Source: a virus
Virus genome (UHGV): UHGV-0125333
Reading direction: 5' to 3' (one strand)
DNA: 24,351 nt
Shown here: positions 1 through 24,351 of the stretch, one piece after another
Numbering within the stretch: position 1 is the first letter of the stretch
How the letters are laid out: each line of letters opens with the position of its first letter
Notes under the pieces: generated by a model
The model's input: only the letters and a program-made list of their open reading frames with translations
What the model was told of the DNA's origin: nothing
Databases searched by the model: none
Position numbers and translations under genes: made by a program

Positions 1-21
1 TTATCAATTTGTTGCAACGAA

Positions 22-52
22 CAGGTCACTATCAGTCAAAATAAAATCATTA
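22..52. promoter_or_regulatory. attP P' arm with three tandem arm-type Int binding sites (AGGTCACTAT, CAGTCAAAAT, AAATCATTAT)
   Basis: The sequence GGTCACTATCAGTCAAAATAAAATCATTAT immediately 3' of int matches the lambda P' arm as I recall it. The core overlap region is not inside the window. Confidence 0.6.
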
Positions 53-1120
53 TTTGATTTCAATTTTGTCCCACTCCCTGCCTCTGTCATCACGATACTG
101 TGATGCCATGGTGTCCGACTTATGCCCGAGAAGATGTTGAGCAAATTTATCGCTTATCTGCTTCTCATAGAGTCTTGCAGACAAACTGCGCAACTCGTGA
201 AAGGTTGGCGGATCCCCTTCGAAGGAGAGACCTGATGCTTTTCGTGCGCGCATAAAATACCTTGATACTGTGCCGGATGAAAGCGGTTCACGACGAGTAG
301 ATGCAATTATGGTTTCTCCGCCAAGAATCTTTTTGCATTTATCAAGTGTTTCCTTCATTGATATCCCGAGAGCATCAACATGCAATGTTGTTGGGATGGC
401 AATTTTTACGCCTGTTTTGCTTTGCTCGACATAAAGATATCCATCTACGATATCAGACCACTTCATTTCGCATAAATCACCAACTCGCTGCCCGGTAACA
501 ACAGCCAGTTCCATTGCAAGTCTGAGCCAACATGGTGATGATTCTGCTGCTTGATAAATTTTCAGGTATTCGTCAGCCGTAAGTCTTGATCTCCTTACCT
601 CTGATTTTGCTGCGCGAGTGGCAGCGACAGGGTTTGTTGTTATATGGCCTTCAGCTATTGCCTCTCGGAATGCATCGCTCAGTGTTGATCTGATTAACTT
701 GGCTGACGCCGCCTTGCCCTCGTCTATGTATCCATTGAGCATTGCCGCAATTTCTTTTGTGGTGATGTCTTCAAGTGGAGCATCAGGCAGACCCCTCCTT
801 ATTGCTTTAATTTTGCTCATGTAATTTATGAGTGTCTTCTGCTTGATTCCTCTGCTGGCCAGGATTTTTTCGTAGCGATCAAGCCATGAATGTAACGTAA
901 CGGAATTATCACTGTTGATTCTCGCTGTCAGAGGCTTGTGTTTGTGTCCTGAAAATAACTCAATGTTGGCCTGTATAGCTTCAGTGATTGCGATTCGCCT
1001 GTCTCTGCCTAATCCAAACTCTTTACCCGTCCTTGGGTCCCTGTAGCAGTAATATCCATTGTTTCTTATATAAAGGTTAGGGGGTAAATCCCGGCGCTCA
1101 TGACTTCGCCTTCTTCCCAT
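50..1120 (-). CDS. int: Tyrosine integrase, lambda Int type
   Basis: 356-aa ORF; N-terminus MGRRRSHERRDLPPNLYIRNNGYYCYRDPRTGKEFGLG and the C-terminal catalytic region (HELRSLSARLY ... HLLGHKSDTMASQY) match lambda Int as recalled. Confidence 0.97.
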   Translation of the reverse strand: MGRRRSHERRDLPPNLYIRNNGYYCYRDPRTGKEFGLGRDRRIAITEAIQANIELFSGHKHKPLTARINSDNSVTLHSWLDRYEKILASRGIKQKTLINYMSKIKAIRRGLPDAPLEDITTKEIAAMLNGYIDEGKAASAKLIRSTLSDAFREAIAEGHITTNPVAATRAAKSEVRRSRLTADEYLKIYQAAESSPCWLRLAMELAVVTGQRVGDLCEMKWSDIVDGYLYVEQSKTGVKIAIPTTLHVDALGISMKETLDKCKKILGGETIIASTRREPLSSGTVSRYFMRARKASGLSFEGDPPTFHELRSLSARLYEKQISDKFAQHLLGHKSDTMASQYRDDRGREWDKIEIK

Positions 1121-1316
1121 TTCTGATCCTCTTCAAAAGGCTACCTGTTACTGGTCGATTTAAGTCAACCTTTACCGCTGATTCGTGGAACAGATATTCT
1201 CTTCCATCCTTAACCGGAGGAGGGAATATCCTGCATTCGCGCACCCATCGACGAACTGTTTCAAGGCTTCTTGGGCGTCGCTGGCGAGCGTTCCACTCCT
1301 GAAGTGTCAAGTACAT
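1098..1316 (-). CDS. xis: Excisionase Xis
   Basis: 72-aa ORF MYLTLQEWNARQRRPRSLETVRRWVRE... matching lambda Xis; its 3' end overlaps the int start as in lambda. Confidence 0.95.
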   Translation of the reverse strand: MYLTLQEWNARQRRPRSLETVRRWVRECRIFPPPVKDGREYLFHESAVKVDLNRPVTGSLLKRIRNGKKAKS

Positions 1317-1611
1317 CGCAAAGTCTCCGCAATTACACGCAAGAAAAAACCGCCATCAGGCGGCTTGGTGTTCTTTCAGTTCTTCAATTCGAATATTGGT
1401 TACGTCTGCATGTGCTATCTGCGCCCACAGCATCCAGTGGTCATAGCAGTCGCTGATGTTCTCGGCTTCGATAACTCTGTTGAATGGTTCTCCATTCCAT
1501 TCACCTGTAACTCGGAAGTGCATTTATCATCGCCATAAAACAAAACTCGCCGTAGCGAGTTCAGATAAAAGAAATCCCCGCGAGTGCGAGGATAGTTACT
1601 TGTTCATATTA

Positions 1612-1893
1612 TTAATCGTCAATGTATTTTGAGCATTGTGGGCAATCATCGATCCCACAATACGATTCATATGCATCCTTTATTGCGTCGCGGGCTTCAG
1701 TAAGAGTATTGAATAAGTTGCAGCTATTATCTTTTTGATATAGGTAAGTTCCTAATTTATAAGCAGAAGAAGCATCATTTCCGCTGTCTAAAATTACATC
1801 ATTATGGATTCTGCACCTTGCAAGAACTCCTGATCCCATAAGGGTCTGCATAGCCCATTGCTCTTGATCTTCACACAAATCATGAATGCTCAT
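1612..1893 (-). CDS. Ea8.5-like small Cys/His-rich protein
   Basis: ORF in the lambda ea8.5 position, ending in a Cys/His-rich tail (CPQCSKYIDD) like lambda Ea8.5. ATG at 1893 is preceded by a GAGGTG RBS; the track ORF extends to a GTG at 1911. Confidence 0.6.
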   Translation of the reverse strand: MSIHDLCEDQEQWAMQTLMGSGVLARCRIHNDVILDSGNDASSAYKLGTYLYQKDNSCNLFNTLTEARDAIKDAYESYCGIDDCPQCSKYIDD

Positions 1894-2007
1894 TTCAACA
1901 CCTCTCTTCACGTTTCACACACGTTAAGATTAACAGTGTTTTTACATGCTTTGGGAGATTTATTTTATAAAAACTCTTTTAATACAAATAGATATAATAG
2001 TTCACTA

Positions 2008-2805
2008 TTATAGCTCCTTTAATCGAGGCGGTTCTGGTAGAGGCATCCAGTGGGTTACACCGCCAATTGGCTCATCGTCGTCGTACTCCAATGCGGCTAT
2101 ATAGAACCCGTCACGACGAGAATAAGAAATCCCGGACATTACAATGCCATCCGAAACAACAATAATGTCACCCGTTTCTTTCGGCATTCGCTCACTACAG
2201 CTTATCCAACCATCCGGAGTCACCGGAAGCGAGAACGGCAGCACATCTCTGTGAACAAGTTTTTGCTGTGACAGGTTATCCAGAACTTTCTGTACTGCTG
2301 CATCACCGAATACACCAAGCGCATCTGCCATAACTCCTACAACCTGATAAGCCTCAGCGCATACCGTGGATAAACCATCCGGAATTACCGGAGAGTTGCC
2401 GGGTTCTTTAATGTGCAAGCGAGGCTCACCATCTTTTGGTTCAGGCCACTGGCGCTCCATGTTGATCTTCAATTTATCTTCCATAGCAGCGGTAATTTCA
2501 GCATCGCTGATGCCAGCACGGCGCTGTGCATCCCACAACAGGAAATGCATATCAGCCCACTCGCTGAGATCGTCTGGTTCGGCTGCGGCTTCCAGAGCCT
2601 CTTTTGAGAGGTGTTTCAGTGGACCAATGGGGCCAACGCAGCCAAATGTGGAGTCAGACCATTTGGCATGCTCGTGGCGAATCAGTTCGCGTTCCAGTGA
2701 TGCCAGTGCAATTCGTGCCAGTTCCATTTGTTCGCCACGAGTAAGCCCGTTTTCAAGCGGATTTTTAATGAACAATTCAATACGTTCTTTGGTAATAGTG
2801 GTCAT
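2008..2805 (-). CDS. Phage protein with N-terminal dATP/dGTP diphosphohydrolase-like (DUF550) domain and C-terminal DUF551 domain
   Basis: 265-aa ORF with an AAGGAC RBS. The N-terminal half resembles the MazG-like DUF550 family and the C-terminal half (DGWISCSERMP ... GVTHWMPLPEPP) the DUF551 family, a combination common in enterobacterial prophages. Assigned from recall only. Confidence 0.7.
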   Translation of the reverse strand: MTTITKERIELFIKNPLENGLTRGEQMELARIALASLERELIRHEHAKWSDSTFGCVGPIGPLKHLSKEALEAAAEPDDLSEWADMHFLLWDAQRRAGISDAEITAAMEDKLKINMERQWPEPKDGEPRLHIKEPGNSPVIPDGLSTVCAEAYQVVGVMADALGVFGDAAVQKVLDNLSQQKLVHRDVLPFSLPVTPDGWISCSERMPKETGDIIVVSDGIVMSGISYSRRDGFYIAALEYDDDEPIGGVTHWMPLPEPPRLKEL

Positions 2806-2815
2806 TTGTTAGTCC

Positions 2816-3571
2816 TTAAACTGCTAGTTGCAATTGCATTTCAAAGCGGTCGCGTTGTTCACAATACGCAAGAGAACCAGGGCTATTGTGTGCCTCAATC
2901 CGTTCTACCATTAATGCTGCGCGTGTCTCTTTACTTGCAGGTGCATAAGCCCCAGACCAGGCTTTATCAATACCGATGTTTCGAGCGACGTTCGTACTAT
3001 CTGCGCTGGCTAAGGGTAATTTTGTGAATATCAGCGGATTTAACATGCGCAATCCATGTAGTTTCGTAACCGGCTGACCATGCCCATCAACAATGTGACG
3101 AATCAGGTCTTTCATTCTGGCTACCGCAAGAGTTGGGCGCTTTACGTCATAGTCGCCACAACTACCGATAGCCACTCGCGGAAACTCATTGCACAAATGA
3201 ATAAATCGCGCGTCACTTTCATTCATGTGCCACACTGGAACGCCAGCTAGTTTTCCGTGAGGCCACTCATTCAGAAGCGCATCATTTTCCTCCTCTCCGC
3301 CATCAATAATATCCGGGATAATGGCAAAATCGAATCCTGGGTGATTCTTCCAGCGAGCAACAAACTCGTAGTAATCGCTCCAGTCGATTTTGTTTTTGCC
3401 AGCTGCTTTCCAGGCGGTGAATGCACCGTTGTCCAGCGCGAACGACTGACAGTATTCAGCCGCGAGATTGATCTGGCCTGAATGCGCAAAACTGATAAAC
3501 GCATGTCGCCCTTTCCATGCTCTCATTGCGCACGTATCAGGAGTAATAGGCCCACCGTGGTAGTGAATCAT
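2816..3571 (-). CDS. Hypothetical protein (251 aa), family not assigned
   Basis: Long ORF; ATG at 3571 lies 4 nt after the Ea22-like stop and is preceded by an AAGGAG RBS. The track ORF extends 14 codons further upstream. No family confidently recognised. Confidence 0.6.
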   Translation of the reverse strand: MIHYHGGPITPDTCAMRAWKGRHAFISFAHSGQINLAAEYCQSFALDNGAFTAWKAAGKNKIDWSDYYEFVARWKNHPGFDFAIIPDIIDGGEEENDALLNEWPHGKLAGVPVWHMNESDARFIHLCNEFPRVAIGSCGDYDVKRPTLAVARMKDLIRHIVDGHGQPVTKLHGLRMLNPLIFTKLPLASADSTNVARNIGIDKAWSGAYAPASKETRAALMVERIEAHNSPGSLAYCEQRDRFEMQLQLAV

Positions 3572-3572
3572 C

Positions 3573-3980
3573 TCACTCTCCTTTGATGCGAATGCCAGTA
3601 GCGCGGATTGCATCGATGACTTCAGAAACTTTGTATGCCATTACCGTTTGGTAATCATCGTGAAAATCTGTTCGATGAAGCATGCTGCTACGTTCCGGGA
3701 GCAGTATTTCCCGCGCTTCCAGTTCTGCAATGCGCTTTTTTGCTGCTTCCAGTTCATCCAGTAATTCCAGCACGGTAGCCGGATTAGCCTTGGCAACAAA
3801 ATCCCGGACTGGCTTACAATCAATCTCCGCAATGGGTTGATACGATGTGTAGCCATGCTGTCTTGTATAACTACCGTGACGAATAACGAAAAAATCACCA
3901 TTTATTTTTTTAGCCTGCCACTTATCTTCACCGGCTTTCTCTGCCGCTTCACGCAGTGCCTGAGAGTTAATTTCGCTCAC
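3573..3980 (-). CDS. Ead/Ea22-like protein
   Basis: 135-aa ORF starting MSEINSQALREAAEKAGEDKWQAKKINGDFFVIRHG with a coiled-coil-like ELLDELEAAKKRIAELEA segment; resembles the Ead/Ea22-like prophage family. Confidence 0.7.
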   Translation of the reverse strand: MSEINSQALREAAEKAGEDKWQAKKINGDFFVIRHGSYTRQHGYTSYQPIAEIDCKPVRDFVAKANPATVLELLDELEAAKKRIAELEAREILLPERSSMLHRTDFHDDYQTVMAYKVSEVIDAIRATGIRIKGE

Positions 3981-4198
3981 TTCGAACCTCTCTGTTTACT
4001 GATAAGCTCCAGATCCTCCTGGCAACTTGCACAAGTCCGACAACCCTGAACGACCAGGCGTCTTCGTTCATCTATCGGATCGCCACACTCACAACAATGA
4101 GTGGCAGATACAGTCTGGTAGTTCAGACGACGCATTTTTATTGCTGTGTTGCGCTGTAATTCTTCAATTTCTGATGCTGAATCAATGATGTCTGCCAT
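3977..4198 (-). CDS. TraR/DksA-family C4 zinc-finger protein
   Basis: 73-aa ORF with CxxC ... CxxC spacing (CCECGDPIDERRRLVVQGCRTCASC) typical of phage TraR/DksA zinc fingers; its stop overlaps the downstream start (ATGA). Confidence 0.8.
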   Translation of the reverse strand: MADIIDSASEIEELQRNTAIKMRRLNYQTVSATHCCECGDPIDERRRLVVQGCRTCASCQEDLELISKQRGSK

Positions 4199-4250
4199 CT
4201 TCCATTAATCCCTGAATTGTTGGTTAATACGCTTGAGGGTGAATGCGAAT

Positions 4251-4274
4251 AATAAAAAAGGAGCCTGTAGCTCC
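4251..4274 (-). terminator. Candidate intrinsic terminator within the leftward early operon
   Basis: On the minus strand, GGAGC-TACAG-GCTCC hairpin followed by TTTTTTATT, directly downstream of the ORF ending at 4297. Confidence 0.4.
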
Positions 4275-4296
4275 CTGATGATTTTGCTTTTCATGT

Positions 4297-4578
4297 TCAT
4301 CGTTCCTTAAAGACGCCGTTTAACATGCCGATTGCCAGGCTTAAATGAGTCGGTGTGAATCCCATCAGCGTTACCGTTTCGCGGTGCTTCTTCAGTACGC
4401 TACGGCAAATGTCATCGACGTTTTTATCCGGAAACTGCTGTCTGGCTTTTTTGATTTCAGAATTAGCCTGACGGGCAATGCTGCGAAGGGCGTTTTCCTG
4501 CTGAGGTGTCATTGAACAAGTCCCATGTCGGCAAGCATAAGCACACAGAATATGAAGCCCGCTGCCAGAAAAATGCAT
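4297..4578 (-). CDS. Small hypothetical phage protein (lambda orf61 position)
   Basis: 93-aa ORF; an internal ATG at 4512 (MTPQQENALRSIARQ...) is an alternative start. Start is ambiguous. Confidence 0.55.
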   Translation of the reverse strand: MHFSGSGLHILCAYACRHGTCSMTPQQENALRSIARQANSEIKKARQQFPDKNVDDICRSVLKKHRETVTLMGFTPTHLSLAIGMLNGVFKER

Positions 4579-4588
4579 TCAGTGGTTG

Positions 4589-4780
4589 TCATACCTGGTC
4601 TCTCTCATCTGCTTCTGCTTTCGCCACCATCATTTCCAGCTTTTGTGAAAGGGATGCGGCTAACGTGTGAAATTCTTCGTCTGTTTCTACTGGTATTGGC
4701 ACAAACCTGACTCCAATTTGAGCGAGGCTATGTGCCATCTCGATACTCGTTCTTAACTCAACGGGAGATGCTTTGTGCAT
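4589..4780 (-). CDS. Lambda orf63-like small protein
   Basis: 63-aa [26 protein letters not shown]...; same size and position as lambda orf63. Confidence 0.65.
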   Translation of the reverse strand: MHKASPVELRTSIEMAHSLAQIGVRFVPIPVETDEEFHTLAASLSQKLEMMVAKAEADERDQV

Positions 4781-4943
4781 ACAGCCCCCCCCATTTATTA
4801 TTTATCTCCTCAGCCAGCCGCTGTGCTTTCAGGGGATTTCGGATTACAGAAAGGCCGGGAAATACCCAGCCTCGCTTTGTAACGGAGTAGACGAAAGTGA
4901 TTGCGCCTACCCGGATATTATCGTGAGGATGCGTCATCGCCAT
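4758..4943 (-). CDS. Lambda orf60a-like small protein
   Basis: 61-aa [33 protein letters not shown]... whose start overlaps the exo stop as in lambda. Confidence 0.65.
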
Positions 4944-5614
4944 TGCTCCCCAAATACAAAACCAATTTCAGCCAGTGCCTCGTCCATTTTTTCGATGAAC
5001 TCCGGCACCATCTCGTCAAAACTCGCCATGTACTTTTCATTCCGCTCAATCACGACATAATGCAGGCCTTCACGCTTCATGCGCGGGTCATAGTTGGCAA
5101 AGTATCAGGCATCTTTTCGCGTCACCCACATGCTGTACTGCACCTGGGCCATGTAAGCCGATTTTATTGCCTCGAAACCACCGAGCCGGAATTTCATGAA
5201 ATCCCGGGAGGTAAACGGGCATTTCAGTTCAAGGCCGTTGCCGTCACTGCATAAACCATCGGGAGAGCAGGCGGTGCGCATATTTTCGTCGCGATAGATG
5301 ATCGGGGATTCAGTAATATTCACGCCGGAAGTGAATTCAAACAGGGTTCTGGCGTCGTTCTCGTACTGTTTTCCCCAGGCCAGCGCCTTAGCATTAACTT
5401 CCGGAGCCACACCGGTGCAAACCTCAGCCAGCAGGGTGTGGAAGTAGGACATTTTCATGTCAGGCCACTTCTTTCCTGAGCGGGGCTTTGCTATCACGTT
5501 GTGAACTTCTGAAGCGGTGATGACGCCGAGCCGTAATTTGTGCCATGCATCATCCCCCTGTTCGACAGCTCTCACGTCGATCCCGGTACGCTGCAGGATA
5601 ATGTCCGGTGTCAT
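4934..5614 (-). pseudogene. exo: Lambda exonuclease (Red-alpha) interrupted by a single in-frame TGA at codon 170
   Basis: The N-terminal 169 codons (5108..5614) match lambda Exo and end RKDA-TGA (5105..5107). The same frame continues without further stops for 56 codons ([20 protein letters not shown] ... GFVFGEQWR) to the normal stop at 4934..4936. Lambda has TGG (Trp) at this codon. Confidence 0.8.
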
Positions 5615-6396
5615 GCTGCCACCTTCTGCTCAGTGGCTTTCTGTTTAAGGAATCCAAGAGCTTTCACTGCTTCGGCCTGTGTCAGTTCTGACGATGCGCG
5701 AATGTCGCGGCGAAATATCTGGGAACAGAGCGGCAATAAGTCGTCATCCCATGTTTTATCCAGGGCGATCAGCAGAGTGTTAATCTCCTGCATGGTTTCA
5801 TCGTTAACCGGAGTGATGTCGCGTTCCGGCTGACGTTCTGCAGTGTATGCAGTATTTTCGACAATGCGCTCGGCTTCATCCTTGTCATAGATACCAGCAA
5901 ATCCGAAGGCCAGACGGGCACACTGAATCATGGCTTTATGCCGTAACATCCGTTTGGGATGCGACTGCCACGGCCCCGTGATTTCTCTGCCTTCGCGGGT
6001 TTTGAATGGTTCGCGGCGGCATTCATCCATCCATTCGGTAACGCAGATCGGATGATTACGGTCCTTGCGGTAAATCCGGCATGTACAGGATTCATTGTCC
6101 TGCTCAAAGTCCATGCCATCAAACTGCTGGTTTTCATTGATGATGCGGGACCAGCCATCAACGCCCACCACCGGAACAATGCCGTTCTGCTTATCAGGGA
6201 AGGCGTAAATTTCTTTCGTCCACGGATTAAGGCCGTACTGGTTGGCGACGATCAGCAATGCGATGAACTGCGCATCGCTGGCATCACCTTTAAATGCCGT
6301 CTGGCGAAGAGTGGTGATCAGTTCCTGTGGGTCGACAGAATCCATGCCGACACGTTCAGCCAGCTTCCCAGCCAGCGTTGCGAGTGCTGTACTCAT
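5611..6396 (-). CDS. bet: Red-beta single-strand annealing recombinase
   Basis: 261-aa [62 protein letters not shown]... matching lambda Bet; its stop overlaps the exo start. Confidence 0.95.
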
Positions 6397-6401
6397 CCGT
6401 T

Positions 6402-6818
6402 TTATACCTCTGAATCAATATCAACCTGGTGGTGAGCAATGGTTTCAACCATGTACCGGATGTGTTCTGCCATGCGCTCCTGAAACTCAACATCGTCATC
6501 AAACGCACGGGTAATGGCTTTTTTGCTGGCCCCGTGGCGTTGCAAATGATCGATGCATAGCGATTCAAACAGGTGCTGGGGCAGGCCTTTTTCCATGTCG
6601 TCTGCCAGTTCTGCCTCTTTCTCTTCACGGGCGATCTGCTGGTAGTGACGCGCCCAGCTCTGAGCCTCAAGACGATCCTGAATGTAATAAGCGTTCATGG
6701 CTGAACTCCTGAAATAGCTGTGAAAATATCGTCCGCGAAATGCCGGGCTGATTAGGAAAACAGGGAAGGGGGGTAGTGAATGCTTTTGCTTGATCTCAGT
6801 TTCAGTATTAATATCCAT
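6402..6818 (-). CDS. gam: Gam, RecBCD inhibitor
   Basis: 138-aa [58 protein letters not shown]... matching lambda Gam. Confidence 0.95.
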
Positions 6819-6916
6819 TTTTTATAAGCGTCGACGGCCTCACGAAACATCTTTTCATCGCCAATAAAAGTGGCGATAGTGAATTTAGTCTGGATAGCCA
6901 TAAGTGTTTGATCCAT
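6752..6916 (-). CDS. kil: Kil, host cell-division inhibitor
   Basis: Internal ATG at 6916 gives [40 protein letters not shown]..., matching lambda Kil as recalled. The track ORF extends upstream into the cIII overlap. Confidence 0.8.
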
Positions 6917-7049
6917 TTTTTGGGACTCCTGGCTGATTAAGTATGTCGATAAGGCGTTTCCATCCGTCACGTAATTTACGGGTGATTCGTTCAAGTAAAG
7001 ATTCGGAAGGGCAGCCAGCAACAGGCCACCCTGCAATGGCATATTGCAT
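6885..7049 (-). CDS. cIII: CIII, FtsH inhibitor that stabilises CII
   Basis: Hand translation of the minus strand from the ATG at 7049 gives [54 protein letters not shown] then stop. It is below the 60-aa cutoff of the ORF track. Confidence 0.85.
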   Translation of the reverse strand: MQYAIAGWPVAGCPSESLLERITRKLRDGWKRLIDILNQPGVPKNGSNTYGYPD

Positions 7050-7121
7050 GGTGTGCTCCTTATTTATACATAACGAAAAACGCCTCGAGTGAAGCGTTAT
7101 TGGTATGCGGTAACGCCGCGC

Positions 7122-7490
7122 TCAGGCGGCTTTGATAGTCATATCATCTGGATCAAATATTCCTGATGTATCGATATCGGTAATTCTTATTCCTTCGCTA
7201 CCATCCATTGGAGGCCATCCTTCCTGACCATTTCCATCATTCCAGTCGAACTCACACACAACACCATATGCATTTAAGTCGCTTGAAATTGCTATAAGCA
7301 GAGCATGTTGCGCCAGCATGATTAATACAGCATTTAATACAGAGCCGTGTTTATTGAGTCGGTATTCAGAGTCTGACCAGAAATTATTAATCTGGTGAAG
7401 TTTTTCCTCTGTCATTACGTCATGGTCGATTTCAATTTCTATTGATGCTTTCCAGTCGTAATCAATGATGTATTTTTTGATGTTTGACAT
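7122..7490 (-). CDS. ea10: Ea10 early protein
   Basis: 122-aa ORF MSNIKKYIIDYDWKASIEIEIDHDVMTEEKLHQINNFWSDSEYRL... matching lambda Ea10. Confidence 0.85.
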   Translation of the reverse strand: MSNIKKYIIDYDWKASIEIEIDHDVMTEEKLHQINNFWSDSEYRLNKHGSVLNAVLIMLAQHALLIAISSDLNAYGVVCEFDWNDGNGQEGWPPMDGSEGIRITDIDTSGIFDPDDMTIKAA

Positions 7491-7672
7491 CTATTCATAT
7501 CCTCATAGATAAAAAATCTCCCTCACACTGGAGGGCAAAGAAGATTTCCAATAATCAGAACAAGTCGGCTCCTGTTTAGTTACGAGCGACATTGCTCCGT
7601 GTATTCACTCGTTGGAATGAATACACAGTGCAGTGTTTATTCTGTTATTTATGCCAAAAATAAAGGTCACTA

Positions 7673-7873
7673 TCAGGCAGCTTTGTTGTTCTGTTTACCA
7701 AGTTCTCTGGCAATCATTGCCGTCGTTCGTATTGCCCATTTATCGACATATTTCCCATCTTCCATTACAGGAAACATTTCTTCAGGCTTAACCATGTATT
7801 CCGATTGCAGCTTGCATCCATTGCATCGCTTGAATTGTCCACACCATTGATTTTTATCAATAGTCGTAGTCAT
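7673..7873 (-). CDS. ral: Ral, restriction alleviation protein
   Basis: 66-aa ORF MTTTIDKNQWCGQFKRCNGCKLQSEYMVKPEEMFPVMEDGKYVDKWAIRTTAMIARELGKQNNKAA matching lambda Ral. Confidence 0.9.
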   Translation of the reverse strand: MTTTIDKNQWCGQFKRCNGCKLQSEYMVKPEEMFPVMEDGKYVDKWAIRTTAMIARELGKQNNKAA

Positions 7874-7943
7874 ACGGATAGTCCTGGTATTGTTCCATCA
7901 CATCCTGAGGATGCTCTTCGAACTCTTCAAATTCTTCTTCCAT
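7857..7943 (-). CDS. orf28-like acidic 28-aa peptide
   Basis: Hand translation gives MEEEFEEFEEHPQDVMEQYQDYPYDYDY then stop, overlapping the ral start by 17 nt, as lambda orf28 does. Confidence 0.45.
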   Translation of the reverse strand: MEEEFEEFEEHPQDVMEQYQDYPYDYDY

Positions 7944-8070
7944 ATATCACCTTAAATAGTGGATAGCGGTAGTAAAGATTGTGCCTGTCTTTTAACCACA
8001 TCAGGCTCGGTGGTTCTCGTGTACCCCTACAGCGAGAAATCGGATAAACTATTACAACCCCTACAGTTTG

Positions 8071-8622
8071 ATGAGTATAGAAATGGATCCACTCGTTATT
8101 CTCGGACGAGTGTTCAGTAATGAACCTCTGGAGAGAACCATGTATATGATCGTTATCTGGGTTGGACTTCTGCTTTTAAGCCCAGATAACTGGCCTGAAT
8201 ATGTTAATGAGAGAATCGGTATTCCTCATGTGTGGCATGTTTTCGTCTTTGCTCTTGCATTTTCGCTAGCAATTAATGTGCATCGATTATCAGCTATTGC
8301 CAGCGCCAGATATAAGCGATTTAAGCTAAGAAAACGCATTAAGATGCAAAACGATAAAGTGCGATCAGTAATTCAAAACCTTACAGAAGAGCAATCTATG
8401 GTTTTGTGCGCAGCCCTTAATGAAGGCAGGAAGTATGTGGTTACATCAAAACAATTCCCATACATTAGTGAGTTGATTGAGCTTGGTGTGTTGAACAAAA
8501 CTTTTTCCCGATGGAACGGGAAGCATATATTATTCCCTATTGAGGATATTTACTGGACTGAATTAGTTGCCAGCTATGATCCATATAATATTGAGATAAA
8601 GCCAAGGCCAATATCTAAGTAA
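8071..8622 (+). CDS. sieB: SieB superinfection exclusion protein
   Basis: ORF convergent with N, with hydrophobic segments (MYMIVIWVGLLLLSPDNW..., VFVFALAFSLAINV), matching lambda SieB. ATG at 8071; the track ORF starts at TTG 8068. Confidence 0.8.
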   Translation: MSIEMDPLVILGRVFSNEPLERTMYMIVIWVGLLLLSPDNWPEYVNERIGIPHVWHVFVFALAFSLAINVHRLSAIASARYKRFKLRKRIKMQNDKVRSVIQNLTEEQSMVLCAALNEGRKYVVTSKQFPYISELIELGVLNKTFSRWNGKHILFPIEDIYWTELVASYDPYNIEIKPRPISK

Positions 8623-8946
8623 CTAAGTAAGAGGAATCGATTTTCCCTTAATTTTCTGGCGTCCACTGCATGTTATGCCGCGTTCGCCAGGCTTGCTGTA
8701 CCATGTGCGCTGATTCTTGCGCTCAATACGTTGCAGGTTGCTTTCAATCTGTTTGTGGTATTCAGCCAGCACTGTAAGGTCTATCGGATTTAGTGCGCTT
8801 TCTACTCGTGATTTCGGTTTGCGATTCAGCGAGAGAATAGGGCGGTTAACTGGTTTTGCGCTTACCCCAACCAACAGGGGATTTGCTGCTTTCCATTGAG
8901 CCTGTTTCTCTGCGCGACGTTCGCGGCGGCGTGTTTGTGCATCCAT
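8623..8946 (-). CDS. N: N antitermination protein
   Basis: From the internal ATG at 8946: MDAQTRRRERRAEKQAQWKAANPLLVGVSAKPVNRPILSLNRKPKSRVESALNPIDLT..., 107 aa with the arginine-rich motif of lambda N. Confidence 0.95.
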   Translation of the reverse strand: MDAQTRRRERRAEKQAQWKAANPLLVGVSAKPVNRPILSLNRKPKSRVESALNPIDLTVLAEYHKQIESNLQRIERKNQRTWYSKPGERGITCSGRQKIKGKSIPLT

Positions 8947-9103
8947 CTGGATTCTCCTGTCAGTTAGCTTTGGTTGTGTGTGGGAGTCGTAGTCCTGAAC
9001 GAAAACACCCAGCAATGGCACATTGACAGCTAATCCGGATTCGCACTTCCGGCCAATGCTTCGTTTCGTATCACACACACCAAAGCCTTCTGCTTTGAAT
9101 GCT

Positions 9104-9134
9104 GCCCTTCTTCAGGGCTTAATTTTTAAGAGCA
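9104..9134 (-). promoter_or_regulatory. nutL (boxB hairpin plus boxA-like element)
   Basis: Plus strand reads GCCCTTCTTCAGGGC (reverse complement of lambda nutL boxB GCCCTGAAGAAGGGC) followed by TTAATTTTTAAGAGCA (boxA, one mismatch to CGCTCTTAA). Confidence 0.7.
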
Positions 9135-9178
9135 TCACCTTCATGGTGGTCAGTGCGTCCTGCTGATGGCCTAAAATA

Positions 9179-9259
9179 TACCTACAGGTAAAGCAGTTGT
9201 CTATACCTGCAGGTAAATAAAATTGATGTAAGAGTTTACCTGCTTGAATTTTCAGGTAA
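9179..9259. promoter_or_regulatory. oL/pL region with repressor operators
   Basis: Palindromes TACCTACAGGTA (9179..9190) and TACCTGCAGGTA (9204..9215), plus TTACCTG-N10-CAGGTAA (9237..9259), upstream of nutL and N. The same motif recurs in the cI-cro intergenic region. Confidence 0.55.
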
Positions 9260-9279
9260 TTAATTTTTTGGATTGATAT

Positions 9280-9300
9280 AAAAAAGCCCGCTTTGCGGGC
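9280..9300 (-). terminator. Intrinsic terminator ending the repressor operon
   Basis: On the minus strand, GCCCGC-AAA-GCGGGC hairpin followed by TTTTTT, 13 nt downstream of the ORF ending at 9313. Confidence 0.6.
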
Positions 9301-9312
9301 TGAAAGGAGATG

Positions 9313-9627
9313 TCAGAAGCTATTTGGATTGCTTGGCCATTGCGGCAATTTTGATTCTACTGGGGTGTGTTTGGGTTTGAGTCCGTTTAAGTAGTCAAGA
9401 CGCTCAATGGCGCATTTATACATAGCAATCTGCTCTGATGACATGTCGTCGTATGACATGCCTTTGAACTTTTTAATTATCGATTCTGCCTCATGTATAA
9501 GATGCTTCTTCTTCATGAGTTCAGCTGTATGCTTAGAGCTTACAGGAGATAACTTTGCCCATATGAAGCAGATGATTACAACAGCGACTACTATGCCGGG
9601 TATAAACACTTGCTGCTTTATCCTCAA
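9313..9627 (-). CDS. Small single-pass membrane protein co-transcribed with the repressor (rex-locus position); candidate exclusion or lysogeny-associated factor
   Basis: 104-aa ORF with an N-terminal hydrophobic helix (VFIPGIVVAVVIICFIWAKL). Its ATG overlaps the repressor stop (ATGA) and a terminator follows. Confidence 0.7.
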   Translation of the reverse strand: MRIKQQVFIPGIVVAVVIICFIWAKLSPVSSKHTAELMKKKHLIHEAESIIKKFKGMSYDDMSSEQIAMYKCAIERLDYLNGLKPKHTPVESKLPQWPSNPNSF

Positions 9628-10310
9628 ACTTTTGGCAGATCGTCCTGGTCTACGTACCTGGTGTGTTTCACAATAGCTGAAACAAAATGCATTTTATCAA
9701 CTTCTTCAACAGGAAGAGTGATTGGGCGGTGATCACTGTTTATGCTACTAAACTGATAATCACCGTCTCTTGTTTTGTTCATGATCTTTATCATGTTGTG
9801 ACCGTCTTTGGTCCTTACAAAGACTTCATCACCTGGATGTACTGGCGTATTTGGTTCAATAACAACATATTCTCCTGACTGAATCCTTGGCCACATGCTG
9901 TCACCCTTAACCTTCAGACCGTAAGCATCGTTATCGCCGCTGTAGATGCTTAACCAACCGGATCTGAATTCAATCATATCCACTGAGCCATCAACTCCCA
10001 AAACGGCTTCACCAATTACCGGAACAAAACCCGCACGAACGTTACCCGCAAACTCAAGATGGTCTGTAGCTCCAGCTTTACCATCTGCAAGCATGTCCAT
10101 CCATCCGCGTGGGAGATTAAAAGATTTTTCAATTAGTTCCATCATATCGTCAGCAATGCGTTTTTTTCCGCTTTTTCCTTCCGGATACAGCATTCTGGAA
10201 ACGTATGATGGTTCCCTTTCTATTCGACGAGCCAACTCTGAGGCCTTTCCATTACAGAATCGGTCTCTTATCTCTATCAGCCTTAGTCGTCTTTGTTCGT
10301 ATTTATCCAT
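9624..10310 (-). CDS. CI-like prophage repressor with C-terminal LexA/S24 peptidase-like domain (non-lambda immunity)
   Basis: 228-aa ORF divergent from the cro-like gene. The C-terminal region (GDSMWPRIQSGEYVVIEP ... DEVFVRTKDGHNMIKI) has the S24 Ser/Lys autocleavage fold pattern. Operators lie on both sides. Confidence 0.88.
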   Translation of the reverse strand: MDKYEQRRLRLIEIRDRFCNGKASELARRIEREPSYVSRMLYPEGKSGKKRIADDMMELIEKSFNLPRGWMDMLADGKAGATDHLEFAGNVRAGFVPVIGEAVLGVDGSVDMIEFRSGWLSIYSGDNDAYGLKVKGDSMWPRIQSGEYVVIEPNTPVHPGDEVFVRTKDGHNMIKIMNKTRDGDYQFSSINSDHRPITLPVEEVDKMHFVSAIVKHTRYVDQDDLPKV

Positions 10311-10330
10311 GATTTAATTCTATCTTTGAT

Positions 10331-10382
10331 TACCTGCCGGTAAATAACCTATGGGTATTGATTTGATTTTTACCTACAGGTA
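10331..10382. promoter_or_regulatory. oR/pR-pRM region with repressor operators
   Basis: TACCTGCCGGTA (10331..10342), a degenerate copy near 10346..10358 and TACCTACAGGTA (10371..10382), between the divergent repressor and cro-like genes. A GGAAGGAGA RBS precedes cro. Confidence 0.6.
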
Positions 10383-10418
10383 AACTCATCTTATTCAACA
10401 ACGGGAAGGAGATAGCAA

Positions 10419-10649
10419 ATGGAAGAACTCCGCTTGTATCTGAACTCCCTTTCACTGGAAGAGCAGAGAGAATTTGCCACCAAGTGCGGAACTTCTATCG
10501 GCTATTTGAGGAAAGCACTTAGCCGTAATCATGAATTGGGCGCAGCACTTTGTGTTCTGATTGAGAAGTTCAGCAATGGTGAAGTGACTCGCAAAGACCT
10601 TCATCCGGTTGATTGGGAAAGCATCTGGCCTGAATTAATGGCCGCTTAA
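10419..10649 (+). CDS. Cro-like HTH regulator (YdaS/Cro family)
   Basis: 76-aa ORF transcribed divergently from the repressor, with strong RBS and an HTH-like segment (ATKCGTSIGYLRKALSRN). Confidence 0.75.
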   Translation: MEELRLYLNSLSLEEQREFATKCGTSIGYLRKALSRNHELGAALCVLIEKFSNGEVTRKDLHPVDWESIWPELMAA

Positions 10650-10657
10650 GTTATTAA

Positions 10658-10689
10658 CGCTCTTACACATCCCCGCCCTGAAAAAGGGC
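10658..10689 (+). promoter_or_regulatory. nutR (boxA CGCTCTTAC and boxB GCCCTGAAAAAGGGC)
   Basis: Exact lambda-like boxA and boxB hairpin immediately downstream of the cro-like stop. Confidence 0.8.
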
Positions 10690-10765
10690 ATTACCAGAAA
10701 CAAATCTCTATGGTTTTGCGTTTCTTTGCGAAGCCAACTCTATCTAATCATTAAGGAAATTATCT

Positions 10766-11047
10766 ATGAGTACTATTGCAACTAAAAGCAAGAAAGCGGC
10801 TCGCATCGAGTCAGCCTTGCTGAACAAACTGGCACTGATGGGGCAGAAGACATTCGCTCGAGCAATGGGGGTTCCTGAATATCAGGTAAGCCGATGGAAG
10901 AATGGTTTCTTCTCGCAGGTAAGCATGATGCTGGCTGTTCTGGAATACGGAATCGAAGACGATGAAATGGCTGAGCTGACTAAGCGGCTTGCCAATTACC
11001 TGACAAAAGAAAAAGCCCCGAAGAACGGCGAATTCTTCGAGGCCTGA
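10766..11047 (+). CDS. cII: CII-like transcriptional activator
   Basis: 93-aa ORF whose ARIESALLNKLALMG ... QVSRWK ... SMMLAVLEYGIEDDEMAEL segment parallels lambda CII (ALRIESALLNKIAMLG ... QISRWK ... SMLLAVLEWGVVDDDMARL). Confidence 0.85.
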   Translation: MSTIATKSKKAARIESALLNKLALMGQKTFARAMGVPEYQVSRWKNGFFSQVSMMLAVLEYGIEDDEMAELTKRLANYLTKEKAPKNGEFFEA

Positions 11048-11081
11048 TGTAGAAAGACTGGATCAATCCACAGGAGTCATT

Positions 11082-11981
11082 ATGACAAATACAGCAAAAA
11101 TACTCAACTTCGGCAGAGGTAACTTTGCCGGACAGGAGCGTAATGTGGCAGATCTCGATGATGGTTACGCCAGACTATCAAATATGCTGCTTGAGGCTTA
11201 TTCGGGCGCAGATCTGACCAAGCGACAGTTTAAAGTGCTGCTTGCCATTCTGCGTAAAACCTATGGGTGGAATAAACCAATGGACAGAATCACCGATTCT
11301 CAACTTAGCGAGATTACAAAGTTACCTGTCAAACGGTGCAATGAAGCCAAGTTAGAACTCGTCAGAATGAATATTATCAAGCAGCAAGGCGGCATGTTTG
11401 GACCAAACAAAAACATCTCAGAATGGTGCATCCCTCAAAACGAGGGAAAATCCCCTAAAACGAGGGATAAAACATCCCTCAAATTGGGGGATTGCTATCC
11501 CTCAAAACAGGGGGACACAAAAGACACTATTACAAAAGAAAAAAGAAAAGATTATTCGTCCGAGAATTCTGGCGAATCCTCTGACCAGCCAGAAAACGAT
11601 CTTTCTGTGGTTAAACCGGATGCTGCAATTCAGAGCGGCAGTAAGTGGGGAACAGCAGAAGACCTGACCGCCGCAGAGTGGATGTTTGACATGGTGAAGA
11701 CCATCGCGCCATCAGCCAGAAAACCGAATTTTGCTGGGTGGGCTAACGATATCCGCCTGATGCGTGAACGTGACGGACGTAACCACCGCGATATGTGTGT
11801 GCTTTTCCGCTGGGCCTGCCAGGACAACTTCTGGTCCGGTAACGTGCTGAGTCCGGCCAAACTCCGCGACAAGTGGACCCAGCTCGAAATCAACCGTAAC
11901 AAGCAACAGGCTGGCGTGACAGCCGGAAAACCAAAACTCGACCTGACAAACACTGACTGGATTTACGGGGTGGATCTATGA
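11082..11981 (+). CDS. O: Replication initiator O
   Basis: 299-aa ORF MTNTAKILNFGRGNFAGQERNVADLDDGYARLSNMLLEAY... matching lambda O; it contains the ori iterons internally. Confidence 0.95.
   Translation: MTNTAKILNFGRGNFAGQERNVADLDDGYARLSNMLLEAYSGADLTKRQFKVLLAILRKTYGWNKPMDRITDSQLSEITKLPVKRCNEAKLELVRMNIIKQQGGMFGPNKNISEWCIPQNEGKSPKTRDKTSLKLGDCYPSKQGDTKDTITKEKRKDYSSENSGESSDQPENDLSVVKPDAAIQSGSKWGTAEDLTAAEWMFDMVKTIAPSARKPNFAGWANDIRLMRERDGRNHRDMCVLFRWACQDNFWSGNVLSPAKLRDKWTQLEINRNKQQAGVTAGKPKLDLTNTDWIYGVDL
11431..11560. repeat. Origin of replication inside O: four roughly 18-bp iterons followed by an AT-rich stretch
   Basis: TCCCTCAAAACGAGGGA, TCCCCTAAAACGAGGGA, ATCCCTCAAATTGGGGGA and ATCCCTCAAAACAGGGGGA, then AAAAGACACTATTACAAAAGAAAAAAGAAAAG. 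Confidence 0.85.
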
Positions 11982-12679
11982 AAAACATCGCCGCACAGAT
12001 GGTTAACTTTGACCGTGAGCAGATGCGTCGGATCGCCAACAACATGCCGGAACAGTACGACGAAAAGCCACAGGTACAGCAGGTAGCGCAGATCATCAAC
12101 GGTGTGTTCAGCCAGTTACTGGCAACTTTCCCGGCGAGTCTGGCTAACCGTGACCAGAACGAACTGAACGAAATCCGCCGCCAGTGGGTTCTGGCTTTCC
12201 GGGAAAACGGGATCACCACAATGGAACAGGTTAACGCAGGAATGCGCGTAGCCCGTCGGCAGAATCGACCATTTCTGCCATCACCCGGGCAGTTTGTTGC
12301 ATGGTGCCGGGAAGAAGCATCCGTTATCGCCGGACTGCCAAACGTCAGCGAGCTGGTTGATATGGTTTACGAGTATTGCCGGAAGCGAGGCCTGTATCCG
12401 GATGCGGAGTCTTATCCGTGGAAATCAAACGCGCACTACTGGCTGGTTACCAACCTGTATCAGAACATGCGGGCCAATGCGCTTACTGATGCGGAATTAC
12501 GGCGCAAGGCTGCCGATGAACTGACCTGTATGACAGCGCGAATTAACCGTGGTGAGACGATACCTGAACCAGTAAAACAACTTCCTGTTATGGGCGGTAG
12601 ACCTCTAAATCGTGCACAGGCTCTGGCGAAGATCGCAGAAATTAAAGCTAAGTTCGGACTGAAAGGAGCAAGTGTATGA
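11978..12679 (+). CDS. P: Replication protein P (DnaB helicase loader)
   Basis: 233-aa ORF MKNIAAQMVNFDREQMRRIANNMPEQYDEKPQVQQVAQIINGVFSQLLATFPASLANRDQ... matching lambda P; its start overlaps the O stop. Confidence 0.95.
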   Translation: MKNIAAQMVNFDREQMRRIANNMPEQYDEKPQVQQVAQIINGVFSQLLATFPASLANRDQNELNEIRRQWVLAFRENGITTMEQVNAGMRVARRQNRPFLPSPGQFVAWCREEASVIAGLPNVSELVDMVYEYCRKRGLYPDAESYPWKSNAHYWLVTNLYQNMRANALTDAELRRKAADELTCMTARINRGETIPEPVKQLPVMGGRPLNRAQALAKIAEIKAKFGLKGASV

Positions 12680-12966
12680 CGGGCAAAGAGGCAATTATTC
12701 ATTACCTGGGGACGCATAATAGCTTCTGTGCGCCGGACGTTGCCGCGCTAACAGGCGCAACAGTAACCAGCATAAATCAGGCCGCGGCTAAAATGGCACG
12801 GGCAGGTCTTCTGGTTATCGAAGGTAAGGTCTGGCGAACGGTGTATTACCGGTTTGCTACCAGGGAAGAACGGGAAGGAAAGATGAGCACGAACCTGATT
12901 TTTAAGGAGTGTCGCCAGAGTGCCGCGATGAAACGGGTATTGGCGGTATATGGAGTTAAAAGATGA
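12676..12966 (+). CDS. ren: Ren (Rex exclusion escape)
   Basis: 96-aa ORF MTGKEAIIHYLGTHNSFCAPDVAALTGATVTSINQAAAKMARAGLLVIEG... matching lambda Ren. Confidence 0.9.
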   Translation: MTGKEAIIHYLGTHNSFCAPDVAALTGATVTSINQAAAKMARAGLLVIEGKVWRTVYYRFATREEREGKMSTNLIFKECRQSAAMKRVLAVYGVKR

Positions 12967-12990
12967 CCATCTACATTACTGAGCTAATAA

Positions 12991-13020
12991 CAGGCCTGCT
13001 GGTAATCGCAGGCCTTTTTA
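12991..13020 (+). terminator. tR2-like intrinsic terminator
   Basis: CAGGCCTGC-TGGTAATC-GCAGGCCT hairpin followed by TTTTTATTT, between ren and ninB. Confidence 0.6.
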
Positions 13021-13039
13021 TTTGGGGGAGAGGGAAGTC

Positions 13040-13480
13040 ATGAAAAAACTAACCTTTGAAATTCGATCTCCAGCACATCAGCAAAACGCTATTCACGCAG
13101 TACAGCAAATCCTTCCAGACCCAACCAAACCAATCGTAGTAACCATTCAGGAACGCAACCGCAGCTTAGACCAAAACAGGAAGCTATGGGCCTGCTTAGG
13201 TGACGTCTCTCGTCAGGTTGAATGGCATGGTCGCTGGCTGGATGCAGAAAGCTGGAAGTGTGTGTTTACCGCAGCATTAAAGCAGCAGGATGTTGTTCCT
13301 AACCTTGCCGGGAATGGCTTTGTGGTAATAGGCCAGTCAACCAGCAGGATGCGTGTAGGCGAATTTGCGGAGCTATTAGAGCTTATACAGGCATTCGGTA
13401 CAGAGCGTGGCGTTAAGTGGTCAGACGAAGCGAGACTGGCTCTGGAGTGGAAAGCGAGATGGGGAGATCGGGCTGCATGA
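13040..13480 (+). CDS. ninB: NinB (Orf) recombination mediator
   Basis: From the ATG at 13040: MKKLTFEIRSPAHQQNAIHAVQQILPDPTKPIVVTIQERNRSLDQNRKLWACLGDVSRQ..., 146 aa matching lambda NinB. Confidence 0.9.
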   Translation: MKKLTFEIRSPAHQQNAIHAVQQILPDPTKPIVVTIQERNRSLDQNRKLWACLGDVSRQVEWHGRWLDAESWKCVFTAALKQQDVVPNLAGNGFVVIGQSTSRMRVGEFAELLELIQAFGTERGVKWSDEARLALEWKARWGDRAA

Positions 13481-14004
13481 CTATCAAATCAAATACGCCA
13501 GCACACGACAAGGACTGCTGGCAAACGCCGCTTTGGCTTTTTGATGCACTGGATATTGAGTTTGGATTCTGGCTGGATTCGGCAGCGAGCGACAAAAATG
13601 CTCTGTGTGCTCACTGGCTAACTGAGGCCGACGACGCGCTCAATTCTGAGTGGGTAAGCCACGGTGCAATCTGGAATAACCCACCGTACAGCAATATCAG
13701 GCCGTGGGTGGAAAAAGCTGCTGAGCAGTGCATACAACAGCGACAGACGGTAGTTATGCTTGTGCCAGAGGATATGTCAGTCGGATGGTTCAGCAAGGCT
13801 CTGGAGAGTGTCGACGAAGTTCGCATTATCACTGATGGACGGATTAATTTTATCGAACCATCGACAGGGCTGGAGAAGAAGGGAAACAGCAAAGGCTCCA
13901 TGCTGCTGATTTGGCGACCGTTCATCAGTCCTCGACGGATGTTTACTACCGTATCCAAAGCGGCATTGATGGCGATCGGGCAGGGCGTCAGGAGGGCGGC
14001 ATGA
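13477..14004 (+). CDS. Phage Dam-family N6-adenine DNA methyltransferase
   Basis: ATG overlaps the ninB stop (ATGA). Contains the NPPY catalytic motif ([11 protein letters not shown]) and occupies the ninC/ninD slot between ninB and ninE. Confidence 0.85.
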
Positions 14005-14177
14005 GGCGACAGCGACGAAGTTTCACCGACATCATCTGCGAAAACTGCAAATACCTTCCAACGAAACGCTCCAGAAATAAACGCAAGCCAATCCCAAAAG
14101 AATCTGACGTAAAAACCTTCAATTACACAGCTCACCTGTGGGATATCCGGTGGCTAAGATATCGTGCGAGGAAATGA
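14001..14177 (+). CDS. ninE: NinE
   Basis: From the ATG at 14001: [58 protein letters not shown], matching lambda NinE; overlaps the methyltransferase stop (ATGA). Confidence 0.85.
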
Positions 14178-14521
14178 CAATGGATTATTCACAGTTAAGT
14201 GATTTTGAAATTAACAGAATGGTAGGAGACATAATTTTTAAAGGCCTTTGGGCAAGTAAACCGGAAACATCAGGGAATAACACCAACAAATGGTATTACG
14301 GAAATGCTGATACAACTTTTGAGCCATTAAATCATTTGCCTGACTACTGCAATGATCCGAGCGCTTCATGGCCGATTATTGAGAAATACAGGATTTCTAT
14401 CTTAGACCAGTTAACTGAATGGTGTGTGGATGCAAAAGGCGTAAGCCCAATATTTGATACCAGACCTCTCCGCGCCGCCATGATTGTCTTTCTCCTGATG
14501 CAGGAGGCCAATAATGCTTAG
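14174..14521 (+). CDS. Hypothetical phage protein, DUF2591/NinX-like
   Basis: ATG at 14174 overlaps the ninE stop; 115 aa starting [26 protein letters not shown].... Family assignment is from memory only. Confidence 0.55.
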
Positions 14522-14708
14522 CCCATCTCAATCCCTTCAATACCTGAAAGGAAGCATAGAGCGGGCTTCAATGTGCACAGAGTGGATTCTATCTAGGTTT
14601 AGCGCATACAGAAGATTGCCGGTAAAGGGCATGCCAAGCAAGTCGATGCTGCATATGCAAAAGAATGCGCGCTGGAAGGTATGGCGAGAACACAGGTTAT
14701 CTGGCTGA
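14514..14708 (+). CDS. Small ORF of uncertain validity (possibly the 5' part of a frameshifted gene)
   Basis: 64-aa ORF overlapping the upstream stop by 8 nt. A second frame (14603..14731) encodes a plausible C-terminus with no start codon and ends in a GTGA overlap with rusA. Confidence 0.3.
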
Positions 14709-14727
14709 AAGAGGGGGTTATTAAGGC

Positions 14728-15090
14728 GTGAATACCTACAGCATCACATTACCCTGGCCTCCGAGCAATAATCGCTATTACCGCCATAATCGCGGGCGCA
14801 CGCACGTCAGCGCAGAGGGGCAGGCATACCGCGATAACGTCGCCCGAATCATTAAAAACGCAATGCTGGATATCGGCCTGACTATGCCTGTGAAAATCCG
14901 CATTGAGTGCCACATGCCGGATCGCCGTCGCCGTGACCTGGATAATCTGCAAAAAGCCGCTTTTGACGCACTCACTAAAGCAGGTTTCTGGCTGGATGAT
15001 GCTCAGGTCGTTGATTACCGCGTTGTGAAGATGCCTGTTACCAAAGGTGGGAGGCTGGAACTGACCATCACCGAAATGGGGAATGAATGA
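14728..15090 (+). CDS. rusA: RusA Holliday-junction resolvase
   Basis: 120-aa ORF (GTG start) [50 protein letters not shown]... matching RusA. Confidence 0.9.
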
Positions 15091-15227
15091 TGTTTGAGTT
15101 TAATATGGCAGAACTTCTTCGCCACCGCTGGGGGCGTCTGCGCTTATATCGTTTCCCCGGTTCTGTTTTGACCGATTACCGAATACTGAAGAATTACGCC
15201 AAAACACTGACAGGAGCAGGAGTATGA
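15087..15227 (+). CDS. ylcG: YlcG-like 46-aa protein
   Basis: Hand translation gives [46 protein letters not shown] then stop, overlapping the rusA stop; matches DLP12 YlcG as recalled. Confidence 0.7.
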
Positions 15228-15312
15228 AGTCAGAGATAACAATCAACTAATACTGTTTTGTTGATTTTTGCTTGTAATTGGCGTTCTGGTCTGAGTTTTG
15301 TGGAGTAAGTTG

Positions 15313-15690
15313 ATGCGTGATATTCAGATGGTTCTTGAGCGTTGGGGAGCGTGGGCGGCTAATAATCATGAAGATGTGACCTGGTCGTCCATTGCCGCCG
15401 GTTTTAAGGGATTAATTCCTTCAAAAGTAAAATCTCGCCCACAATGTTGTGACGATGACGCGATGATCATTTGCGGGTGCATGGCCCGTCTGAAAAAGAA
15501 CAACAGCGATTTGCATGATTTATTGGTGGACTATTATGTCGGCGGCATGACTTTTATGGCGCTTGCACGTAAGCATGGGCGATCTGATTGTTGGGTTGGC
15601 AGGATGCTTCAGAAAGCTGAGGGCGTAGTGGAGGGTATGCTGATGGTGTTGGATCTCCGATTGGAGATGGATGCTGATTGTTCGAAATAA
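15313..15690 (+). CDS. Late-gene antiterminator Q, phage-82/QuuD type
   Basis: From the ATG at 15313: [62 protein letters not shown]..., matching the QuuD/Q82 family as recalled. Confidence 0.85.
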
Positions 15691-15694
15691 TTAA

Positions 15695-15789
15695 AGGAAA
15701 AGTTGCTGTCTGATTGTCATTAGTCTAACATTTTAAATGTTGGAATCGCAACGTAGTTATTATCATATAACAGCTTGTTTCCTGATTTA
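15695..15789 (+). promoter_or_regulatory. Candidate late promoter pR' and qut site
   Basis: Placed only from position immediately downstream of Q and upstream of a terminator; no promoter elements confidently identified. Confidence 0.35.
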
Positions 15790-15817
15790 GCCAGCCTCCC
15801 CAAAGGCTGGTCTTTTT
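15790..15817 (+). terminator. tR'-like intrinsic terminator downstream of Q
   Basis: GCCAGCC-TCCCCAAA-GGCTGG hairpin followed by TCTTTTTCT on the plus strand. Confidence 0.55.
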
Positions 15818-15845
15818 CTAATAAGTATTATTTCGGGTAGGGATT

Positions 15846-16370
15846 TTATTGTTTAACCCATAATAATTCATTGACATTGAATCCCAACTTTTGAGCGGTT
15901 CGCACATAGTCTGCTTTTACTTTATCTGGAATAGTTGGGGTCCTTGCCAGAATCCATAGGTATTCTCTGTTCGGACCACTGACAAGAGCATACTTATACT
16001 CATCATCCAGTTTGATTACATTATAGCCACCATAGAAGGGGCCAAAAAACGAAACCTTCAATGCTGCAGTTTTAGTATCTCCAGTAAAGTATGCTTTACC
16101 TTCGCTCTCGCTCCATTTATTTTTCGTTGGATCGTATCCACGGTTAAGTACACGAATCCCTCCGTCGTTCCGTTTTCCATAAGTAGCGCTGACCTGTTCC
16201 AGACCACGTTCGAACCGGTTCTCGAGGCGAGCTATTTCATACCATTTTCCGAGGTAGCGGTTGGCGTCAAAATTTGTAATCGGCTGCACACCTTTAGGTG
16301 GTGTCGGGGCCTTACATGCTATAAGAGTGAAAGAGAGTGCAATGCCAGTCAACACAGGCCATAACTTCAT
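15846..16370 (-). CDS. Bacterial lipocalin (Blc-like) outer-membrane lipoprotein
   Basis: 174-aa ORF with signal peptide and lipobox (FTLIAC) and lipocalin motifs (NFDANRYLGKWYEIARLENRFERG ... KVSFFGPFYGGYNVI) paralleling E. coli Blc; a paralogue, not blc itself. Confidence 0.85.
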   Translation of the reverse strand: MKLWPVLTGIALSFTLIACKAPTPPKGVQPITNFDANRYLGKWYEIARLENRFERGLEQVSATYGKRNDGGIRVLNRGYDPTKNKWSESEGKAYFTGDTKTAALKVSFFGPFYGGYNVIKLDDEYKYALVSGPNREYLWILARTPTIPDKVKADYVRTAQKLGFNVNELLWVKQ

Positions 16371-16562
16371 AATAAATCCTGTACTTTTGATAGTTGAGAG
16401 TAAGTATGAAAGATAGATGATTACGACCGATCACTTAAAGAACTTTCATACTATATTAGGAATAGTCCATAACAGAAAAATTGTCAGTGATGACGCCAGA
16501 AAGGCAATTTATTCCGTGCACTACACAGTTTATGTGTTAATGAATTAGTCAAGGGGGAGAAT

Positions 16563-17522
16563 ATGATAAAAAAACCTGTGATTGGAATCAGCGGTTGTTT
16601 GGCCGGTTCTGCTGTTCGTTTTGATGGTGGTCACAAAAGAGCTGACTTTTTAATGGACAAATTAGTGGAATGGGTAACATTCAGACCAGTATGTCCGGAA
16701 ATGGCTATAGGGCTGCCAGTTCCGCGTCCTGCTCTACGTCTTGTGCGCTCGATGCAAGGAAATATACGGATGTGTTTCAGCCACGACCAGAATGAGGATG
16801 TGACAGAGAGAATGACAGAGTTTAGTCGTTCTTATATGGACAAATTAAAGGATGTATCGGGGTTTGTGGTTTGTGCTAAATCTCCCAGCTGTGGCATGGA
16901 GCGCGTGCGTGTCTATGATGAAAATGGTAATCGAGGTCGTAAAGATGGAGTGGGACTATTTACGAGCACTTTGATGGAAAAGTTTTCCTGGCTACCGGTT
17001 GAAGAGGATGGGCGATTACATGATCCAGTGCTTCGTGAGAATTTTGTTGAAAGAGTTTTTGCTTTGCATGAGCTCAATCACCTTTACAAGGAGAAATTAT
17101 CAAGAAGAGAGTTATTAGCTTTTCATAGTCGTTATAAGCTTCAGTTGTTGGCGCATAGTCAGGCAGGCTATAAAGATATGGGACCATTTGTGGCTGCAAT
17201 ACACGAGTGGGCGGACCTTGAATCATACTTTGAGGTGTATCGTGATAAGCTGATGGCGATTCTCAGAAAACCTGCATCACGTAAAAATCACACGAATGTG
17301 TTGATGCATATACAGGGGTATTTTAGTAACTACTTAAGTACACGCCAGCGTAAAGAGTTGAGCGAGGTTATACTTAACTATCGTTCTGGCACATTACCTC
17401 TTCTTGCGCCGTTGACTCTGCTGAAGCATTATCTGGGTGAGTATCCTAATGATTACTTGCTTACACAGAATTACTTCGATCCCTATCCGGACGAACTGGC
17501 TCTAAGACTGACGGTAAATTAA
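16563..17522 (+). CDS. DUF523-DUF1722 fusion protein (TudS-like Cys-rich N-terminal domain plus YbgA-like C-terminal domain)
   Basis: 319-aa ORF with strong RBS (AAGGGGGAGAAT). N-terminus MIKKPVIGISGCLAGSAVRFDGGHKR with further conserved Cys (PVCPEM, SPSCGMERV) as in the DUF523 family. Assigned from recall. Confidence 0.75.
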   Translation: MIKKPVIGISGCLAGSAVRFDGGHKRADFLMDKLVEWVTFRPVCPEMAIGLPVPRPALRLVRSMQGNIRMCFSHDQNEDVTERMTEFSRSYMDKLKDVSGFVVCAKSPSCGMERVRVYDENGNRGRKDGVGLFTSTLMEKFSWLPVEEDGRLHDPVLRENFVERVFALHELNHLYKEKLSRRELLAFHSRYKLQLLAHSQAGYKDMGPFVAAIHEWADLESYFEVYRDKLMAILRKPASRKNHTNVLMHIQGYFSNYLSTRQRKELSEVILNYRSGTLPLLAPLTLLKHYLGEYPNDYLLTQNYFDPYPDELALRLTVN

Positions 17523-17873
17523 TTGTATGCGATATCATCCAAAAGGATGAGTTCCTGCATGCAGGATATTTACAATCGTAAAAACTACACTATGATACCC
17601 AGAGTGTCAGTTTGTATAAAAACTCTGTTTACTCTGAAGAAACAATTGAGATGCAACTTAAAGTTGGTAAACATGCCAGTCAAAATATATAATATTATGA
17701 TTCCACGCAGCTATATATAATATAACAGATTGGTTTAATAATTTGTCTTTGTGAGTTAAATACATAATTTTATACTTGTGATGCAATGAAATTTTCCTTA
17801 TTGTTGAACTGGCGAATATTGATTTTCCACCTATACTTACCTGGTGTAACCCCAATGATATCAGGTGGATAAT

Positions 17874-18605
17874 ATGCCATACATATGTTCTATCATTTTG
17901 GTGTTGAACTCGTTTGATGTCCGAATTGGTAAAGAAGATATTTTGTTTAAAAAAGGAAGTGCTGTTCTCATTGATTACAATTTAAAAGATTTTTTTTCAT
18001 CAAATATAGATCATGTAATGATCGTAGATGTTGAAGAGAAAACAGTTAATGATTTCTTTAAAAGCAACACACTCTCACCTTTTTCTGTAAGAAGGTTTTA
18101 TCCGGCATACTTGATGGTGGAATGTGAAGATTTTTCATTGTTAAAGAACTTGATTGCATGCTTGAATTGTGATGGCAGAACTGTGGATTTTGTTAGAAAT
18201 CAAATATCACTTGCATGTCTTGCTATCTTATCTTCAGAGAAAATAGTGCAAAGTTTTTTATTTGGATGTCTTAATAGTTTAGGAAGTAAAGTTAAGGCTA
18301 TTATTCACACGGATATATCTGCAGCATGGAGACTTTGTGATATATCTTCAAGACTGTATCTGAGTGAAAGTCTGTTAAAAAGAAAATTAAAGCACGAAGG
18401 CTTATCATTTAGTAAGTTAATTCTTGAAGAGCGAATGGTGATGGCGGAAAGGTTATTAAGCTACAATTTATATTCTGTTGGAAAAGTTGCTGAGATATGC
18501 GGTTATGAAAACACGTCATATTTTGTAAGTGTTTTCAGAAGGTATTTTGGTGTTCCTCCCCATCAATATTCATCAAGATTTTTTTTAGAAAAAGACATGA
18601 TGTAA
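17874..18605 (+). CDS. AraC/XylS-family transcriptional regulator (AppY/EnvY-like)
   Basis: ATG at 17874 (track ORF starts at GTG 17865). C-terminal AraC-type HTH (VGKVAEICGYENTSYFVSVFRRYFGVPPHQY); N-terminus MPYICSIILVLNSF parallels AppY MDYVCSVVFICQSF. AT-rich gene with a long AT-rich upstream region. Confidence 0.85.
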   Translation: MPYICSIILVLNSFDVRIGKEDILFKKGSAVLIDYNLKDFFSSNIDHVMIVDVEEKTVNDFFKSNTLSPFSVRRFYPAYLMVECEDFSLLKNLIACLNCDGRTVDFVRNQISLACLAILSSEKIVQSFLFGCLNSLGSKVKAIIHTDISAAWRLCDISSRLYLSESLLKRKLKHEGLSFSKLILEERMVMAERLLSYNLYSVGKVAEICGYENTSYFVSVFRRYFGVPPHQYSSRFFLEKDMM

Positions 18606-18792
18606 CGTGATGCGTTTTAATGATTTTGTAATTTTCGTATTTGATAATTGTATGATGCTTTCAGCTACGCCAGAATAATCGCGGCGTTTTTCTTTTTGAA
18701 TAGATGTTCAAGCCTTACGCTAATGTAACTTCTATACCTTTCCTCTTCGTTCCGAACCGTGTACACCATCCGTTATTTGCGGAGGTGAGGCT

Positions 18793-19008
18793 ATGAAATC
18801 CATGGATAAGTTAACAACGGGTGTCGCCTATGGCACCTCAGCAGGTAGTGCCGGTTACTGGTTTTTACAGCTGCTCGATAAAGTCACGCCCTCACAGTGG
18901 GCAGCAATAGGTGTGCTGGGTAGCCTGGTATTTGGCCTGCTGACGTACCTGACAAACCTTTATTTCAAGATTAAAGAAGATAAGCGCAAGGCTGCGAGAG
19001 GTGAATAA
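18793..19008 (+). CDS. Class II holin (pinholin), phage-21 S / EssD type, with dual-start motif
   Basis: 71-aa [74 protein letters not shown]. Met1 and Met4 give antiholin/holin starts; strong RBS GGAGGTGAGG. Confidence 0.9.
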
Positions 19009-19505
19009 TGCCTCCATCATTACGAAAAGCCGTTGCTGCTGCTATTGGTGGCGGAGCAATTGCTATAGCATCAGTGTTAATCACTGGCCCAAGTGGTAAC
19101 GATGGTCTGGAAGGTGTCAGCTACATACCATACAAAGATATCGTTGGCGTATGGACTGTATGTCACGGGCATACAGGAAAAGACATCATTCCCGGTAAAA
19201 CGTATACCGAAGCAGAATGCAAAGCCCTCCTGAATAAAGACCTTGCCACGGTAGCCAGACAAATTAACCCGTACATCAAAGTCGATATACCGGAAACAAC
19301 GCGCGGCGCTCTTTACTCGTTCGTCTATAACGTGGGCGCAGGCAATTTCAGAACATCTACTCTTCTTCGCAAAATAAACCAGGGCGATATCAAGGGCGCA
19401 TGTGACCAGCTACGTCGCTGGGCATACGCTGGCGGTAAGCAATGGAAAGGCCTGATGACTCGTCGTGAGATTGAGCGTGAGGTCTGTTTGTGGGGGCAAC
19501 AATGA
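19008..19505 (+). CDS. SAR endolysin (lysozyme, phage-21 R type)
   Basis: 165-aa ORF with an N-terminal Gly/Ala-rich signal-anchor-release segment ([20 protein letters not shown]) and a lysozyme-like body; start overlaps the holin stop (TAATG). Confidence 0.9.
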
Positions 19506-19966
19506 GCAGGGTAACCGCGATTATCTCCGCTCTGGTTATCTGCATCGTCGTCTGCCTGTCATGGGGTGTTAATCATTACCGTGATAACGCCATCGCCTAC
19601 AAAGAACAGCGCGACAAAAATGCCAGAGAACTGAAGCTGGCGAACGCGGCAATTACTGACATGCAGATGCGTCAGCGTGATGTTGCTGCGCTCGATGCAA
19701 AATACACGAAGGAGTTAGCTGATGCGAAAGCTGAAAATGATGTTCTGCGTGATGATGTTGCCGCTGGTCGTCGTCGGTTGCACATCAAAGCAGTCTGTCA
19801 GTCAGTGCGTGAAGCCACCACCGCCTCCGGCGTGGATAATGCAGCCTCCCCCCGACTGGCAGACACCGCTGAACGGGATTATTTCACCCTCCGGGAACGA
19901 CTGGTAATGATGCAGGCCCAACTTGAAGGTGCTCAGCAATACATAACCGAGCAGTGTTTAAAGTAA
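19502..19966 (+). CDS. Rz i-spanin
   Basis: From the ATG at 19502: [60 protein letters not shown]..., matching lambda Rz; overlaps the endolysin stop. Confidence 0.9.
19722..19907 (+). CDS. Rz1 o-spanin lipoprotein, embedded in Rz in the +1 frame
   Basis: ORF with lipobox LPLVVVGC and a proline-rich tail ([25 protein letters not shown]), matching lambda Rz1. Confidence 0.8.
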
Positions 19967-20103
19967 AATCTTAACTACAATATGATTCATTTTGATGATT
20001 GTTTCATAAGGAACAGTGAAGTAAGATCTAAGAGGAGTTAAATTTTATACAGTATAATCATAATATTGCAGCAAGGTGGTTATAATTGAAAGAATATTTA
20101 GAT

Positions 20104-21561
20104 ATGAATACATCTCATGTAAGAGTTGTTACTCATATGTGTGGGTTCCTGGTTTGGCTCTATAGTCTTTCAATGTTGCCACCAATGGTTGTAGCATTGT
20201 TTTATAAAGAAAAAAGCCTGTTCGTTTTCTTTATAACTTTCGTTATATTTTTTTGCATTGGTGGCGGAGCGTGGTATACAACTAAGAAATCTGGCATTCA
20301 ATTACGTACCCGTGATGGGTTTATTATAATTGTAATGTTTTGGATTTTGTTTTCTGTTATTAGTGCATTCCCTTTATGGATTGACTCAGAACTTAATTTA
20401 ACGTTCATTGATGCTCTGTTTGAAGGGGTTTCTGGAATAACAACAACAGGAGCAACTGTAATTGATGATGTTAGTTCATTACCTCGGGCATATTTGTACT
20501 ATCGGTCACAGTTAAATTTTATAGGTGGTTTAGGAGTTATTGTTCTGGCGGTTGCTGTATTGCCATTATTGGGTATTGGTGGTGCAAAGCTTTATCAGTC
20601 AGAAATGCCGGGGCCATTTAAGGATGACAAACTCACTCCCCGCCTGGCCGATACGTCACGGACACTGTGGATAACTTATTCTTTATTAGGTATTGCTTGT
20701 ATTGTCTGTTATAGACTTGCAGGAATGCCTTTGTTTGATGCTATTTGTCACGGGATTTCCACAGTTTCGCTTGGTGGTTTCTCAACTCATAGCGAGAGTA
20801 TCGGATATTTTAATAACTATTTGGTTGAGCTGGTGGCTGGTTCTTTTTCCCTGCTATCGGCTTTCAACTTCACTCTTTGGTATATTGTTATTAGCAGGAA
20901 AACGATAAAACCTTTAATCAGAGATATTGAACTTCGTTTCTTTCTGTTAATAGCCTTAGGGGTGATCATTGTTACCTCTTTCCAGGTCTGGCATATAGGT
21001 ATGTATGACTTGCATGGAAGTTTTATTCATTCGTTTTTTCTTGCCAGCTCCATGCTCACTGATAATGGTTTAGCTACGCAGGATTATGCAAGTTGGCCCA
21101 CGCACACGATAGTGTTTTTGCTGTTGTCAAGTTTCTTTGGGGGATGTATAGGTTCAACTTGTGGTGGAATTAAGTCACTTCGATTTCTTATACTTTTCAA
21201 ACAAAGCAAACACGAGATAAATCAGCTTTCTCATCCCAGAGCGTTGTTGAGTGTAAATGTAGGAGGGAAGATAGTTACAGATCGTGTAATGAGGTCTGTA
21301 TGGAGTTTCTTTTTTCTTTATACTCTCTTCACGGTGTTTTTTATACTGGTGTTAAATGGTATGGGATATGATTTTCTTACATCATTTGCAACAGTGGCTG
21401 CATGTATTAATAATATGGGATTAGGTTTTGGGGCTACTGCATCGTCATTCGGAGTGCTTAATGACATTGCAAAATGTTTAATGTGCATAGCTATGATTCT
21501 TGGTCGCCTTGAAATTTATCCTGTTATTATATTGTTTTCAGGTTTTTTTTGGCGCTCCTAA
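20104..21561 (+). CDS. trkG: TrkG/TrkH-family K+ uptake membrane protein
   Basis: 485 aa from the ATG at 20104 (MNTSHVRVVTHMCGFLVWLYSLSMLPP...), multi-pass membrane protein matching Rac-prophage TrkG as recalled; AT-rich coding sequence. Confidence 0.88.
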   Translation: MNTSHVRVVTHMCGFLVWLYSLSMLPPMVVALFYKEKSLFVFFITFVIFFCIGGGAWYTTKKSGIQLRTRDGFIIIVMFWILFSVISAFPLWIDSELNLTFIDALFEGVSGITTTGATVIDDVSSLPRAYLYYRSQLNFIGGLGVIVLAVAVLPLLGIGGAKLYQSEMPGPFKDDKLTPRLADTSRTLWITYSLLGIACIVCYRLAGMPLFDAICHGISTVSLGGFSTHSESIGYFNNYLVELVAGSFSLLSAFNFTLWYIVISRKTIKPLIRDIELRFFLLIALGVIIVTSFQVWHIGMYDLHGSFIHSFFLASSMLTDNGLATQDYASWPTHTIVFLLLSSFFGGCIGSTCGGIKSLRFLILFKQSKHEINQLSHPRALLSVNVGGKIVTDRVMRSVWSFFFLYTLFTVFFILVLNGMGYDFLTSFATVAACINNMGLGFGATASSFGVLNDIAKCLMCIAMILGRLEIYPVIILFSGFFWRS

Positions 21562-21647
21562 TATATGGCTGATTTATAATTGTGAGTTTAATATTATGTT
21601 GACTCACTCATTGATCCAATACCTAACTTTACCAGCAACCCCTCCGT

Positions 21648-21680
21648 CCCCAGTAGCACTGGCTGCTGGGGTGCGTTTTA
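21648..21680 (+). terminator. Candidate terminator downstream of trkG
   Basis: Imperfect hairpin CCCCAGTAGCAC/TGGCTGCTGGGG followed by TGCGTTTTATT. Confidence 0.35.
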
Positions 21681-21698
21681 TTCATAAAGCAAGGCTGT

Positions 21699-22490
21699 AT
21701 GAGCGAGAAATTAAAGATAGTCTATCGCCCATTACAAGAATTGTCACCGTATGCGCACAACGCCAGGACGCACAGCCCTGAGCAGGTGGCACAACTGGTA
21801 GAAAGTATTAAGCAATTCGGCTGGACTAATCCGGTGCTGATTGACGAAAAGGGCGAAATTATTGCGGGTCACGGTCGTGTTATGGCGGCTGAAATGCTCA
21901 AAATGGATTCTGTTCCGGTCATTGTTCTGTCTGGCCTGACGGATGAGCAGAAAAAGGCGTACCGCCTGGCAGATAATCGCCTGCCGATGAATGCTGGCTG
22001 GGATGAAGATCTGTTGCGGATGGAGCTGTCGGACCTAATCAATGCTGATTTTGATGTCTCCCTGACAGGCTTCATCCCGACAGAAATTGATGAACTGTTG
22101 ACGGATGTTTTGCCCGGTACAGGAAATGAGGAGGAGCCGTATACGACGAAAATTGATACGCCTGTTTATGAGCCGTCGGGCGGTAAACCGGATATCAGTG
22201 AACTGTACGACGATACGAAAACTCAGGAGCTGATCAGCCGGATACGTTCGGCGTCCCTTGAGCCTGATATTGAGAAATTCCTCCTGTGTGCGGCAGAACG
22301 TCACACGGTGTTTAATTTCAGCAGAATTGCGGACTATTACGCTCACGCCCCCTCTGAAATTCAGTGTTTTTTCGAGGAGTCGGCGCTGGTGATCATTGAT
22401 TATCAGCAGGCTATTGAAAATGGATTTGTCCGGATGACGCAGCGCATGGTGGAGATCATGCATGGTGGTGAGGAGGAGGAATATGCGTGA
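21699..22490 (+). CDS. ParB N-terminal-domain (ParB/Srx-fold nuclease-like) protein
   Basis: 263-aa ORF with a ParB-box-like region (VLIDEKGEIIAGHGRVMAAEMLKMDSVPVIVL) and an acidic C-terminal tail. It sits where ynaK lies in Rac, downstream of trkG. Confidence 0.8.
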   Translation: MSEKLKIVYRPLQELSPYAHNARTHSPEQVAQLVESIKQFGWTNPVLIDEKGEIIAGHGRVMAAEMLKMDSVPVIVLSGLTDEQKKAYRLADNRLPMNAGWDEDLLRMELSDLINADFDVSLTGFIPTEIDELLTDVLPGTGNEEEPYTTKIDTPVYEPSGGKPDISELYDDTKTQELISRIRSASLEPDIEKFLLCAAERHTVFNFSRIADYYAHAPSEIQCFFEESALVIIDYQQAIENGFVRMTQRMVEIMHGGEEEEYA

Positions 22491-23415
22491 TGATTTTTGC
22501 GCCTTTATTCTGACTCACGGGCGACCGGACAAAGTTCTGACTTACCGGACGTTGCGTCGTGCTGGCTATACCGGGAAAATTTTTATCGTTGTTGATGATG
22601 AAGATAAGACACGGAATCAGTACATGGCTGAATTTGGTGAACAGGTGCTGGTGTTTTCCAAAGCCGATATCGCCAGTCGTTTTGACGAAGCCGATAATTT
22701 CTGTGACCGCCGCTCAATTTTTTACGCCCGTAATGCCTGTTTCGACCTGGCAAAACTGGTCGGGTGTAAATACTTCATTCAGCTCGATGATGATTATCAC
22801 GAGTTCCAGTTTCGGGTGGATCGCAACTATGACCAGGCCTATTTTCCGATAAGGAAACTGGATGCGATCCTTTCTGAAATGCTGGCGTACTACGAATCAA
22901 TACCTGCTCTTTCCATCGCTATGTCGCAGGGCGGGGATTTTCTTGGTGACAATGGCGGCCATGCTTCGTGGGTGAAACGCAAGGCAATGAACAGCTTTAT
23001 CTGTTCGGTTGATCGACCGTTCTCATTCATGGGGCGCATTAACGAGGATGTGAATACGTACACGAATCTCGGTCGCTGTGGTGAATTGTTTATGACGATC
23101 GGTGCTGTCCAGTTAGGGCAGAAACAGACGCAGAAAAACAGCGGCGGAATGACCGAGCTGTATCTGGATTCCGGAACCTACGTTAAAAGTTTTTACTCCG
23201 TCATGTATGCGCCGTCGTGCGTAAAAATCTCACTGATGGGTGCCAGCCATAAACGCATTCACCATCAGGTCACCTGGAACAACGCTGCAGTAAAAATCCT
23301 TCACGAAAAATACAGGAAGAAGACACCCTGCATATCAATGGGGGTGACAAATGATTCCGTATTCGAAAGTCGAGTCTCTGGCAGCGTGCCGGATGACTGC
23401 ACAACAAATCGCTGA
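22483..23415 (+). CDS. GT-A-fold glycosyltransferase-like protein (GT2-like signature), translationally coupled to the ParB-like gene
   Basis: ATG at 22483 overlaps the upstream stop by 8 nt. N-terminal FILTHGRPD ... IFIVVDDEDKT and the later ARNACFDLAKLVGCKYFIQLDDDYHEF block resemble the two nucleotide-sugar-binding motifs of GT-A enzymes. It sits where ydaY lies in Rac. Confidence 0.65.
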   Translation: MRDDFCAFILTHGRPDKVLTYRTLRRAGYTGKIFIVVDDEDKTRNQYMAEFGEQVLVFSKADIASRFDEADNFCDRRSIFYARNACFDLAKLVGCKYFIQLDDDYHEFQFRVDRNYDQAYFPIRKLDAILSEMLAYYESIPALSIAMSQGGDFLGDNGGHASWVKRKAMNSFICSVDRPFSFMGRINEDVNTYTNLGRCGELFMTIGAVQLGQKQTQKNSGGMTELYLDSGTYVKSFYSVMYAPSCVKISLMGASHKRIHHQVTWNNAAVKILHEKYRKKTPCISMGVTNDSVFESRVSGSVPDDCTTNR

Positions 23416-23602
23416 CGTTCTGGATGTTGATCTGAACCGACTGAAAGAAAATCGGGAAGCAATGACAGATTTTTATGCGGCCATCCGTAAGGGCAGAGCG
23501 AAAGGTGAAGCCGAGTTACGAGCGGCATTGTTTAAGCTTGCCAGAAAAGGGGATGCCTTTGCTCTGCGCGAACTACTCAGGGTGGATAAAAATCAGGACT
23601 AA
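23351..23602 (+). CDS. Small helical, possibly DNA-binding protein preceding the terminase small subunit
   Basis: 83-aa ORF overlapping the 3' end of the upstream gene by 65 nt (23 nt if the ATG at 23393 is used); ends 3 nt before the terminase small-subunit ATG. Validity and start are uncertain. Confidence 0.4.
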   Translation: MIPYSKVESLAACRMTAQQIADVLDVDLNRLKENREAMTDFYAAIRKGRAKGEAELRAALFKLARKGDAFALRELLRVDKNQD

Positions 23603-23605
23603 CTG

Positions 23606-24301
23606 ATGAGCAGACCGGACTGGGGGGCGTTGCAGCAGGAGTATATTGCTGAATACACCCGCTCCGGTATATCTCCGGTGGCATGGTGTGAAGCAAGGGG
23701 ACTGAATTACGCAACAGCCCGTCGTTACATCAAAAAAACTCCGAAAAATGCGCAGACAGAAATGTGCAAAACTGCGCAAAAAAGTGCGCAGAAAAAATCT
23801 GCGCAGACTGCACAAAAGCGGAACGAAAAATCTCAGGAAAAAAAGCCAGTATTCGATGCGGGCCTGAATGAGGGCGACGCGGAGGAATTTTCGTTCTGTC
23901 CCGATGAATTCGGCATTTCTGACCAGCAGGCTAAGTTTGCGATGCTTGTTGCTCAGGGTAAAAAGCCGACAGAGGCGTACCGACTAGCCGGTTATGAGGG
24001 GCAAGGTGCGACAGCTAACAGCAACGCCAGTCGTATGCTTAGAAATGCCAGGGTTTTTCGCGCTATCAGCTACTTCCGCAATCAGTACCAGAAACGCTAT
24101 ACCGCAGACCTGGATTTACTAGTGAGTCAGTTGATGGCTATTGCCCTGGCCGACCCCAATCAGCTTGCACAATTTCGCCGTGTTAACTGCCGTTATTGCT
24201 GGGGCGAGAATCATCTCTACCAGTGGCGCGATATAGCAGAATTCGACAAGGCAGCGGCGCAGGCTTCCAGAGATGGCAAACCCGAACCGGAATATGGATG
24301 A
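23606..24301 (+). CDS. Terminase small subunit (Terminase_2-like)
   Basis: 231-aa ORF; the segment QQAKFAMLVAQGKKPTEAYRLAGYEG ... NASRMLRNARVFRAISYF resembles small-terminase DNA-binding domains. It is the first gene of the packaging module. Confidence 0.7.
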   Translation: MSRPDWGALQQEYIAEYTRSGISPVAWCEARGLNYATARRYIKKTPKNAQTEMCKTAQKSAQKKSAQTAQKRNEKSQEKKPVFDAGLNEGDAEEFSFCPDEFGISDQQAKFAMLVAQGKKPTEAYRLAGYEGQGATANSNASRMLRNARVFRAISYFRNQYQKRYTADLDLLVSQLMAIALADPNQLAQFRRVNCRYCWGENHLYQWRDIAEFDKAAAQASRDGKPEPEYG

Positions 24302-24351
24302 TCCTACCCACGTAATATGGACACAGGCCTAAGCGAGGTTCTTGTTTTCAA

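Follow-up and report, generated by a model that had tools for sequence, protein, structure and literature searches.

A stand-alone DpdA-type gene, probably encoding a phage DNA 7-deazaguanine transglycosylase, next to a mosaic eaA gene in the early-left region of a lambdoid prophage

The window analysed in this work is the whole 24,351-nt stretch of the virus genome UHGV-0125333. Two open reading frames on the minus strand, one encoding 251 aa at 2816-3571 and the other 265 aa at 2008-2805, together with the 10 nt between them (2806-2815), are present as an earlier note on this DNA had given them. The gene order stated there is reversed: the 251-aa gene, here called dpdA, is transcribed first (from 3571 to 2816), and the DUF550/DUF551 gene, here called eaA after its counterpart in phage BTP1, is transcribed second (from 2805 to 2008). 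The spacer runs from the dpdA stop codon (TAA, 2816-2818) to the eaA ATG (2805) and has the same length in BTP1 and S135. The eaA ribosome-binding site, AGGA, overlaps the dpdA stop codon, and AGGAG precedes the dpdA ATG at 3571 with a spacing of 6 nt. Both are real genes and not chance ORFs.

The pair had been proposed to occupy the place of ea22. An Ead/Ea22-like gene (3573-3980, minus strand; PF13935, E=2.6e-17) is nevertheless still present immediately 5' of dpdA, an arrangement also found in BTP1. Its TGA ends 1 nt ahead of the dpdA ATG, which suggests that the two genes may be translationally coupled; in many related loci the upstream ORF overlaps the gene by 4 nt. The dpdA/eaA pair is placed between ea8.5-like and ea22-like genes, and dpdA is part of the leftward early operon, with exo/bet on one side and xis/int on the other. 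No promoter-like site was found on the minus strand in 1300-4300. The start of the 251-aa frame is taken as the true one because the homologues begin with MIHYHGG. A longer ORF of 265 aa starting at 3613 was rejected, as the extension is not conserved and all homologues start at this motif.

The 251-aa protein belongs to the DpdA family. It matches phrog_887 ('queuine tRNA-ribosyltransferase') over aa 1-248 with E=2.6e-101, and in tblastn it is 92.4% identical to BTP1 gp23 and to its counterpart in SPN3UB, 67% identical to those of SfI and Vibrio phage Athena1, 38.5% identical to the DpdA of MED16 (E=3e-27) and 35% identical to those of Salmonella phage 7-11 and HK106. Supplementary Data 1 of Hutinet et al. 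2019 (PMC6884629) lists BTP1, SPN3UB, SfI, HK106, Athena1 and 7-11 all as DpdA-only phages. The DpdA of phage CAjan, required for the presence of dPreQ0 in the DNA of that phage (PMC6884629), is found by BLASTP with E=7e-9, with LDNGAF aligned to LDSGAF and SADSTN to SCDSSS, and hhalign of the family profile against a profile of CAjan-type DpdA gave a probability of 99.0% and E=2.7e-18. The resemblance to TGT/DpdA enzymes, which the earlier note had offered as a weak visual impression, is therefore borne out by PHROG 887, by the 92% identity to listed DpdAs and by the alignment with the CAjan family.

The same note had called the protein unassigned. This holds for Pfam, NCBIfam, PADLOC, the PDB (phmmer as well as a search with the family profile), none of which gave a usable match, and for PGAP ('hypothetical protein'), but not for PHROGs or for the RefSeq phage records of BTP1 and SPN3UB. 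The validated DpdAs of CAjan and MED16 likewise have no Pfam match, so the missing assignment is uninformative. More than 7,700 relatives were found in the databases, and clustering level 50% identity leaves 784 representatives. It is a known family, near-identical copies having been catalogued earlier in Salmonella phages. The nearest experimentally tested relatives share only 35-38% identity with the 251-aa protein, and a literature search yielded no experiments with singleton DpdAs of the BTP1 type or from temperate phages.

An AF2 model of the protein (pLDDT 83.8, pTM 0.83) has alternating strands and helices, and the protein is accordingly modelled as a TGT-like (beta/alpha)8 barrel of minimal size. 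The earlier note had asked whether such a barrel would carry conserved Asp residues, and two of them, D47 and D191, are invariant among 52-54 diverse members. D47 (codon 3431-3433, minus strand), in the motif LDNGAF, aligns with D63 of CAjan DpdA and is predicted to act as general acid/base like Asp95 of the S. Montevideo DpdA; F51, four residues further on, corresponds to Phe99 of that enzyme. D191 (codon 2999-3001, minus strand), in the motif SADSTN, aligns with D206 of the CAjan family and is the predicted nucleophile, equivalent to Asp256. The roles of Asp95, Phe99 and Asp256 in S. Montevideo DpdA have been described (PMC10164549). From the alignments we predict that D47 and D191 form the catalytic Asp pair.

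In relatives down to 33% identity, H172 and S192 are invariant together with D47 and D191, and for D87, H115, G136 and G173 conservation reaches 90% or more. The order of the conserved residues agrees with Asp95, Asp130, His181, Gly206-207 and Asp256 of the S. Montevideo enzyme. D87 (codon 3311-3313, minus strand; motif IIPD) is a candidate base-recognition Asp, cf. Asp130 of bacterial DpdA, although hhalign sets CAjan D105 opposite D90 and not D87, an offset of 3 residues. H115 (codon 3227-3229, minus strand; motif PVWH) aligns with the invariant H132 of the CAjan family and is a candidate equivalent of His181. Only 60 residues follow D191, and with no conserved Cys or His among them a Zn site was not found.

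No preQ0 synthesis gene was found in the window by tblastn with CAjan FolE, QueD, QueC, QueE and YhhQ, and the orthologous phages likewise have none. The DpdA would thus depend on a precursor made by the host; E. coli possesses the FolE-QueD-QueE-QueC pathway. Among the distant relatives (about 50% identity), some adjoin QueC/QueE (two loci), FolE-QueD-QueE, QueE or a YhhQ-like transporter (one locus each). DNA methyltransferases make up 18 of the 139 immediate neighbours in related loci, and a ParB_N domain was seen in one of 70 upstream neighbours. The upstream gene was considered as a conserved partner and rejected, since the proteins at this position are heterogeneous (methyltransferases, DnaB, P, NinB, SSB, Ead/Ea22).

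Measured levels of modification are available for several of these systems. Expressed alone in E. coli, the 9g DpdA gives 790 dPreQ0 per 10^6 nt, and the dADG content of singleton phages is 50 (7-11) and 354 (MED16) per 10^6 nt. With the restriction enzymes that were tried on MED16, the low-level dADG had no visible protective effect. Singleton phage Orion, the host of which lacks the preQ0 pathway, has no DNA modification.

Taken together, it is probable that the 251-aa protein acts as a stand-alone ('singleton') phage DpdA of the DpdA1 type, belonging to the 'DpdA-only' cluster of gamma-proteobacterial phages, which is expressed early from the left operon, uses a host precursor and introduces 7-deazaguanine into DNA at a low level, with EaA as a separate protein. 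From the above we infer the following substrate, product, expression timing and biological role. The position in the leftward early operon would have dpdA expressed once the prophage is induced or a cell is infected, at the time of phage DNA replication, and a 7-deazaguanine base would be drawn from the host FolE-QueD-QueE-QueC pathway. [quoted passage not shown] The intermediate would be resolved by preQ0 or a close derivative, e.g. ADG, yielding dPreQ0 or dADG at some sequence motif. The choice between the two is made uncertain by the presence of dADG, and not dPreQ0, in both of the tested singleton phages, in which no hydratase is known. Judged by these two phages and by 9g DpdA expressed alone, modification would be low, roughly 0.02-0.3% of G, and its likely role would be to mark phage DNA or to protect it against some nucleases.

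A TGT-like enzyme might also serve another purpose than the modification of phage DNA: it could act on host tRNA and so on queuosine status, on another nucleic acid or on protein, as Cap10 does, or it could be a decayed remnant. We regard this as unlikely. In a family that numbers 784 representatives at 50% identity, the catalytic Asp pair and further residues of the pocket do not vary, which argues against a decayed remnant. Identity to Cap10 is 9%, as opposed to 15% to DpdA, and a QueC-like Cap9 or CD-NTase partner was found neither beside the gene in the window nor directly adjacent to it in related loci. Furthermore, the genes nearby encode replication proteins and DNA methyltransferases and not tRNAs, and the validated relatives nearest in sequence, of the CAjan and MED16 lineages, act on DNA or are linked to it.

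If DNA is the substrate, the mark could still be directed at a particular host system and not at general restriction, for example by mimicking the modification of a Dpd island so that phage DNA is read as 'self'. Salmonella phages often have orthologues, the dpd island is present in Salmonella serovars, and bacterial Dpd likewise yields a low, motif-specific modification (<0.1% of G). The bacterial DpdA, however, requires DpdB and ATP while the 251-aa protein stands alone, PADLOC gives no Dpd match, and the DpdA family is spread across many genera, so that counter-defence of this kind appears very unlikely. A related and somewhat speculative proposal, to which we assign a low probability, is that the Zn-less 251-aa singleton clade is a distinct specialist and not a weak copy of the CAjan type. 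It would draw on the host queuosine pathway and insert a different base (candidate 7-amido-7-deazaguanine, cf. both measured singletons) at few motifs, possibly also in the host chromosome of lysogens, and the mark would be an epigenetic or anti-defence signal (e.g. Dpd evasion) and not bulk protection.

The eaA gene encodes an EaA N-terminal module (aa 1-40), DUF550, a linker and DUF551, as assigned from Pfam and from domain-wise PHROG matches. The DUF550/DUF551 fusion described in the earlier note is correct. DUF550 (PF04447, dATP/dGTP pyrophosphohydrolase, MazG-like all-alpha) covers aa 42-137 (2395-2682, minus strand) with E=1.1e-41 and 141.4 bits against a cut-off of 23, spanning positions 1-96 of the 97 in the profile, and DUF551 (PF04448) covers aa 199-260 (2026-2211, minus strand) with E=7.3e-14. 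Loss of the DUF550 catalytic residues had been named in the earlier note as an observation that would refute its proposal; the acidic residues E69, E82, D85 and D92 are present and align with Glu/Asp of the characterised enzyme of Acinetobacter phage SH-Ab 15497. Judging from other members of the MazG family, these four would bind metal. The DUF550 domain is accordingly predicted to be a MazG-like (d)NTP pyrophosphohydrolase.

The two genes had been suggested to form a module for the nucleotide pool, DNA modification or anti-defence. In a cooperating module, DUF550 would shift the purine (d)NTP pool, either by lowering dGTP or by feeding the precursor, and would thereby aid modification by DpdA, cf. 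MazZ/DUF550 with PurZ in Z-genome phages. The 10-nt same-strand spacing and the identical arrangement in BTP1 fit such cooperation, as does the hydrolysis of dGTP and dATP by the SH-Ab 15497 DUF550 inside a base-replacement pathway. In addition, this DUF550 is directly downstream in 138 of the 204 E. coli genomes that carry dpdA. The E. coli copies are nearly clonal, however (188 of 204 at >=99% identity), so this linkage reflects shared descent, and the dpdA junction is absent from 373 of the 511 E. coli genomes with this DUF550 (73%), being present in the other 138. In related loci from other species DUF550 neighbours dpdA downstream in one of 69 and upstream in none of 70, and of 80 genome loci only 4 have it at a distance of 6 kb or less. 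In Salmonella phage S135 the same dpdA is followed by an EaA with the same N-terminus but no DUF550, and Eeyore carries an exonuclease in the position of the DUF550 gene. Moreover, DpdA works post-replication on DNA and uses the free base (PMC10516641), so that no dNTP step is needed. We consider a cooperating module most improbable. EaA is a separate mosaic and an ordinary accessory protein, the adjacency of which stems from the gene order of the lineage and not from an obligate partnership.

This variant of dpdA is present in 204 of 5,426 complete E. coli genomes (about 4%), including Stx-converting phages, where the NCBI pipeline labels the copies only as 'hypothetical protein'. The result is mainly a corrected annotation and not a new system. 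Of the phage DpdA genes in the catalogue of Hutinet et al. 2019 (PMC6884629), the stand-alone ones form the largest group and the least understood one. If the enzyme is active, these prophages would carry host-dependent 7-deazaguanine marks, which could make them more or less sensitive to restriction enzymes, CRISPR and the 7-deazaguanine-targeting glycosylases described of late. Inducible E. coli and Salmonella lysogens would provide an easy genetic system for the function of a lone DpdA.

Among known systems, the DUF5664-DUF550 protein of SH-Ab 15497 (the MazZ analogue of Z-genome phages) has the same PF04447 acidic residues as the EaA of the window. The identity between them is 34% over 71 aa only, and the EaA locus has neither DUF5664 nor a purZ or datZ neighbour. 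The DUF550 of the window is instead fused to the EaA N-terminal module and DUF551, and hydrolysis of dGTP/dATP has been shown only for the SH-Ab 15497 fusion protein.

The bacterial DpdA of S. Montevideo (PDB 7ui4) has 413 aa as compared with 251 aa here, and the protein of the window is without the structural Zn site and without the 128-residue Ins8 / C-terminal subdomain of bacterial DpdA/TGT. Neither a DpdB ATPase partner nor a dpd cluster adjoins the gene, its neighbours being the Ead/Ea22-like gene and eaA, and no PF01702-type TGT or Dpd family model in Pfam, NCBIfam or PADLOC matches the protein.

The DpdA1 enzymes of CAjan and 9g, for which insertion of dPreQ0 / dG+ has been validated, are homologous TIM barrels that share the Asp pair, H115 and the Gly-rich strand. 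The CAjan DpdA has 306 aa, with extra N- and C-terminal segments, and adjoins folE, queD, queC and queE; about 32% of G is modified in this phage. As the DpdA of the window is shorter and stands alone, a far lower level of modification is expected.

Closer are the DpdAs of Pantoea phage MED16 (38.5% identity, about 260 aa) and Salmonella phage 7-11 (35%), which belong to the same family and, with no preQ0 genes on the phage, use a host precursor. They differ in being from lytic phages of another sub-clade, in the DNA of which dADG has been measured. The closest counterparts are those of BTP1 (gp23, SIU02687 / YP_009639228) and SPN3UB (YP_007011024), in the 'DpdA-only' group 3 of Hutinet et al. 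2019, where the identity of 92.4% extends over all 251 aa and the phages are also without preQ0 genes. The position in the early-left ea region is shared as well, and in BTP1 dpdA likewise lies between an Ead/Ea22-like gene on its upstream side and eaA, which follows after 10 nt. The only differences from these two are the host, an E. coli lambdoid prophage here and a Salmonella P22-like or lambdoid phage there, and the set of domains in the neighbouring EaA.

The window belongs to a lambdoid prophage, of which it spans the left arm and a portion of the right one. The early-left genes lie on the minus strand and run, in transcription order, from bet (5611-6396) and exo (about 4934-5614) through a number of small genes and a gene for a DksA/TraR zinc-finger protein (3977-4198) to an Ead/Ea22-like gene (3573-3980), the 251-aa ORF (dpdA, 3571→2816), the 265-aa DUF550/DUF551 ORF (EaA, 2805→2008) and an ea8.5-like gene (1612-1911), followed by xis and int. 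Both ORFs are found where the earlier note had placed them, 10 nt apart (spacer 2806-2815), but their order was reversed there: transcription passes through the 251-aa gene before it reaches the DUF550/DUF551 gene.

The stop codon of the Ead/Ea22-like gene directly upstream lies 1 nt before the ATG of the 251-aa ORF, and AGGAG is found 6 nt ahead of this ATG, which we take as the true start because all homologues begin with MIHYHGG. A search of 1300-4300 on the minus strand yielded no sigma-70-like promoter, and only weak hairpins of 5 bp occur within the two genes. Both results would fit transcription of the pair within the leftward early operon. The lambda-type exo gene has an in-frame TGA (5105-5107, minus strand) at a position where lambda Exo has Trp. 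It is thereby divided into 169 aa and, in frame beyond the TGA, a C-terminal remnant of 48 aa. In the related prophage of E. coli O121 RM8352 the exonuclease gene is intact (225 aa). The Red exonuclease of the window's prophage is probably inactive.

Sequence searches of Pfam, NCBIfam, PADLOC and PDB gave no match for the 251-aa protein; PHROGs assigns it to phrog_887, 'queuine tRNA-ribosyltransferase' (E=2.6e-101). Using tblastn on deposited phages, relatives were found in an Stx1a-converting phage (98% identity), Salmonella phages BTP1 and SPN3UB (92.4%, RefSeq product 'queuine tRNA-ribosyltransferase'), SfI and Vibrio phage Athena1 (67%), Pantoea phage MED16 (its DpdA, 38.5%, E=3e-27), and HK106 and Salmonella phage 7-11 (35%). 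BTP1, SPN3UB, SfI, HK106, Athena1 and 7-11 have been listed as encoding DpdA without a preQ0 or G+ synthesis gene (Hutinet et al. 2019, PMC6884629, Supplementary Data 1), and singleton DpdAs of gamma-proteobacterial phages form their own cluster in the similarity network of that paper. This type of gene has therefore already been catalogued; the family is known, and its TGT/DpdA reading is in the literature.

As a genetically validated reference we used the DpdA of CAjan. BLASTP aligns it with the 251-aa protein at E=7e-9, including LDNGAF/LDSGAF and SADSTN/SCDSSS, and in hhalign a profile built from 52 members of the family (33-93% identity) matched one of 28 CAjan-type DpdAs with a probability of 99.0% (E=2.7e-18). 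The AlphaFold2 model is a beta/alpha barrel (pLDDT 83.8, pTM 0.83). Together with phrog_887, these results bear out the earlier visual impression of a TGT/DpdA-like protein. A protein 92.4% identical to the window's DpdA is also encoded by OR850331.1 (1,719 bp, labelled 'Staphylococcus phage SA 1298 Kay'), a record that is likely to be mislabelled or to stem from contamination.

The 265-aa protein is a mosaic. Pfam finds the full PF04447 profile at residues 42-137 (141 bits) and PF04448 (DUF551) at residues 199-260, so that the domain assignment made from the sequence was correct. PF04447 owes its current name to the DUF5664-DUF550 protein encoded by Acinetobacter phage SH-Ab 15497, an enzyme of the 2-aminoadenine pathway that turns dGTP and dATP into monophosphates (PMC12884076, PMC8342488). 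The SH-Ab 15497 protein itself scores low against PF04447 (33 bits) and shares 34% identity with the window's DUF550 domain over 71 residues. The acidic residues E69, E82, D85 and D92 are common to both, and absence of DUF550 catalytic residues, named beforehand as a refutation, therefore does not apply. The first 40 residues make up an independently recombining module that recurs across many EaA proteins and was found in 1,250 E. coli genomes. In RM8352 the NCBI pipeline divides the EaA ORF into a 234-aa DUF550 protein begun at Met27 and a pseudogene fragment, the latter being the first 40 EaA codons (locus L087, 20292-20411, equal to window 2686-2805). The ORF is unbroken in the window, and the long form is annotated in BTP1.

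The proposal that the two genes form one module is not supported. Among 80 loci from one-genome-per-species contigs, DUF550 lies within 6 kb of dpdA in four (tblastn), and in Pfam scans it is the immediate neighbour in 1/69 cases downstream (BTP1) and 0/70 upstream. Immediate neighbours are heterogeneous, including DNA methyltransferases (18/139) and replication proteins. In Salmonella phage S135 the same dpdA precedes an EaA that shares the N-terminus yet has no DUF550, and phage Eeyore has an exonuclease in place of EaA. A survey of 5,426 complete genomes of E. coli found the dpdA variant in 204 (188 at ≥99% identity), its junction with the EaA N-terminus in 172, the full dpdA-EaA-DUF550 order in 138 and DUF550 of the window's type in 511. 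The adjacency is a lineage-specific gene order and no conserved partnership. Five of the 218 places holding dpdA in these genomes lie on plasmids, possibly phage-plasmids.

Five distant relatives adjoin 7-deazaguanine-related genes: QueC and QueE (loci L052 and L057), FolE, QueD and QueE (L054), QueE (L048) and a YhhQ-like transporter (L033). Singleton contexts are therefore not the only ones in which the short Zn-less form occurs, and these neighbours support a 7-deazaguanine function of the whole family. The five, from Acidobacteria, Paraburkholderia and other MAGs, are about 50% identical to the 251-aa protein. None of these neighbour genes is present in the window.

On the plus strand, shortly before the gene for the small terminase subunit, a ParB_N-domain protein (21699-22490, phrog_620) and a TET-associated-glycosyltransferase-like protein (22462-23415; PF20691, E=8e-35; phrog_842, 'beta-glucosyl-HMC-alpha-glucosyltransferase') form another candidate pair for DNA modification; the window ORFs scanned included no TET/JBP gene. 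With the Dam-type N6-adenine DNA methyltransferase of the nin region (13417-14004, plus strand; PF05869, E=9e-65), the prophage may carry up to three DNA-modifying functions. Inside the prophage, low-GC cargo (15846-18605 and 20086-21561) consists of a Blc-like lipocalin encoded on the minus strand, a DUF1722/2-thiouracil-desulfurase protein, an AraC-type regulator and a TrkH-family cation transporter. The transporter, of 491 aa, is encoded between the lysis genes and the ParB-like gene, a placement reminiscent of trkG in the Rac prophage.

By homology, the 251-aa enzyme would act on duplex DNA after induction or infection, replacing guanine with a 7-deazaguanine base that the host supplies through its FolE-QueD-QueE-QueC pathway. 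The DpdA of 9g expressed alone in E. coli yields 790 dPreQ0 per 10^6 nt of plasmid DNA, so host precursor is sufficient. In the two singleton-DpdA phages measured, dADG reaches 50 (7-11) and 354 (MED16) per 10^6 nt, and Orion, whose host has no preQ0 pathway, is not modified. From these data a low, motif-restricted modification is expected, and by analogy either dPreQ0 or dADG may be the product. In MED16, the restriction enzymes tested still cut without visible hindrance from the modification. We found no experiments in the literature on singleton DpdAs of BTP1-type or other temperate phages.

Across a diverse set of the family D47, H172, D191 and S192 are invariant, and conservation of D87, H115, G136 and G173 is 90% or higher; in the AlphaFold2 model each of these residues lies where a predicted strand ends, on consecutive strands. 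Asp95, Asp130, His181, Gly206-207 and Asp256 of the S. Montevideo DpdA occur in the same order. There, Asp95 serves as general acid/base and Phe99 follows four positions later (F51 in the 251-aa protein), Asp256 is the nucleophile, and guanine exchange is lost in D95A and D256A (PMC10164549). By homology, D47 would be the acid/base and D191 the nucleophile. The second Asp could be D87 or D90: D87 fits the order of the conserved residues, but hhalign pairs CAjan D105 with D90. Only 60 residues, without conserved Cys or His, follow D191, so the structural Zn site and the large C-terminal insertion found in TGT and bacterial DpdA are both absent, and the 251-aa protein is a minimal barrel.

Follow-up and report, generated by a model that had tools for sequence, protein, structure and literature searches.

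A premature opal codon at Trp170 of exo in a lambdoid prophage: probable recent pseudogenisation in a gut Escherichia coli clone

The Red exonuclease gene exo of the lambdoid prophage described here is very likely a recent loss-of-function allele (W170 opal), the outcome of ordinary pseudogenisation in a defective prophage carried by a gut Escherichia coli clone. In the proposed course of events, a spontaneous G-to-A change would have turned the invariant Trp170 codon into UGA in one E. coli clone, and translation would stop after residue 169 with the catalytic motif and the Bet-binding helix still in place. Deprived of two strands of the central β-sheet and of the C-terminal helix, the shortened protein would be expected to misfold or to form no trimeric ring, leaving the prophage Exo-null or nearly so, with Bet and Gam intact. 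At most a few per cent of the ribosomes that reach the UGA may read it as Trp and so make wild-type Exo, an effect that would be incidental and not programmed. The gene differs from a common, undamaged allele by this one lesion and shows no secondary decay, and because the rest of exo matches this very common allele, the mutation is judged to be recent.

The premature stop codon and its surroundings

The window, i.e. the whole stretch of 24,351 nucleotides that was analysed (UHGV virus genome UHGV-0125333), is the left 24.3 kb of an E. coli lambdoid prophage adjoining ybhC, the lambda attachment site. Within it, the exo frame occupies 681 nt of the minus strand, both stop codons included (5614..4934). 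The 5′ part (5105..5614) consists of 169 sense codons and a premature TGA (5107..5105), and the 3′ remainder (4934..5104) of 56 in-frame sense codons and the normal TGA (4936..4934), exactly as the original prediction had placed and counted them. A list of open reading frames breaks the gene in two, a 169-aa ORF (5105..5614) and a 48-aa ORF opening with ATG (4934..5080); in annotation, the label of an exo pseudogene (W170 opal) is to be preferred to two small ORFs.

Translation, alignment and comparison with lambda Exo all place the premature TGA at a TGG codon for Trp170. At column 510 of the nucleotide alignment, the window has A where the exo genes of E. coli 2018-18.25PC and phage 2G7b have G (TGA versus TGG), such that the lesion is one G-to-A transition, or C to T at 5105 on the plus strand, and the 171 nt that lie 3′ of the premature stop are the same as in both of these intact alleles. 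With codon 170 masked, the product is identical to lambda Exo at 220 of 226 residues without a gap, and lambda residue 170 is Trp, as the original prediction had stated. Since a single substitution sets the gene apart from an intact allele that is very common, a test for chance patterns is inapplicable to this stop codon.

The wild-type Trp170 codon lies within a Dcm site, CCTGG (window 5103-5110), which the mutation abolishes. Deamination of 5-methylcytosine at this hot spot was considered as the cause and rejected. The mutated base is the outer G, which pairs with the outer, unmethylated C; as the methylated inner C pairs with a different base, classic deamination is ruled out, and would in any case have produced TAG.

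The surrounding genes retain the lambda Red layout, with gam, bet and exo on one strand, 3′ of cIII and kil, and with an overlapping bet/exo junction. The gene order and overlaps are those of lambda exo (Red-alpha; PDB 1AVQ, 3SM4, 6M9K), from which the window differs in having TGA in place of TGG at codon 170 and a primary product of 169 instead of 226 aa. The view that bet and gam are intact holds for both genes: bet (5611..6396, minus strand), which shares 4 nt with the start of exo, encodes 261 aa, 260 of them as in lambda Bet, and gam (6402..6818, minus strand) encodes the 138-aa long form, identical to lambda Gam at 135 of 138 positions. On the other side of exo, the ORF list and the annotation of relatives delimit a DUF1317 gene (4758..4937, minus strand), the homologue of lambda orf60a. 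Its start codon shares bases with the normal stop of exo (ATGA), and therefore, judging from this junction, it is probably coupled to translation of full-length exo. Upstream of exo within the shared pL operon is cIII (6885..7062, minus strand), identified from the ORF list and from a Pfam Lambda_CIII match on an identical contig. It carries a 5′ RNA thermoregulator (7004-7062, minus strand), a full-length match to Rfam RF01804 at 88.5 bits and the sole Rfam match in the window.

The wider gene order comprises int, xis, b-region genes, exo, bet, gam, kil, cIII, ral, sieB, N, cI and cro, followed by cII, O, P, ren, nin genes, Q, the lysis cassette, a trkG moron and the terminase genes. The integrase gene (50..1120, minus strand), mapped from the annotation of loci L002 and L009, marks the ybhC end of the prophage; the ybhC flank itself is found on contigs L003 and L004, and the chromosomal flank on contigs identical to the window is 99.9% identical to E. 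coli ybhC-ybhJ-ybhI. At the opposite end of the window, the 5′ part of the small-terminase gene terS (23606..24298, plus strand; a 100% match to L002, where terS is annotated) is broken at 24298, about two thirds into the gene, by a 53-nt end piece of an IS3 element (24299..24351, plus strand), the first 30 nt of which match the end of the IS3 annotated in L009. Contigs L003 and L004 end within about 25 nt of the terS/IS3 junction, which fits an assembly break at a repeat. The insertion thus marks the prophage as defective and accounts for the contigs ending there. On the strength of the terS interruption, the prophage is predicted to be packaging-defective and unable to complete a lytic cycle. 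Selection on phage recombination functions would then have been relaxed, since IS3 already disables the prophage.

Distribution of the opal allele

Intact relatives of this exo are abundant. The 5,426 complete E. coli genomes searched hold 5,318 exo-like places; identity there reached at most 99.9%, i.e. one mismatch in 681 nt, in dozens of genomes, and none of these places held the identical gene with TGA. A 71-nt query centred on the TGA had no exact match among 3,436 E. coli places or among 109 phage records, the phage collection searched comprising 50,697 records. Likewise, a 28-mer containing the TGA had no match in the viral, metagenome and species-representative genome contig collections, while the corresponding TGG 28-mer had at least 120 matches in each of the viral and metagenome collections, the two that were scanned for it. 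In a collection of 15 billion proteins, the Trp170 form of exactly this Exo protein was present on at least 1000 contigs, as against six for the 169-aa product; the 48-aa C-terminal remnant is called as a gene on 222 contigs.

A look-up of the exact product returned nine contigs, and the long ones shown carry the TGA. These carriers (ENA ERZ27293528, JGI 3300056517 and Logan SRR341674) are 100% identical to window positions 1-15614 (15,614 nt) and to one another over 17-20 kb including the chromosomal flank. They come from three pipelines: a MEGAHIT-style k109 contig in ENA, a JGI assembly and the Logan assembly of SRR341674. The presence of the same TGA in at least three assemblies, made by three pipelines, indicates a real allele of one clone, not an error of a single assembly. 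A literature search for the accessions of the carrier samples returned no mention of them. All relatives examined, as the original prediction had proposed to establish, have TGG at this codon, and TGA is confined to the clone whose contigs are 100% identical to the window over 15.6 kb. From these assembly contigs, the W170 opal allele appears to be rare or private to one clone.

Three short contigs, L006, L007 and L008, were rejected as further carriers. They end at codon 169 (...GCC, ...GCCT and ...GCCTG), and because a look-up by exact sequence picks contigs ending at this codon by construction, they are no evidence for the TGA. L006 and L007 are different alleles in bet and gam (99.1-99.2% identity). 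L008 (Logan SRR19064736_330577) is 1,041 nt long and joins window positions 5106-5807 to 6766-7106 at 100% identity, without 958 nt that include most of bet and gam; its last letters, TG, fall right before the variant base. This contig could be a true gam-bet deletion variant or an assembly chimera. A further count, in which all 195 of 195 fetched loci have TGG at codon 170, was not used as evidence of frequency, as the loci had been fetched with the TGG pattern and the count is circular.

Consequences for Exo and alternative readings

Much of what identifies the protein as an exonuclease is kept in the 169-aa product. It retains the PD-(D/E)XK residues D119, E129 and K131, all invariant in the 24 homologues of alignment A2, as well as helix E (residues ~83-95), which contacts the C-terminal domain of Bet (PMC6393309). 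The Pfam YqaJ model (PF09588) matches residues 24-167 with E = 2e-29, and the whole model therefore falls within the truncated product. A phmmer comparison with PDB lambda Exo chains gave E of about 1e-154, and the NCBIfam model TIGR03033 scored below its cut-off for full and truncated Exo alike. A complete YqaJ match, however, would not make the lost tail dispensable, given the conservation of its sequence. Trp170 is invariant in the 24 homologues (56-98% identity), as are 18 further residues of the lost tail, namely F172, N174, D176, P177, R178, M179, R191, F199 and P204, followed by F206, I207, M210, D211, L214, G218, G222, Q224 and W225. The tail is of equal length in 24 of 24 homologues, proteins of 226-235 aa that were chosen as full-length.

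Structural considerations point in the same direction. In an alignment-based AlphaFold2 model of a full-length homologue of 98% identity (mean pLDDT 86, pTM 0.85), the lost part holds two strands of the central β-sheet (169-174 and 186-190) and the long C-terminal helix (193-216). A single-sequence AlphaFold2 model of the 169-aa fragment had a pLDDT of 30 and was uninformative on folding. The PD-(D/E)XK domain is considered to cover the whole lambda Exo sequence (PMC11611040, a review), and in the homologous LHK-Exo trimer, C-terminal residues 194-202 take part in inter-subunit contacts (PMC3239189). The literature on lambda Exo that was searched contained no direct description of C-terminal truncations. 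Taken with the conservation of the tail, the homologue model suggests that the 169-aa product would be unable to form the toroidal trimer and would be inactive. The uninterrupted frame of about 226 codons that encodes the whole Exo fold is absent, broken by TGA at codon 170, and exo in this prophage is therefore classed as a pseudogene or null allele of the family and not as a working member. Recent inactivation, among the possibilities raised at the outset, is thus the one supported: the gene stands one base from an allele found on at least 1000 contigs, its 3′ 171 nt are unchanged, and the tail that it would lose is conserved.

Other readings of the same stop codon have been weighed. That the true codon is TGG, with exo intact and the TGA a sequencing or assembly error, is very unlikely, although none of the curated collections searched contains the opal allele, which has been seen in metagenome assemblies only, and the ENA, JGI and Logan contigs might re-assemble overlapping read sets. 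Against this, the three pipelines agree at base 5105 and over 15.6 kb, the change is a substitution situated outside any homopolymer run of the window sequence, and the 169-aa product is recorded on six contigs; the earlier suggestion of an error therefore finds little favour. Retention of nuclease or Bet-binding-type function by the 169-aa product, with or without a 48-aa peptide made by re-initiation, has a slimmer chance still. The whole YqaJ model, the catalytic triad and helix E are kept, and an in-frame ATG (at 5080) follows 24 nt 3′ of the stop, but 19 invariant residues and two core strands are lost, the 24 chosen full-length homologues all keep the tail, and no Shine-Dalgarno-like sequence precedes this ATG.

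A different possibility is that functional decoding of the UGA supplies enough full-length Exo, possibly at a lowered Exo:Bet ratio, which is unlikely, if marginally less so than an error. At UGA in an E. coli K-12 reporter, Trp-tRNA competes with RF2 to give read-through of approximately 2% (37 °C) to 4% (25 °C) (PMC10570021). As the wild-type residue is Trp, any such read-through product would be authentic Exo, and the W170 opal allele may in this ordinary way be slightly leaky. Programmed recoding, in contrast, is unsupported. A 76-nt segment starting just before the UGA showed no SECIS-like or otherwise stable structure (MFE -15.7 kcal/mol against a shuffle mean of -15.8; z = 0.04), a scan of the whole window found no Rfam element near the UGA, the cIII thermoregulator being the only match, and ARAGORN found no tRNA gene in the window, hence no suppressor or dedicated tRNA nearby. 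Additionally, none of the 24 homologues has UGA, or Cys or Sec, at position 170, where Trp is invariant. The base directly 3′ of the UGA is U, a context of efficient termination, and termination at UGA is generally better in natural isolates than in K-12. The earlier suggestion that UGA read-through matters in this strain has thus gained no specific support from structure, tRNA genes or conservation of the TGA. Least probable of the readings considered is that the opal codon is kept because it is useful, allowing full Bet and Gam with a trickle of Exo through condition-dependent insertion of Trp. Were it so, recombination would be biased toward the annealing type with Exo-driven end resection limited, and the prophage would offer a natural case of stop-codon leakiness tuning a phage recombination system. 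The TGA allele is confined to one clone and so bears no sign of selection for it; nothing in the sequences compared suggests selection for an Exo-null, Bet-proficient state.

Decay of exo and of related prophages

As a very likely recent loss-of-function allele in a defective prophage, W170 opal joins a fairly common class of broken exo alleles. Seven of 202 full-length exo copies in the fetched loci are disrupted by nonsense, frameshift or deletion. Complete genomes contain 163-aa frameshift products ending in ...STACG (P0134, P0135 and P0130), of which P0134 counts 133 member sequences and is present on a 5.3-Mb contig, and P0135 has an additional, second frameshifted stretch. These frameshifted genes, and the E. 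coli prophage remnants annotated as 'exonuclease, partial', resemble the window in carrying independent inactivating lesions, but theirs are frameshifts or deletions elsewhere in the gene. The window thereby adds a further case of the recombination genes of resident lambdoid prophages decaying through point mutation, frameshift or IS insertion. An Exo-deficient, Bet-proficient genotype is likewise shared with laboratory lambda red (exo) nonsense mutants and with Bet-only recombineering systems, although the laboratory mutants were selected as such and the allele in the window arose naturally in a gut E. coli prophage.

This prophage is best described as Bet+ Gam+, Exo-deficient and packaging-defective. 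In a repressed lysogen the Red genes are not expressed, and any consequence for recombination would be visible solely on derepression of the prophage. Once derepressed, an Exo-null, Bet-proficient prophage could in principle promote oligonucleotide-type annealing recombination. The expectation that such a genotype would support recombination with oligonucleotides but not at double-strand ends agrees with the finding that oligonucleotide recombination requires Bet and not Exo (PMC6393309).

The prophages of E. coli 2018-18.25PC, 23CRST009 and S1-CAM-01-C likewise lie beside ybhC, have a matching gene layout that includes the trkG moron, and are 98.5-100% identical to the window across most of its length. 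Unlike the window, they have exo annotated as intact, and their insertions lie elsewhere, in sieB, O and terL and in the form of an mcr-1 transposon. In all, the prophages of the complete-genome relatives carry IS1, IS2, IS3, IS1203 and the ISApl1-mcr-1 transposon at sites other than that of the window. This IS load indicates that prophages of the family are often decayed.

The closest complete-genome relative is E. coli 2018-18.25PC (L002), from a pig in Viet Nam. Its prophage holds the colistin-resistance transposon ISApl1-mcr-1-pap2-ISApl1 (L002 19818-24470) in an AraC-family gene, and the transposon is absent from the corresponding place in the window (17945/17946). In place of window 1579-2684, which encodes an ea8.5 homologue and the start of a dATP/dGTP pyrophosphohydrolase-DUF551 gene, L002 has a different segment with a DNA polymerase III theta pseudogene containing an internal stop.

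Annotation mapped from a 100%-identical relative locates essD/rrrD/rzpD at 18793-19966, trkG at 20104-21561 and a ynaK fragment at 21699-21956 of the window. A Rac-type trkG potassium-transporter gene and the ynaK fragment thus stand between the lysis cassette and the terminase genes, and the prophage, which occupies the lambda attachment site, combines Rac-like with lambda-like modules in a mosaic.

Follow-up and report, generated by a model that had tools for sequence, protein, structure and literature searches.

Phage mEp043 (Aguilavirus mEp043; GenBank JQ182734, NC_019706 and PV340537) is listed among the phages of immunity groups separate from that of lambda (PMC3442831), and its record derives from a clear-plaque mutant (PMC9836094). 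Of the regulatory sites, its records mark a 'putative PL' and a CII site only, and the operators are unannotated. The repressor of phage 933W is reported to bind adjacent sites non-cooperatively, and 933W has only two OL sites (PMC3317979). In the cryptic prophage CP-933P, PaaR2 and YdaS (PDB 7nkv, 8c3k, 8co2 and 8c7k) bind the intergenic region, repress PR, PRM and PL and give bistability, and paaR2 is leaderless (PMC8630535). A structure is also available for the Rep repressor of Salmonella phage SPC32H (PDB 5d50). Here we compare these systems and lambda with the immunity region of virus genome UHGV-0125333, a stretch of 24,351 nucleotides that we refer to as the window.

Window positions 3939-9168 are 98.3% identical to lambda 30354-35583, with the similarity stopping at the pL transcription start, and positions 10658-13480 are 92.8% identical to lambda 38249-41084, starting just after cro. 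DNA comparison with lambda gave no matches between 9168 and 10658. The initial annotation had described the early genes on both sides as lambda-like, which holds for the flanks but less so for the rightward cII, whose product is only 49% identical to lambda CII. Its view that the repressor, the Cro-like protein and the operators are not those of lambda was borne out: the repressor shares with lambda CI only the 55-residue S24 core and has no N-terminal-domain similarity to it, and no lambda-type operator is present in the window at four or fewer mismatches. The locus falls outside imm-lambda, which is defined by 17-bp operators of the TATCACCGC type and a DNA-binding domain like that of lambda CI. 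The genes and associated signals of the region are:

9285..9301, minus strand, intrinsic terminator of the cI operon (stem AGCCCGCAAAGCGGGCT, then a T run)
9313..9627, minus strand, small ORF of 98-104 aa from the ORF list (phrog_10450, 'unknown function', at 1.4e-54)
9624..10310, minus strand, cI-type repressor of 228 aa (Pfam PF00717 at 1.4e-17)
10419..10649, plus strand, Cro analogue of 76 aa with a YdaS-type helix-turn-helix (HTH) (PDB 8co2 and 8c7k at 2.4e-10)
10766..11047, plus strand, CII-type activator of 93 aa (Pfam Phage_CII at 6.8e-30)
10778-10791, minus strand, pRE-type TTGC-N6-TTGC site, also annotated in mEp043

The repressor has the architecture of a lambdoid repressor, an N-terminal four-helix HTH domain (approximately residues 1-75) followed by a C-terminal LexA-like S24 autopeptidase domain with a Ser/Lys dyad. 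Ser138, Lys175 and Gly94 are invariant among its homologues, and Gly94 is the probable cleavage-site glycine, which makes Ala93-Gly94 the predicted scissile bond. No Pfam HTH family was found in the N-terminal domain, even at E = 10. The domain models as a four-helix HTH (pLDDT 78) and, in searches with a profile of homologues, which alone yielded PDB matches for it, it resembles the DNA-binding domain of SPC32H Rep (profile E 2e-9, TM 0.72) and PaaR2 (7nkv; profile E 6.7e-6). Matches of the whole repressor to pseudoazurin entries of the PDB, obtained by single-sequence phmmer, were rejected as spurious. The Cro analogue matches phrog_35, 'transcriptional repressor', and its Pfam YdaS_toxin score lies under the gathering score (26 vs 30 bits). 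Taken together, the profile and phmmer searches relate the repressor DNA-binding domain to PaaR2 and the Cro to YdaS, the same pairing as in CP-933P. The small ORF downstream of cI, apparently in the same operon, occupies the position that rexAB holds in lambda, and its hydrophobic N-terminus is likely to be a transmembrane segment. It had zero Pfam, PADLOC or NCBIfam matches and is hypothetical in the mEp043 annotation.

cI (10310, minus) and cro (10419, plus) are divergent and 108 bp apart, with three sites overlapping the predicted pRM and pR, and on the other side OL1 and OL2 overlap or adjoin the predicted pL, with N and nutL downstream. This is the layout of a lambdoid CI/Cro switch, a divergent pair with a multipartite operator and a second operator set at pL. 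The initial annotation had reported palindromes on both sides of the repressor gene. The TACCTNNNGGTA pattern indeed forms four exact palindromes flanking the gene, two at oL and two at oR, whose outermost edges are 9179-10382, but a further site had been missed, since it emerges only when one mismatch is allowed and lies between both exact oR sites. There are thus five canonical sites, three at oR and two at oL. Seven strand-matches to TACCTNNNGGTA occur in the window, where 0.05 are expected (100 dinucleotide shuffles, none of which reached seven). The operator sites, the promoters predicted around them and one split element near pL are:

9179..9190, OL1, TACCTACAGGTA, exact match at a fixed position in related loci
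9204..9215, OL2, TACCTGCAGGTA, exact match
10331..10342, OR3, TACCTGCCGGTA, exact match
10346..10357, OR2, AACCTATGGGTA, one-mismatch match
10371..10382, OR1, TACCTACAGGTA, exact match
9175..9203, minus strand, predicted pL (-35 TAGACA 9203-9198, 17-nt spacer, -10 TATATT 9180-9175)
10317..10344, minus strand, predicted pRM from the promoter scan (-35 TTTACC 10344-10339, 16-nt spacer, -10 TAGAAT 10322-10317)
10358..10386, plus strand, predicted pR from manual reading (-35 TTGATT 10358-10363, 17-nt spacer, -10 TAAACT 10381-10386)
9237..9258, split element TACCTG-N10-CAGGTA (TACC-N14-GGTA), about 80 bp upstream of the pL start

OL1 extends from the pL spacer into the first two bases of the -10 and is centred at about -17 relative to the pL start, and OL2, 25 bp away centre to centre, adjoins the pL -35; in all related loci this spacing is 25 or 26 bp. 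OR1 is placed at pR in the same way as OL1 at pL, reaching from the spacer into the first two bases of the -10. The centre of OR2 is at about -41.5 from the predicted starts of both pRM and pR, with OR1 25 bp away on one side and OR3 15 bp away on the other, and OR3 sits within the predicted pRM (-35 and spacer), centred at about -26.5 from the cI start. The degeneracy of one OR2 half-site is family-wide, as related loci almost always read TACCnnnnGGTT (cI orientation). With the motif relaxed to TACC-N4-GGTA, the sole additional exact match in the 24 kb is an isolated TACCGTTTGGTA at 3642, approximately the chance level. The information content of the sites, taken over 47 distinct related oR regions, is concentrated in the outer TACC and GGTA (about 2 bits each), with little at the four positions in the centre. 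The 12-bp operators of the initial annotation are upheld as sites, being position-conserved over approximately 50 distinct related loci, while their invariant core narrows to TACC-N4-GGTA, and judging from these alignments t-TACC-Y-N-N-R-GGTA-a describes them better than 'TACCTnCAGGTA'. An HTH dimer would be expected to cover more than a 12-bp core, and its contacts probably reach into the flanking T/A, which is partly conserved. TTTACCTGCAGGTAAA is a candidate DNA target of the dimer of repressor N-terminal domains, in which helix 34-40 may read the TACC bases.

The predicted pL hexamers have 10 of 12 consensus matches in the promoter scan. Its +1, at approximately 9167, was mapped from lambda 35582, where the lambda homology stops, and pL is what JQ182734 annotates as 'putative PL'. 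The pR hexamers were read by eye from the sequence, with a predicted start at about 10393, and the scan made no pR call; the pR -35 (ATCAA in cI orientation) is strongly conserved across the family. At pRM, the A of the cI ATG (10310) is the seventh base past the -10, with no Shine-Dalgarno sequence, and nearly all related loci have a TAnAAT-like -10 hexamer (in some TATGAT, TAAGAT or TATGCT) 5-9 nt ahead of the ATG. The cI mRNA is predicted to be leaderless. A 'terminator-like' match at 9104-9118 was discarded, as it is the boxB hairpin of nutL, recognised by its lambda homology.

Of 52 distinct related oL regions, 26 have the split element at exactly -43 from OL2, and it is possibly an auxiliary or OL3-like site. 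Two other identities were rejected: an RNA stem-loop, as the element is located past the cI terminator and ahead of pL, and its arms vary in the related oL regions with no compensatory changes between them, and a promoter with a -10 TAAACT, as its best -35 has only 3 of 6 matches and the scan made no call. The switch proposed below leaves the split site at 9237-9258 unaccounted for.

From nutL to the end of cII (9071-11093) the window is 99% identical to mEp043. In protein alignments 227 of the 228 repressor residues are identical to those of mEp043 cI, only N127K differing, and Cro is identical. OR1-3 and OL1 are the same as in the window, OL2 differs only in its central bases, and mEp043 has the same small downstream ORF, terminator and split site. 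The initial annotation had expected the operators to allow prediction of the immunity group. With repressor, Cro and operators essentially identical, the group assigned here is that of mEp043, which PMC3442831 lists as separate from that of lambda. Outside the cassette the two phages differ, the window having lambda-type exo/bet/gam recombination genes vs Erf in mEp043, and lambda-type O/P replication genes vs O with a primase/helicase module. We consider it very probable from the sequence that 9169-10657 is an mEp043-group immunity cassette recombined into a lambda-like early region, in the style of imm434, and that it acts as a lambda-type bistable switch. Because the DNA-binding domain and operators are unlike those of lambda, heteroimmunity is expected: the immunity of a lysogen should extend to mEp043-type phages, and probably to CharmingMan, and leave it open to infection by lambda, 434, 933W and H-19B as well as by 21, phi80 and HK97. 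Near-identical cassettes (99.5-99.9%) were found in 52 of 5426 complete E. coli genomes (about 1%), and the exact repressor protein is carried on 743 contigs.

A search of other lambdoid regions for the half-site, which the initial annotation had suggested, detected it in mEp043, phage CharmingMan and IMG/VR loci, and the motif scan found TACC-N4-GGTA absent from the immunity regions of lambda, 933W and H-19B. In 80 IMG/VR loci, representing 49 distinct oR regions, the distances of the sites upstream of the ATG of the repressor gene are approximately 72-74, 47-49 and 32-34 bp, with the outer 4+4 bases invariant and the centre variable. OR2 falls below the motif in a few of these. The loci also have two sites downstream, once a GGTG half-site is allowed. 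CharmingMan (PP925830) has a repressor N-terminal domain 81% identical and a Cro 49% identical to those of the window, and it shares the TACC-N4-GGTA sites, spaced at oR by the same 25 and 15 bp, and, downstream of its repressor gene, a pair of sites of the oL type. Its C-terminal domain is unrelated to that of the window, and detectable DNA similarity is confined to the operators and the part encoding the N-terminal domain. CharmingMan lacks the split site, and its two OL sites are 26 bp apart. The operator sites thus go with the N-terminal HTH domain even where the C-terminal domain differs.

Homologues in Hafnia and Ewingella (45-52% N-terminal-domain identity, recognition helix SYVSRML) keep the motif. 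In homologues from Yersinia and from metagenomic and viral contigs (helix SVISRML) the geometry is kept and the half-sites are TACT...AGTA or mixed. SfV-type repressors (39% N-terminal-domain identity) were rejected as motif holders, having GTACC-type palindromes at other spacing. These patterns allow a wider reading, which we put forward tentatively and consider doubtful: the TACC-N4-GGTA switch would be one specificity in a broad enterobacterial repressor family with a rigid scaffold (a leaderless cI preceded at about 72, 47 and 32 bp by sites of which OR2 is weak, and two OL sites), immunity would shift by small steps, such as SYVSRML to SVISRML with TACC to TACT, and the split site TACC-N14-GGTA would be a new auxiliary repressor site replacing OL3. 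If true, the scaffold family would offer a natural series for the study of how new immunity groups arise.

We infer the binding, promoter use, activation, cleavage and immunity phenotype of the cassette as follows. A dimer of the 228-aa repressor would bind the five 12-bp sites t-TACC-N4-GGTA-a through its N-terminal HTH domain. Occupation of OR1 and OR2 would turn pR off and that of OL1 and OL2 would turn pL off, the first site of each pair overlapping the predicted -10 and spacer and the second adjoining the -35. From OR2, centred at about -41.5 relative to the cI start, which is predicted to be leaderless, the repressor would be placed for activation of pRM, as lambda CI is, and OR3, inside pRM, would serve to shut pRM off at high repressor concentration. 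The YdaS-type Cro, made from pR, would compete for the same sites, and SOS induction would proceed via RecA-stimulated self-cleavage of the S24 domain.

Cooperativity in lambda CI is mediated by the C-terminal domain. For the window repressor, the nearest characterised C-terminal S24 domain is that of 933W CI, at 64% identity. The same parts could work in the 933W manner, with independent binding at each site, an order set by intrinsic affinity, no cooperativity and no oL-oR loop in pRM control. The 933W precedent is reported to be non-cooperative on adjacent sites and to have no OL3 (PMC3317979), and the window likewise has three OR and two OL canonical sites, the same count of five operators as in 933W. 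Lambda-style cooperativity and looping are therefore not to be assumed. However, 64% identity does not fix oligomerisation behaviour, the degenerate OR2 half-site (GGTT) is conserved family-wide, as for a site that needs its neighbour's help, and the phasing of 25 bp between OR1 and OR2 and of 25/26 bp between OL1 and OL2 is conserved even where the C-terminal domain differs. We regard the 933W manner as quite plausible, if short of an even chance, and lean slightly towards cooperative binding to adjacent sites.

That the prophage is defective and its cassette a relic, no longer a working switch, appears unlikely. Cargo genes are indeed present in the window (one of them, trkG, is located between the lysis genes and those for packaging), and in a related prophage, that of strain EC1515, IS3 is inserted in P and there are several pseudogenes. 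In the window itself, however, cI, cro, cII, N, O and P are intact ORFs and the five operators and promoter hexamers are all intact; the occurrence in 52 of the 5426 E. coli genomes and on 743 contigs fits a maintained repressor, and an active repressor is expected even from defective prophages. It is highly improbable that the 12-mers are not repressor operators but chance palindromes, restriction-type sites or targets of Cro or a host factor alone, the repressor having a different target: OL2 does include the restriction-type CCTGCAGG, and neither the operator strings nor the generic motif spelling retrieved anything relevant from the searchable literature, but the enrichment excludes chance, the distances to the ATG and promoters stay constant among loci with as little as 45% N-terminal-domain identity, the outer bases are invariant and the central ones free, the motif tracks the N-terminal domain across a C-terminal-domain swap and shifts with a recognition-helix change, the sites cover the -10/-35 of all three predicted promoters, and reading of the 108-bp cI-cro spacer revealed no other repeated element.

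The prophage can be assigned to the mEp043 immunity group, and the same cassette is present in many IMG/VR contigs. The analysis adds an explicit operator motif and map, which are missing from the GenBank records and can be used for prediction of superinfection immunity, for prophage typing and as orthogonal repressor/operator parts. To the lambda paradigm it makes no conceptual addition; specialists may note the conserved split site and the divergence of specificity in small steps within the family.

In comparison with the known systems, lambda has the same gene order, N - pL/oL - (accessory gene) - cI - pRM/oR/pR - cro - cII, and likewise a tripartite oR and an S24 autocleavage domain in its repressor; for the window a leaderless cI mRNA, as in lambda, is predicted. 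The distances of OR1, OR2, OL1 and OL2 to the starts match (approximately -17, -41 and -42), as does the separation of the pR and pRM starts, about 83 bp (predicted starts in the window), and the boundaries at pL +1 and after cro are those of the imm434 and imm21 substitutions in lambda. In contrast, the core operator is 12 bp in the window and 17 bp in lambda, there are two canonical OL sites rather than three, OR2 and OR3 are 15 rather than 23 bp apart, the repressor N-terminal domain is unrelated in sequence and the Cro is of the YdaS type. 933W and H-19B have N-terminal domains only distantly homologous to that of the window repressor, with another recognition helix and other operators (the annotated 933W OR1 reads CGTACTGAAAGTACG), so the recognition domain and operators are not shared and both phages are expected to be heteroimmune to the window prophage. 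PaaR2 and SPC32H Rep, unlike the window repressor, have no S24 domain, Rep being inactivated by an antirepressor, and both have other operators, those of CP-933P being GTTTAGTAA-type 18-bp repeats. Set beside these systems, the cassette is of an already known kind, a textbook lambdoid switch whose operators are real.

Four exact matches to the 12-bp palindromic pattern TACCTNNNGGTA were found in the whole 24,351-bp window, all of them within 9179-10382, the interval assigned to the feature by the initial annotation, which corresponds to the outer edges of the outermost sites. The recurrence of the palindromes on both sides of the repressor gene, reported there, was borne out by an enrichment of 7 strand-matches vs 0.05 expected from shuffles, none of which reached 7. 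A fifth site, OR2, was overlooked there; we found it between the other two oR sites when one mismatch was allowed. The region 8700-11000 was read directly for its anatomy.

Features of the immunity region (OL1 and OL2, putative operators at the leftward promoter pL; OR1, OR2 and OR3, putative operators between cI and cro)
8623-8946, minus strand: N, with an N36 domain
9104-9118: boxB of nutL, GCCCTGAAGAAGGGC on the minus strand, by homology to lambda
9179-9190: OL1, TACCTACAGGTA, exact pattern match
9204-9215: OL2, TACCTGCAGGTA, exact pattern match
9203-9198 and 9180-9175, leftward: predicted pL, -35 TAGACA and -10 TATATT
9237-9258: split inverted repeat
9301-9285, minus strand: intrinsic terminator
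9313-9627, minus strand: ORF of 98-104 aa with a hydrophobic N-terminus
9624-10310, minus strand: repressor (cI), 228 aa, Peptidase_S24 at 1.4e-17
10344-10339 and 10322-10317: predicted pRM, -35 TTTACC and -10 TAGAAT
10331-10342: OR3, TACCTGCCGGTA, exact pattern match
10346-10357: OR2, AACCTATGGGTA, one mismatch
10371-10382: OR1, TACCTACAGGTA, exact pattern match
10358-10363 and 10381-10386: predicted pR, read by eye, -35 TTGATT and -10 TAAACT
10419-10649: Cro-like protein, 76 aa
10659-10689: nutR (boxA and boxB)
10766-11047: CII-type protein
10778-10791: pRE-type site, TTGC-N6-TTGC
from 11082 and from 11978: lambda-type O and P

The cI ATG begins at the seventh base past the pRM -10, with a Shine-Dalgarno sequence absent, so the cI mRNA is predicted to be leaderless, as in lambda. 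A plus-strand hairpin at 9104-9118 that scanned as 'terminator-like' was reassigned, from the lambda homology, to the boxB hairpin of nutL. Between nutR and cII lies a second TTGC-N6-TTGC, TTGCGTTTCTTTGC (10716-10729, plus strand), on the strand opposite to the pRE-type site; the window holds four such motifs vs 1.8 expected, which is not significant. The sole TACC-N4-GGTA outside the immunity region is a lone TACCGTTTGGTA at 3642-3653, with about 0.4 expected by chance, and nothing suggests that it has a function.

Comparison of the window with lambda 27000-48502 by BLAST delimited a block of foreign sequence. Window 3939-9168 is 98.3% identical to lambda 30354-35583, and this homology stops at the known start of the pL transcript (lambda 35582, window 9167); window 10658-13480 is 92.8% identical to lambda 38249-41084, and this homology starts a few bases past the cro stop codon. 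Between them, 9169-10657 gave no match to lambda; this supports the proposed non-lambda immunity block within lambda-like flanks, a layout that is classical for immunity substitutions such as imm434. Similarity between the repressor and lambda CI is confined to a 55-residue S24 core, and the two CII proteins are 49% identical. The operators had also been proposed to differ from those of lambda, and indeed no 17-mer anywhere in the window came within four mismatches of the lambda operator consensus. Among the other phage regions searched for the core TACC-N4-GGTA, those of mEp043 (a coliphage) and CharmingMan contain it, whereas the immunity regions of 933W and H-19B and the 21.5-kb right arm of lambda lack it.

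The repressor is mosaic: its C-terminal domain and that of 933W CI share 64% identity, whereas over its first 72 residues it is 81% identical to the repressor of phage CharmingMan, whose C-terminal domain is unlike that of the window repressor. CharmingMan carries three TACC-N4-GGTA sites upstream of its repressor gene, at spacings of 25 and 15 bp exactly as in the window, and two more downstream of it; the two DNAs can be aligned only at the oL sites and at the N-terminal-domain coding region plus oR. Scanning IMG/VR with the N-terminal domain gave 80 loci at 70-100% identity. In their 49 distinct upstream regions, sites precede the repressor ATG by about 72-74, 47-49 and 32-34 bp, the OR2 position falling below the motif in a few. 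When a GGTG half-site was allowed, related loci also had, downstream of the repressor operon, a pair of sites with a spacing of 25 or 26 bp. Each outer TACC/GGTA position carries about 2 bits of information and the four central ones little, with weak preferences for Y (position 5) and R (position 8) and partial conservation of the flanking T/A. The promoter-proximal half of OR2 is almost always degenerate (GGTT) among related loci; the pR -35 is conserved, and nearly all have a TAnAAT-like pRM -10, 5-9 nt before the ATG.

Homologues from Hafnia and Ewingella, with N-terminal domains only 45-52% identical but the same predicted recognition helix, SYVSRML, retain TACC-N4-GGTA at unchanged positions. 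A sister specificity was found in Yersinia and in metagenomic and viral contigs, where the helix reads SVISRML and the operator scaffold is kept: OR1 is TATACTCnnAAGTATA (TACT...AGTA), OR2 and OR3 have mixed TACC/TACT half-sites, and the sites precede the repressor ATG by about 71, 47 and 32 bp (loci L089, L094, L095 and L097-L101 of the comparative sets; 65/41/26 in L094). The paired changes, SYVSRML to SVISRML and TACC to TACT, look like a one-residue, one-base step between immunity types. Because the sites keep their position while their sequence shifts with the recognition helix, as operators should, the 12-mers are very likely operators, and at the level of sequence this analysis demonstrates that the motif travels with the N-terminal domain.

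Pfam recognized no HTH in that domain. A profile of 22 homologues matched the Rep DNA-binding domain of Salmonella phage SPC32H (PDB 5d50, E 2e-9) and PaaR2, the CI analogue of cryptic prophage CP-933P (PDB 7nkv, E 7e-6). Modelled with AlphaFold2, residues 1-92 form four helices (3-18, 23-29, 34-40 and 54-63; mean pLDDT 78), and Foldseek related the model to 5d50 (TM 0.72), then to C-proteins, HigA and lambda repressor. Together these results point to an XRE/lambda-repressor-like HTH fold, with helices 23-29 and 34-40 modelled as the HTH. Cro matches YdaS of CP-933P (2.4e-10). The PaaR2/YdaS pair was shown by EMSA, footprinting and reporter assays to bind its intergenic region; it represses PR, PRM and PL, generates bistability and has a leaderless repressor mRNA (PMC8630535). 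Its operators are unlike those of the window. Ser138, Lys175 and Gly94 of the S24 domain do not vary among 26 homologues, and Ala93-Gly94, aligned by eye, appears to correspond to the LexA VAA/GEP cleavage site.

Computed from mapped or predicted transcription starts, the OL1 and OR1 centres lie at about -17 and those of OL2 and OR2 at about -41.5 from the pL and pR starts; OR2 is also at about -41.5 and OR3 at about -26.5 from the pRM start, and about 83 bp separate the starts of pR and pRM. All these values equal those of lambda, except for OR3 (about -19 in lambda). A lambda-type switch is the best-supported reading: repressor dimers on OR1/OR2 and OL1/OL2 would shut off pR and pL, the OR2-bound repressor would stimulate pRM, OR3 would mediate negative autoregulation of pRM, Cro would compete for the same sites, and RecA-stimulated autocleavage would induce the prophage. 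The evidence on cooperation between neighbouring dimers is divided: conservation of the weak OR2 and of the 25-bp phasing favours it, while the 933W-like C-terminal domain speaks against it, because the 933W repressor reportedly binds adjacent sites non-cooperatively (PMC3317979). 933W, too, has only two OL sites (PMC3317979).

The split element at 9237-9258, TACCTG-N10-CAGGTA, comprises two operator-like half-sites whose separation exceeds the normal one by a helical turn, with 14 instead of 4 bases from TACC to GGTA; its centre is about 80 bp upstream from the start of pL. Of 52 distinct related oL regions, 26 have it at exactly -43 from OL2, and these are essentially all those with 25-bp OL1-OL2 spacing; one subgroup has the left half only. 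While the right arm occurs as CAGGTA, CGGGTA or GGGGTA, the left arm shows no compensating change, which favours protein half-sites over an RNA stem. The inner TGAAAWTTCAA is likewise conserved. The element may be an auxiliary repressor site in place of OL3, or the site of another factor.

The 98-104-aa ORF, whose hydrophobic N-terminus we read as a likely transmembrane segment, occupies the position of lambda rexAB, as it overlaps the cI stop codon and ends ahead of the operon terminator. Its sole match is phrog_10450 (annotated unknown function), with none in PADLOC, Pfam or NCBIfam, and the PGAP annotation of strain EC1515 omits it. The ORF is a candidate for an exclusion or conversion gene expressed by the prophage. 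Further from the immunity region, a non-lambda segment (1659-3938) lies between xis and ea22, and a moron block (15846-18605) separates the lysis genes from the Q antiterminator (15298-15690). A gene for a trkG-like Trk potassium transporter (20086-21561; TrkH family, 5e-145) is cargo between the lysis gene Rz and the gene for the terminase small subunit, an arrangement also found in 781 complete E. coli genomes.

Genes in the xis-ea22 segment and the moron block
2008-2805, minus strand: dATP/dGTP pyrophosphohydrolase and DUF551 ORF
2816-3613, minus strand: 265-aa ORF, no match in Pfam or PADLOC
15846-16370, minus strand: lipocalin-family gene
16563-17522: YbgA-like DUF1722/2-thiouracil desulfurase gene
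17865-18605: AraC-type HTH gene

Our results support the initial interpretation, and the feature is real. We add an explicit operator motif and map, which were not found in the searchable literature or GenBank annotations, along with the link between motif and N-terminal domain, the fifth site OR2 and the split element. By megablast of 9100-10700 against the phage collection, full-length matches were obtained only to mEp043 (three records, 99.4% identity), and the common block spans 9071-11093 at 99.0% identity. mEp043 is listed with phages whose immunity groups differ from that of lambda (PMC3442831). Cro is identical and cI differs by one residue, N127K (codon 9930-9932; Asn in the window, Lys in both mEp043 records); the mEp043 that was sequenced was a clear-plaque mutant (PMC9836094), the stated origin of one of those records. 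OR1, OR2, OR3 and OL1 are identical and OL2 differs only at central bases; annotation of the mEp043 records covers a 'putative PL' and a CII site, but not the operators. The cassette is present at 99.5-99.9% identity in 52 of 5426 complete E. coli genomes, and the exact repressor protein on 743 contigs. The feature is the immunity region of a phage whose isolation, assignment to an immunity group and sequencing date back years, and it has a textbook lambdoid architecture.

Follow-up and report, generated by a model that had tools for sequence, protein, structure and literature searches.

A candidate family of small lysogen-protecting membrane proteins encoded next to the cI repressor in mEp043-type prophages

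The stretch of viral DNA analysed here (24,351 nucleotides, in the following called the window) corresponds to the early part of a prophage of the lambda type, in which the genes follow the order int, xis, exo/bet/gam, kil, cIII, ral, sieB, N and the immunity region, after which come cII, O, P, ren, the nin genes, Q, the lysis genes, trkG and the gene for the small terminase subunit; N, O and P resemble their lambda counterparts. In its immunity region (9150-10420), the window shares 99.4% DNA identity with phage mEp043 (JQ182734, NC_019706, PV340537), where the counterpart of the repressor gene is annotated as cI or prophage repressor and the ORF corresponding to 9313-9609 bears the label "hypothetical protein" and nothing more. 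It is this small gene, located between cI and the OL/PL region, that is the subject of the present analysis. The features of the immunity region are compiled in Table 1.

Table 1. Features in and around the immunity region of the window
Feature	Coordinates	Strand	Basis
PL-like promoter	9203..9175	-	promoter scan; mEp043 annotation "putative PL"
OL operators, same TACCTnnnGGTA motif as OR, overlapping the PL-like promoter	9179-9190, 9204-9215		pattern search
Intrinsic terminator closing the repressor operon, just before OL/PL	9279..9301	-	stem AGCCCGC-AAA-GCGGGCT and T-run
Predicted CDS for the membrane-anchored protein (98 aa), from GTG at 9609 to TGA at 9315..9313	9313..9609	-	ORF, PHROG 10450, family alignment
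Spacer from repressor stop to GTG start, with TTG (9627..9625) and SD-like GAGGA	9610..9627	-	sequence
CI-type repressor, 228 aa, S24 (LexA-like) autopeptidase domain	9624..10310	-	Pfam PF00717, E = 1.4e-17
PRM-like promoter, TTTACC-16-TAGAAT	10317..10344	-	consensus scan
OR, three operator half-palindromes of the form TACCTnnnGGTA	10331-10342, 10346-10357, 10371-10382		pattern search
Cro-like repressor, 76 aa, divergent from cI	10419..10649	+	PHROG 35; annotated Cro in PV340537

The operator pattern has 12 matches where 2.35 are expected, and these cluster at OR and OL. The PL-like promoter fires toward N and away from the small gene. Upstream of the repressor gene, the -10 hexamer of the PRM-like promoter ends only 7 nt before the ATG at 10310, which suggests that the cI transcript is leaderless, as in lambda. 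No terminator was found between cI and the small gene; an intrinsic terminator behind the latter, as claimed in an earlier reading made from the letters alone (in the following, the sequence-only reading), was confirmed as a 7-bp GC-rich stem (9301..9285) followed by a T-run, with a folding energy of -12.6 kcal/mol (z = -3.33). Because only 14 nt separate the two genes, no terminator intervenes and one follows, co-transcription of the small gene with cI from the PRM-like promoter is the simplest reading. A possible internal promoter inside cI (10001..9973) was discarded, such sites being no more frequent than chance (4 versus 3.5 expected). Since the cI mRNA would be leaderless and the small gene has a Shine-Dalgarno (SD) sequence of its own, the two proteins might be made in unequal amounts.

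Several observations concern other parts of the window. An intact sieB (8068-8622, plus strand; Pfam SieB PF14163, E = 1e-29) is located in the PL operon on the opposite strand and ends 1 nt before the ORF containing N, so that the prophage has an exclusion gene in addition to the candidate described here; in strain 2018-18.25PC, whose prophage is near-identical, an IS1 element interrupts sieB. The region from Q to the packaging genes (15846-21561) contains cargo including a lipocalin gene on the minus strand, a gene for a YbgA/2-thiouracil-desulfurase-like protein and one for an AraC-family regulator; at the latter, the same prophage of strain 2018-18.25PC carries an inserted ISApl1-mcr-1 composite transposon. 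A TrkH/TrkG potassium transporter gene follows the lysis genes of the window, as it does in Rac. Directly upstream of the small terminase subunit gene lies a pair of genes (21699-23415, plus strand), a 263-aa ORF followed by one for a 317-aa protein matching TET-associated glycosyltransferase (TAGT, E = 8e-35), which may constitute a DNA-modification module; in a related genome, the corresponding gene bears the annotation ParB/Srx-like (ynaK).

As called, the ORF directly behind the repressor gene occupies 9313..9627 on the minus strand and comprises 104 codons beginning with TTG; from it the sequence-only reading had deduced a 104-aa protein that starts on the ATGA ending the repressor gene and thus overlaps it. 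There is no ATGA at this junction, which reads GTT-TGA-GG with TTGA as the overlap if TTG is taken as the start, and the true start is probably GTG 9609 rather than TTG 9627. All relatives begin with M/V-[YFW]-I-[PS], and in the alignment this start coincides with GTG 9609; four E. coli variants have ATG in place of the GTG, and both PHROG 10450 and the GenBank annotation of mEp043 (mEp043_049) start at this position. The SD-like GAGGA (9625..9621), overlapping the TGA of the repressor gene (9626..9624), lies 11 nt before GTG 9609, and no SD precedes TTG 9627; relatives have a strong SD (TAAGGAG or GGAGG) 5-8 nt ahead of the equivalent start, and the longer ORFs called for those in P22-like loci merely read through it. 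An N-terminal extension equivalent to 9610..9627 is found in no relative, and one of them (L009, see below) has an in-frame stop two codons upstream of the start. The family alignment, the ATG variants and the positions of the SD sequences rule out the TTG start and with it the 104-aa product, leaving a protein of 98 aa whose gene has a separate SD. The two genes are closely apposed instead of overlapping; the 14-nt gap between the repressor stop and the GTG compares with 3-5 nt in the three other cI-linked alleles.

Comparison with relatives indicates that 9313..9609 is a real gene. Its frame is conserved down to about 30% identity, and relatives at 27-41% identity share its length and its hydrophobic N-terminus. 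The ratio of non-synonymous to synonymous substitution rates (omega) is 0.08-0.28 overall: close E. coli variants differ by six synonymous and two to four non-synonymous changes (omega 0.08-0.16), and for a pair of alleles whose products are 70% identical (L008 and L044) omega is 0.28. K34, I38, E40, A41, M56, C66, A67, L71, W91 and P92 are invariant in the family alignment. Other coding or structural content of the region was considered but could be ruled out; a plus-strand ORF (9407..9676) is interrupted by stop codons in variants, and an Rfam scan of 8900-10500 returned nothing near gathering scores for an RNA element. With respect to annotation, the gene is left out by PGAP in five genomes (L015-L019; E. 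coli MS 110-3, ECONIH4, JNE131328, CAVp367 and W444), and in AP023286 a truncated ORF of 67 aa lacking the transmembrane helix is called. As the NCBI pipeline omits or truncates the gene in every RefSeq genome examined, surveys of defence genes which rely on such annotation are blind to this family.

The protein has one hydrophobic segment, at its N-terminus (19-mer Kyte-Doolittle values up to 2.57), and no other, in agreement with the single-pass membrane protein originally proposed; the transmembrane helix covers approximately residues 2-19 of the 98-aa protein. An AF2 model built with the family alignment (pLDDT 76) has helices at residues 5-19, 23-47 and 58-75, followed by a Pro/Trp-rich tail. 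None of 16 family members has a charged residue before the hydrophobic core, and the 15 residues behind the hydrophobic segment contain 2-6 K/R across members; from this charge pattern, that is, from the positive-inside rule, we predict an N-out/C-in topology with a basic, helical domain of about 75 aa in the cytoplasm. The single invariant Cys of the soluble part, which is unpaired, and the modelled helix at residues 5-19 are the further support for this topology. A Sec signal peptide, suggested by MRIKQQ and the hydrophobic core if translation began at TTG, is ruled out since no relative has the n-region; so is a lipoprotein, as Cys14 is not conserved (Phe in P0002) and a [GAS]-C lipobox is missing.

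PHROG 10450 is the only family to which the protein can be assigned by homology. Residues 7-104 of the 104-aa ORF match the profile over its whole length (positions 1-98 of 98) with E = 1.4e-54, and ORF14 of phage N7 matches it with E = 3.2e-52; however, PHROG 10450 carries no annotation, and membership therefore says nothing on function. Besides the topology prediction, which supports one transmembrane segment, a remote-homology search had been proposed along with the sequence-only reading; it led to no named family. Neither the protein nor 16 family members gave a meaningful match to Pfam, NCBIfam or PADLOC, so that the failure of the earlier reading to recognize the family is borne out, as is its statement that the protein is neither RexA nor RexB, a Pfam scan at E <= 1 yielding noise only (best E = 0.098). 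Pfam SieB (PF14163) does not match the protein either, and none of the defence or candidate-defence families of PADLOC-DB 2.0 does at E <= 1. A profile search of PDB sequences returned a best E of 1.8, and Foldseek of the AF2 model against BFVD and PDB nothing below E = 1, although a helical hairpin carries little information for such a comparison. In the literature on mEp043 and on genes downstream of repressors, no study of the gene at 9313-9609 was found.

The family is very small and restricted to Enterobacteria. When 1.84 billion representative proteins were searched exhaustively with HMMER, no more than about nine true relatives emerged, and a profile search of 5.8 billion proteins gave 26 clusters, whose sources, where an organism is named, are all E. 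coli, E. fergusonii or Salmonella and whose named proteins are all "hypothetical". Among 50,697 phage records, a family member is present only in mEp043, N7 and HZ41; with P0006 as the query, nothing was found in viral contigs. In total, about 2% of the complete E. coli genomes (52 with the cI-linked gene and 57 with a copy of the P22 type, out of 5,426) carry a family member.

The relatives occur in only two genomic contexts, of which the first is that of the window, behind the same type of repressor. Here, four diverged alleles can be distinguished: that shared by the window and mEp043, L008 (from a JGI metagenome), L009 (from Logan) and L044 (from IMG/VR). The full-length repressor allele is found in as many complete E. 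coli genomes as the cI-linked gene, namely 52, and the latter abuts an S24 peptidase gene in every match listed for these genomes. Because the flanking N genes and the neighbours differ among the genomes of this context, the small gene travels with cro and cI as one module. In one of the E. coli genomes (L019, W444), the OL/PL region beyond the terminator (window 9200-9312) is diverged by 15%, while the small gene and cI differ by at most 1%, a step which indicates a mosaic recombination boundary just outside the small gene.

The second context is that of P22-like phages, with eight loci (phage N7, that is, L003, and L004, L005, L010, L011, L012, L013 and L014). There, the homologue occupies the interval between genes 16 and 9 and is convergent with gene 16, which encodes an ejection protein; in L003, L004 and L013 it is located downstream of mnt-like genes, in L013 directly after Mnt. 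No S24 repressor is encoded near these homologues. A ninth P22-like locus (L006) is degenerate, with the family member beside remnants of ejection genes, and none of the nine encodes a SieA of the P22 type. In N7 (L003 2508-3348) and a related contig (L004 2196-2886), the mnt-like gene and the family member are separated by two further small ORFs, among them those for a 169-aa protein with one transmembrane segment (phrog_24865) and for a holin-like protein of 110 aa (phrog_6324/689); together with the family member, the set resembles a single operon for membrane proteins expressed from the prophage. L006 (2547-6747) has the appearance of a decayed P22-like prophage in which only gp7- and gp20-like genes are left, and its family member adjoins genes for a type VI secretion Hcp and an effector with a Tlde1 domain.

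Within the repressor-linked context, the small gene, although under purifying selection, evolves much faster than its surroundings. Between the window and L008 or L009, the CI proteins are 83% and the Cro proteins about 90% identical, whereas the 98-aa proteins share just 40-42% of their residues; DNA identity falls from about 0.75 to about 0.5 over the small gene alone and recovers in the OL/PL region. L008 and L044 encode CI proteins that are 98% identical (dN 0.009, dS 0.37) and small proteins that are 70% identical (dN 0.162, dS 0.59); at similar dS, dN of the small protein is 18-fold above that of CI. Such a pattern would fit a protein that tracks variable partners, or alleles that are shuffled between flanking homologies; it could also reflect relaxed constraint, and as omega is below 1 overall, positive selection is not demonstrated.

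With the small gene lying between cI and OL/PL and a terminator behind it, its position is, as the sequence-only reading had it, that of rexAB in lambda. The interval between cI and N is a mosaic hotspot which holds rexAB and bstA (PMC8585504). In 17 loci from other enterobacterial genera, whose repressors are 47-71% identical to that of the window, no family member is present; instead the slot accommodates genes for an RmrA-like M78 peptidase, a HipA-like kinase (HipA_2; PADLOC PDC-M66A), RhuM (PDC-S05) or DUF3024 (PDC-S43), where the "PDC" models of PADLOC denote candidates only, or for unknown small proteins, or N itself follows the repressor gene directly. This cargo (at approximately 3000-4400 in each of L022-L037) was seen in Proteus, Providencia, Pectobacterium, Morganella, Photorhabdus and other hosts; in Photorhabdus, the slot contains a pair of small ORFs encoding proteins of 112 aa and 99 or 105 aa, with one transmembrane segment. 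The defence candidates among the cargo of these distant relatives and the published hotspot agree with the earlier description of the slot as a classic site for exclusion or abortive-infection genes. Position is nevertheless circumstantial evidence, as both slots which the family occupies also carry genes unrelated to phage defence.

We propose that the 98-aa protein is a bitopic inner-membrane protein belonging to an mEp043-type immunity module that consists of cro, cI and the small gene. Its gene would be transcribed together with that of the repressor, in the lysogen from PRM and during establishment from PRE, and translation would use a separate SD immediately behind the repressor stop. 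The N-terminal helix would serve as an anchor with essentially no residues outside, and the basic helical domain, with the invariant pairs E40-A41, C66-A67 and W91-P92, would be held at the cytoplasmic face of the membrane. From there the protein may guard the lysogen against superinfecting phages, preferably by interfering with genome delivery at the inner membrane, which would be the role of P22 SieA without kinship to it. Expression in the lysogen, topology, the anti-phage function and the step that is blocked are all parts of the proposal that we infer, and for a lysogen-expressed inner-membrane protein which protects against superinfection, most likely at genome delivery, we estimate a probability of roughly 0.4. 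Genome delivery is favoured because the other half of the family is found at the sieA position, beside genes for ejection proteins. Speaking against a block at entry, those steps of DNA entry that take place in the periplasm are out of reach for a domain in the cytoplasm; moreover, a common entry target for both clades, the lambdoid cI-linked one and the P22-like one, would have to be presumed, and searches with Pfam, PADLOC, NCBIfam, hhalign, PDB and Foldseek revealed no similarity in sequence or fold to any exclusion, abortive-infection or defence protein. The small gene is a good candidate for a member of a new family of lysogen-protecting proteins.

A wider form of this proposal, to be regarded as more tentative, is that PHROG 10450 as a whole may be a new, fast-evolving exclusion family of single-pass inner-membrane proteins acting from the cytoplasmic side, which would replace SieA in P22-like phages and RexAB in lambdoid ones by moving between the respective slots. 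Were it correct, the family would represent a non-homologous solution to blocking phage genome delivery, one mobile gene would link two classic slots, that downstream of cI and the sieA/immI locus of P22, and the allelic diversity within one immunity type would amount to specificity for different incoming phages. If the protein does act in exclusion, a new family of very small proteins (98 aa) would join the few known injection blockers of Gram-negative hosts, and the system would be tractable in E. coli K-12 since phage mEp043 grows on MG1655; the alleles, which combine identical or near-identical repressors with small proteins only 40-70% identical, would then constitute a specificity panel.

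The main rival to exclusion at genome delivery is abortive infection, in which the protein would sense a phage product in the cytoplasm, depolarize or permeabilize the membrane or cause premature lysis, and thereby kill the cell, as a single-protein functional analogue of RexAB or SieB. Sharing the slot with lambda rexAB and BTP1 bstA, both of which are abortive-infection systems, speaks for this, and a protein with one transmembrane helix and a highly basic tail is broadly like small membrane-active proteins; the copy in L004 adjoins the gene for the holin-like small membrane protein mentioned above, and its rapid divergence would be in keeping with a sensor that has to keep up with the proteins of phages. 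That it is homologous to none of RexA, RexB, SieB and BstA, nor to any PADLOC model, that a single transmembrane helix provides no evident channel, and that the position in P22-like phages is that of sieA, an entry blocker and not an abortive-infection gene, make this explanation an unlikely one in our view.

Alternatively, the protein might not be directed against phages, but be a lysogen-expressed accessory that acts on the host or on the life cycle of the prophage itself, for instance on a membrane protease or chaperone of the FtsH/HflKC type, on envelope physiology, or on the transition from lysogeny to lysis, as has been proposed for RexAB; RexA and RexB reportedly assist the switch to lytic growth. 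Many accessory genes expressed from prophages change host traits and not phage resistance, and the strict link of the gene to one type of repressor and operator in E. coli (52 versus 52 genomes), together with its place inside the repressor operon in all four alleles, would be expected of such an accessory. However, the other clade is found in a different regulatory context, the Mnt/immI region and the ejection genes, with no S24 repressor nearby, and because of this a specific partnership with the CI of the window is unlikely; further, a protein docking onto a conserved host machine would not usually have a dN about 18 times as high as that of cI. We hold a function unrelated to phage defence to be improbable, too. 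Finally, that the ORF is mis-called or non-functional, the region being a 3' untranslated spacer and terminator of the repressor transcript, might be argued from the omission of the gene by PGAP in five RefSeq genomes, the truncated ORF in another, the GTG start and the long SD spacing, but is contradicted by the comparative data and can be set aside as essentially excluded: length, frame, start and motifs persist among relatives of 30-40% identity from two unrelated genomic settings, there is an excess of synonymous changes, the start codon alternates between GTG and ATG, homologues have strong SD sequences, and Rfam has no match in the region.

Compared with known systems, superinfection exclusion by prophage P22 offers a close parallel to the proposed block of genome delivery. 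P22 sieA occupies the interval between genes 16 and 9, is expressed from the prophage and encodes an inner-membrane protein which blocks DNA delivery (PMC10883804). Like SieA, the protein described here is a small (predicted) inner-membrane protein of temperate enterobacterial phages, and its homologues lie in the same interval, in the same orientation and downstream of mnt; this holds for the homologues, whereas the copy of the window follows cI in a lambdoid immunity region. The two are not related, as indicated by a probability of 0.2% when the family profile was compared with SieA by hhalign and by their assignment to different PHROGs (phrog_7745 and phrog_10450). SieA has 162-164 aa, three predicted transmembrane helices and the motif FxRYPxEAxxFNK, in contrast to 98 aa and one transmembrane helix here; the measure used for hydrophobic segments scores three in SieA and one in the 98-aa protein.

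With lambda rexAB, the small gene shares the repressor-distal slot between cI and OL/PL with a terminator behind it, the (here predicted) transcription together with cI, and a membrane protein as product, which is RexB in lambda. Unlike in lambda, there is one gene between cI and the terminator instead of two, and no gene for a partner sensor; Pfam gave no match to RexA or RexB and PADLOC none at all, and RexB has four transmembrane helices as compared to one in the 98-aa protein. BstA of prophage BTP1 is likewise encoded directly downstream of the prophage repressor gene, presumably sharing its promoter (PMC8585504), and variability of the slot, known from the cargo of the cI-N hotspot to which bstA belongs, is also seen among the relatives of the window repressor. 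BstA itself, however, is a large cytoplasmic DNA-binding abortive-infection protein unrelated in sequence.

By size and architecture only, the small protein can be compared to T4 Imm, HK97 gp15 and Sie2009, short membrane-anchored proteins by which a resident phage blocks entry of the DNA of others; lactococcal Sie2009, too, is encoded in a lysogeny module near the repressor. No similarity to these three was found in sequence or fold, the hosts or phage types are different, and they may also differ from it in topology, predicted here as N-out/C-in with a domain in the cytoplasm. T4 Imm and HK97 gp15 are counted among the small membrane proteins that block injection (PMC11436027). In its position, the gene of the window resembles rexAB and bstA, and in the context of its family it resembles sieA; the small gene is a non-homologous occupant of known prophage accessory slots.

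Follow-up and report, generated by a model that had tools for sequence, protein, structure and literature searches.

The window, by which we mean the whole 24,351-nt stretch of DNA analyzed here, comes from an E. coli lambda-like prophage. Between the antiterminator gene Q with its terminator and the holin gene it carries three genes: a blc-like lipocalin gene on the minus strand and, on the plus strand, rudS and a gene for an AraC-type regulator. The initial annotation had described this same arrangement, and every element was found where it had been placed, with all gene calls correct. Q (15313-15690, plus strand) encodes 125 aa when read from the RefSeq start at 15313 (the ORF is listed from a TTG at 15298), matches PF06530 with 173 bits, falls in phrog_79 and is annotated in L001 as antiterminator Q family; it is 87-89% identical to the Q proteins of phages 434B and ev243, both of which have a porin gene in place of the island. 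The leader downstream of Q contains, as had been proposed, a tR'-like intrinsic terminator, which the terminator scan placed at 15790-15819 on the plus strand (hairpin 15790-15811 plus a T-run; -14.2 kcal/mol, z = -3.6) and which is conserved in the alignment with Lambda_2E9/1H12. Its U-run is present on the plus strand only, with none on the minus strand, so this terminator acts on rightward (late) transcripts but not on that of blc. The pR' promoter could not be pinpointed from the sequence, the candidate hexamers being weak; the leader also holds ATATAACAG, conserved across the aligned Q relatives, which could be a -10-like or pause element.

On the other side the slot is closed by the lysis cassette (18793-19966, plus strand), with an S21-type holin, a SAR-type lysozyme and Rz (PF04971, PF00959 and PF03245); the P21/S21-type holin gene occupies 18793-19008, and Rz1 is nested inside Rz at 19722-19907. 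The spacer between araC and the holin gene (18606-18792, plus strand) has a weak terminator-like hairpin with a T-run at about 18667-18697; as a terminator, the hairpin 3' of araC scored no better than shuffled sequences and was rejected.

Comparison with relatives lacking the insert, which had been suggested as a way to define its limits, gave sharp boundaries. Relatives with other cargo lose their homology to the window at ~15672, some 18 nt short of the stop codon of Q, and the porin-carrying ones match it again from ~18778, some 15 nt ahead of the holin ATG. The interval originally proposed (15691-18792) is thus essentially exact, and the junctions fall at the ends of the genes Q and S. 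Flanking direct repeats, which had also been suggested, did not materialize: only chance-level short matches were found, direct or inverted, giving no support for a discrete insertion event, and the island contains no recombinase ORF. It also contains no Rfam matches or tRNAs, and structured RNAs in its spacers were rejected. The island was seen in att-lambda-type, Qin-like and DLP12-like prophage backbones.

The blc-like lipocalin gene

The minus-strand gene (15846-16370) encodes a 174-aa blc-like outer-membrane lipocalin lipoprotein with the lipobox L-I-A-C19. It matches Lipocalin_2 (PF08212) with 150 bits and passes the NCBIfam Blc model (NF007786; 316 bits against a cut-off of 267), its lipoprotein signal (MKLWPVLTGIALSFTLIAC19) aligns with the lipobox VVAC of K-12 Blc, and overall it is 60% identical to the K-12 protein. 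It is also 100% identical to the L001 CDS annotated as WP_000780581.1, a protein detected in a published lysogen proteome, where it rose 2.0-fold and 3.0-fold 15 min after meropenem. Furthermore, Mathieu et al. (2020, PMC6969025) counted blc among the morons of more than half of the 19 lambda phages they had from the infant gut.

The divergent intergenic region between blc and rudS (16371-16562; GC 0.339) is mostly unalignable with the corresponding chromosomal spacers, short boxes excepted. One such box is a -10-like CATACT at 16408-16403 (minus strand), a candidate blc promoter element that lines up with a CTACACT preceding the chromosomal copies of blc; the K-12 blc promoter is a stationary-phase and stress promoter that depends on rpoS. 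A perfect 10-bp inverted repeat (16403-16412/16443-16452) was considered as an operator and rejected, since non-compensatory changes break the repeat in 1H12.

The rudS gene

The second gene (16563-17522, plus strand, 319 aa) had been described as encoding a DUF523-DUF1722 protein. The domains were right (PF04463, 137 bits, residues 7-149; PF08349, 140 bits, residues 192-309), but an activity has now been demonstrated for the family: this TudS(DUF523)-DUF1722 fusion is RudS, a predicted [4Fe-4S] tRNA 4-thiouridine desulfidase. The protein is identical to RudS_vir (gp66 of Escherichia phage 1H12) at 298 of 319 positions (93.4%), among them all six key residues, namely the cluster ligands C12, C44 and C110, and the catalytic E46, S107 and S109; the cysteine positions agree with Table 1 of the published study (PMC11417400). 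Overexpression of RudS_vir in E. coli lowers tRNA s4U (Nucleic Acids Res 2024, PMC11417400), although its tRNA desulfidation was below that of other RudS proteins despite good expression, and RudS overexpression shortens the UVA-induced growth delay (PMC11417400). From its identity to RudS_vir, the allele in the window is predicted to lower tRNA s4U as well. Erasure of s4U is tied to near-UV stress, a stress not easily connected with life in the gut. The hairpin that follows rudS is stable (-19.3 kcal/mol) but has no U-run and was rejected as a terminator.

The AraC-type regulator

The third gene (17874-18605, plus strand) encodes a 243-aa AraC/XylS-type regulator of the PatE/YdeO/AppY group (HTH_18, HTH_AraC; phrog_1450); its ORF is listed from a GTG at 17865, and both the RefSeq start and the alignment with PatE place the start at the ATG at 17874. 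With its C-terminal double helix-turn-helix and whole-length homology (the alignments with PatE, AppY and YdeO all run from residue 1 to about 235), it has the features of that group. Identity to PatE is 54% overall, 40% in the N-domain and 72% in the DNA-binding domain, compared with 32% each to AppY and YdeO over the full alignments; the NCBIfam equivalog model for YdeO gave 127 bits against a cut-off of 348, making the regulator a relative of YdeO and not YdeO itself. No AraC homolog was present in the examined part of Sakai prophage Sp6.

PatE and PsrB activate acid-resistance promoters of the gadE/hdeAB type (review PMC10877973), and the 72% identity of the DNA-binding domain to that of PatE suggests that the regulator does the same; since the N-domain is only 40% identical, it may respond to another signal and control another regulon. 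A "PatE" that has been overexpressed in E. coli Nissle (CIW80_12240; bioRxiv 2025) was considered as a possible match to this gene; RefSeq locus tags do not map onto the GenBank tags there, RS12240 being bcsZ.

Composition and origin

The island had been called AT-rich as a whole, and it is so on average (GC 0.382 vs. 0.471 in the rest of the window), but unevenly: blc (0.438) and rudS (0.433) are well above araC (0.318) and the rudS-araC spacer (0.316), and the lowest-GC 732-bp windows of the entire 24,351 nt fall in the araC stretch. The part of the initial description that did not stand is therefore the single island of three genes. The three genes are present, but they form two modules of unlike GC and history, because GC is 0.418 in blc-rudS and 0.329 in the araC part, identity to 1H12 collapses to 40-59% at 17597-17793 within the spacer that joins them, and synonymous divergence from strain LWY6 is 0.05 for blc and rudS and 0.30 for araC. 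The rudS-araC spacer itself (17523-17873, plus strand), the recombination joint between the modules, contains sigma-70-like sites at 17569-17596 and 17664-17693 and, among IS breakpoints, an IS3 target at 17835-17838, where the IS3 copy sits 36 nt ahead of the araC ATG. A 20-nt repeat (15761-15780/17716-17735) was considered as what remained of a second late leader; within the phage collection nothing related to the spacer was found beyond the island, and we treat the repeat as chance.

Outside phages, blc and rudS have their nearest relatives in the chromosomes of other Enterobacteriaceae. Of 62 chromosomal rudS loci, 43 are preceded by a blc gene that diverges from rudS as in the phage, and 43 have a merR gene (MlrA-like) no more than 6 kb upstream of rudS. 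The full order blc, merR, transthyretin, rudS was found at 36 loci, and the araC gene at none. The phage pair is thus a reduced copy of the enterobacterial cluster consisting of blc, an mlrA-like merR, a transthyretin-like gene and rudS, from which the regulator was lost; a MerR/LitR-type neighbor, typical though not obligatory for RudS, is absent from the island.

Prevalence and selection

The view of these genes as cargo (morons) is borne out by their composition, by the chromosomal relatives of blc and rudS and by their absence from 57 of the 69 phage records with the same Q type; most relatives with both this Q and this holin type lack them. The comparison that had been drawn with the nmpC porin of DLP12 also proved apt: an nmpC/OmpD porin occupies the slot there, and in phages 434B and ev243 as well. 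Island DNA was found in 12 phage genomes, including IdasGreatGrand (99.1% identical) and 1H12, and in 1156 of 5426 complete E. coli genomes, 992 of which carry at least 80% of it.

In each of four alleles the three ORFs are intact, with dN/dS of 0.06-0.19 for blc, 0.11-0.24 for rudS and 0.22-0.26 for araC; all three genes are under purifying selection. Insertions of IS2, IS3, IS1 and IS5 and deletions are common in the cassette, so many lysogens do without parts of it. Relatives without the island are viable phages; IS-deleted versions of the island were seen solely in prophages.

Discussion

Taken together, the evidence makes it quite probable that the locus is a two-module moron cassette, with the roles proposed below, in a variable slot between Q, its leader and terminator and the lysis genes. 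The first module (about 15691-17522) would be the divergent blc-rudS pair, a reduced chromosomal cluster without its MerR regulator. Its blc gene, on the strand opposite to late transcription, would be expressed from its own promoter in the lysogen to give an outer-membrane lipocalin lipoprotein, and RudS, as a [4Fe-4S] desulfidase, would turn the 4-thiouridine of host tRNA (s4U8) back into uridine. The second module (about 17523-18792) would contribute the very AT-rich gene for the PatE-like AraC regulator, which is probably silenced by H-NS until de-repressed and which most likely activates gadE/hdeAB-type genes of the host for acid resistance and stress, as its relatives do. Upon induction, rudS and araC would be read through by Q-modified polymerase, and each of the three genes may have its own promoter as well, to the presumed benefit of host or phage. 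For this scheme of late read-through of the plus-strand genes combined with separate promoters in the lysogen, the only direct support is Blc in the lysogen proteome; the promoter scan found 15 promoter-like sites against 13.2 expected in shuffled sequence.

A more far-reaching version of this reading is that the phage captured a chromosomal stress pair, dropped its MerR regulation and brought rudS under late-promoter control, so that induction would erase s4U8 from host tRNA, while the PatE-like regulator separately rewires acid resistance in the lysogen. We regard this as rather unlikely. If it were true, about one-fifth of the complete E. coli genomes searched would carry a phage-controlled switch for tRNA de-modification, though E. 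coli has been described as a species without RudS (PMC11417400). With island DNA in 1156 of 5426 genomes, strain background should matter in s4U and near-UV experiments. Loss of MerR and the position in the late operon would connect prophage induction with tRNA de-modification in a way that can be tested, and a common, uncharacterized PatE paralog could add to strain differences in acid resistance.

It is improbable, in our estimation, that the cassette serves mainly as a helper of the lytic cycle, with Q-driven read-through after induction (often by UV or the SOS response) producing RudS and expression in the lysogen being secondary. That rudS is the first plus-strand gene past the late leader and terminator, that the phage copy lacks the chromosomal MerR control and that RudS overexpression reduces the UVA-induced growth delay (PMC11417400) would all fit such a role, but the tRNA activity of RudS_vir is comparatively low, the gut habitat has no UV, blc is oriented against late transcription and no lytic role suggests itself for araC. 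That the genes are hitch-hiker DNA without function, decaying in a cryptic prophage, is already disfavored, and to us very improbable: three ORFs intact in four diverged alleles (dN/dS 0.06-0.26), the presence of the cassette in viable phages, the activity of RudS_vir and the detected Blc protein argue against it, despite the frequent IS insertions and IS-mediated deletions inside the cassette, the E. coli B-lineage strains that retain just blc and a rudS stub (H198) and promoter evidence at chance level. Slightly less credible still is that the genes, instead of being cargo, serve the phage in a conserved way (for example, in late regulation or the control of lysis). They do hold a fixed position inside the late operon, with rudS and araC co-directional with late transcription, and always accompany the same Q type; against this stand the 57 of 69 same-Q records without the cassette, the relatives with a near-identical holin that carry a porin instead, the chromosomal, non-phage relatives of blc and rudS in the same arrangement and the prophages with IS-deleted versions.

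We give the least credence of all to a defense or superinfection-exclusion island, in which Blc would mask a receptor in the manner of Cor or Llp, or incoming phages would be blocked through de-modification of tRNA. Surface lipoproteins (bor, cor) are frequent among lambdoid morons, and membrane proteins dominate lambda morons (Mathieu et al., 2020, PMC6969025), but a PADLOC search returned no match for any of the three proteins, and Blc is a close paralog of a housekeeping lipocalin, syntenic with rudS in chromosomes without phage context. The two-module moron cassette thus remains our preferred reading. The cassette is real and under selection, yet it is common and its parts have already been described, so it is not new and matters little as a discovery: it is widespread and annotated, it occurs in viable phages whose genomes have been sequenced, and its parts have been published. 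What the present analysis adds is the two-module structure, with a chromosomal cluster behind blc-rudS and a separate history for the araC part, the purifying selection and the identity match that ties Blc to the proteome.

Comparison with known systems

As a moron in the Q-to-holin slot, the cassette has a parallel in the nmpC/lc porin morons of DLP12, PA-2, 434B and ev243, which are alternative cargo in the same slot with the same junctions, a related Q and a near-identical S21-type holin; their content is unrelated, however, the porin being a single minus-strand gene. The stx genes of Stx phages are also positioned between Q and the holin gene, and two of the three island genes (rudS and araC) have the orientation of the late operon, like stx. 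The lipocalin shares with chromosomal E. coli Blc the Lipocalin_2 fold family, the lipoprotein signal and a passing score in the NCBIfam Blc model, but differs from K-12 Blc in belonging to a second paralog group (about 80% identity), which adjoins rudS in the chromosomes of Enterobacter, Leclercia and Citrobacter. RudS_vir has the same length (319 aa), the same TudS plus DUF1722 architecture and the same position between blc and araC in the Q-to-holin slot, and the allele in the window differs from it by 21 substitutions; chromosomal RudS genes differ in that the phage rudS has no adjacent MerR/LitR-type regulator. Finally, PatE (Z0321/ECs_0287), the acid-resistance activator of EHEC, is likewise prophage-borne, very AT-rich, of similar size and homologous over its full length to the regulator described here, but its gene sits after the tail-fiber/pin region of prophage Sp1, outside the Q-to-holin slot.

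Prophage Organization

By its gene content the window is a lambda-like prophage, in which Int (50-1120, minus strand) is followed by recombination genes of the Exo/Bet type, a lambda CIII thermoregulator RNA element or thermometer (7004-7062, minus strand; a full-length match to Rfam RF01804 at 88.5 bits) and then SieB, N, an S24-type repressor, CII, O, P, NinB, a Dam methylase, NinX, RusA and YlcG. Q (15313-15690) has YlcG on one side and the island on the other; an S21-type holin gene starts at 18793, followed by lysozyme and Rz/Rz1, and the right end carries trkG, a ParB-like gene, a TAGT glycosyltransferase and the small terminase. In the early-left region, a dATP/dGTP pyrophosphohydrolase domain is fused to DUF551 (2008-2805, minus strand) and adjoins a 265-aa ORF (2816-3613) with no Pfam match. 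A second AT-rich passenger of the late region, trkG (20086-21561; TrkH family, 484 bits; GC 0.378), lies immediately 3' of Rz/Rz1, as it does in the K-12 Rac prophage. The ParB_N-like gene (21699-22490) is followed by the “TET-associated glycosyltransferase” gene (TAGT, 22462-23415; PF20691, 121 bits), intact in the window just 5' of the small terminase and frameshifted in strain MB52; it may have a DNA-modification function.

Between Q and the holin are exactly the three genes named in the initial annotation: the lipocalin lipoprotein gene blc (15846-16370, minus strand; Lipocalin_2 at 150 bits, and NCBIfam Blc at 316 bits against a model cut-off of 267 bits), the TudS/DUF523-DUF1722 fusion gene rudS (16563-17522, plus strand) and, 3' of rudS, the gene araC for an AraC-type regulator of 243 aa that starts at ATG 17874. 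Identical copies annotated in RefSeq, like the alignment to the homologue PatE, support this araC start over a GTG at 17865.

The Cargo Slot

The evidence points to these genes being cargo and not core. Comparison with relatives lacking the insert (flanking sequences run by megablast against the phage collection) set its boundaries: homology to other phages with the same Q type ends ~18 nt short of the Q stop codon, and homology to phages with the same holin restarts ~15 nt ahead of the holin ATG. The three genes occur in only 12 of the 69 phage records with the same Q type, and in phages 434B and ev243 and the K-12 DLP12 prophage the slot is filled by an alternative cargo, an nmpC/OmpD-type porin gene on the minus strand. 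Stx phages carry stx in this same Q-to-holin slot. A search for flanking repeats or a recombinase pointing to a discrete mobile element at the island found none, and the junctions, which fall at gene ends, resemble the usual mosaic joints of lambdoid phages. Both the description and the interpretation in the initial annotation are right, and the feature is an ordinary one that has already been documented piece by piece.

Two Modules Under Selection

The island is indeed AT-rich (GC 0.382 versus 0.471 in the rest of the window), but not uniformly so: blc (0.438) and rudS (0.433) stand well above araC (0.318) and the rudS-araC spacer (0.316). Identity to Escherichia phage 1H12 is 90–98% across the leader, blc and most of rudS, drops to 40–59% in the spacer (17597-17793) and returns to 78–93% in araC, while synonymous divergence from strain LWY6 is 0.05 in blc and rudS and 0.30 in araC. 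Taken together, the GC step, the collapse of identity and the divergence show that blc-rudS and araC had separate histories and were joined in the spacer. Were the three genes simply junk DNA, their ORFs would hardly all be intact in four alleles with dN/dS of 0.06–0.19 (blc), 0.11–0.24 (rudS) and 0.22–0.26 (araC); these values speak for selection on each of them.

RudS, Blc and Their Chromosomal Origin

What was DUF523 has been renamed TudS, and its fusion with DUF1722 is known as RudS, a [4Fe-4S] desulfidase that takes the 4-thiouridine (s4U) mark off tRNA; in a 2024 study, overexpression of RudS_vir (H3V29_gp66 of phage 1H12) decreased s4U in E. coli tRNA (PMC11417400). The RudS_vir gene is the counterpart of the window rudS within the same three-gene island; the proteins are identical at 298 of 319 positions, with Cys12, Cys44, Cys110, Glu46, Ser107 and Ser109 all kept, and K-12 YbgA shares 49% identity with the C-terminal half. 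Blc is 60% identical to K-12 Blc, with the lipobox cysteine kept, and over half of a set of 19 lambda phages have been listed with blc as a moron (Mathieu et al., 2020; PMC6969025).

With one genome scanned per species, 62 chromosomal loci encoding RudS at 66–77% identity were recovered, in Citrobacter, Enterobacter, Leclercia, Kluyvera and Pectobacterium, among others. A Blc paralogue (69–82% identical to the window Blc) is encoded upstream of rudS in 43 of these loci, in the divergent orientation seen in the phage, and 36 of the 62 species representatives have the order blc (minus strand), MerR-family (MlrA-like) regulator, transthyretin/HIUase-like gene, rudS; blc and rudS are directly adjacent, as in the phage, in Citrobacter sedlakii and one other Citrobacter. 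None of the 62 loci has the island's AraC gene. This synteny marks the phage blc-rudS pair as a conserved chromosomal cluster in reduced form, with the regulator lost. Ahead of blc, the phage has kept a -10-like box (CATACT, against CTACACT in the chromosomal loci) and a second short box, both with putative roles. The pairing of a lipocalin with a tRNA s4U eraser goes unmentioned in the RudS paper, where the word “lipocalin” appears nowhere in the text (PMC11417400).

Distribution

Island DNA was found in 1156 of 5426 complete E. coli genomes (992 with at least 80% of the island), in identity classes of about 99%+, 94% and 90%. It sits in an att-lambda-type prophage beside ybhC, in Qin-like prophages with hokD, rem and ydfU, and in DLP12-like prophages, always behind the same Q type. 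The published statement that RudS is absent from E. coli (PMC11417400) is true of K-12, yet roughly one in five complete genomes carries the prophage cassette and contradicts it. Twelve phage genomes carry the island between Q and the holin, among them IdasGreatGrand at 99.1% identity and, from the infant gut, 1H12 and Lambda_ev (89%); each of the three proteins has its own PHROG family, and in the phage collection full-length RudS is limited to this one coliphage group.

Partial copies are the product of IS1- or IS5-mediated deletions. E. coli NEBExpress (a known B-lineage laboratory strain, the only one of the two so known) and strain G5 match island positions 1-1010 only, at 97.3% identity, that is, blc and about the first 50 rudS codons, annotated as “2-thiouracil desulfurase family protein.” IS3 was mapped in strain BKQWHE at 17835-17838, 36 nt 5' of the araC ATG, and several other strains (chicken, dog, calf, pig) have, somewhere within the island, an IS3 that matches it in total size; strain 23CRST009 has IS2 at 17469-17475, within the last 50 nt of rudS, and further strains have island copies of ISKpn26 (IS5-like) and IS1. 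These insertions could reflect one inherited event or repeated hits altering araC expression. Two short “Candidatus Nanosynbacter” MAG contigs (JARKOR01) carry the E. coli prophage island, Q and holin at 93–100% protein identity, almost certainly through E. coli contamination of the bin.

Expression and the AraC-Type Regulator

The Q leader contains a hairpin (15790-15811; -14.2 kcal/mol, z = -3.6) with a U-run on the plus strand only, making it a terminator of rightward transcription from the late leader; the late promoter, sought in the leader sequence, could not be pinned down. On induction, Q-modified polymerase would pass this terminator and transcribe rudS and araC, antisense to blc. The island genes would additionally be driven by their own promoters, and H-NS may silence the very AT-rich araC module. 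A promoter scan gave good sigma-70-like sites 5' of araC (17569-17596 and 17664-17693), such sites being no commoner over the region as a whole than in shuffled sequence. A 20-nt direct repeat (85% identical) that includes ATATAACAG has one copy in the late leader (15761-15780), where ATATAACAG is invariant among Q relatives with different cargo, and the other upstream of araC (17716-17735); further support was looked for and none found, and the repeat is probably due to chance.

The window Blc is 100% identical to a protein of strain MB52 annotated as WP_000780581.1, which a 2026 proteomics study quantified in E. coli CCUG 70745; 15 min after meropenem its abundance had increased 2.0-fold and 3.0-fold, together with that of envelope-stress lipoproteins. 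Direct evidence that an island gene is expressed comes from this protein alone, and it fits a promoter belonging to blc itself, because blc is antisense to late transcription.

The regulator is 32% identical to both AppY and YdeO and falls far under the cut-off of the YdeO equivalog model. Its whole-length homologue is PatE (ECs_0287, Sakai prophage Sp1): overall identity is 54%, with the N-terminal domain at 40% and the DNA-binding domain at 72%. PatE and PsrB are activators of gadE and hdeAB, and PatE also decreases LEE gene expression (2024 review, PMC10877973); by analogy, our best guess is that the window regulator has a PatE-like role in activating acid-resistance genes.

Follow-up and report, generated by a model that had tools for sequence, protein, structure and literature searches.

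The feature under study is blc, a gene for a Blc-type lipocalin lipoprotein on the minus strand of a 24,351-nucleotide viral DNA (UHGV virus genome UHGV-0125333), which we call the window. Its open reading frame has an ATG start and 174 codons, with boundaries at exactly 15846..16370 (-), and the 174-aa product is identical to RefSeq WP_000780581.1, which carries the label 'lipocalin family protein'. A Shine-Dalgarno sequence, AGGA (16377..16380, -), is found 7 nt 5' of the ATG and is invariant in the four alleles that we compared (window, phage 1H12, the Qin prophage of E. coli B, and strain PKF11). Rfam and tRNA scans returned no feature near blc.

The window is a lambdoid prophage adjoining ybhC, on the ybhC side of the lambda attachment site. 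Its genes follow the order int, exo-bet-gam, N, repressor region, O, P, ren, nin region, rusA and ylcG; sieB is also encoded in the window. The antiterminator Q gene (15313..15690, +) is of the QuuD/DLP12 type (Pfam Phage_antitermQ PF06530, E = 2.5e-51) and is annotated 'antiterminator Q family protein' (WP_001204777.1) in two matching loci, L001 and L003. Based on the usual lambdoid architecture and on the terminator that comes next, the late promoter pR' and its leader would occupy 15700..15789 (+). Comparison with DLP12 yielded only short shared motifs in this segment, including ATATAACAG (15765-15773), which is also found downstream of quuD, and the position of pR' is therefore one that we infer. 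An intrinsic, tR'-like terminator follows at 15790..15821 (+), consisting of an 8-bp stem (GCCAGCCT/AGGCTGGT) and then CTTTTTCT. This hairpin, 100 nt after Q and 35 nt past the blc stop codon, is the sole terminator-like site within 15200-19100. A scan of the same interval found no canonical terminator on the blc strand, and the hairpin read on the minus strand has no U-run.

Beyond blc, all of the late-side genes are on the plus strand. A gene fusing TudS (DUF523, 2-thiouracil desulfurase family) to DUF1722, also known as 'YbgA family', lies at 16563..17522 (+), is recognised by Pfam matches and encodes 319 aa. It is followed by a gene for an AraC/YdeO-like regulator (17874..18605, +; Pfam HTH_18 and HTH_AraC). 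The lysis cassette (18793..19966, +), placed by the coordinates of the L001 and L003 annotations, comprises the holin gene essD (18793-19008), the endolysin gene rrrD (19008-19505) and an Rz-like gene to 19966; trkG (about 20104-21561, +) and the terminase genes (+) lie downstream. The preliminary description of this DNA had called the lipocalin prophage-borne and oriented against late transcription. Both statements agree with this map, in which blc (-) sits between Q and the lysis genes, all of them on the plus strand.

A blastn comparison with DLP12 of E. coli K-12 delimits a slot for variable cargo (15673..18781) that separates Q from the holin gene. Homology to DLP12, at approximately 95% nucleotide identity through the Q region, ends at 15672, 18 nt short of the end of Q, and restarts at 18782, 11 nt before the holin gene, with 94% identity across the lysis cassette. 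The GC content is 40-44% here, versus 48-53% in the flanks. In DLP12 the same slot holds nmpC, likewise opposite the late strand. Phage records with a related Q match the window beyond that gene only where they carry blc (12 records), and in the others the match stops inside Q; lambdoid phages and prophages with a related Q and without blc thus exist. The first late genes, those of the lysis cassette, can be reached only by transcription through the slot. Given the minus-strand orientation of blc, late transcripts that start just after Q, at the inferred pR', would cross it in the antisense direction. Judged by its position and base composition, blc is a phage moron.

The third cargo gene of the slot has a history of its own. 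The AraC-like regulator gene is AT-rich (GC 30-33%), and it is only 82% identical in 1H12-type phages, versus 97% for blc, which marks it as acquired separately from blc. Its product matches the NCBIfam YdeO model, but below the cut-off of that model. A relationship to PsrA, PsrB and PatE is only a lead.

We read the features of a bacterial lipoprotein precursor directly from the translation of blc. The N-terminus, MKLWPVLTGIALSFTLIAC, has a positive n-region, then a hydrophobic core, and then the lipobox L-I-A-C. The predicted signal peptide comprises residues 1-18, with the lipobox LIAC encoded at 16325-16314 and the Cys19 codon at 16316-16314 (-). The predicted cleavage site separates MKLWPVLTGIALSFTLIA from C19-K20, and LIAC aligns with VVAC of E. 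coli Blc. The residue at +2 after Cys19 is Lys, and the Asp that acts as an inner-membrane retention signal is thus absent.

The remainder of the protein is a lipocalin closely related to Blc. It matches Pfam PF08212 (Lipocalin_2) with E = 7.2e-44, and it scores 316.1 bits against the NCBIfam Blc model (PRK10477 / NF007786, 'outer membrane lipoprotein Blc'), whose curated cut-off is 267 bits, in a match spanning residues 1-174 of a 176-position profile. The best matches among solved structures are those of E. coli Blc (3MBT, 1QWD and 2ACO; E about 1e-68, ungapped, with E = 3.5e-69 at 63% identity). Alignment with K-12 Blc is gap-free, with 104 of 174 residues identical in the precursor (60%) and 98 of 155 in the mature part (63%), and the G-x-W lipocalin motif is present as G41-K-W43. 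By every sequence-level criterion of membership, the phage protein is a member of the Blc family. Hence the preliminary description was right to see a lipobox-containing, Blc-like lipocalin with clear but diverged similarity to the chromosomal protein, and the alignment to Blc that it proposed gave the identities above; its parallel suggestion of YodA-type lipocalins found no counterpart, as the product has no YodA/ZinT-type Pfam match.

The ligand cavity is far more conserved than the protein as a whole. Bozhanova et al. tabulated 19 residues of Blc within 4 Å of haem, and vaccenic acid binds in the same cavity (PMC8177097). Eighteen of these 19 residues are the same in the phage protein, and the 19th is a K77R substitution. 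With this conservation despite 60% overall identity, the ligands of the phage lipocalin are very probably hydrophobic molecules of the kind that Blc binds.

We asked where the gene came from. The nearest relatives of the phage protein, at 71-82% identity, come from Enterobacter, Leclercia, Huaxiibacter, Buttiauxella, Cedecea, Scandinavium, Kosakonia, Raoultella and Pantoea; the closest of these lipocalins reach 74-82%, compared with 60% for E. coli Blc. A distance tree resolves two clades: (i) the phage protein together with the Enterobacter-type lipocalins; and (ii) Blc of E. coli, Salmonella, Citrobacter and Atlantibacter. Buttiauxella izardii has one lipocalin of each lineage, 79% and 61% identical to the phage protein. 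The separate Enterobacter-type clade and the co-occurrence of both lineages in B. izardii rule out a diverged duplicate of E. coli blc. On this phylogenetic evidence, phage blc is a xenologue that derives from a second lineage of Blc, present in other Enterobacterales. The term 'paralogue' in the preliminary description needs this correction, as the gene is not a diverged copy of E. coli blc.

The neighbouring TudS-DUF1722 gene shares this origin. Its closest homologues (69-73% identity) lie 0.9-1.5 kb from a lipocalin gene, in divergent orientation, in 10 genomes and one metagenome contig. Between the two genes is a MerR-family regulator with MlrA-type domains, sometimes accompanied by a transthyretin/HIUase-like gene. 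The arrangement differs in Cedecea and Scandinavium, where the regulator is the first gene of an operon that also comprises SnoaL-like, short-chain dehydrogenase, amine-oxidase, DUF1365, cyclopropane-fatty-acid-synthase-like and DUF2878 genes. The set of lipocalin, MerR, (transthyretin-like) and TudS/DUF1722 genes is also present on an E. coli plasmid beside three integrase genes, and the locus is thus mobile in its own right. Second-lineage loci (Enterobacter, Leclercia, Cedecea, Scandinavium, Buttiauxella) thus have the same 319-aa TudS-DUF1722 neighbour as the phage, and a colinear region upstream of the lipocalin gene. They differ in that the chromosomal gene is divergent from a MerR/MlrA-like regulator, whereas neither this regulator nor the transthyretin-like gene has been retained in the phage, and in that the phage locus has a lower GC content. 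This conserved linkage indicates that blc and the TudS-DUF1722 gene were captured together, from a locus that also held the MerR/MlrA-like regulator now absent in the phage. At the DNA level, the Enterobacter-type loci are 65-74% similar to the phage locus, almost entirely within coding sequence; the similarity ends at both start codons, and no direct donor was found for this reason. The DNA-level search for a donor and for a merR remnant found neither, beyond a short promoter relic.

This relic lies upstream of blc, where approximately 100 nt align colinearly, with no gap, to the stretch between merR and blc in 12 chromosomal orthologues. The distance to the ATG, 85 nt, is also the same. In 40 columns the orthologues are at least 90% conserved, and the phage matches 24 of these; no other intergenic register does better, and only 0.1% of 2000 shuffles reach 24. 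The phage upstream sequence, tcatCTATCTTtCATACTTAc, contains two candidate sigma-S-type -10 elements (16401..16416, -): CTATCTT (16416-16410), invariant in the four alleles, and CATACTTA (16408-16401), which varies at its first base. In the ungapped register, CATACTTA aligns with the box CTACACTTA of the 12 orthologues, which we take to fit the sigma-S -10 consensus KCTAYRCTTAA. K-12 blc carries the same box as the orthologues (tcatCTACACTTAg, 30 nt before the ATG), and chromosomal blc is RpoS-dependent and induced at stationary-phase entry (PMC4512719). Further upstream, TATAGTATGAA (16445..16455, -) is identified by the colinear alignment as what remains of TATACTACGAAT, a motif conserved between merR and blc in the ancestral locus. 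The TATATT in its complement may be the old merR -10 element, now facing the TudS-DUF1722 gene. A scan of the 192 bp between blc and the TudS-DUF1722 gene (16371-16562) found no sigma-70 consensus promoter on the minus strand, and the region overall is no richer in such sites than shuffled sequence. Footprinting across the four phage alleles discriminates little, as they are 94% identical in this region. We therefore regard the sequence upstream of phage blc as a candidate sigma-S-type promoter, with a degenerate box recognised at the level of motifs.

The cassette is widespread in E. coli. A match to the 3-kb cassette is present in 1153 of 5426 complete E. coli genomes, 992 of which hold at least 80% of it, and a segment running from the end of Q through blc to the start of the TudS gene is at least 80% covered in 1028. 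Carriage of blc is thus approximately 19-21% of complete E. coli genomes, laboratory B strains included. Twelve phage records, among them Jouyvirus 1H12, the Lambda_ev series and IdasGreatGrand, encode the lipocalin at 97-99% protein identity; the 1H12 and Lambda records annotate the product as 'Lipocalin Blc', and the gene order in 1H12 is that of the window. Phage blc ranks with the most frequent cargo that lambda-like phages carry in gut E. coli. Mathieu et al. (2020, Nat Commun, PMC6969025) had already listed it among the morons of lambda phages from the infant gut, with more than 50% of 19 phages carrying it.

We compared the four alleles for signs of selection. The dN/dS of blc is 0.06-0.16, with dS up to 0.20, and that of Q in the same alleles is 0.03-0.10. 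The blc alleles are under purifying selection. The gene is also intact in defective prophages whose neighbours are deleted or cut by insertion sequences (L001 and the Qin remnant of E. coli B). In the E. coli B derivative T7 Express, for example, the Qin remnant carries the allele WP_000780584.1 and the adjoining TudS gene is cut by IS3. Truncated copies of blc occur in some genomes (H68, H69), and blc is thus not indispensable.

Evidence for expression comes from a proteomic data set. A 2026 study applied TMT proteomics to carbapenem-resistant E. coli CCUG 70745 and quantified WP_000780581.1, which it lists as 'Blc' (PMC13459554; data set PXD067730). Its abundance rose 1.99-fold and 2.98-fold 15 min after 128 and 192 µg/mL meropenem, respectively, and the authors grouped it with the envelope-stress proteins PspC, Spy, IbpB, YcfJ, YgdI, YgdR, YceB and MliC; the 'outer membrane' location in their table is a prediction (PMC13459554). 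These values describe one clinical strain rather than a defined lysogen, and the rise could reflect extraction effects on membrane proteins 15 min after a lytic antibiotic. We note that the phage lipocalin and chromosomal Blc have no tryptic peptide of at least six residues in common, and peptides unique to WP_000780581.1 relative to chromosomal Blc include VSFFGPFYGGYNVIK and GLEQVSATYGK. The identification should therefore be specific. The listing as 'Blc' shows that omics studies can confuse the phage and chromosomal proteins. In the literature on expression or phenotype of the phage alleles, we found this proteomics record and one genomics mention; searches for WP_000780584, WP_000780585 and YP_009909556 returned no expression or phenotype reports, a 2026 lysogen transcriptome paper makes no mention of phage blc, and no host phenotype of phage blc was found in the literature searched.

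Based on these observations, we propose that blc is a phage moron, cargo that is dispensable for phage growth, encoding a functional Blc-type lipocalin lipoprotein, made in the lysogen from its own stress-responsive promoter, and we assign this reading a probability of roughly 0.75. From general lipoprotein biology, export of the precursor would be followed by lipidation of Cys19 and removal of the signal peptide by signal peptidase II. As the residue at +2 is Lys and not Asp, the mature protein would be expected to reach the periplasmic face of the outer membrane through the Lol system. There its beta-barrel, with a Blc-like cavity, would bind lysophospholipids, fatty acids and possibly haem or another tetrapyrrole. 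Transcription in the lysogen would start at a stress-responsive promoter of blc itself, probably of the sigma-S type, and not at the Q-dependent late promoter; after induction, late transcription would run antisense through blc and interfere with it. Lysogens that enter stationary phase or meet envelope stress would thereby gain an additional supply of envelope lipocalin. The case for transcription from its own promoter, which the preliminary description had also expected, combines the orientation of the gene, the promoter relic and one proteomics study. Support for it is thus indirect: the protein in CCUG 70745 and the degenerate sigma-S-type box speak for it, but a sigma-70 consensus is missing from the intergenic minus strand.

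A stronger version of this proposal treats the blc/TudS-DUF1722 pair as an orphaned remnant of a MerR/MlrA-controlled stress locus of other enterobacteria. Lambdoid phages would have rewired it through loss of the regulator and retention of a sigma-S-type promoter, with the extra lipocalin made under stress measurably raising the envelope-stress tolerance of lysogens. We consider this version rather unlikely. If it were true, the relevant agents would include the beta-lactams, bile, lysophospholipids and haem of gut and clinic, the effect would help to explain why roughly one in five complete E. coli genomes retains the gene, and phage blc would be a widespread phage-borne fitness factor. For either version, E. 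coli already has a chromosomal Blc, and a second copy may add little.

The same redundancy would suit a gene that does nothing. An intact, useless and costless hitch-hiker could persist between essential phage modules, and such a neutral passenger would have no known phenotype, would tolerate the truncated copies seen in H68 and H69, and would resemble the adjoining cargo genes, which are frequently interrupted by insertion sequences. The selection data argue otherwise. A passenger is not expected to show a dN/dS as low as that of Q, to keep 18 of 19 pocket residues at 60% overall identity, or to stay intact in prophage remnants whose neighbours have been deleted or cut, and the identical protein was detected in CCUG 70745. 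We judge a neutral passenger to be unlikely.

Prophage-encoded outer-membrane lipoproteins with exclusion roles are well known, and a role serving the phage itself deserves consideration with that precedent in mind. The lipocalin might block superinfection, as Cor and Llp do, or handle membrane lipids during lysis; the presence of sieB in the window and of an independently acquired Blc near a lipid A acyltransferase in a Morganella phage could be read in its favour. The protein has no sequence relation to Cor or Llp, however, and its conserved cavity favours binding of a small ligand over masking of a receptor. A contribution to lysis is difficult to reconcile with an orientation against late transcription, and lambdoid phages and prophages with a related Q do without blc altogether. 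We hold a phage-serving role to be quite improbable. That the gene is an assembly artefact or a misplaced chromosomal blc, an outcome that the preliminary description had named among the grounds for abandoning its reading, can be given almost no weight. We found no point in its support, and an identity of 60-63% to K-12 Blc marks a protein that is similar but clearly not the product of the chromosomal gene, whose DNA is too diverged from the phage gene for a blastn match in most genomes. The same junctions recur in 12 sequenced phage records and across complete, closed genomes of E. coli, of which more than 1000 have them, and this excludes a chimera with chromosomal blc.

We compared the moron with known systems. 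E. coli Blc (b4149; PDB 1QWD, 2ACO, 3MBT and 6UKL) has the same family and length, aligns without gaps, shares the 18 pocket residues, and has its lipobox Cys at nearly the same position; its sigma-S-type -10 box is about as far from the start codon as the candidate box of the phage gene. It differs in its 60% identity, in belonging to the other clade, and in its chromosomal location beside ampC. Its Cys131 is Ser in the phage protein, and the phage promoter box is degenerate (CTATCTT and CATACTTA versus CTACACTTA). The infant-gut lambda moron (1H12 gp65, 'Lipocalin Blc') is the same gene, with 97.1% protein identity and five residues that differ, and the infant-gut phages have the same Q-blc-YbgA-regulator-holin order as the window. 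The published record of that moron covers its presence and frequency (PMC6969025). Phage blc is therefore already known and annotated, and the preliminary description is a correct reading of an ordinary feature; the present analysis adds, modestly, the origin of the gene in a second Blc lineage, its capture alongside TudS-DUF1722, and the promoter relic.

In phage biology, the closest functional analogues are lc/nmpC of phage PA-2 and DLP12 and bor of lambda, classic lysogenic-conversion genes whose products are outer-membrane proteins. Both lc and bor are expressed from the prophage. The lc/nmpC gene occupies the same Q-to-holin slot on the same strand, after a promoter-plus-terminator segment that follows Q. 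The porin encoded by lc/nmpC and the Bor lipoprotein are unrelated to phage Blc as proteins, and their phenotypes, a new porin and serum resistance, have been demonstrated, whereas the effect of phage Blc is putative. Finally, the Blc of the Morganella phage is 54% identical over the aligned part and is encoded between the lysis genes and terminase, with the lipid A acyltransferase gene approximately 4.6 kb away, upstream of the lysis genes. The independent acquisition of this more distant Blc makes envelope-lipid cargo a recurrent theme.

A TudS-DUF1722 fusion gene ("YbgA family") lies at 16563-17522 on the plus strand of the window, and its 319-aa product joins DUF1722 to a 2-thiouracil desulfurase domain of the TudS type (DUF523). 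The fusion gene is phage cargo. We found a MerR/MlrA-like regulator linking the closest homologues of this gene and of blc, the window's Blc-type lipocalin lipoprotein gene, in one metagenome contig and in the genomes of 10 enterobacteria. This arrangement, which we refer to as the Enterobacter-type locus, also occurs on the 268-kb E. coli plasmid NZ_CP061755.1 (L094, 60-8978), where it adjoins three consecutive integrase-type genes. The plasmid locus comprises genes for a truncated lipocalin, MerR, a uraH-like protein, YbgA, and an AAA ATPase, and the gene order in metagenome contig L007 is identical. The neighboring integrase-type genes, together with the matching order in the contig, suggest an integrative element as the vehicle of this locus. 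Morganella phage IME1369_01 (L090) has independently acquired a Blc homologue (4965-5480), which is 54% identical where the two proteins align. Its gene follows the orientation of the late genes and is flanked by the lysis genes on one side and the small terminase gene on the other. We note that upstream of its lysis genes the Morganella phage also encodes a lipid A lauroyl acyltransferase.

The Q antiterminator genes of the window and of the K-12 prophage DLP12 (L092) are approximately 95% identical. Just downstream of Q, the two have only short motifs in common (window 15673-18781 versus L092 2817-5887). The segment directly after Q belongs to the variable cargo slot, not to the conserved Q module. 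This same segment is where the late promoter that depends on Q should lie, along with its terminator.

The slot also holds an AT-rich AraC-family regulator gene (17865-18605, plus strand; GC 30-33%), which matches the NCBIfam YdeO model below cut-off. It may resemble PsrA, PsrB, and PatE of EHEC, which are prophage-encoded regulators of acid resistance and the T3SS (PMC10877973). The closest relative of the window is a prophage in E. coli 2018-18.25PC (L003), 99.6% identical apart from an insertion in its AraC-like gene. That gene is split by a composite transposon, ISApl1-mcr-1.1-pap2-ISApl1 (L003 21659-27140), which represents a chromosomal colistin-resistance insertion in this same cargo slot.

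Proteins encoded by Q, blc, and the TudS gene on a 2.1-kb contig, JARKOR010000135.1, are 99-100% identical to those of the window. The contig is labelled as a Candidatus Nanosynbacter MAG and binned as a Saccharibacteria genome; it is almost certainly wrongly binned E. coli prophage DNA. The blc product, WP_000780581.1, is named plainly "Blc, outer membrane lipoprotein" in a table of a proteomics paper (PMC13459554, section 18), and the paper does not point out that the accession belongs to the prophage's protein and not to chromosomal Blc.

The potassium-transporter gene trkG (20086-21561, plus strand), also AT-rich (GC 32-42%), occupies a second cargo site, with the Rz gene on one side and the terminase region on the other. 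The Rac prophage of K-12 is a known carrier of trkG. An Rfam match to the Lambda_thermo element, the cIII thermoregulator (7004-7062, minus strand; 88.5 bits), confirms that the cIII leader is of the lambda type.

Follow-up and report, generated by a model that had tools for sequence, protein, structure and literature searches.

The open reading frame at 16563..17522 (+ strand) of the window, by which we mean the whole stretch of 24,351 nucleotides analysed here, very probably encodes RudS, a tRNA 4-thiouridine (s4U) eraser, carried as cargo of a lambdoid E. coli prophage. RudS is a fusion of TudS with a DUF1722 domain and acts as a [4Fe-4S] desulfidase that converts s4U in tRNA to uridine (Jamontas et al., Nucleic Acids Res 2024, PMC11417400). 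The enzyme itself is not new, since its family, its mechanism and a phage copy nearly identical to it have been in the literature since 2024. What appears to be new is that rudS is present in approximately one-fifth of complete E. coli genomes, contrary to published statements. The match of the phage blc/rudS genes to a chromosomal pair, together with the missing MerR-type regulator, also seems to be unreported.

The rudS frame starts with ATG, which is preceded at a distance of 5-7 nt by a strong Shine-Dalgarno sequence (GGGGGAG), and encodes 319 amino acids. It had been described in the initial annotation as a fusion of DUF523 and DUF1722, and profile searches identify both domains in the one 319-aa polypeptide. 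The TudS/DUF523 catalytic domain (PF04463, 2-thiour_desulf) covers residues 7-149 (16581..17009, + strand; E=4.5e-40, 137 bits against a Pfam cut-off of 34.7), and the DUF1722 domain (PF08349) covers residues 192-309 (17136..17489, + strand; E=5.8e-41, 140 bits against a cut-off of 22.5). The best PDB matches of the AlphaFold model in a Foldseek search were the TudS structures 6z96_A and 6zw9_A, with a probability of 1.0; the N-terminal half matched TudS only, and the DUF1722 half had no PDB match. Built on a shallow alignment of 30 sequences with at least 70% identity, the model has a moderate mean pLDDT of 67.7 and a poor C-terminus, and it serves for the match of the TudS domain only. The PHROGs match of the protein is family 3275, which has no function label there. 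Two other assignments were rejected. A stand-alone TudS, a protein of ~150-165 aa whose substrates are free thiolated bases or nucleotides, is ruled out by the added DUF1722 domain. The 169-aa, DUF1722-only YbgA (NCBIfam PRK10167) matched residues 160-315 only, with 191 bits against a cut-off of 237; because this score lies below the equivalog cut-off and concerns the DUF1722 half only, the PGAP label 'YbgA family protein' is loose.

The window RudS has five cysteines, at positions 12, 44, 71, 104 and 110. The conserved Cys ligands that the fusion had been expected to contain are present as C12 (16596-16598), C44 (16692-16694) and C110 (16890-16892), all encoded on the + strand and numbered as in the published RudS_vir and RudS_ST (PMC11417400). 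These three are kept in 136-138 of 140 diverse full-length homologues, among which C71 and C104 are not conserved. The catalytic residues E46 (16698-16700), the orienting arginine R55 (16725-16727), S107 (16881-16883) and S109 (16887-16889), likewise on the + strand, are each kept in 132-139 of the 140 homologues. They are the equivalents of E51, R60, S111 and S113 of RudS_KT (Pseudomonas putida PP_0741), in which C17, C49 and C114 correspond to the cluster ligands. RudS_KT shares the two-domain architecture but is a distant relative, whose chromosomal gene shares a light-responsive operon with phrB and the gene of a LitR/MerR regulator. Mutants of its cluster-Cys, Glu, Ser and Arg residues are inactive (PMC11417400).

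Residues that contact tRNA can be placed approximately, RudS_KT numbering having been carried over by way of P0149, its nearest representative, with identity at 19 of 36 positions. In this proxy alignment, whose register is approximate, the RudS_KT set R24, N26, G27, E152/R155 and S243/R244, in which mutations reduce the activity of the enzyme, corresponds to R19, D21, G22, E148/R151/H153 and S239/R240, with D21 in place of the asparagine and an E..R.H pattern at E148/R151/H153; F20 in place of Y25 is likewise mapped by proxy only. The A-S-R motif (A238 S239 R240) of the DUF1722 domain is invariant across the enterobacterial alignment, and its counterpart by the same proxy is S243/R244 of RudS_KT, mutation of which lowers activity.

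RudS_vir of phage 1H12 (gp66, H3V29_gp66) is also 319 aa long and 93% identical to the window protein without gaps, and none of the 21 substitutions falls at a catalytic position. The two loci are alike in their order of Q, blc on the opposite strand, rudS, an AraC-like gene and the holin. They differ in that the genes fall into separate allele classes (92% nucleotide identity, dS 0.30), and that the window copy lies inside an integrated prophage that also carries trkG. At this dS, a dN/dS of ~0.11 between rudS alleles indicates purifying selection. Overexpression of six RudS genes, including that of RudS_vir, lowered the s4U of E. coli tRNA 4.7- to 26-fold, and the in vivo results for RudS all come from overexpression (PMC11417400). 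Purified RudS_KT contains an Fe-S cluster, binds tRNA and desulfurises it in vitro, and RudS_KT also reduces the growth delay caused by UVA (PMC11417400).

By analogy with these enzymes and with TudS, for which a mechanism has been described (PMC10611767), the window RudS would be a monomeric, two-domain protein in which the TudS domain holds a [4Fe-4S] cluster on C12, C44 and C110. The fourth iron of the cluster would be available for binding of the sulfur from the 4-thiouridine at position 8 of the tRNA, and Glu46, placed by Arg55, Ser107 and Ser109, would activate a water molecule to attack C4. The sulfur would then pass to the cluster, giving a [4Fe-5S] intermediate, and leave as sulfide, with uridine restored. 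The DUF1722 domain probably docks the tRNA via its anticodon arm, so that RudS would act on tRNA and not on free bases. E. coli encodes thiI, the s4U synthase. The expected result is a decrease in the s4U of host tRNA and, with it, in UVA-induced tRNA cross-linking, growth delay and stringent response. An action on modified nucleobases or nucleotides, as suggested earlier for this frame, pointed to the right kind of chemistry but has been overtaken, since the RudS family acts on s4U in intact tRNA (PMC11417400).

The window begins at a lambda-type integrase, and in the closest matching genomes the prophage lies between ybhC and ybhB/bioA, which is the lambda attachment region. The view of rudS as prophage cargo stands, as the frame is located between the Q antiterminator and the holin of this lambdoid prophage. 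The upstream edge of the cargo slot is formed by the late-gene activator Q (15313..15690, + strand; PF06530 Phage_antitermQ, E=2.5e-51), which is labelled antiterminator Q family protein in matching genomes and occupies the same place as quuD in DLP12. Approximately 100 nt 3' of Q lies a terminator-like hairpin with a U-run (15790..15821, + strand; -14.2 kcal/mol, z=-3.6), which is kept in phage 1H12 and a Qin-like prophage. This is the sole terminator-like site predicted in 15200-19100, so none other is found between Q and the lysis genes, and it is a putative tR' that would be read through by Q-modified polymerase. Small hairpins 3' of the rudS stop codon (z=-4.4) have no U-run, a hairpin ahead of the holin that does have one was no better than shuffles, and an Rfam search returned the lambda cIII thermoregulator only, with nothing near the cassette. 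The divergent partner of rudS is a Blc-like outer-membrane lipocalin (15846..16370, - strand; Pfam Lipocalin_2, E=7e-44), which scores 316 bits against a cut-off of 267 for the NCBIfam Blc subfamily and has a dN/dS of 0.06. The holin, lysozyme and Rz frames (18793..19966, + strand), labelled essD, rrrD and lysis protein in matching genomes, form the downstream edge. The slot between Q and the holin is occupied by nmpC in DLP12 of K-12 and by a porin gene in phage ev243, and blc-rudS-araC is a lambdoid moron, that is, cargo between Q/tR' and the lysis genes.

Given this location, Q-antiterminated late transcription should read through rudS in lytic growth. To express rudS, a lysogen would require a separate promoter, and this would fall in the blc-rudS intergenic region (16371..16562), where the rudS ribosome-binding site is also found. 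A sigma-70 promoter scan of 15200-19100 gave 13 sites against 11.1 expected, and neither this number nor a weak promoter-like match at 16394-16421 is above chance; therefore, no promoter can be assigned to rudS. The intergenic region is 90% identical to that of 1H12, which is no higher than in the coding regions and thus gives no evidence for a constrained operator, and no alignment was obtained with the intergenic regions of Kluyvera. The third gene of the cassette (17874..18605, + strand; Pfam HTH_18 and HTH_AraC) encodes an AppY/YdeO-like regulator of the AraC family. Its best NCBIfam match is YdeO (E=7e-37, under the YdeO cut-off), and it is 32% identical over its full length to both AppY and YdeO, which are global or acid-response regulators. 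The initial annotation had correctly placed a regulator next to rudS, but this gene is unlikely to be a dedicated partner. Chromosomal rudS has no equivalent of it nearby, the regulator there being of the MerR/MlrA type and not of the AraC type, and the phage gene stands out by a low, very different G+C content (~32%). The regulator looks like a separate acquisition.

It had also been assumed that enterobacterial chromosomes usually carry a short DUF1722 protein only. This is not the case, because the fused 319-aa form is found in other Enterobacterales, E. coli with its YbgA being the exception. Fused 319-aa proteins make up the nearest 120 protein clusters (Citrobacter, Klebsiella, Enterobacter, Serratia, Salmonella, Pectobacterium, Dickeya and others). 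All 80 fetched Enterobacterales loci, searched with the enterobacterial alignment, as the diverse alignment had no conserved stretch, encode a relative that matches the query over both domains. In the published survey, 74.4% of DUF1722 genes are fused to TudS (PMC11417400). RudS_ST, or ORF319 (Salmonella enterica LT2 STM1389), and the chromosomal 319-aa enterobacterial RudS proteins have the same length and Cys numbering as the window protein and, in what is here called lineage A, are 67-77% identical to it. A divergent Blc-like lipocalin gene lies upstream of chromosomal rudS in many species, as in the phage; it is present at 22 of the 36 lineage-A loci, the pair being found in Enterobacter, Kluyvera and relatives, and in Kluyvera the arrangement is that of the phage, with a spacing of 112-116 bp. 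The window Blc is 73-82% identical to the lipocalins at these 22 Enterobacterales loci, as against 60% to the chromosomal Blc of K-12, and has no similarity to the two proteins (unassigned and DUF3833) upstream of Citrobacter rudS. Chromosomal rudS is accompanied by a MerR/MlrA-type regulator or stands last in a CFA-synthase/DUF3833 operon, whereas phage rudS is without such a regulator and sits in a late-gene slot. These comparative data suggest that blc-rudS was most likely captured from a divergent blc/rudS locus on the chromosome of a different Enterobacteriaceae member, and that the native MerR-type regulator was most likely lost during the capture.

Full-length rudS is present in 1064 of 5426 complete E. 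coli genomes (19.6%). The Q-blc-rudS-araC-holin cassette is kept on three lambdoid backbones (att-lambda-type, Qin-like and iss/bor-type) and is also found in isolated viable phages, among which IdasGreatGrand encodes a protein 99% identical to the window RudS. Many of the prophages that carry rudS are defective, and partial copies exist. Both the RudS paper (PMC11417400) and a 2026 review describe E. coli as lacking RudS, and this absence has been used to explain species differences in the UVA response. Because ~20% of complete genomes carry prophage rudS, studies of s4U, UVA and the stringent response could be confounded by the strain chosen. In BL21, which is widely used for expression, the rudS copy is interrupted by IS3.

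An alternative is that the phage enzyme serves mainly in a TudS-like salvage or detoxification of free 4-thiouracil, 4-thiouridine or 4-thio-UMP, for example of tRNA breakdown products in infection, and that tRNA erasure is secondary. Among the RudS enzymes tested, the lag on free 4-thiouracil was shortest for RudS_vir, whose tRNA desulfidation was seemingly below that of the others despite good expression and high soluble protein (PMC11417400), so that its substrate balance may be shifted; stand-alone TudS, moreover, prefers 4-thio-UMP (PMC10611767). However, the RudS enzymes tested, the phage one included, used free 4-thiouracil poorly and 2-thiouracil not at all, none of them rescued a uracil auxotroph as TudS did, and tRNA s4U was lowered by RudS_vir (PMC11417400). 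TudS (PDB 6Z92/6Z96) resembles the N-terminal domain of the window RudS in fold, [4Fe-4S] ligands and catalytic Glu/Ser but is without DUF1722, and it acts on free 4-thiouracil and 4-thio-UMP and leaves tRNA alone, tRNA s4U not being lowered in vivo (PMC11417400, PMC10611767). The extra DUF1722 domain thus has a purpose, and purifying selection acts on it as on the remainder of the gene, its conserved motifs being retained. Salvage as the main activity is therefore improbable, and erasure of tRNA s4U is the preferred function. Still less credible, and in our estimation very nearly negligible, is the idea that rudS is an inert passenger or a decaying remnant in the prophage. The defective state of many carrier prophages and truncated copies such as that cut by IS3 in BL21 would fit this idea, but the window frame is intact with all catalytic residues, and the dN/dS of 0.11 across alleles at dS 0.30 speaks for selection. 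Full-length copies also occur in 1064 genomes and in viable isolated phages, and the 93%-identical allele is active (PMC11417400).

The biological role of rudS is a separate matter, and a use by the phage itself is compatible with the function of a tRNA s4U desulfidase. Such a use is a tentative possibility and may take two putative forms: depletion of s4U could sustain translation, SOS induction and late protein synthesis during prophage induction in sunlit cells, or it could make the lysogen a poorer host for superinfecting lambdoid phages. In favour of a phage purpose, the position of rudS is within the Q-dependent late region, immediately before the lysis genes, and the gene is kept under purifying selection on several backbones and in 19.6% of complete E. 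coli genomes. As for the first form, the s4U-dependent growth delay was reportedly linked to SOS expression by Caldeira de Araujo and Favre (EMBO J 1986). This form also agrees with the cross-linking of s4U8 to C13 by UVA, which stalls translation, and with the relief of growth delay by RudS_KT (PMC11417400 for RudS_KT). The second is consistent with the mild but significant inhibition of lambda replication by a thiI deletion, which removes s4U, although according to the authors this effect may reflect competition for sulfur flux and not s4U itself (PMC3296357). Against a phage purpose, the two forms pull opposite ways, and neither RudS nor Blc nor the AraC regulator matched a known defence system in PADLOC. 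With similar reserve, it can be proposed that lambdoid prophages might make s4U erasure a horizontally transferred, strain-variable trait of E. coli, taken off MerR light control and placed under Q-dependent late and/or AraC-linked control. In about one-fifth of strains, this could change the growth delay under UVA, the stringent response and SOS behaviour, or it could tune prophage induction, burst size or superinfection in sunlight. As a tRNA-modification eraser located in the late operon of a temperate phage, RudS would allow an easy test of whether a phage edits the epitranscriptome of its host.

The comparative data that trace the cassette to a chromosomal blc/rudS pair also offer an explanation for YbgA. 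E. coli YbgA (b0707), a stand-alone DUF1722 protein encoded upstream of phr, is homologous to residues 164-315 of the window RudS (49% identity) but lacks the TudS domain and leaves tRNA s4U unaffected (PMC11417400). No remnant of the TudS half was found at the E. coli ybgA locus. YbgA is closer to the phr-linked RudS of lineage B (58%) than to lineage A (51%), and ybgA adjoins an H-repeat transposase; YbgA thus looks like the product of an N-terminally truncated, phr-linked rudS gene of lineage B.

The ORF at 16563-17522 (+), which begins with an ATG at 16563 behind a strong ribosome-binding site (GGGGGAG) and ends with the stop codon at 17520-17522, encodes a 319-aa protein with a 2-thiour_desulf domain (DUF523/TudS; residues 7-149, Pfam E=4.5e-40) and a DUF1722 domain (residues 192-309, Pfam E=5.8e-41), both far over the cut-off. 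Of its five cysteines, C12, C44 and C110 are kept in 136-138 of 140 sequences in an alignment of the protein with 139 diverse full-length homologues (37-56% identity), in which C71 and C104 are not conserved. The domain matches and the conserved cysteines thus confirm the TudS-DUF1722 fusion proposed in the initial annotation, and the full catalytic set (C12, C44, C110, E46, R55, S107 and S109) is present. In the AlphaFold model, which is of moderate quality (pLDDT 67.7), the N-terminal half matches no PDB entries other than the TudS structures 6z96 and 6zw9; a direct PDB sequence search also returned TudS only, so that neither search found a structure of DUF1722. PGAP labels the protein 'YbgA family protein'. 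Because the NCBIfam YbgA equivalog matches residues 160-315 only and scores 191 bits, below its cut-off of 237, the protein does not count as a YbgA equivalent.

Fusion of TudS to DUF1722 is the architecture that defines RudS, which takes sulfur off 4-thiouridine (s4U) in tRNA (Jamontas et al., Nucleic Acids Res 2024, PMC11417400). The s4U content of E. coli tRNA fell 4.7- to 26-fold upon overexpression of six RudS genes, and purified RudS_KT, the Pseudomonas putida enzyme, bound and desulfurised tRNA in vitro; activity was lost when the cluster cysteines or any of E51, S111, S113 and R60 were mutated, and the UVA-induced growth delay was shorter upon RudS_KT overexpression (PMC11417400). Among the six was RudS_vir (gp66 of Escherichia phage 1H12), for which Cys12, Cys44 and Cys110 are listed (PMC11417400). 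RudS_vir aligns with the window protein without gaps at 93% identity (298/319 residues), none of the 21 differences lies at a catalytic or ligand position, and the 1H12 gene order, Q, blc (-), gp66, AraC-like gene and holin, is that of the window; the isolated phage IdasGreatGrand carries the same cassette with a 99%-identical protein. By extension from the residues and domains present here and from the activity published for RudS_vir, the window allele is predicted to be an s4U desulfidase. The earlier suggestion of a nucleobase-modifying enzyme was right in part, and has been overtaken by the 2024 paper, in which the family and a near-identical phage copy were already characterised. What remains of interest is how prevalent rudS is in E. 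coli, contrary to published statements, where the cassette probably came from, and what a tRNA eraser might do in the late region of a temperate phage.

According to a mechanism drawn from the TudS and RudS literature, with the residues checked in the window protein, the three cysteines would hold a [4Fe-4S] cluster whose free iron would bind the thiocarbonyl sulfur of s4U8. Glu46, positioned by Arg55, Ser107 and Ser109, would take a proton from water, and the resulting hydroxide would attack C4, with the sulfur retained by the cluster in a [4Fe-5S] intermediate and then released. DUF1722 would contact the anticodon arm of the tRNA.

The window is part of a lambda-like prophage, with a lambda-type integrase (50-1120, -), ea8.5, Ead/Ea22, SieB, N, the lambda cIII thermoregulator RNA (7004-7062, -; Rfam RF01804, 88.5 bits, E=1e-20), O/P-type replication genes, NinB, Dam methylase and RusA. 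In the closest matching genomes it is located at the lambda attachment region, between ybhC and ybhB/bioA. Q (15313-15690), blc for a lipocalin (15846-16370, -), rudS and an AraC-type regulator gene (17874-18605) are followed by holin, lysozyme, Rz, trkG, a ParB-like gene and terminase. Between Q and holin lies a classical cargo slot, occupied by nmpC in DLP12 of K-12 and by a porin gene in phage ev243, and the description of the fusion gene as prophage cargo beside a regulator is accordingly upheld. The only terminator-like site detected in 15200-19100, a strong hairpin plus U-run (15790-15821), is kept among cassette-carrying phages and is plausibly tR'. From its position, rudS is predicted to be strongly transcribed late in lytic growth in a Q-dependent manner; a promoter scan for expression in the lysogen gave matches not above chance.

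E. coli has been stated to be without RudS (PMC11417400; likewise a 2026 review), which is true for K-12 and untrue for the species. With a coverage of at least 80%, rudS alone is found in 1064 of 5426 complete E. coli genomes (19.6%), at one to three places per genome and nearly always on the chromosome, and the complete cassette of 3.8 kb in 979. At least three lambdoid backbones carry the cassette: an att-lambda type, a Qin-like type with ydfU, rrrQ and cspI, and an iss/bor-carrying type identical to 1H12 in the cassette region. Among deposited phage genomes, full-length rudS occurs only in 12 E. coli lambdoid phages. The window and 1H12 alleles differ at 8% of nucleotides, and because dN/dS is 0.11 at a dS of 0.30, rudS is under purifying selection and is not decaying; for blc, the AraC gene and Q, dN/dS is 0.06, 0.26 and 0.10, respectively. 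In BL21 (NZ_CP053601.1, 1558651-1558797), the cassette lies in a Qin-like prophage and an IS3 insertion cuts rudS off after 147 bp; the published RudS overexpression assays were done in BL21(DE3).

The view that the fusion is unusual, enterobacteria mostly having a short YbgA, does not hold, since the nearest relatives outside E. coli, at 70-77% identity, are likewise fusions of 319 aa and come from Citrobacter, Kluyvera, Klebsiella, Enterobacter, Serratia, Salmonella, Pectobacterium, Dickeya, Kosakonia and Buttiauxella. With one genome scanned per species, 80 Enterobacterales loci were obtained. One was excluded: a 3.2-kb contig labelled as a Candidatus Nanosynbacter MAG (JARKOR010000151.1), which encodes RudS and the AraC regulator at 93% and 99% identity, respectively, and almost certainly represents E. 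coli prophage DNA wrongly binned with a Saccharibacteria MAG. The 79 loci used split into lineages A (36 loci) and B (43 loci), with rudS products 67-77% and 56-63% identical to the window protein, respectively. In lineage B, 41 of 43 loci have phr 14-176 bp downstream and none has Blc beside rudS, whereas phr adjoins rudS in none of the 36 lineage A loci. A Blc-like lipocalin gene (product 73-82% identical to phage Blc), always divergent, lies upstream in 22 of these, and in 14 rudS is the last gene of a SnoaL/SDR/amine-oxidase/DUF1365/CFA-synthase/DUF2878/DUF3833 operon. Two Kluyvera and one unclassified Enterobacteriaceae have the layout of the phage, with a blc-rudS gap of 112-116 bp as against 192 bp. 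In Enterobacter, a MerR/MlrA-type regulator gene and a transthyretin/HIUase gene intervene, as in Enterobacter intestinihominis (locus L025, 6021-8960: blc (-), regulator of 241 aa, transthyretin/HIUase-family protein of 136 aa, rudS). The size of this regulator agrees with that of ORF242, reported beside ORF319 in Salmonella SPI-2.

At the K-12 ybgA locus (739001-740925), phr is directly downstream, the H-repeat transposase gene ybfD is directly upstream, and no remnant of the TudS half is detectable. YbgA is 58% identical to lineage B C-termini and 51% to those of lineage A, and we infer that E. coli YbgA is an N-terminally truncated lineage B RudS. Because identity between phage Blc and the native Blc of E. 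coli is only 60%, the cassette appears to carry a lineage A blc/rudS pair from another enterobacterium, minus the MerR regulator. The AraC-type gene has a very low G+C content (about 32%) and no counterpart beside chromosomal rudS in the Enterobacterales loci compared, and was probably acquired separately. Its product belongs to PHROG 1450 (no function given) and has 32% full-length identity to the prophage regulator AppY, and likewise to YdeO. Other prophage AraC-like regulators act on host regulons, and by analogy this one may target acid-response or other regulons of the host.

Published pointers to the role of s4U removal diverge. As a UVA target, s4U leads to tRNA cross-linking, translation arrest and a ppGpp burst, which RudS relieves (PMC11417400), and lambda replication is mildly inhibited by thiI deletion (PMC3296357). 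Therefore, two roles are conceivable: RudS could shield translation, for phage or lysogen, when cells are exposed to light, or could render the lysogen less suitable as a host for other phages. Defence-system models gave no match.

Directly past the rudS stop codon, three small hairpins at 17535-17582 (fold z=-4.4), which include the perfect palindrome TCCTGCATGCAGGA and are not followed by a U-run, may affect RNA stability or be bound by a protein. In the early-left (b-region-like) part, the ORF at 2008-2805 (-) encodes a dATP/dGTP pyrophosphohydrolase domain fused to DUF551, and the adjoining 265-aa ORF at 2816-3613 (-) has no Pfam match. Additional cargo is the trkG-type potassium transporter gene at 20086-21561 (TrkH Pfam E=5e-145), directly 3' of the Rz lysis gene and comparable to trkG in the Rac prophage of K-12.

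Follow-up and report, generated by a model that had tools for sequence, protein, structure and literature searches.

One of the described systems closest to the locus analysed here is PatE, an AraC-like regulator of EHEC O157:H7 encoded by z0321 of prophage CP-933H (Sp1 in strain Sakai). It has been shown experimentally that PatE activates gadE, gadBC and hdeAB; PatE and PsrB activate gadE and hdeAB, and bind the promoters of hdeA (-132 to -45) and/or gadE (PMC10877973). The Psr genes, for which "six additional Psr homologs" are mentioned in the same paper, have been described as having links with effector loci and with Pch regulators, and as repressing LEE type III secretion via GadE and YhiF (PMC10877973). 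AppY directly activates gadE and gadY, requires its residue K170 for DNA binding, and is itself expressed in dependence on H-NS and RpoS, among other regulators (PMC10057817). All characterized members of the subfamily to which these regulators belong (GadW, YdeO, AppY, PatE and PsrA/B), and also GadX, act on gadE and/or hdeA (PMC10057817, PMC10877973). That prophage relatives of this kind can rewire host regulons, as an earlier sequence-only reading of our locus had stated, holds for AppY (PMC10057817) and for PatE and PsrB (PMC10877973).

The regulator that we describe here appears to be a fairly ordinary addition to this known family of activators of host acid-resistance genes and, if so, it would extend a known theme rather than open a new one. 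The window, by which we mean the whole 24,351-nucleotide stretch of DNA that was analysed, is an E. coli prophage of the lambdoid type, located where lambda itself integrates (the ybhC/bioA attachment site). It carries int, xis, exo, bet, gam, N, cI, cro, cII, O, P and a nin region, as well as Q, S, R, Rz and terminase genes. Within it, an intact gene for a 243-aa AraC/XylS protein lies at 17874–18605 on the plus strand. Since position 17523 is the base directly after the stop of the upstream gene (16563–17522), the interval 17523–18605 consists of 351 bp of intergenic DNA (17523–17873) plus the gene. The open reading frame, which ends at 18605, could start at 17865 (GTG) or at 17874 (ATG). 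The ATG is the likely start, because a Shine-Dalgarno sequence, AGGTGG (17863–17868, plus strand), lies 5 nt before it and because the RefSeq product is the same 243 aa, 100% identical. The intergenic region and the gene have G+C contents of 0.316 and 0.318, respectively, compared with 0.454 for the window as a whole and 0.48–0.50 for the flanking Q and S-R-Rz genes. Only 114 of 23,268 windows of 1083 bp have a lower G+C content than 17523–18605, and the lowest such stretch begins at 17566. Indels whose lengths are not divisible by three distinguish the alleles of 17523–17873, which is non-coding behavior, and no Rfam family matched at the 17523–18605 locus. The sequence-only reading had described a prophage-borne, strongly AT-rich AraC-family gene preceded by ~340 bp of AT-rich non-coding DNA, and this description was borne out in each of its parts. 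It had also raised the prospect of a frameshift or truncation on closer alignment; we found neither, the protein being collinear with GadW, YdeO, AppY, the presumed PatE and the PsrB candidate.

Pfam, NCBIfam, BLASTP, alignment, tree and AF2 evidence together identify the product as an AraC/XylS-family regulator of a PatE-like clade. Its DNA-binding domain (codons 135–235, 18276–18578, plus strand) is a C-terminal domain of ~100 aa with two helix-turn-helix motifs, scoring above the Pfam thresholds for both HTH_18 (54.9 bits, cut-off 33.6) and HTH_AraC (44.1 bits, cut-off 26.6). The N-terminal domain (codons 1–134, 17874–18275, plus strand) is beta-rich in the AF2 secondary structure and presumably has a sensor or dimerization role. 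In the AF2 model (pLDDT 87.4), the DNA-binding domain superposes on the GadX domain (3mkl) with an RMSD of 1.3–1.6 Å at 40% identity. The best full-length structural matches to the model are Rns, CsvR and ToxT (Foldseek E values of 2.5e-10 to 1e-6, probability 1.0; sequence matches at 6e-18 to 1e-9), although sequence identity to them is only 16–21%. A different orientation of the domains keeps the TM-scores with these proteins at only about 0.4. PHROG 1450 is labeled "unknown function" and the RefSeq label is "helix-turn-helix domain-containing protein", so the clade has no functional name in the sources searched (PHROG and RefSeq).

Which branch of the family does the regulator belong to? 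By BLASTP it shows full-length homology, from residue 1 to about 233, with the GadW/YdeO/AppY-type subfamily (E = 4e-46 for GadW, 3e-41 for AppY and 3e-38 for YdeO), at 32–34% identity over the full length and 20–24% in the N-terminal domain. Among 1.84 billion representatives, just 10 clusters (50% identity) reached an E value of 1e-30 or lower. The top BLASTP match in K-12 is GadW (34% over 234 aa), and the top NCBIfam model is YdeO, aligned over residues 1–236; unlike our regulator, both are chromosomal rather than prophage genes. The score against the YdeO model NF007407 is 127.3 bits and the cut-off is 348, and the regulator is therefore not a YdeO equivalog. GadX is more distant, with only the DNA-binding domain in common. 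AppY shares with our protein an MxxxCS(V/I)I N-terminus, conserved recognition helices and a prophage location, and K169 of the regulator corresponds to AppY K170. However, overall identity to AppY is only 32%, with 23% for the N-terminal and 41% for the DNA-binding domain, and appY is found beside ompT, at the extreme right of DLP12, rather than in the slot between Q and S. We rejected the assignment of the regulator as an AppY ortholog given this identity, the different locus and the grouping of AppY with P0113, P0114 and P0165. EnvY and AdiY have an AraC-type DNA-binding domain that is 41–42% identical to ours, but their N-terminal domains show no detectable homology (12.7–13.4% identity), their BLASTP alignments lie largely within the C-terminal part, and in the tree they form the outgroup. 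With an EnvY N-terminus that lacks similarity and an outgroup position, the "EnvY-like" half of the label "AppY/EnvY-like" used in the earlier reading fails; the "AppY-like" half stands in the sense of a distant full-length relative, and the nearest relative is the presumed PatE.

For this comparison, ECs_0287 of strain Sakai was presumed to be PatE because of its prophage location, as the sole AraC-like gene of Sp1, and EDL933_RS10010 in OI-57 was treated as a candidate for PsrB, likewise because of its prophage location. Reviews place psrA (z1789) in OI-50/CP-933N, and tblastn found no AraC homolog in Sakai Sp6 or EDL933 CP-933N. The presumed PatE is the closest characterized relative, at 54% identity over 235 aa versus the 32–34% to GadW, AppY and YdeO. 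In a neighbor-joining tree with 300 bootstraps, the window clade is sister to the PatE clade in 283 of 300 replicates, while a joint clade with the PsrB candidate is weak (70 of 300). Like our regulator, the presumed PatE is a prophage-encoded AraC-like protein of about 245 aa; their DNA-binding domains are 72% identical, with a nearly identical first recognition helix, and an upstream -10 TATACT footprint is common to both. The N-terminal domains, in contrast, are just 40% identical. Our regulator is encoded in a lambdoid prophage between Q and S, whereas the presumed PatE gene lies in a degraded prophage beside pin and tail-fiber remnants; a relative of the latter, P0015 (84% identical), does occupy the same Q-S slot. 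The PsrB candidate, to which P0160 is 88% identical, is likewise encoded in a lambdoid prophage, in the interval that separates an antiterminator-like gene from the lysis genes. It aligns with our protein over its full length, but at lower identity: 40% overall, with 27% for the N-terminal and 55% for the DNA-binding domain. Unlike the Psr loci, the window prophage has no effector genes that we could see.

The regulator is an accessory gene in a variable (moron) slot, bounded on the left by Q and a tR'-like terminator and on the right by holin S. The left border is the late-gene antiterminator Q (15313–15690, plus strand; PHROG 79, "anti-termination protein Q-like", E = 2.8e-51), which RefSeq calls an "antiterminator Q family protein", and the right border is a phage-21-type holin S (18793–19008, plus strand; Pfam Phage_holin_2_1, E = 2e-35). 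In lambdoid late regions, pR' usually lies just after the Q stop and upstream of a terminator. We infer a candidate pR' by eye at 15703–15731 on the plus strand (TTGCTG, 17 nt, TAACAT), a site that the consensus promoter scan did not pick up. A tR'-like intrinsic terminator with an 8-bp stem and a T-run follows at 15790–15818 (plus strand). It is the sole terminator-like site that the terminator scan found in 15200–19100, and none was found between it and S. In L016, an equivalent hairpin and T-run lie between Q and the AraC homolog. Similarity to DLP12, which has nmpC in its Q-S slot, stops at 15672 and resumes at 18782, with 15673–18781 replaced. Of the features that define a moron, the slot and the base composition are present, a promoter is indicated by conservation without enrichment, and the terminator is a weak hairpin with a U-run. 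This hairpin (CGCCAGAAUAAUCGCGGCG), followed by UUUUUCUUUUU, was seen at 18668–18697 (plus strand) in both the MFE and the centroid folds of 18596–18795; it did not reach the cut-off of the terminator scan, and its status as a terminator is uncertain.

The regulator gene shares the slot with two cassette partners. One is a gene for a Blc-like outer-membrane lipocalin on the minus strand (15846–16370; Pfam Lipocalin_2, E = 7e-44; NCBIfam Blc, 316 bits with a cut-off of 267). The other, on the plus strand, encodes a TudS-DUF1722 fusion (16563–17522; Pfam PF04463 and PF08349; PHROG 3275 over the full length), in which the TudS part is DUF523, of the 2-thiouracil desulfidase family. Many AraC-family proteins control adjacent operons, and our regulator might be a local one that mainly controls these two neighbors, of which the lipocalin gene is divergent. 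The three genes do travel together in the 99% and the 83–85% alleles, in prophages and in free phages, and the 192-bp divergent intergenic region between the partners (16371–16562) could house an operator. But homologs of 64% and 56% identity stand by themselves in the same slot, with holin S on one side and a different type of Q gene on the other, and these, like the PsrB candidate there, lack blc and tudS-DUF1722 as neighbors. A search for a repeated motif shared by the two intergenic regions of the cassette returned nothing convincing, just short two-copy families that are probably due to chance. The E. coli B derivative AS19, in which the 85% allele sits in a Qin-like prophage, has an IS3 element interrupting the TudS-DUF1722 gene but an intact regulator gene. 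A regulator that acts mainly on its own cassette is distinctly unlikely. More than 50% of lambda phages from infant guts have been reported to carry Blc as a moron (PMC6969025).

Upstream of the gene, on the plus strand, two promoter-like sites can be recognized. The distal site (17569–17596; TTTACA, 16 nt, TATGAT) matches 10 of 12 positions of the sigma-70 consensus and lies within a conserved island that the window allele shares with the divergent allele of Lambda_2E9, but it is missing from the single-gene homologs. The proximal footprint (17809–17837) combines a weak -35 (CTGGCG), a 17-nt spacer and a -10 of TATACT. A TATACT -10 with a TGG-containing -35 at a spacing of 17–18 nt is kept in six relatives with 54–85% protein identity, the distant homologs in the Q-S slot among them; the PsrB candidate (40% identity) has a TATAAT -10 and no recognizable -35. 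The AGGTGG Shine-Dalgarno sequence is kept in five of the six aligned relatives, reads GGGGGG in the presumed PatE gene and is absent from the PsrB candidate. A consensus promoter scan gave 13 matches in the region where 11.1 were expected, which is not above chance, so it is conservation that carries the argument for a promoter. Silencing of the locus by H-NS is plausible, its basis being base composition only: the high-affinity H-NS motif TCGATAAATT, with up to two mismatches, occurs 35 times in the window (33 expected, no enrichment) and has zero matches inside 17523–18605. The AppY motif ATGSCWGM has no match in the region upstream of the regulator gene. Its enrichment (17 versus 8.3 expected) is uninformative, as nearly all matches lie in coding sequence, and a 7-of-8 match at 17673–17680 was set aside because it is not kept in the other allele. 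A 20-nt segment at 17716–17735 is 85% identical to 15761–15780, and the pair may be what is left of a duplication of the sequence that immediately precedes the tR'-like hairpin; against phages, however, 17523–17873 matches just the same cassette.

Is the gene expressed to any effect, or is it a silent passenger, permanently silenced by H-NS or otherwise, or drifting towards loss? The very low G+C content would fit a gene of this kind. So would a dN/dS of 0.26 (against the 83%-identical allele), which exceeds that of all neighboring genes (0.05–0.11), and the insertions of IS1A, ISKpn26 and ISApl1-mcr-1 in or beside the gene in several genomes. Yet this dN/dS is well under 1 and is lower still in the DNA-binding domain (0.15, compared with 0.32 in the N-terminal domain, the fastest-evolving part of the protein), a pattern that indicates purifying selection. 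All family-invariant residues are retained. An apparent loss of invariant glycines in the 85% allele was dismissed, as it is confined to a cluster representative from read assembly (P0006) and absent from the AS19 gene. The promoter-like elements are kept down to 54–56% identity, along with the Shine-Dalgarno sequence in most relatives, and full-length copies are present in 996 of 5,426 complete E. coli genomes (about 18%). The prophage at the lambda attachment site of the B strain REL606 does not carry the gene. Taken together, these observations make a silent passenger unlikely, and argue for a functional regulator.

A different possibility is that the gene serves the phage itself, acting on lysis timing, late transcription or host shutdown rather than to the benefit of the lysogen. 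Every intact context examined, across three families of Q, has the gene between Q and S; it is oriented like the late transcript, and no terminator was found after tR'. It is also retained in viable lambdoid phages (IdasGreatGrand and the Lambda_2E9 group), and the clade occurs in temperate coliphages isolated from infant guts. However, many lambdoid phages have an empty slot or unrelated cargo there, such as the nmpC of DLP12, and the characterized relatives act on host promoters. A copy that is 100% identical persists intact in a heavily degraded prophage of strain AR_0085. The conserved promoter-like footprint of its own and a base composition unlike that of the flanks are moron hallmarks. 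We thus consider a role in phage development very unlikely.

The reading that we favor, and judge reasonably probable, is a functional accessory regulator of the PatE/Psr branch that would be low in the lysogen, expressed under stress, and activate the acid resistance of the host through gadE and hdeAB. For PatE, activation of gad genes and hdeAB is experimental, whereas the window protein is known here from sequence; from its relatives, we infer that activation of the host gadE/hdeA acid-resistance genes is its most likely function. In the lysogen, the regulator would be kept low, probably by H-NS on the 32%-GC DNA. Under stress or in stationary phase, transcription would start from the proximal promoter (-10 TATACT, weak -35), and the protein, like PatE, PsrB and AppY, would bind AT-rich promoters in the host, those of gadE and hdeAB in the circuit for glutamate-dependent acid resistance. 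Binding at these promoters would raise acid tolerance. Upon prophage induction, Q-mediated antitermination should also transcribe the gene, as expected from its position on the late-transcript strand downstream of tR'. With an N-terminal domain only 40% identical to that of the presumed PatE and evolving at a dN/dS of 0.32, the regulator may respond to another input signal and perhaps have other partners. If the regulator is PatE/PsrB/AppY-like in function, then a gene that is both widespread and mobile modulates acid resistance, and hence stomach passage, in many commensal and drug-resistant lineages, and could account for strain-to-strain differences in GadE-dependent phenotypes.

The position of these genes invites a broader and more speculative proposal. 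In Stx phages, the Q-S slot is occupied by stx. PatE-like AraC regulators might similarly be dedicated cargo of the late operon, invariably set between Q/tR' and S, with dual expression in the lysogen and on induction, an idea that we regard as possible though doubtful. If dual expression is real, a weak, stress-dependent promoter of the gene itself would give low expression in lysogens, and Q antitermination would give strong expression on induction, such that induction in a subpopulation would reprogram the acid-stress and RpoS-linked regulon of the host. If the genes are cargo of this kind, the fast-evolving N-terminal domain would tune each phage to a different signal; within one slot, alleles of this domain are 40% to 87% identical.

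The window protein passes the Pfam thresholds for both HTH_18 and HTH_AraC, in line with its earlier description from sequence as an AraC-family regulator. Its top NCBIfam model is YdeO (residues 1–236), but the protein scores 127 bits where the cut-off is 348, which makes it a relative of YdeO and rules out YdeO itself. When compared with K-12 proteins by BLASTP, it matched GadW (34% identity), AppY (32%) and YdeO (32%) over their full length, GadX and AdiY in the DNA-binding domain only, EnvY at 29% with similarity significant only in the DNA-binding domain, and YbcM barely (22% identity over 125 aa). The top characterised match was Sakai ECs_0287, with 54% identity over 235 aa. Prophage Sp1, which corresponds to CP-933H (O-island 8), has no other AraC-like gene, and the product of this one is taken to be PatE. 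The PsrB candidate, AraC-like EDL933_RS10010 from the OI-57 region of EDL933, is 40% identical. The DNA-binding domain (residues 135–235) shares 72% identity with presumed PatE, 55% with the PsrB candidate, 41–47% with GadW, YdeO and AppY, and 41–42% with GadX, AdiY and EnvY; for the N-terminal domain (residues 1–134) the corresponding values are 40%, 27%, 20–24% and ~13%, the last representing no detectable homology. The sequence-only reading had called the protein AppY/EnvY-like, of which the AppY half stands in a broad sense only and the EnvY half does not.

In a neighbour-joining tree, the window protein, its 82–85% alleles and a 64% relative form a clade (284/300 bootstraps) that is sister to the PatE clade (283/300), while the joining of the PsrB clade is poorly supported (70/300). 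"PatE-like" is the accurate label. Only 10 clusters reached E ≤ 1e-30 when 1.84 billion representatives were scanned exhaustively with HMMER, so the full-length subfamily is small, and all 22 matching records in the phage collection are Escherichia phages. Reviews place a further family name, psrA (z1789), on O-island 50/CP-933N. A tblastn search of the current assemblies of CP-933N (locus L010, EDL933) and Sp6 (locus L009, Sakai) found no AraC-like sequence, and the psrA assignment may reflect misassembly among similar lambdoid prophages.

The regulator ORF runs on the forward strand to 18605 from either a GTG at 17865, the mechanical start, or an ATG at 17874. The ATG is almost certainly the true start, because a Shine-Dalgarno sequence, AGGTGG (17863–17868, overlapping the GTG), lies 5 nt upstream and is kept in most relatives, and because the RefSeq product is the same 243 aa; the AR_0085 copy is 100% identical. 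The gene contains neither a frameshift nor a truncation, and all family-invariant residues are kept. K169 is conserved as the equivalent of AppY K170, whose change to glutamate (K170E) abolishes DNA binding (PMC10057817). The AlphaFold2 model (pLDDT 87.4) has a β-rich N-terminal domain followed by a helical two-HTH domain. Foldseek matched it to full-length Rns, CsvR and ToxT (E ~1e-10), and the GadX DNA-binding domain superposed with an RMSD of 1.3–1.6 Å.

Compared with the 83%-identical allele of the infant-gut phage Lambda_2E9 (L012:4643-5374), overall dN/dS is 0.26, with a lower value for the DNA-binding domain (0.15) than for the N-terminal domain (0.32). The other five genes compared across the Q-to-R stretch (Q, blc, tudS-DUF1722, S and R) give 0.05–0.11, making the regulator gene the highest of the six. 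The gene is under purifying selection, and its sensor-side half is diversifying faster than everything around it, with the excess concentrated in the N-terminal domain. In prophages that otherwise resemble one another, this slot is filled by alleles of 56–100% identity. The idea that the gene is a silent passenger is contradicted on several counts: dN/dS is far under 1, the promoter-like and Shine-Dalgarno elements are conserved, and intact copies are prevalent.

The window is a lambdoid E. coli prophage located at the lambda attachment site with ybhC adjoining int. Its gene order is int, xis, exo, bet, gam, kil, cIII, sieB, N, cI, cro, cII, O, P, ren, nin region, Q, the locus, S, R, Rz, trkG, ynaK and terminase. 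A lambda-type early-left operon is confirmed by the cIII thermoregulator RNA element of lambda at 7004–7062 on the reverse strand (RF01804 in Rfam, 88.5 bits). Similarity to DLP12 ends close to the 3' end of Q (15672) and restarts at 18782, 11 nt before S, which defines 15673–18781 as a variable accessory ("moron") slot. A candidate pR' read off the sequence (15703–15731) and a tR'-like hairpin with T-run (15790–15818), the sole terminator-like site of the region, are followed by a Blc-like lipocalin gene (15846–16370, reverse strand), a TudS-DUF1722 gene (16563–17522, forward strand) and the regulator gene, after which comes a weak hairpin with U-run (18668–18697). Among viable phages, IdasGreatGrand carries this three-gene cassette at 99% nucleotide identity, and infant-gut phages of the Lambda_2E9/1H12 group carry it at 89%.

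The outer-membrane lipocalin passes the NCBIfam Blc cut-off, and its gene is antisense to the late transcript, immediately 3' of the tR'-like terminator. Blc was reported as a moron in >50% of infant-gut lambda phages (PMC6969025). The adjacent protein is a full-length fusion of TudS/DUF523 (2-thiouracil desulfidase family) with DUF1722; of NCBIfam models, the YbgA-type PRK10167 (169 positions) aligns to the DUF1722 half only, at residues 160–315. Two genes familiar from the K-12 Rac prophage come directly after Rz: trkG (a TrkH-family potassium transporter, 20086–21561, forward strand) and a ynaK-like ParB_N gene. They are arranged in the same way beside the 56% allele in locus L016. A 20-nt direct repeat (85% identical) occurs just upstream of the tR'-like hairpin (15761–15780) and upstream of the regulator gene (17716–17735). 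In the E. coli B derivative AS19 the similarity of the pair reaches 39 nt at 82%, and the repeats may be left over from modular recombination or have arisen by chance.

The 64% (P0013) and 56% (P0015) homologues have neither blc nor tudS-DUF1722 beside them and stand alone in the interval from a Q gene of another family (PF03589, PF06323) to holin S. The 82% allele keeps the three-gene cassette. L016 has a hairpin with T-run between Q and the regulator gene, and the PsrB candidate is flanked by an antiterminator-like gene on one side and by tRNA, TerB, esterase and holin genes on the other. Since P0015 is 84% identical to presumed PatE and occupies the Q–S slot, the ancestors of PatE were probably once there too. 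The occurrence of homologues alone weakens the case for a local regulator of blc and tudS-DUF1722, as do the absence of operator-like repeats shared within the cassette and the intact regulator gene of AS19, where IS3 splits tudS-DUF1722. The constant position suggests a role in phage development, but the slot is variable among lambdoids, characterised relatives target host genes, and the identical AR_0085 copy sits in a badly degraded prophage.

The 351 bp upstream of the gene (17523–17873) start directly after the stop codon of TudS-DUF1722. GC content is 0.316 in this intergenic part of the interval 17523–18605 and 0.318 in the gene, compared with 0.454 for the window, and the minimum-GC stretch of the interval's length in the entire window starts at 17566. 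Indels between intergenic alleles are not multiples of three, and an Rfam search found no family at 17523–17873. The region behaves as non-coding, and the earlier picture of an AT-rich gene behind long AT-rich non-coding DNA holds. Aligning the 80 nt 5' of the start codon from seven family members revealed a conserved −10 hexamer, TATACT (TATAAT in the PsrB candidate), and, 17–18 nt upstream in the six closer relatives, a TGG-containing −35 that is unrecognisable in the PsrB candidate. The Shine-Dalgarno is common to these members with two exceptions: the presumed PatE gene reads GGGGGG there, and the PsrB candidate has none. The predicted proximal footprint comprises CTGGCG (17809–17814) and TATACT (17832–17837); a C directly before TATACT and a poor −35 resemble sigma-S-dependent promoters. 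The report that patE is expressed in stationary phase (PMC10877973) would be consistent with such features. A distal promoter-like site (TTTACA and TATGAT 16 nt apart, 17569–17596) is conserved only among cassette alleles. As the gene lies on the late-transcript strand and a scan from tR' to S found no terminator, Q antitermination should also transcribe it. The one H-NS motif test was negative; silencing by H-NS is plausible from base composition and analogy with appY.

AppY binds gadE and gadY, and gadE is also modulated by GadW, GadX and YdeO (PMC10057817). PatE activates gadE, gadBC and hdeAB via the hdeA region from −132 to −45, PsrB binds the gadE promoter and this same hdeA region, and it is in this way that the LEE type III secretion system comes to be repressed by PsrA and PsrB (PMC10877973). 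Every characterised subfamily member acts on the glutamate-dependent acid-resistance circuit, and so does GadX, although its similarity is confined to the DNA-binding domain. The window protein and presumed PatE have a nearly identical first recognition helix (SESLLKRKLKHEG and SESLLKRKLKEEG, respectively). Judging from these targets, this helix and the 72% identity of the DNA-binding domain, the most likely role of the window protein, and on balance a probable one, would be to activate AT-rich, H-NS-repressed host promoters of the acid-resistance circuit. Our confidence in the family placement is much higher.

With the regulator gene alone as query, a full-length copy was found in 996 of 5,426 complete E. 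coli genomes, at varied chromosomal positions and in up to three matching places per genome; 584 genomes carry an allele of at least 99% identity and 433 an 80–90% allele. Public names for the protein are generic (PHROG 1450 is "unknown function"), the paper on infant-gut phages names blc among the morons and leaves the regulator unmentioned (PMC6969025), and a literature search by accession numbers found no citing paper. PMC10877973 mentions "six additional Psr homologs", and the window allele may already be one of them. The protein is an uncharacterised relative within a known kind of regulator, unsurprising to a specialist and worth knowing because the gene is common.

Insertion sequences are found repeatedly within or next to the cassette. 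In NZ_CP101005 (ET82) and NZ_CM169495 (EC05), the match to the equivalent of window 17400–18800 is broken by IS1A and ISKpn26, and in AS19 the TudS-DUF1722 gene is split by IS3 (L022:6374-8594). In E. coli 2018-18.25PC (NZ_AP023286; pig, Viet Nam), the composite transposon ISApl1-mcr-1.1-pap2-ISApl1 splits the AraC-like gene (L006:21659-27140; window ~17874–18605), so that the insertion site of this colistin-resistance transposon is an AT-rich prophage regulator gene.

Follow-up and report, generated by a model that had tools for sequence, protein, structure and literature searches.

A ParB-like protein and a TAGT-family glycosyltransferase encoded as a coupled pair before phage terminase genes: a candidate DNA-glycosylating cassette

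Two overlapping genes, here called gene A and gene B, form a tightly coupled cassette that is described here as such for the first time. The window, i.e. the whole stretch of DNA that was analysed, covers 24,351 nucleotides of the virus genome UHGV-0125333. Gene A encodes a ParB-like protein and gene B a glycosyltransferase (GT) of the TAGT family. We read the cassette as a late-expressed, ParB-assisted DNA glycosyltransferase, and give this reading a probability of about 0.5. A literature search found no functional study of this ParB-like/GT pair, and, in the papers searched, no report of a modification of Rac-like or lambdoid phage DNA.

The gene pair and its surroundings

The following features of the window are used below, given as coordinates, strand and description.

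21648..21680, plus strand: terminator-like hairpin, a 10-bp stem with 7 G-C pairs, plus a T-run (CCCCAGTAGCACTGGCTGCTGGGG TGCGTTTTAT)
21699..22490, plus strand: gene A (ynaK-type), 263 aa, pI 4.5, net charge -25
21699..22106, plus strand: ParB/Srx domain of gene A, predicted to bind nucleotide, aa 1-136, with conserved N21-x-R23, G57-H58-x-R60 and D92-N93
22137..22178, plus strand: linear motif P-Y-T-x-K-I-x-x-P-x-Y-E-P-S of gene A, aa 147-160, within a predicted disordered linker
22191..22463, plus strand: GT-associated C-terminal helical domain of gene A, aa 165-255, with R201, Y214 and D234 invariant
22470..22490, plus strand: translational coupling site, with the Shine-Dalgarno run GAGGAGGAGG at 22470-22479, ATG at 22483 and TGA at 22488-22490
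22483..23415, plus strand: gene B, 310 aa, pI 8.0, TAGT-family GT-A glycosyltransferase
22786..22797, plus strand: DxD metal and nucleotide-sugar motif D102-D103-D104-Y105 of gene B (GAT GAT GAT TAT), invariant in 91/91 distant homologues
23351..23602, plus strand: small ORF of 83 aa (PGAP: 69 aa from 23393), overlapping the 3' end of gene B
23606..24298, plus strand: gene for the terminase small subunit (Terminase_2 / phrog_51), interrupted behind codon 231 by an IS3 end (24299)

An earlier note, made from the letters of the window, had described two intact genes overlapping by 8 nt between trkG and the terminase small subunit gene. This description holds. Both reading frames are uninterrupted, the overlap is ATGCGTGA (22483-22490) and is preceded by GGAGG, and the pair is flanked by trkG (20086..21561) on one side and the small ORF and Terminase_2 gene on the other. 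A second candidate ATG for gene B is present at 22462; the start was placed at 22483, since homologues begin with MRDDF, which corresponds to that position.

The note had also proposed a survey of the gene neighbourhood, and across loci both co-occurrence and overlap turned out to be conserved. A partner gene with the C-terminal domain of gene A is found directly 5' of the GT gene at 146 of 150 loci. In a set of 131 non-identical loci the overlap is usually 8 nt (68 loci) or 11 nt (46 loci), with 4 nt in a further 6, and in approximately 120 of them the partner gene extends 4-11 nt past the start of the GT gene. As these lengths recur, the 8-nt overlap is not a chance arrangement.

The hairpin closes the trkG moron 19 nt 5' of the gene A start codon, and no promoter-like site was found between the hairpin and position 21699. 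From these two features we infer that the pair is probably read only by antiterminated late transcription. On the 3' side, the profile match of the small ORF relates it to a portion of a small terminase subunit (phrog_309, E=8.3e-23); its counterpart is annotated as hypothetical in the Rac-like prophage L001 and at locus L167. A search for repeats flanking the cassette, such as would indicate mobility or a parS-like site, returned nothing beyond short matches of low identity, as chance would produce. It had been considered that the upstream hairpin might recur in inverted form near 23620; this was dropped when the repeat search did not recover such a copy.

E. coli K-12 matches nt 1-254 of gene A only, and K-12 ydaY is the gene that follows the tail tube gene in intact Rac-like prophages (31807..32166 in L001). 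The K-12 Rac prophage therefore lacks a GT counterpart altogether, pseudogene or otherwise, and the statement in the earlier note that its counterpart of gene B is annotated as a pseudogene was mistaken; ydaY lies in the tail region.

Properties of the two proteins

Gene B matches the Pfam profile PF20691 (TAGT, TET/JBP-associated glycosyltransferase) with a score of 121.1 bits, well over the cut-off of 27.5 bits (E=7.6e-35); aa 8-222 are aligned over profile positions 4-205 of 205, and the same profile is found in 120/120 homologues among the matches listed. The protein falls in PHROG 842 (phrog_842, E=1.1e-103, aa 1-298) and is now named 'GREB1-related protein' by PGAP. Far from being an orphan, gene B thus clearly belongs to a named family (TAGT / PHROG 842 / PGAP 'GREB1-related').

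Two sequence blocks singled out earlier, ARN..G...A..G.Y.I.LDDD and VVDDED, are both real and conserved. Among 91 homologues less than 60% identical, R83 and N84 are each present in 91/91, as is the DDDY motif, and A82 in 90/91; in the VVDDED block D41 is kept in 90/90 and D38 in 88/90. The conserved core covers aa 1-283, and the final ~27 residues are specific to the E. coli version. The proposal of a soluble GT-A enzyme with a DxD motif is borne out, as the nucleotide-diphospho-sugar transferase fold and the motif are both present and neither a transmembrane segment nor a signal sequence was found (maximum KD19 1.08). The label 'GT2-like' had to be given up, because the Pfam profiles return TAGT only. 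A PDB sequence search with the GT profile gave only chance-level matches (E ~0.8). The pI of the GT is 8.0 in the window, with a median of 8.7 across genome loci, against 4.5 for the partner.

Gene A is built from a ParB/Srx domain with predicted NTP binding, a disordered linker carrying a conserved motif, and a helical C-terminal domain. The N-terminal ParB/Srx domain had been recognised in the earlier note, and here the profile match and the fold of the N-domain agree on it. In the AF2 model the nucleotide-binding domain (NBD, 1-135) has a pLDDT of 70-90, residues 137-169 are below 50, and a helical C-terminal domain (CTD) spans 170-255. The C-terminal halves of the AF2 models of both genes are of low confidence, owing to shallow alignments (31 and 35 sequences, at least 54% identity).

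Judged by motif spacing, R23, R60 and N93 stand at the positions of Myxococcus R54, R95 and N127, which bind phosphate there. They are largely kept in distant homologues (R23 in 56/69, R60 in 65/74, N93 in 77/78), together with G57 (74/74). The Myxococcus hydrolysis residues Q52 and E93 are substituted, with N21 and H/N58 at the corresponding positions. The TIGR00180 model scores 38.5 bits, below its cut-off of 58.45, and covers aa 11-94 only; Pfam finds no HTH or ParB dimerisation domain in gene A, and there is no parA near the pair in the annotated loci L001 and L167. On these sequence grounds gene A is not a canonical chromosome or plasmid partition ParB. Its ParB domain matches the one fused to DNA methyltransferases (phrog_498, E=1.2e-50, aa 3-141), and in PADLOC the sole match of gene A is to the ParB-like N-terminal portion of the MTase_II model (E=2.2e-38).

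Sharing its ParB domain with phage DNA methyltransferases is a point for DNA modification as the function of the pair, and the strong acidity of the partner, with no recognisable DNA-binding domain, is a point against DNA.

The conservation of gene A was determined in 93 proteins less than 55% identical to the window protein. Within the linker motif Y148, P155 and Y157 are conserved in 99% each and K151 in 84%, and in the helical domain E226 reaches 99% and H202 91%. The family of the C-terminal domain comprises 1189 clusters at 50% identity, in which the domain is always C-terminal, and it is found without a ParB domain in Vibrio phage pv27 and at loci L113, L117, L134 and L151. The GT-specific part of gene A is thus the C-terminal motif with the helical domain, not the ParB domain. 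Bacteroidota partners missed by our own ParB HMM mostly gave weak Pfam ParB_N matches, so the idea that most of them carry a different N-domain was abandoned; 4 of 10 are without an N-domain assignment.

Distribution and related systems

The cassette was found in Proteobacteria, Bacteroidota, Firmicutes, Actinobacteria and one archaeal virus. GT homologues number over 8000 at the least, with 46-60% identity across Gram-negative, Gram-positive and other phyla and ~43% in the haloarchaeal virus. In E. coli, 889 of 5426 complete genomes carry at least 80% of the pair. Directly 3' of the cassette are Terminase_2, Terminase_4/TerL, Terminase_6, T7-type and GpA terminases, i.e. at least four unrelated types. 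In Lactobacillus phage c5 the pair makes up the first two genes after cos, and Vibrio phages of ~191 kb also carry the cassette. At 41 of 137 loci our own TerL profiles found nothing; when 10 of the 41 were checked with Pfam, 7 had other terminase families, 2 had no Pfam match and 1 had a clamp, so an apparent absence of terminase at these loci is an artefact of the profiles.

Vibrio phage pv27 encodes the C-domain as a standalone protein, together with the GT, between primase/exonuclease and helicase, near clamp, SSB, topoisomerase and DNA methyltransferase genes. At L117 a primase gene is followed by a second DXD GT and then by NTP-transferase, DNA polymerase A, C-domain, TAGT and DnaN-like clamp, and the gene order at L113 is polymerase A, a second TAGT, C-domain, TAGT and a 360-aa ORF in the position of the clamp. 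These three replication-gene contexts, in which the ParB domain is absent, are in favour of DNA modification. Of the Pfam families matched by the 149 ORFs that neighbour the cassette upstream, DNA methylases are the most frequent (N6_N4_Mtase 5, C5 methylase 3).

An association of ParB with DNA modification was proposed earlier, by the authors who defined TAGT (Iyer et al. 2013, NAR 41:7635; cited in PMC8256090 and PMC13229309). Phage thymine dioxygenases (5mYOX176/ParB176; O'Toole et al., PNAS 2026) need a ParB-like activator, though only when the substrate is dsDNA; the activator consists of an NBD, an unstructured linker and a CTD and lacks an HTH, NBD and CTD are both needed, and contigs with such dioxygenases co-occur with GTs in 31%, ParBs in 27% and terminases in 19% (PMC13229309). 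These ParB-dependent dioxygenases are, by analogy, the closest characterised counterpart of the cassette. In both, an enzyme is encoded beside a ParB-like NBD-linker-CTD protein without HTH, as judged for gene A from the AF2 model and with the CTDs likened by architecture only. The enzyme here is, in contrast, a TAGT GT-A glycosyltransferase instead of an Fe/2OG dioxygenase, and dioxygenase genes are lacking. Furthermore, conservation of the CTD and linker motif of gene A greatly exceeds that of the NBD, and these two parts can stand alone with the enzyme, and the dependence of the GT on gene A is presumed.

Characterised phage and kinetoplastid TAGT members put sugars on DNA bases. The family (PF20691) includes the T2/T6 enzyme that adds a second glucose to glucosyl-hmC DNA, the beta-glucosyl-HMC-alpha-glucosyltransferase, with which gene B shares the Pfam and PHROG family, the GT-A fold, the DxD motif and a phage origin. 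The T-even enzymes, however, work alone on alpha-glucosyl-hmC DNA supplied by dCMP hydroxymethylase and alpha-GT, a pathway that is absent here: neither enzyme was found in the window or in L001. A tblastn search with the GT gave no T2/T6 match at E<=1e-3. The nearest T4-like relative, in Aeromonas phage 65, is ~23% identical, and no annotated ParB-like gene lies within 2.5 kb of it. The product name derived from PHROG 842 should not be passed on to gene B.

Genes for ParB-fused phage DNA methyltransferases are often found near packaging genes. The fusion joins a ParB domain to N6_N4_Mtase enzymes (PMC12704722). As in the cassette, a near-identical ParB/Srx domain (phrog_498; PADLOC MTase_II) goes with a DNA-modifying enzyme and the genes are prophage-enriched; there, ParB is covalently joined to a SAM methyltransferase, whereas in the cassette it is joined to a dedicated, putative adaptor domain and the enzyme is separate, translationally coupled and a user of nucleotide sugar. 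In DpdB-DpdA a ParB/DndB-like ATPase is needed for 7-deazaguanine insertion into DNA, so a ParB-superfamily NTPase is likewise accessory to a DNA base-modifying enzyme; that enzyme, in contrast, is a base exchanger resembling tRNA-guanine transglycosylase, with another domain make-up and encoded in a bacterial restriction-modification-like island. A homologous GT domain is found in GREB1, an animal O-GlcNAc transferase; GREB1 differs in being a 1949-aa eukaryotic multidomain protein with a protein substrate (ER-alpha) and without a ParB-like partner (PMC7968844). Protein glycosylation by this TAGT-related domain counts against DNA as the acceptor (PMC7968844).

Function of the cassette

We favour the reading in which genes A and B make up a two-subunit, late-expressed DNA-modification module. 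Gene B would be a soluble TAGT-family enzyme with a GT-A fold, catalytically active as a glycosyltransferase and dependent on a metal and a nucleotide sugar, and gene A its obligate co-translated partner, a dependence suggested by the near-universal coupling of the genes. The C-terminal motif and helical domain of gene A would bind or activate the GT, and the ParB/Srx domain, a module shared with phage DNA methyltransferases and with the activators of thymine dioxygenases, would couple the enzyme to duplex phage DNA. We infer a physical complex that would glycosylate replicated phage DNA shortly before or during packaging, and on arrival in the next host the glycosylated DNA would be shielded from nucleases. 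In favour of this reading count the conserved coupling of the genes, their place directly before terminases, the methylases among the upstream neighbours, the thymine dioxygenase precedent and the charges of the two proteins.

The family is named after its genomic association with TET/JBP dioxygenases, and the TAGT reactions known so far depend on a hydroxyl group of a modified base, namely hmC, hmU or glucosyl-hmC. Neither TET/JBP nor a thymidylate-synthase-like hydroxymethylase nor any other supply of such a base was found in the window, in the annotated intact Rac-like prophage L001 or in the whole 31.8-kb genome of phage c5, and no TET/JBP or other hydroxymethyl-pyrimidine source in the 8-kb flanks of L002-L006. 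TET_JBP and hydroxymethylase are also absent from the 25 commonest of 57 families among the 149 upstream neighbour ORFs, a count compatible with rare occurrence. The usual acceptor base thus appears to be missing.

That the window, L001 and phage c5 are without a source of a hydroxyl-bearing base stands on the side against DNA. A more specific proposal, which we regard as doubtful, is that the cassette puts an undescribed sugar on otherwise canonical phage DNA (a normal base, an exocyclic amine or the backbone), without a hydroxymethyl-pyrimidine precursor, by means of a two-subunit enzyme loaded or activated on duplex DNA by the ParB-like partner.

Glycosylation could also be directed at protein late in infection, with the ParB-like protein as substrate or adaptor and not as DNA-targeting factor; the target would be either the partner itself at its Tyr/Thr motif (Y148, T149, Y157), as in glycogenin, or a virion, packaging or host protein. 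We consider this unlikely. HNH proteins assist terminase in HK97-like phages, and a ParB-like nuclease or site-binding factor might aid terminase at cos or pac, the GT-like protein being structural or regulatory. Such an accessory role is improbable, since all catalytic-type GT residues are invariant across phyla, which argues for catalysis, and the association with at least four unrelated terminase families indicates that the cassette has not co-evolved with a particular one. The C-domain and GT are moreover found away from terminases in replication clusters, and most tailed phages package without the cassette.

The roles listed in the earlier note ranged from glycosylation of phage DNA to defence. 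Of these, phage-DNA glycosylation linked to packaging is the one we retain, and defence in the lysogen is disfavoured. In a role of defence or superinfection exclusion the pair would act on incoming DNA, e.g. by over-glycosylating hmC- or hmU-containing genomes, a possibility raised previously (bioRxiv 10.1101/2023.12.21.572611). TAGT substrates are derived from hmC or hmU, which reach E. coli solely through the DNA of invading phages, and the adjoining trkG is a lysogen-expressed moron. Nevertheless we give defence little credence, because of the hairpin directly 5' with no promoter-like site after it, the late-operon position, the occurrence in phage c5 and the ~191-kb Vibrio phages with no integrase annotated in the parts read, and a GT without a match among the defence-system models of PADLOC-DB 2.0. 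A seroconversion-type GT, carried as a moron and modifying cell-envelope glycans, is very improbable: the GT has no membrane or signal segment, flippase or GtrA-type partner genes are lacking, and its identity is maintained over phyla and into the haloarchaeal virus though the envelopes are unrelated.

To our knowledge, sugar modification of phage DNA has so far been described where hydroxymethyl-pyrimidines are made beforehand, as in T-even phages and TET/5mYOX clusters. The GT of the cassette is of the same enzyme family, but its carriers are small temperate phages with ordinary DNA metabolism. If the DNA is modified, new acceptor chemistry would be revealed, the principle of ParB as activator would extend from dioxygenases to glycosyltransferases, and a pair mislabelled as 'partition protein', 'transcriptional regulator', 'beta-glucosyl-HMC-alpha-glucosyltransferase' or pseudogene would be explained. 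Should the sugar indeed be placed on canonical DNA, DNA glycosylation would have gone unnoticed in many temperate phages, among them Rac-like prophages (in ~1/6 of complete E. coli genomes), dairy Lactobacillus phages, gut Bacteroidota and Clostridia prophages and a haloarchaeal virus.

The gene pair in its prophage setting

The window is a lambdoid (Rac-like) E. coli prophage with a lambda-type integrase, RecT, an S24 repressor, the O and P replication proteins, a phage Dam methylase, lysis genes and a trkG moron. An earlier note had placed an intact, overlapping gene pair between trkG and the terminase small-subunit gene, and this was borne out: both reading frames are uninterrupted and overlap by 8 nt. 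The features of this region are:

20086..21561, trkG, moron and 5' neighbour of the pair, the small-terminase region lying on the other side
21648-21671, terminator-like hairpin with a 10-bp stem followed by a T-run, just 5' of gene A
21699..22490, + strand, gene A (ParB-like partner, ynaK-type), intact ORF, 263 aa
22483..23415, + strand, gene B (glycosyltransferase), intact ORF, 310 aa
23731-23807, cluster of short direct repeats
24299-24351, end of an IS3 element, beginning TGATCCTACCCACGTAATATGG...

Other cargo or nucleotide-related genes of the same prophage are:

2008-2805, - strand, dATP/dGTP pyrophosphohydrolase with DUF551
13417-14004, + strand, phage Dam N6-adenine methyltransferase
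16563-17522, + strand, 2-thiouracil desulfurase with DUF1722
17865-18605, + strand, AraC-type regulator

The ATG of gene B lies within ATGCGTGA, with GAGGAGGAGG 5' of the start. Position 22483 was used as the start rather than the upstream ATG at 22462, because homologues begin MRDDF. The hairpin, with no promoter-like site seen between it and gene A, suggests that late-operon transcripts include the pair, which an antiterminated polymerase would read.

The IS3 end cuts the terminase small-subunit gene after codon 231; the uninterrupted gene in an intact Rac-like prophage (L001) encodes 364 aa. This end sequence is present in 3582 of 5426 E. coli genomes, annotated 'IS3 family transposase', and the window's prophage copy is probably packaging-defective. 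The repeats (AAAAA-N-TGCGCAGA, 3-4 copies spaced about 15-36 nt) fall within the small-terminase gene, in its 5' part, where they encode a repetitive KKSAQ/TAQK stretch. They may serve as a pac or TerS-binding element, or may just reflect low-complexity coding sequence.

The earlier note gave the K-12 Rac counterpart of gene B as an annotated pseudogene, which is wrong: the K-12 deletion runs from ynaK nt 254 to the ydaY region and removes the glycosyltransferase, terminase and head genes. Of gene A, K-12 keeps only nt 1-254, joined through the deletion to ydaY, whose equivalent in intact Rac-like prophages is a tail-region gene located between those for the tail tube and the tape measure (L001 31807-32166). 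Equivalents of gene A (L001 20001-20792, L167 20001-20258) appear in RefSeq/PGAP as a ynaK pseudogene, partial and 'missing C-terminus'; some genomes carry an additional CDS, named 'transcriptional regulator', over the C-terminal half. The ORF is uninterrupted in both L001 and L167, and the pseudogene call likely stems from the use of truncated K-12 ynaK as reference.

A glycosyltransferase and its two-part partner

The sole Pfam match of gene B is PF20691, 'TET-associated glycosyltransferase' (TAGT; E=7.6e-35), and in PHROGs it matches phrog_842 (E=1.1e-103). An identical protein is called 'GREB1-related protein' in recent PGAP annotations. Among 91 homologues less than 60% identical, R14, D41, R83-N84, D102-D103-D104-Y105, G151-D152, R166, N170, N187, D189, G222, R258 and H260-H261 are invariant or nearly so. 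No hydrophobic segment was found in the protein. The soluble, nucleotide-sugar-type transferase proposed from the sequence alone agrees with the TAGT match, the conserved D102-D103-D104 and the missing hydrophobic segment. Judged by its sequence, the gene B product is a soluble DxD-type glycosyltransferase, active and subject to strong purifying selection. Its pI is 8.0 (median over genome loci 8.7).

The PHROG-derived name 'beta-glucosyl-HMC-alpha-glucosyltransferase' has spread to NC_019449, NC_021340, OR413349, PP754928 and others, an archaeal virus included. No hmC pathway was seen in phages so named (the whole genome of Lactobacillus phage c5; 11-36 kb around the gene in others), and the name is probably misleading for them.

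The ParB N-terminal domain claimed for gene A was confirmed: residues 1-136 form a ParB/Srx nucleotide-binding domain (Pfam ParB_N above its cut-off; Noc/Spo0J in PDB at E=3e-5). A partition ParB was ruled out, as the TIGR00180 score is under the cut-off and there is neither an HTH nor a parA nearby. By spacing, the conserved R23, R60 and N93 match the residues with which Myxococcus ParB binds phosphate, and N21 and H/N58 stand in place of its two hydrolysis residues; this suggests that nucleotide binding may be retained and hydrolysis altered. The domain also matches phrog_498 (E=1.2e-50) and PADLOC MTase_II (E=2.2e-38). The same domain is found at the head of phage DNA methyltransferases, in line with a published survey (PMC12704722).

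A linker (137-169, predicted disordered) and a helical C-terminal domain follow. The C-terminal half is the more conserved: among 93 proteins less than 55% identical to that of the window, Y148, P155 and Y157 in the linker motif show 99% conservation each, as does E226 in the C-domain, where R201, Y214 and D234 reach 100%. In a Vibrio phage (pv27) and four further loci (L113, L117, L134, L151) this half occurs without the ParB domain, as a protein of 130-140 aa directly 5' of the glycosyltransferase. The C-domain forms 1189 clusters at 50% identity in a library of 1.84 billion proteins, and in the best 150 of these it is either C-terminal in proteins of ~250-300 aa or standalone. From this conservation, separate occurrence and placement we conclude that motif and C-domain constitute the glycosyltransferase-specific subunit, the ParB domain being a frequent yet separable accessory.

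Gene A protein has a pI of 4.5 and a net charge of -25. Strong acidity is uniform in the partner: 35 homologues have a pI of 4.25-4.61, and every domain is acidic, as is a poly-Glu tail. This is not usual in a protein thought to act on DNA; DNA mimicry, or regulation of the basic glycosyltransferase through charge, might lie behind it.

Distribution and genomic position

Both families are large, with at least 8000 candidates each. We fetched 80 loci from IMG/VR and 80 from GTDB species genomes, the latter from Enterobacteria, Bacteroidota, Clostridia, Veillonella, Acidobacteriota, Verrucomicrobiota, Kiritimatiellae, Ignavibacteria, Saccharibacteria and alpha-proteobacteria; even over these taxa the glycosyltransferase is 46-60% identical to the window protein. 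HMMs made from the two halves of gene A were scored on 150 loci with sufficient upstream sequence. The C-terminal half lies in an ORF running into the glycosyltransferase start in 146, with a detectable ParB domain in 130 of the 146. The overlap in 131 non-identical loci is 8 nt in 68, 11 nt in 46 and 4 nt in 6; both co-occurrence and overlap recur in the neighbourhood survey proposed earlier.

Isolated viruses with the pair are Lactobacillus delbrueckii phages c5, LL-Ku, phiLdb and Ld17, L. gasseri phage phi jlb1, Nocardia phage NTR1 and haloarchaeal virus HHTV-2; Porphyromonas phages carry it at only 27% identity, in the same gene order. Its presence in HHTV-2 means that the cassette crosses the boundary between bacteria and archaea. 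In this tailed virus, genes 21-22 (L168 5196-6858), about 3 kb upstream of the large terminase, encode the ParB-like protein and a TAGT 43% identical to the E. coli protein, with an 11-nt overlap. Of 5426 complete E. coli genomes, 889 (about 16%) have 80% or more of the pair.

Terminase genes of unrelated families directly follow the cassette: Terminase_2 in this window, Terminase_4 with TerL (L002), TerL (L004), GpA (L006, L137), and Terminase_6 and T7-type elsewhere. Custom TerL profiles picked up a terminase no more than 5 kb downstream in 96 of 137 loci, and Pfam gave other terminase families in 7 of 10 loci sampled from the remainder. In phage c5 the pair forms the first two genes after cos. 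Three larger or different phages have the module in a replication cluster instead. In pv27, clamp, SSB, exonuclease and primase genes lie upstream, helicases and a DNA methyltransferase downstream. The order in L117 is primase, second DXD glycosyltransferase, NTP-transferase, DNA polymerase A, C-domain, TAGT, DnaN-like clamp; in L113 it is polymerase A, second TAGT, C-domain, TAGT and a 360-aa ORF matched to the L117 clamp by position alone. The latter two (L117 28-8962, L113 2-6196) are Lachnospiraceae and Bacteroidaceae MAG loci with a C-domain-only partner. Their extra glycosyltransferases (Caps_synth/DXD type and second TAGT) and NTP-transferase resemble a cluster for multi-sugar modification of DNA.

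In 66 diverse loci, the 149 ORFs neighbouring the cassette on its upstream side matched 57 Pfam families. DNA methylases are the most frequent (N6_N4 in 5, C5 in 3), and TET_JBP is absent from the 25 commonest. Also recurrent within 7 kb upstream (L087-L166) are PAPS_reduct (3 loci), Prok-E2_D with ThiF (2 loci each) and Lin1244_N (3 loci). The pre-terminase stretch seems to be a general hotspot of DNA-modification and accessory genes.

Likely function and the missing acceptor

The closest characterised system is that of the phage ParB-dependent thymine dioxygenases, which need a neighbouring ParB-like protein to act on double-stranded DNA; both its NBD and its CTD are required, and the contigs often carry glycosyltransferases and terminases (PMC13229309). 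That partner has the NBD-linker-CTD architecture of gene A and no DNA-binding domain. A link between ParB and modification was proposed earlier by Iyer et al., as quoted in PMC8256090. TAGT itself takes in the T2/T6 enzyme putting a second glucose on alpha-glucosyl-hmC in DNA (PMC13390438; PMC13216743).

With a probability of about one half, the pair is a late-expressed, two-subunit DNA glycosyltransferase. This reading draws on the gene B family, the DNA-enzyme pedigree of the gene A N-domain, the replication-cluster variants and the constant pre-terminase position. The coupled genes suggest that the two proteins would form a complex, family membership that DNA would be the substrate, and phage DNA would then be sugar-marked late, before or during packaging.

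The main difficulty of a DNA glycosyltransferase is the absent source of a hydroxylated base: known TAGT reactions require a hydroxyl on the modified base, and genes for a TET/JBP enzyme or a hydroxymethylase are missing from both this Rac-like prophage and phage c5. A new kind of acceptor within canonical DNA seems rather improbable; a precursor pathway may also lie undetected elsewhere in cassette-carrying genomes. Relatives of TAGT are the base-J glucosyltransferase and the glycosyltransferase domain of animal GREB1, which acts on protein (PMC7968844). A protein target for gene B, possibly the partner's own invariant Tyr/Thr motif, is considered unlikely. Roles as packaging accessory, in lysogen defence or on envelope glycan are less likely still.

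The fold and family of the pair are already known, and the link between ParB and modification had already been proposed. Our literature search found no description of a TET-less ParB-TAGT cassette, its two-subunit dissection, its missing acceptor or its breadth, from an archaeal virus to about 16% of complete E. coli genomes, and these four points are what is new here.
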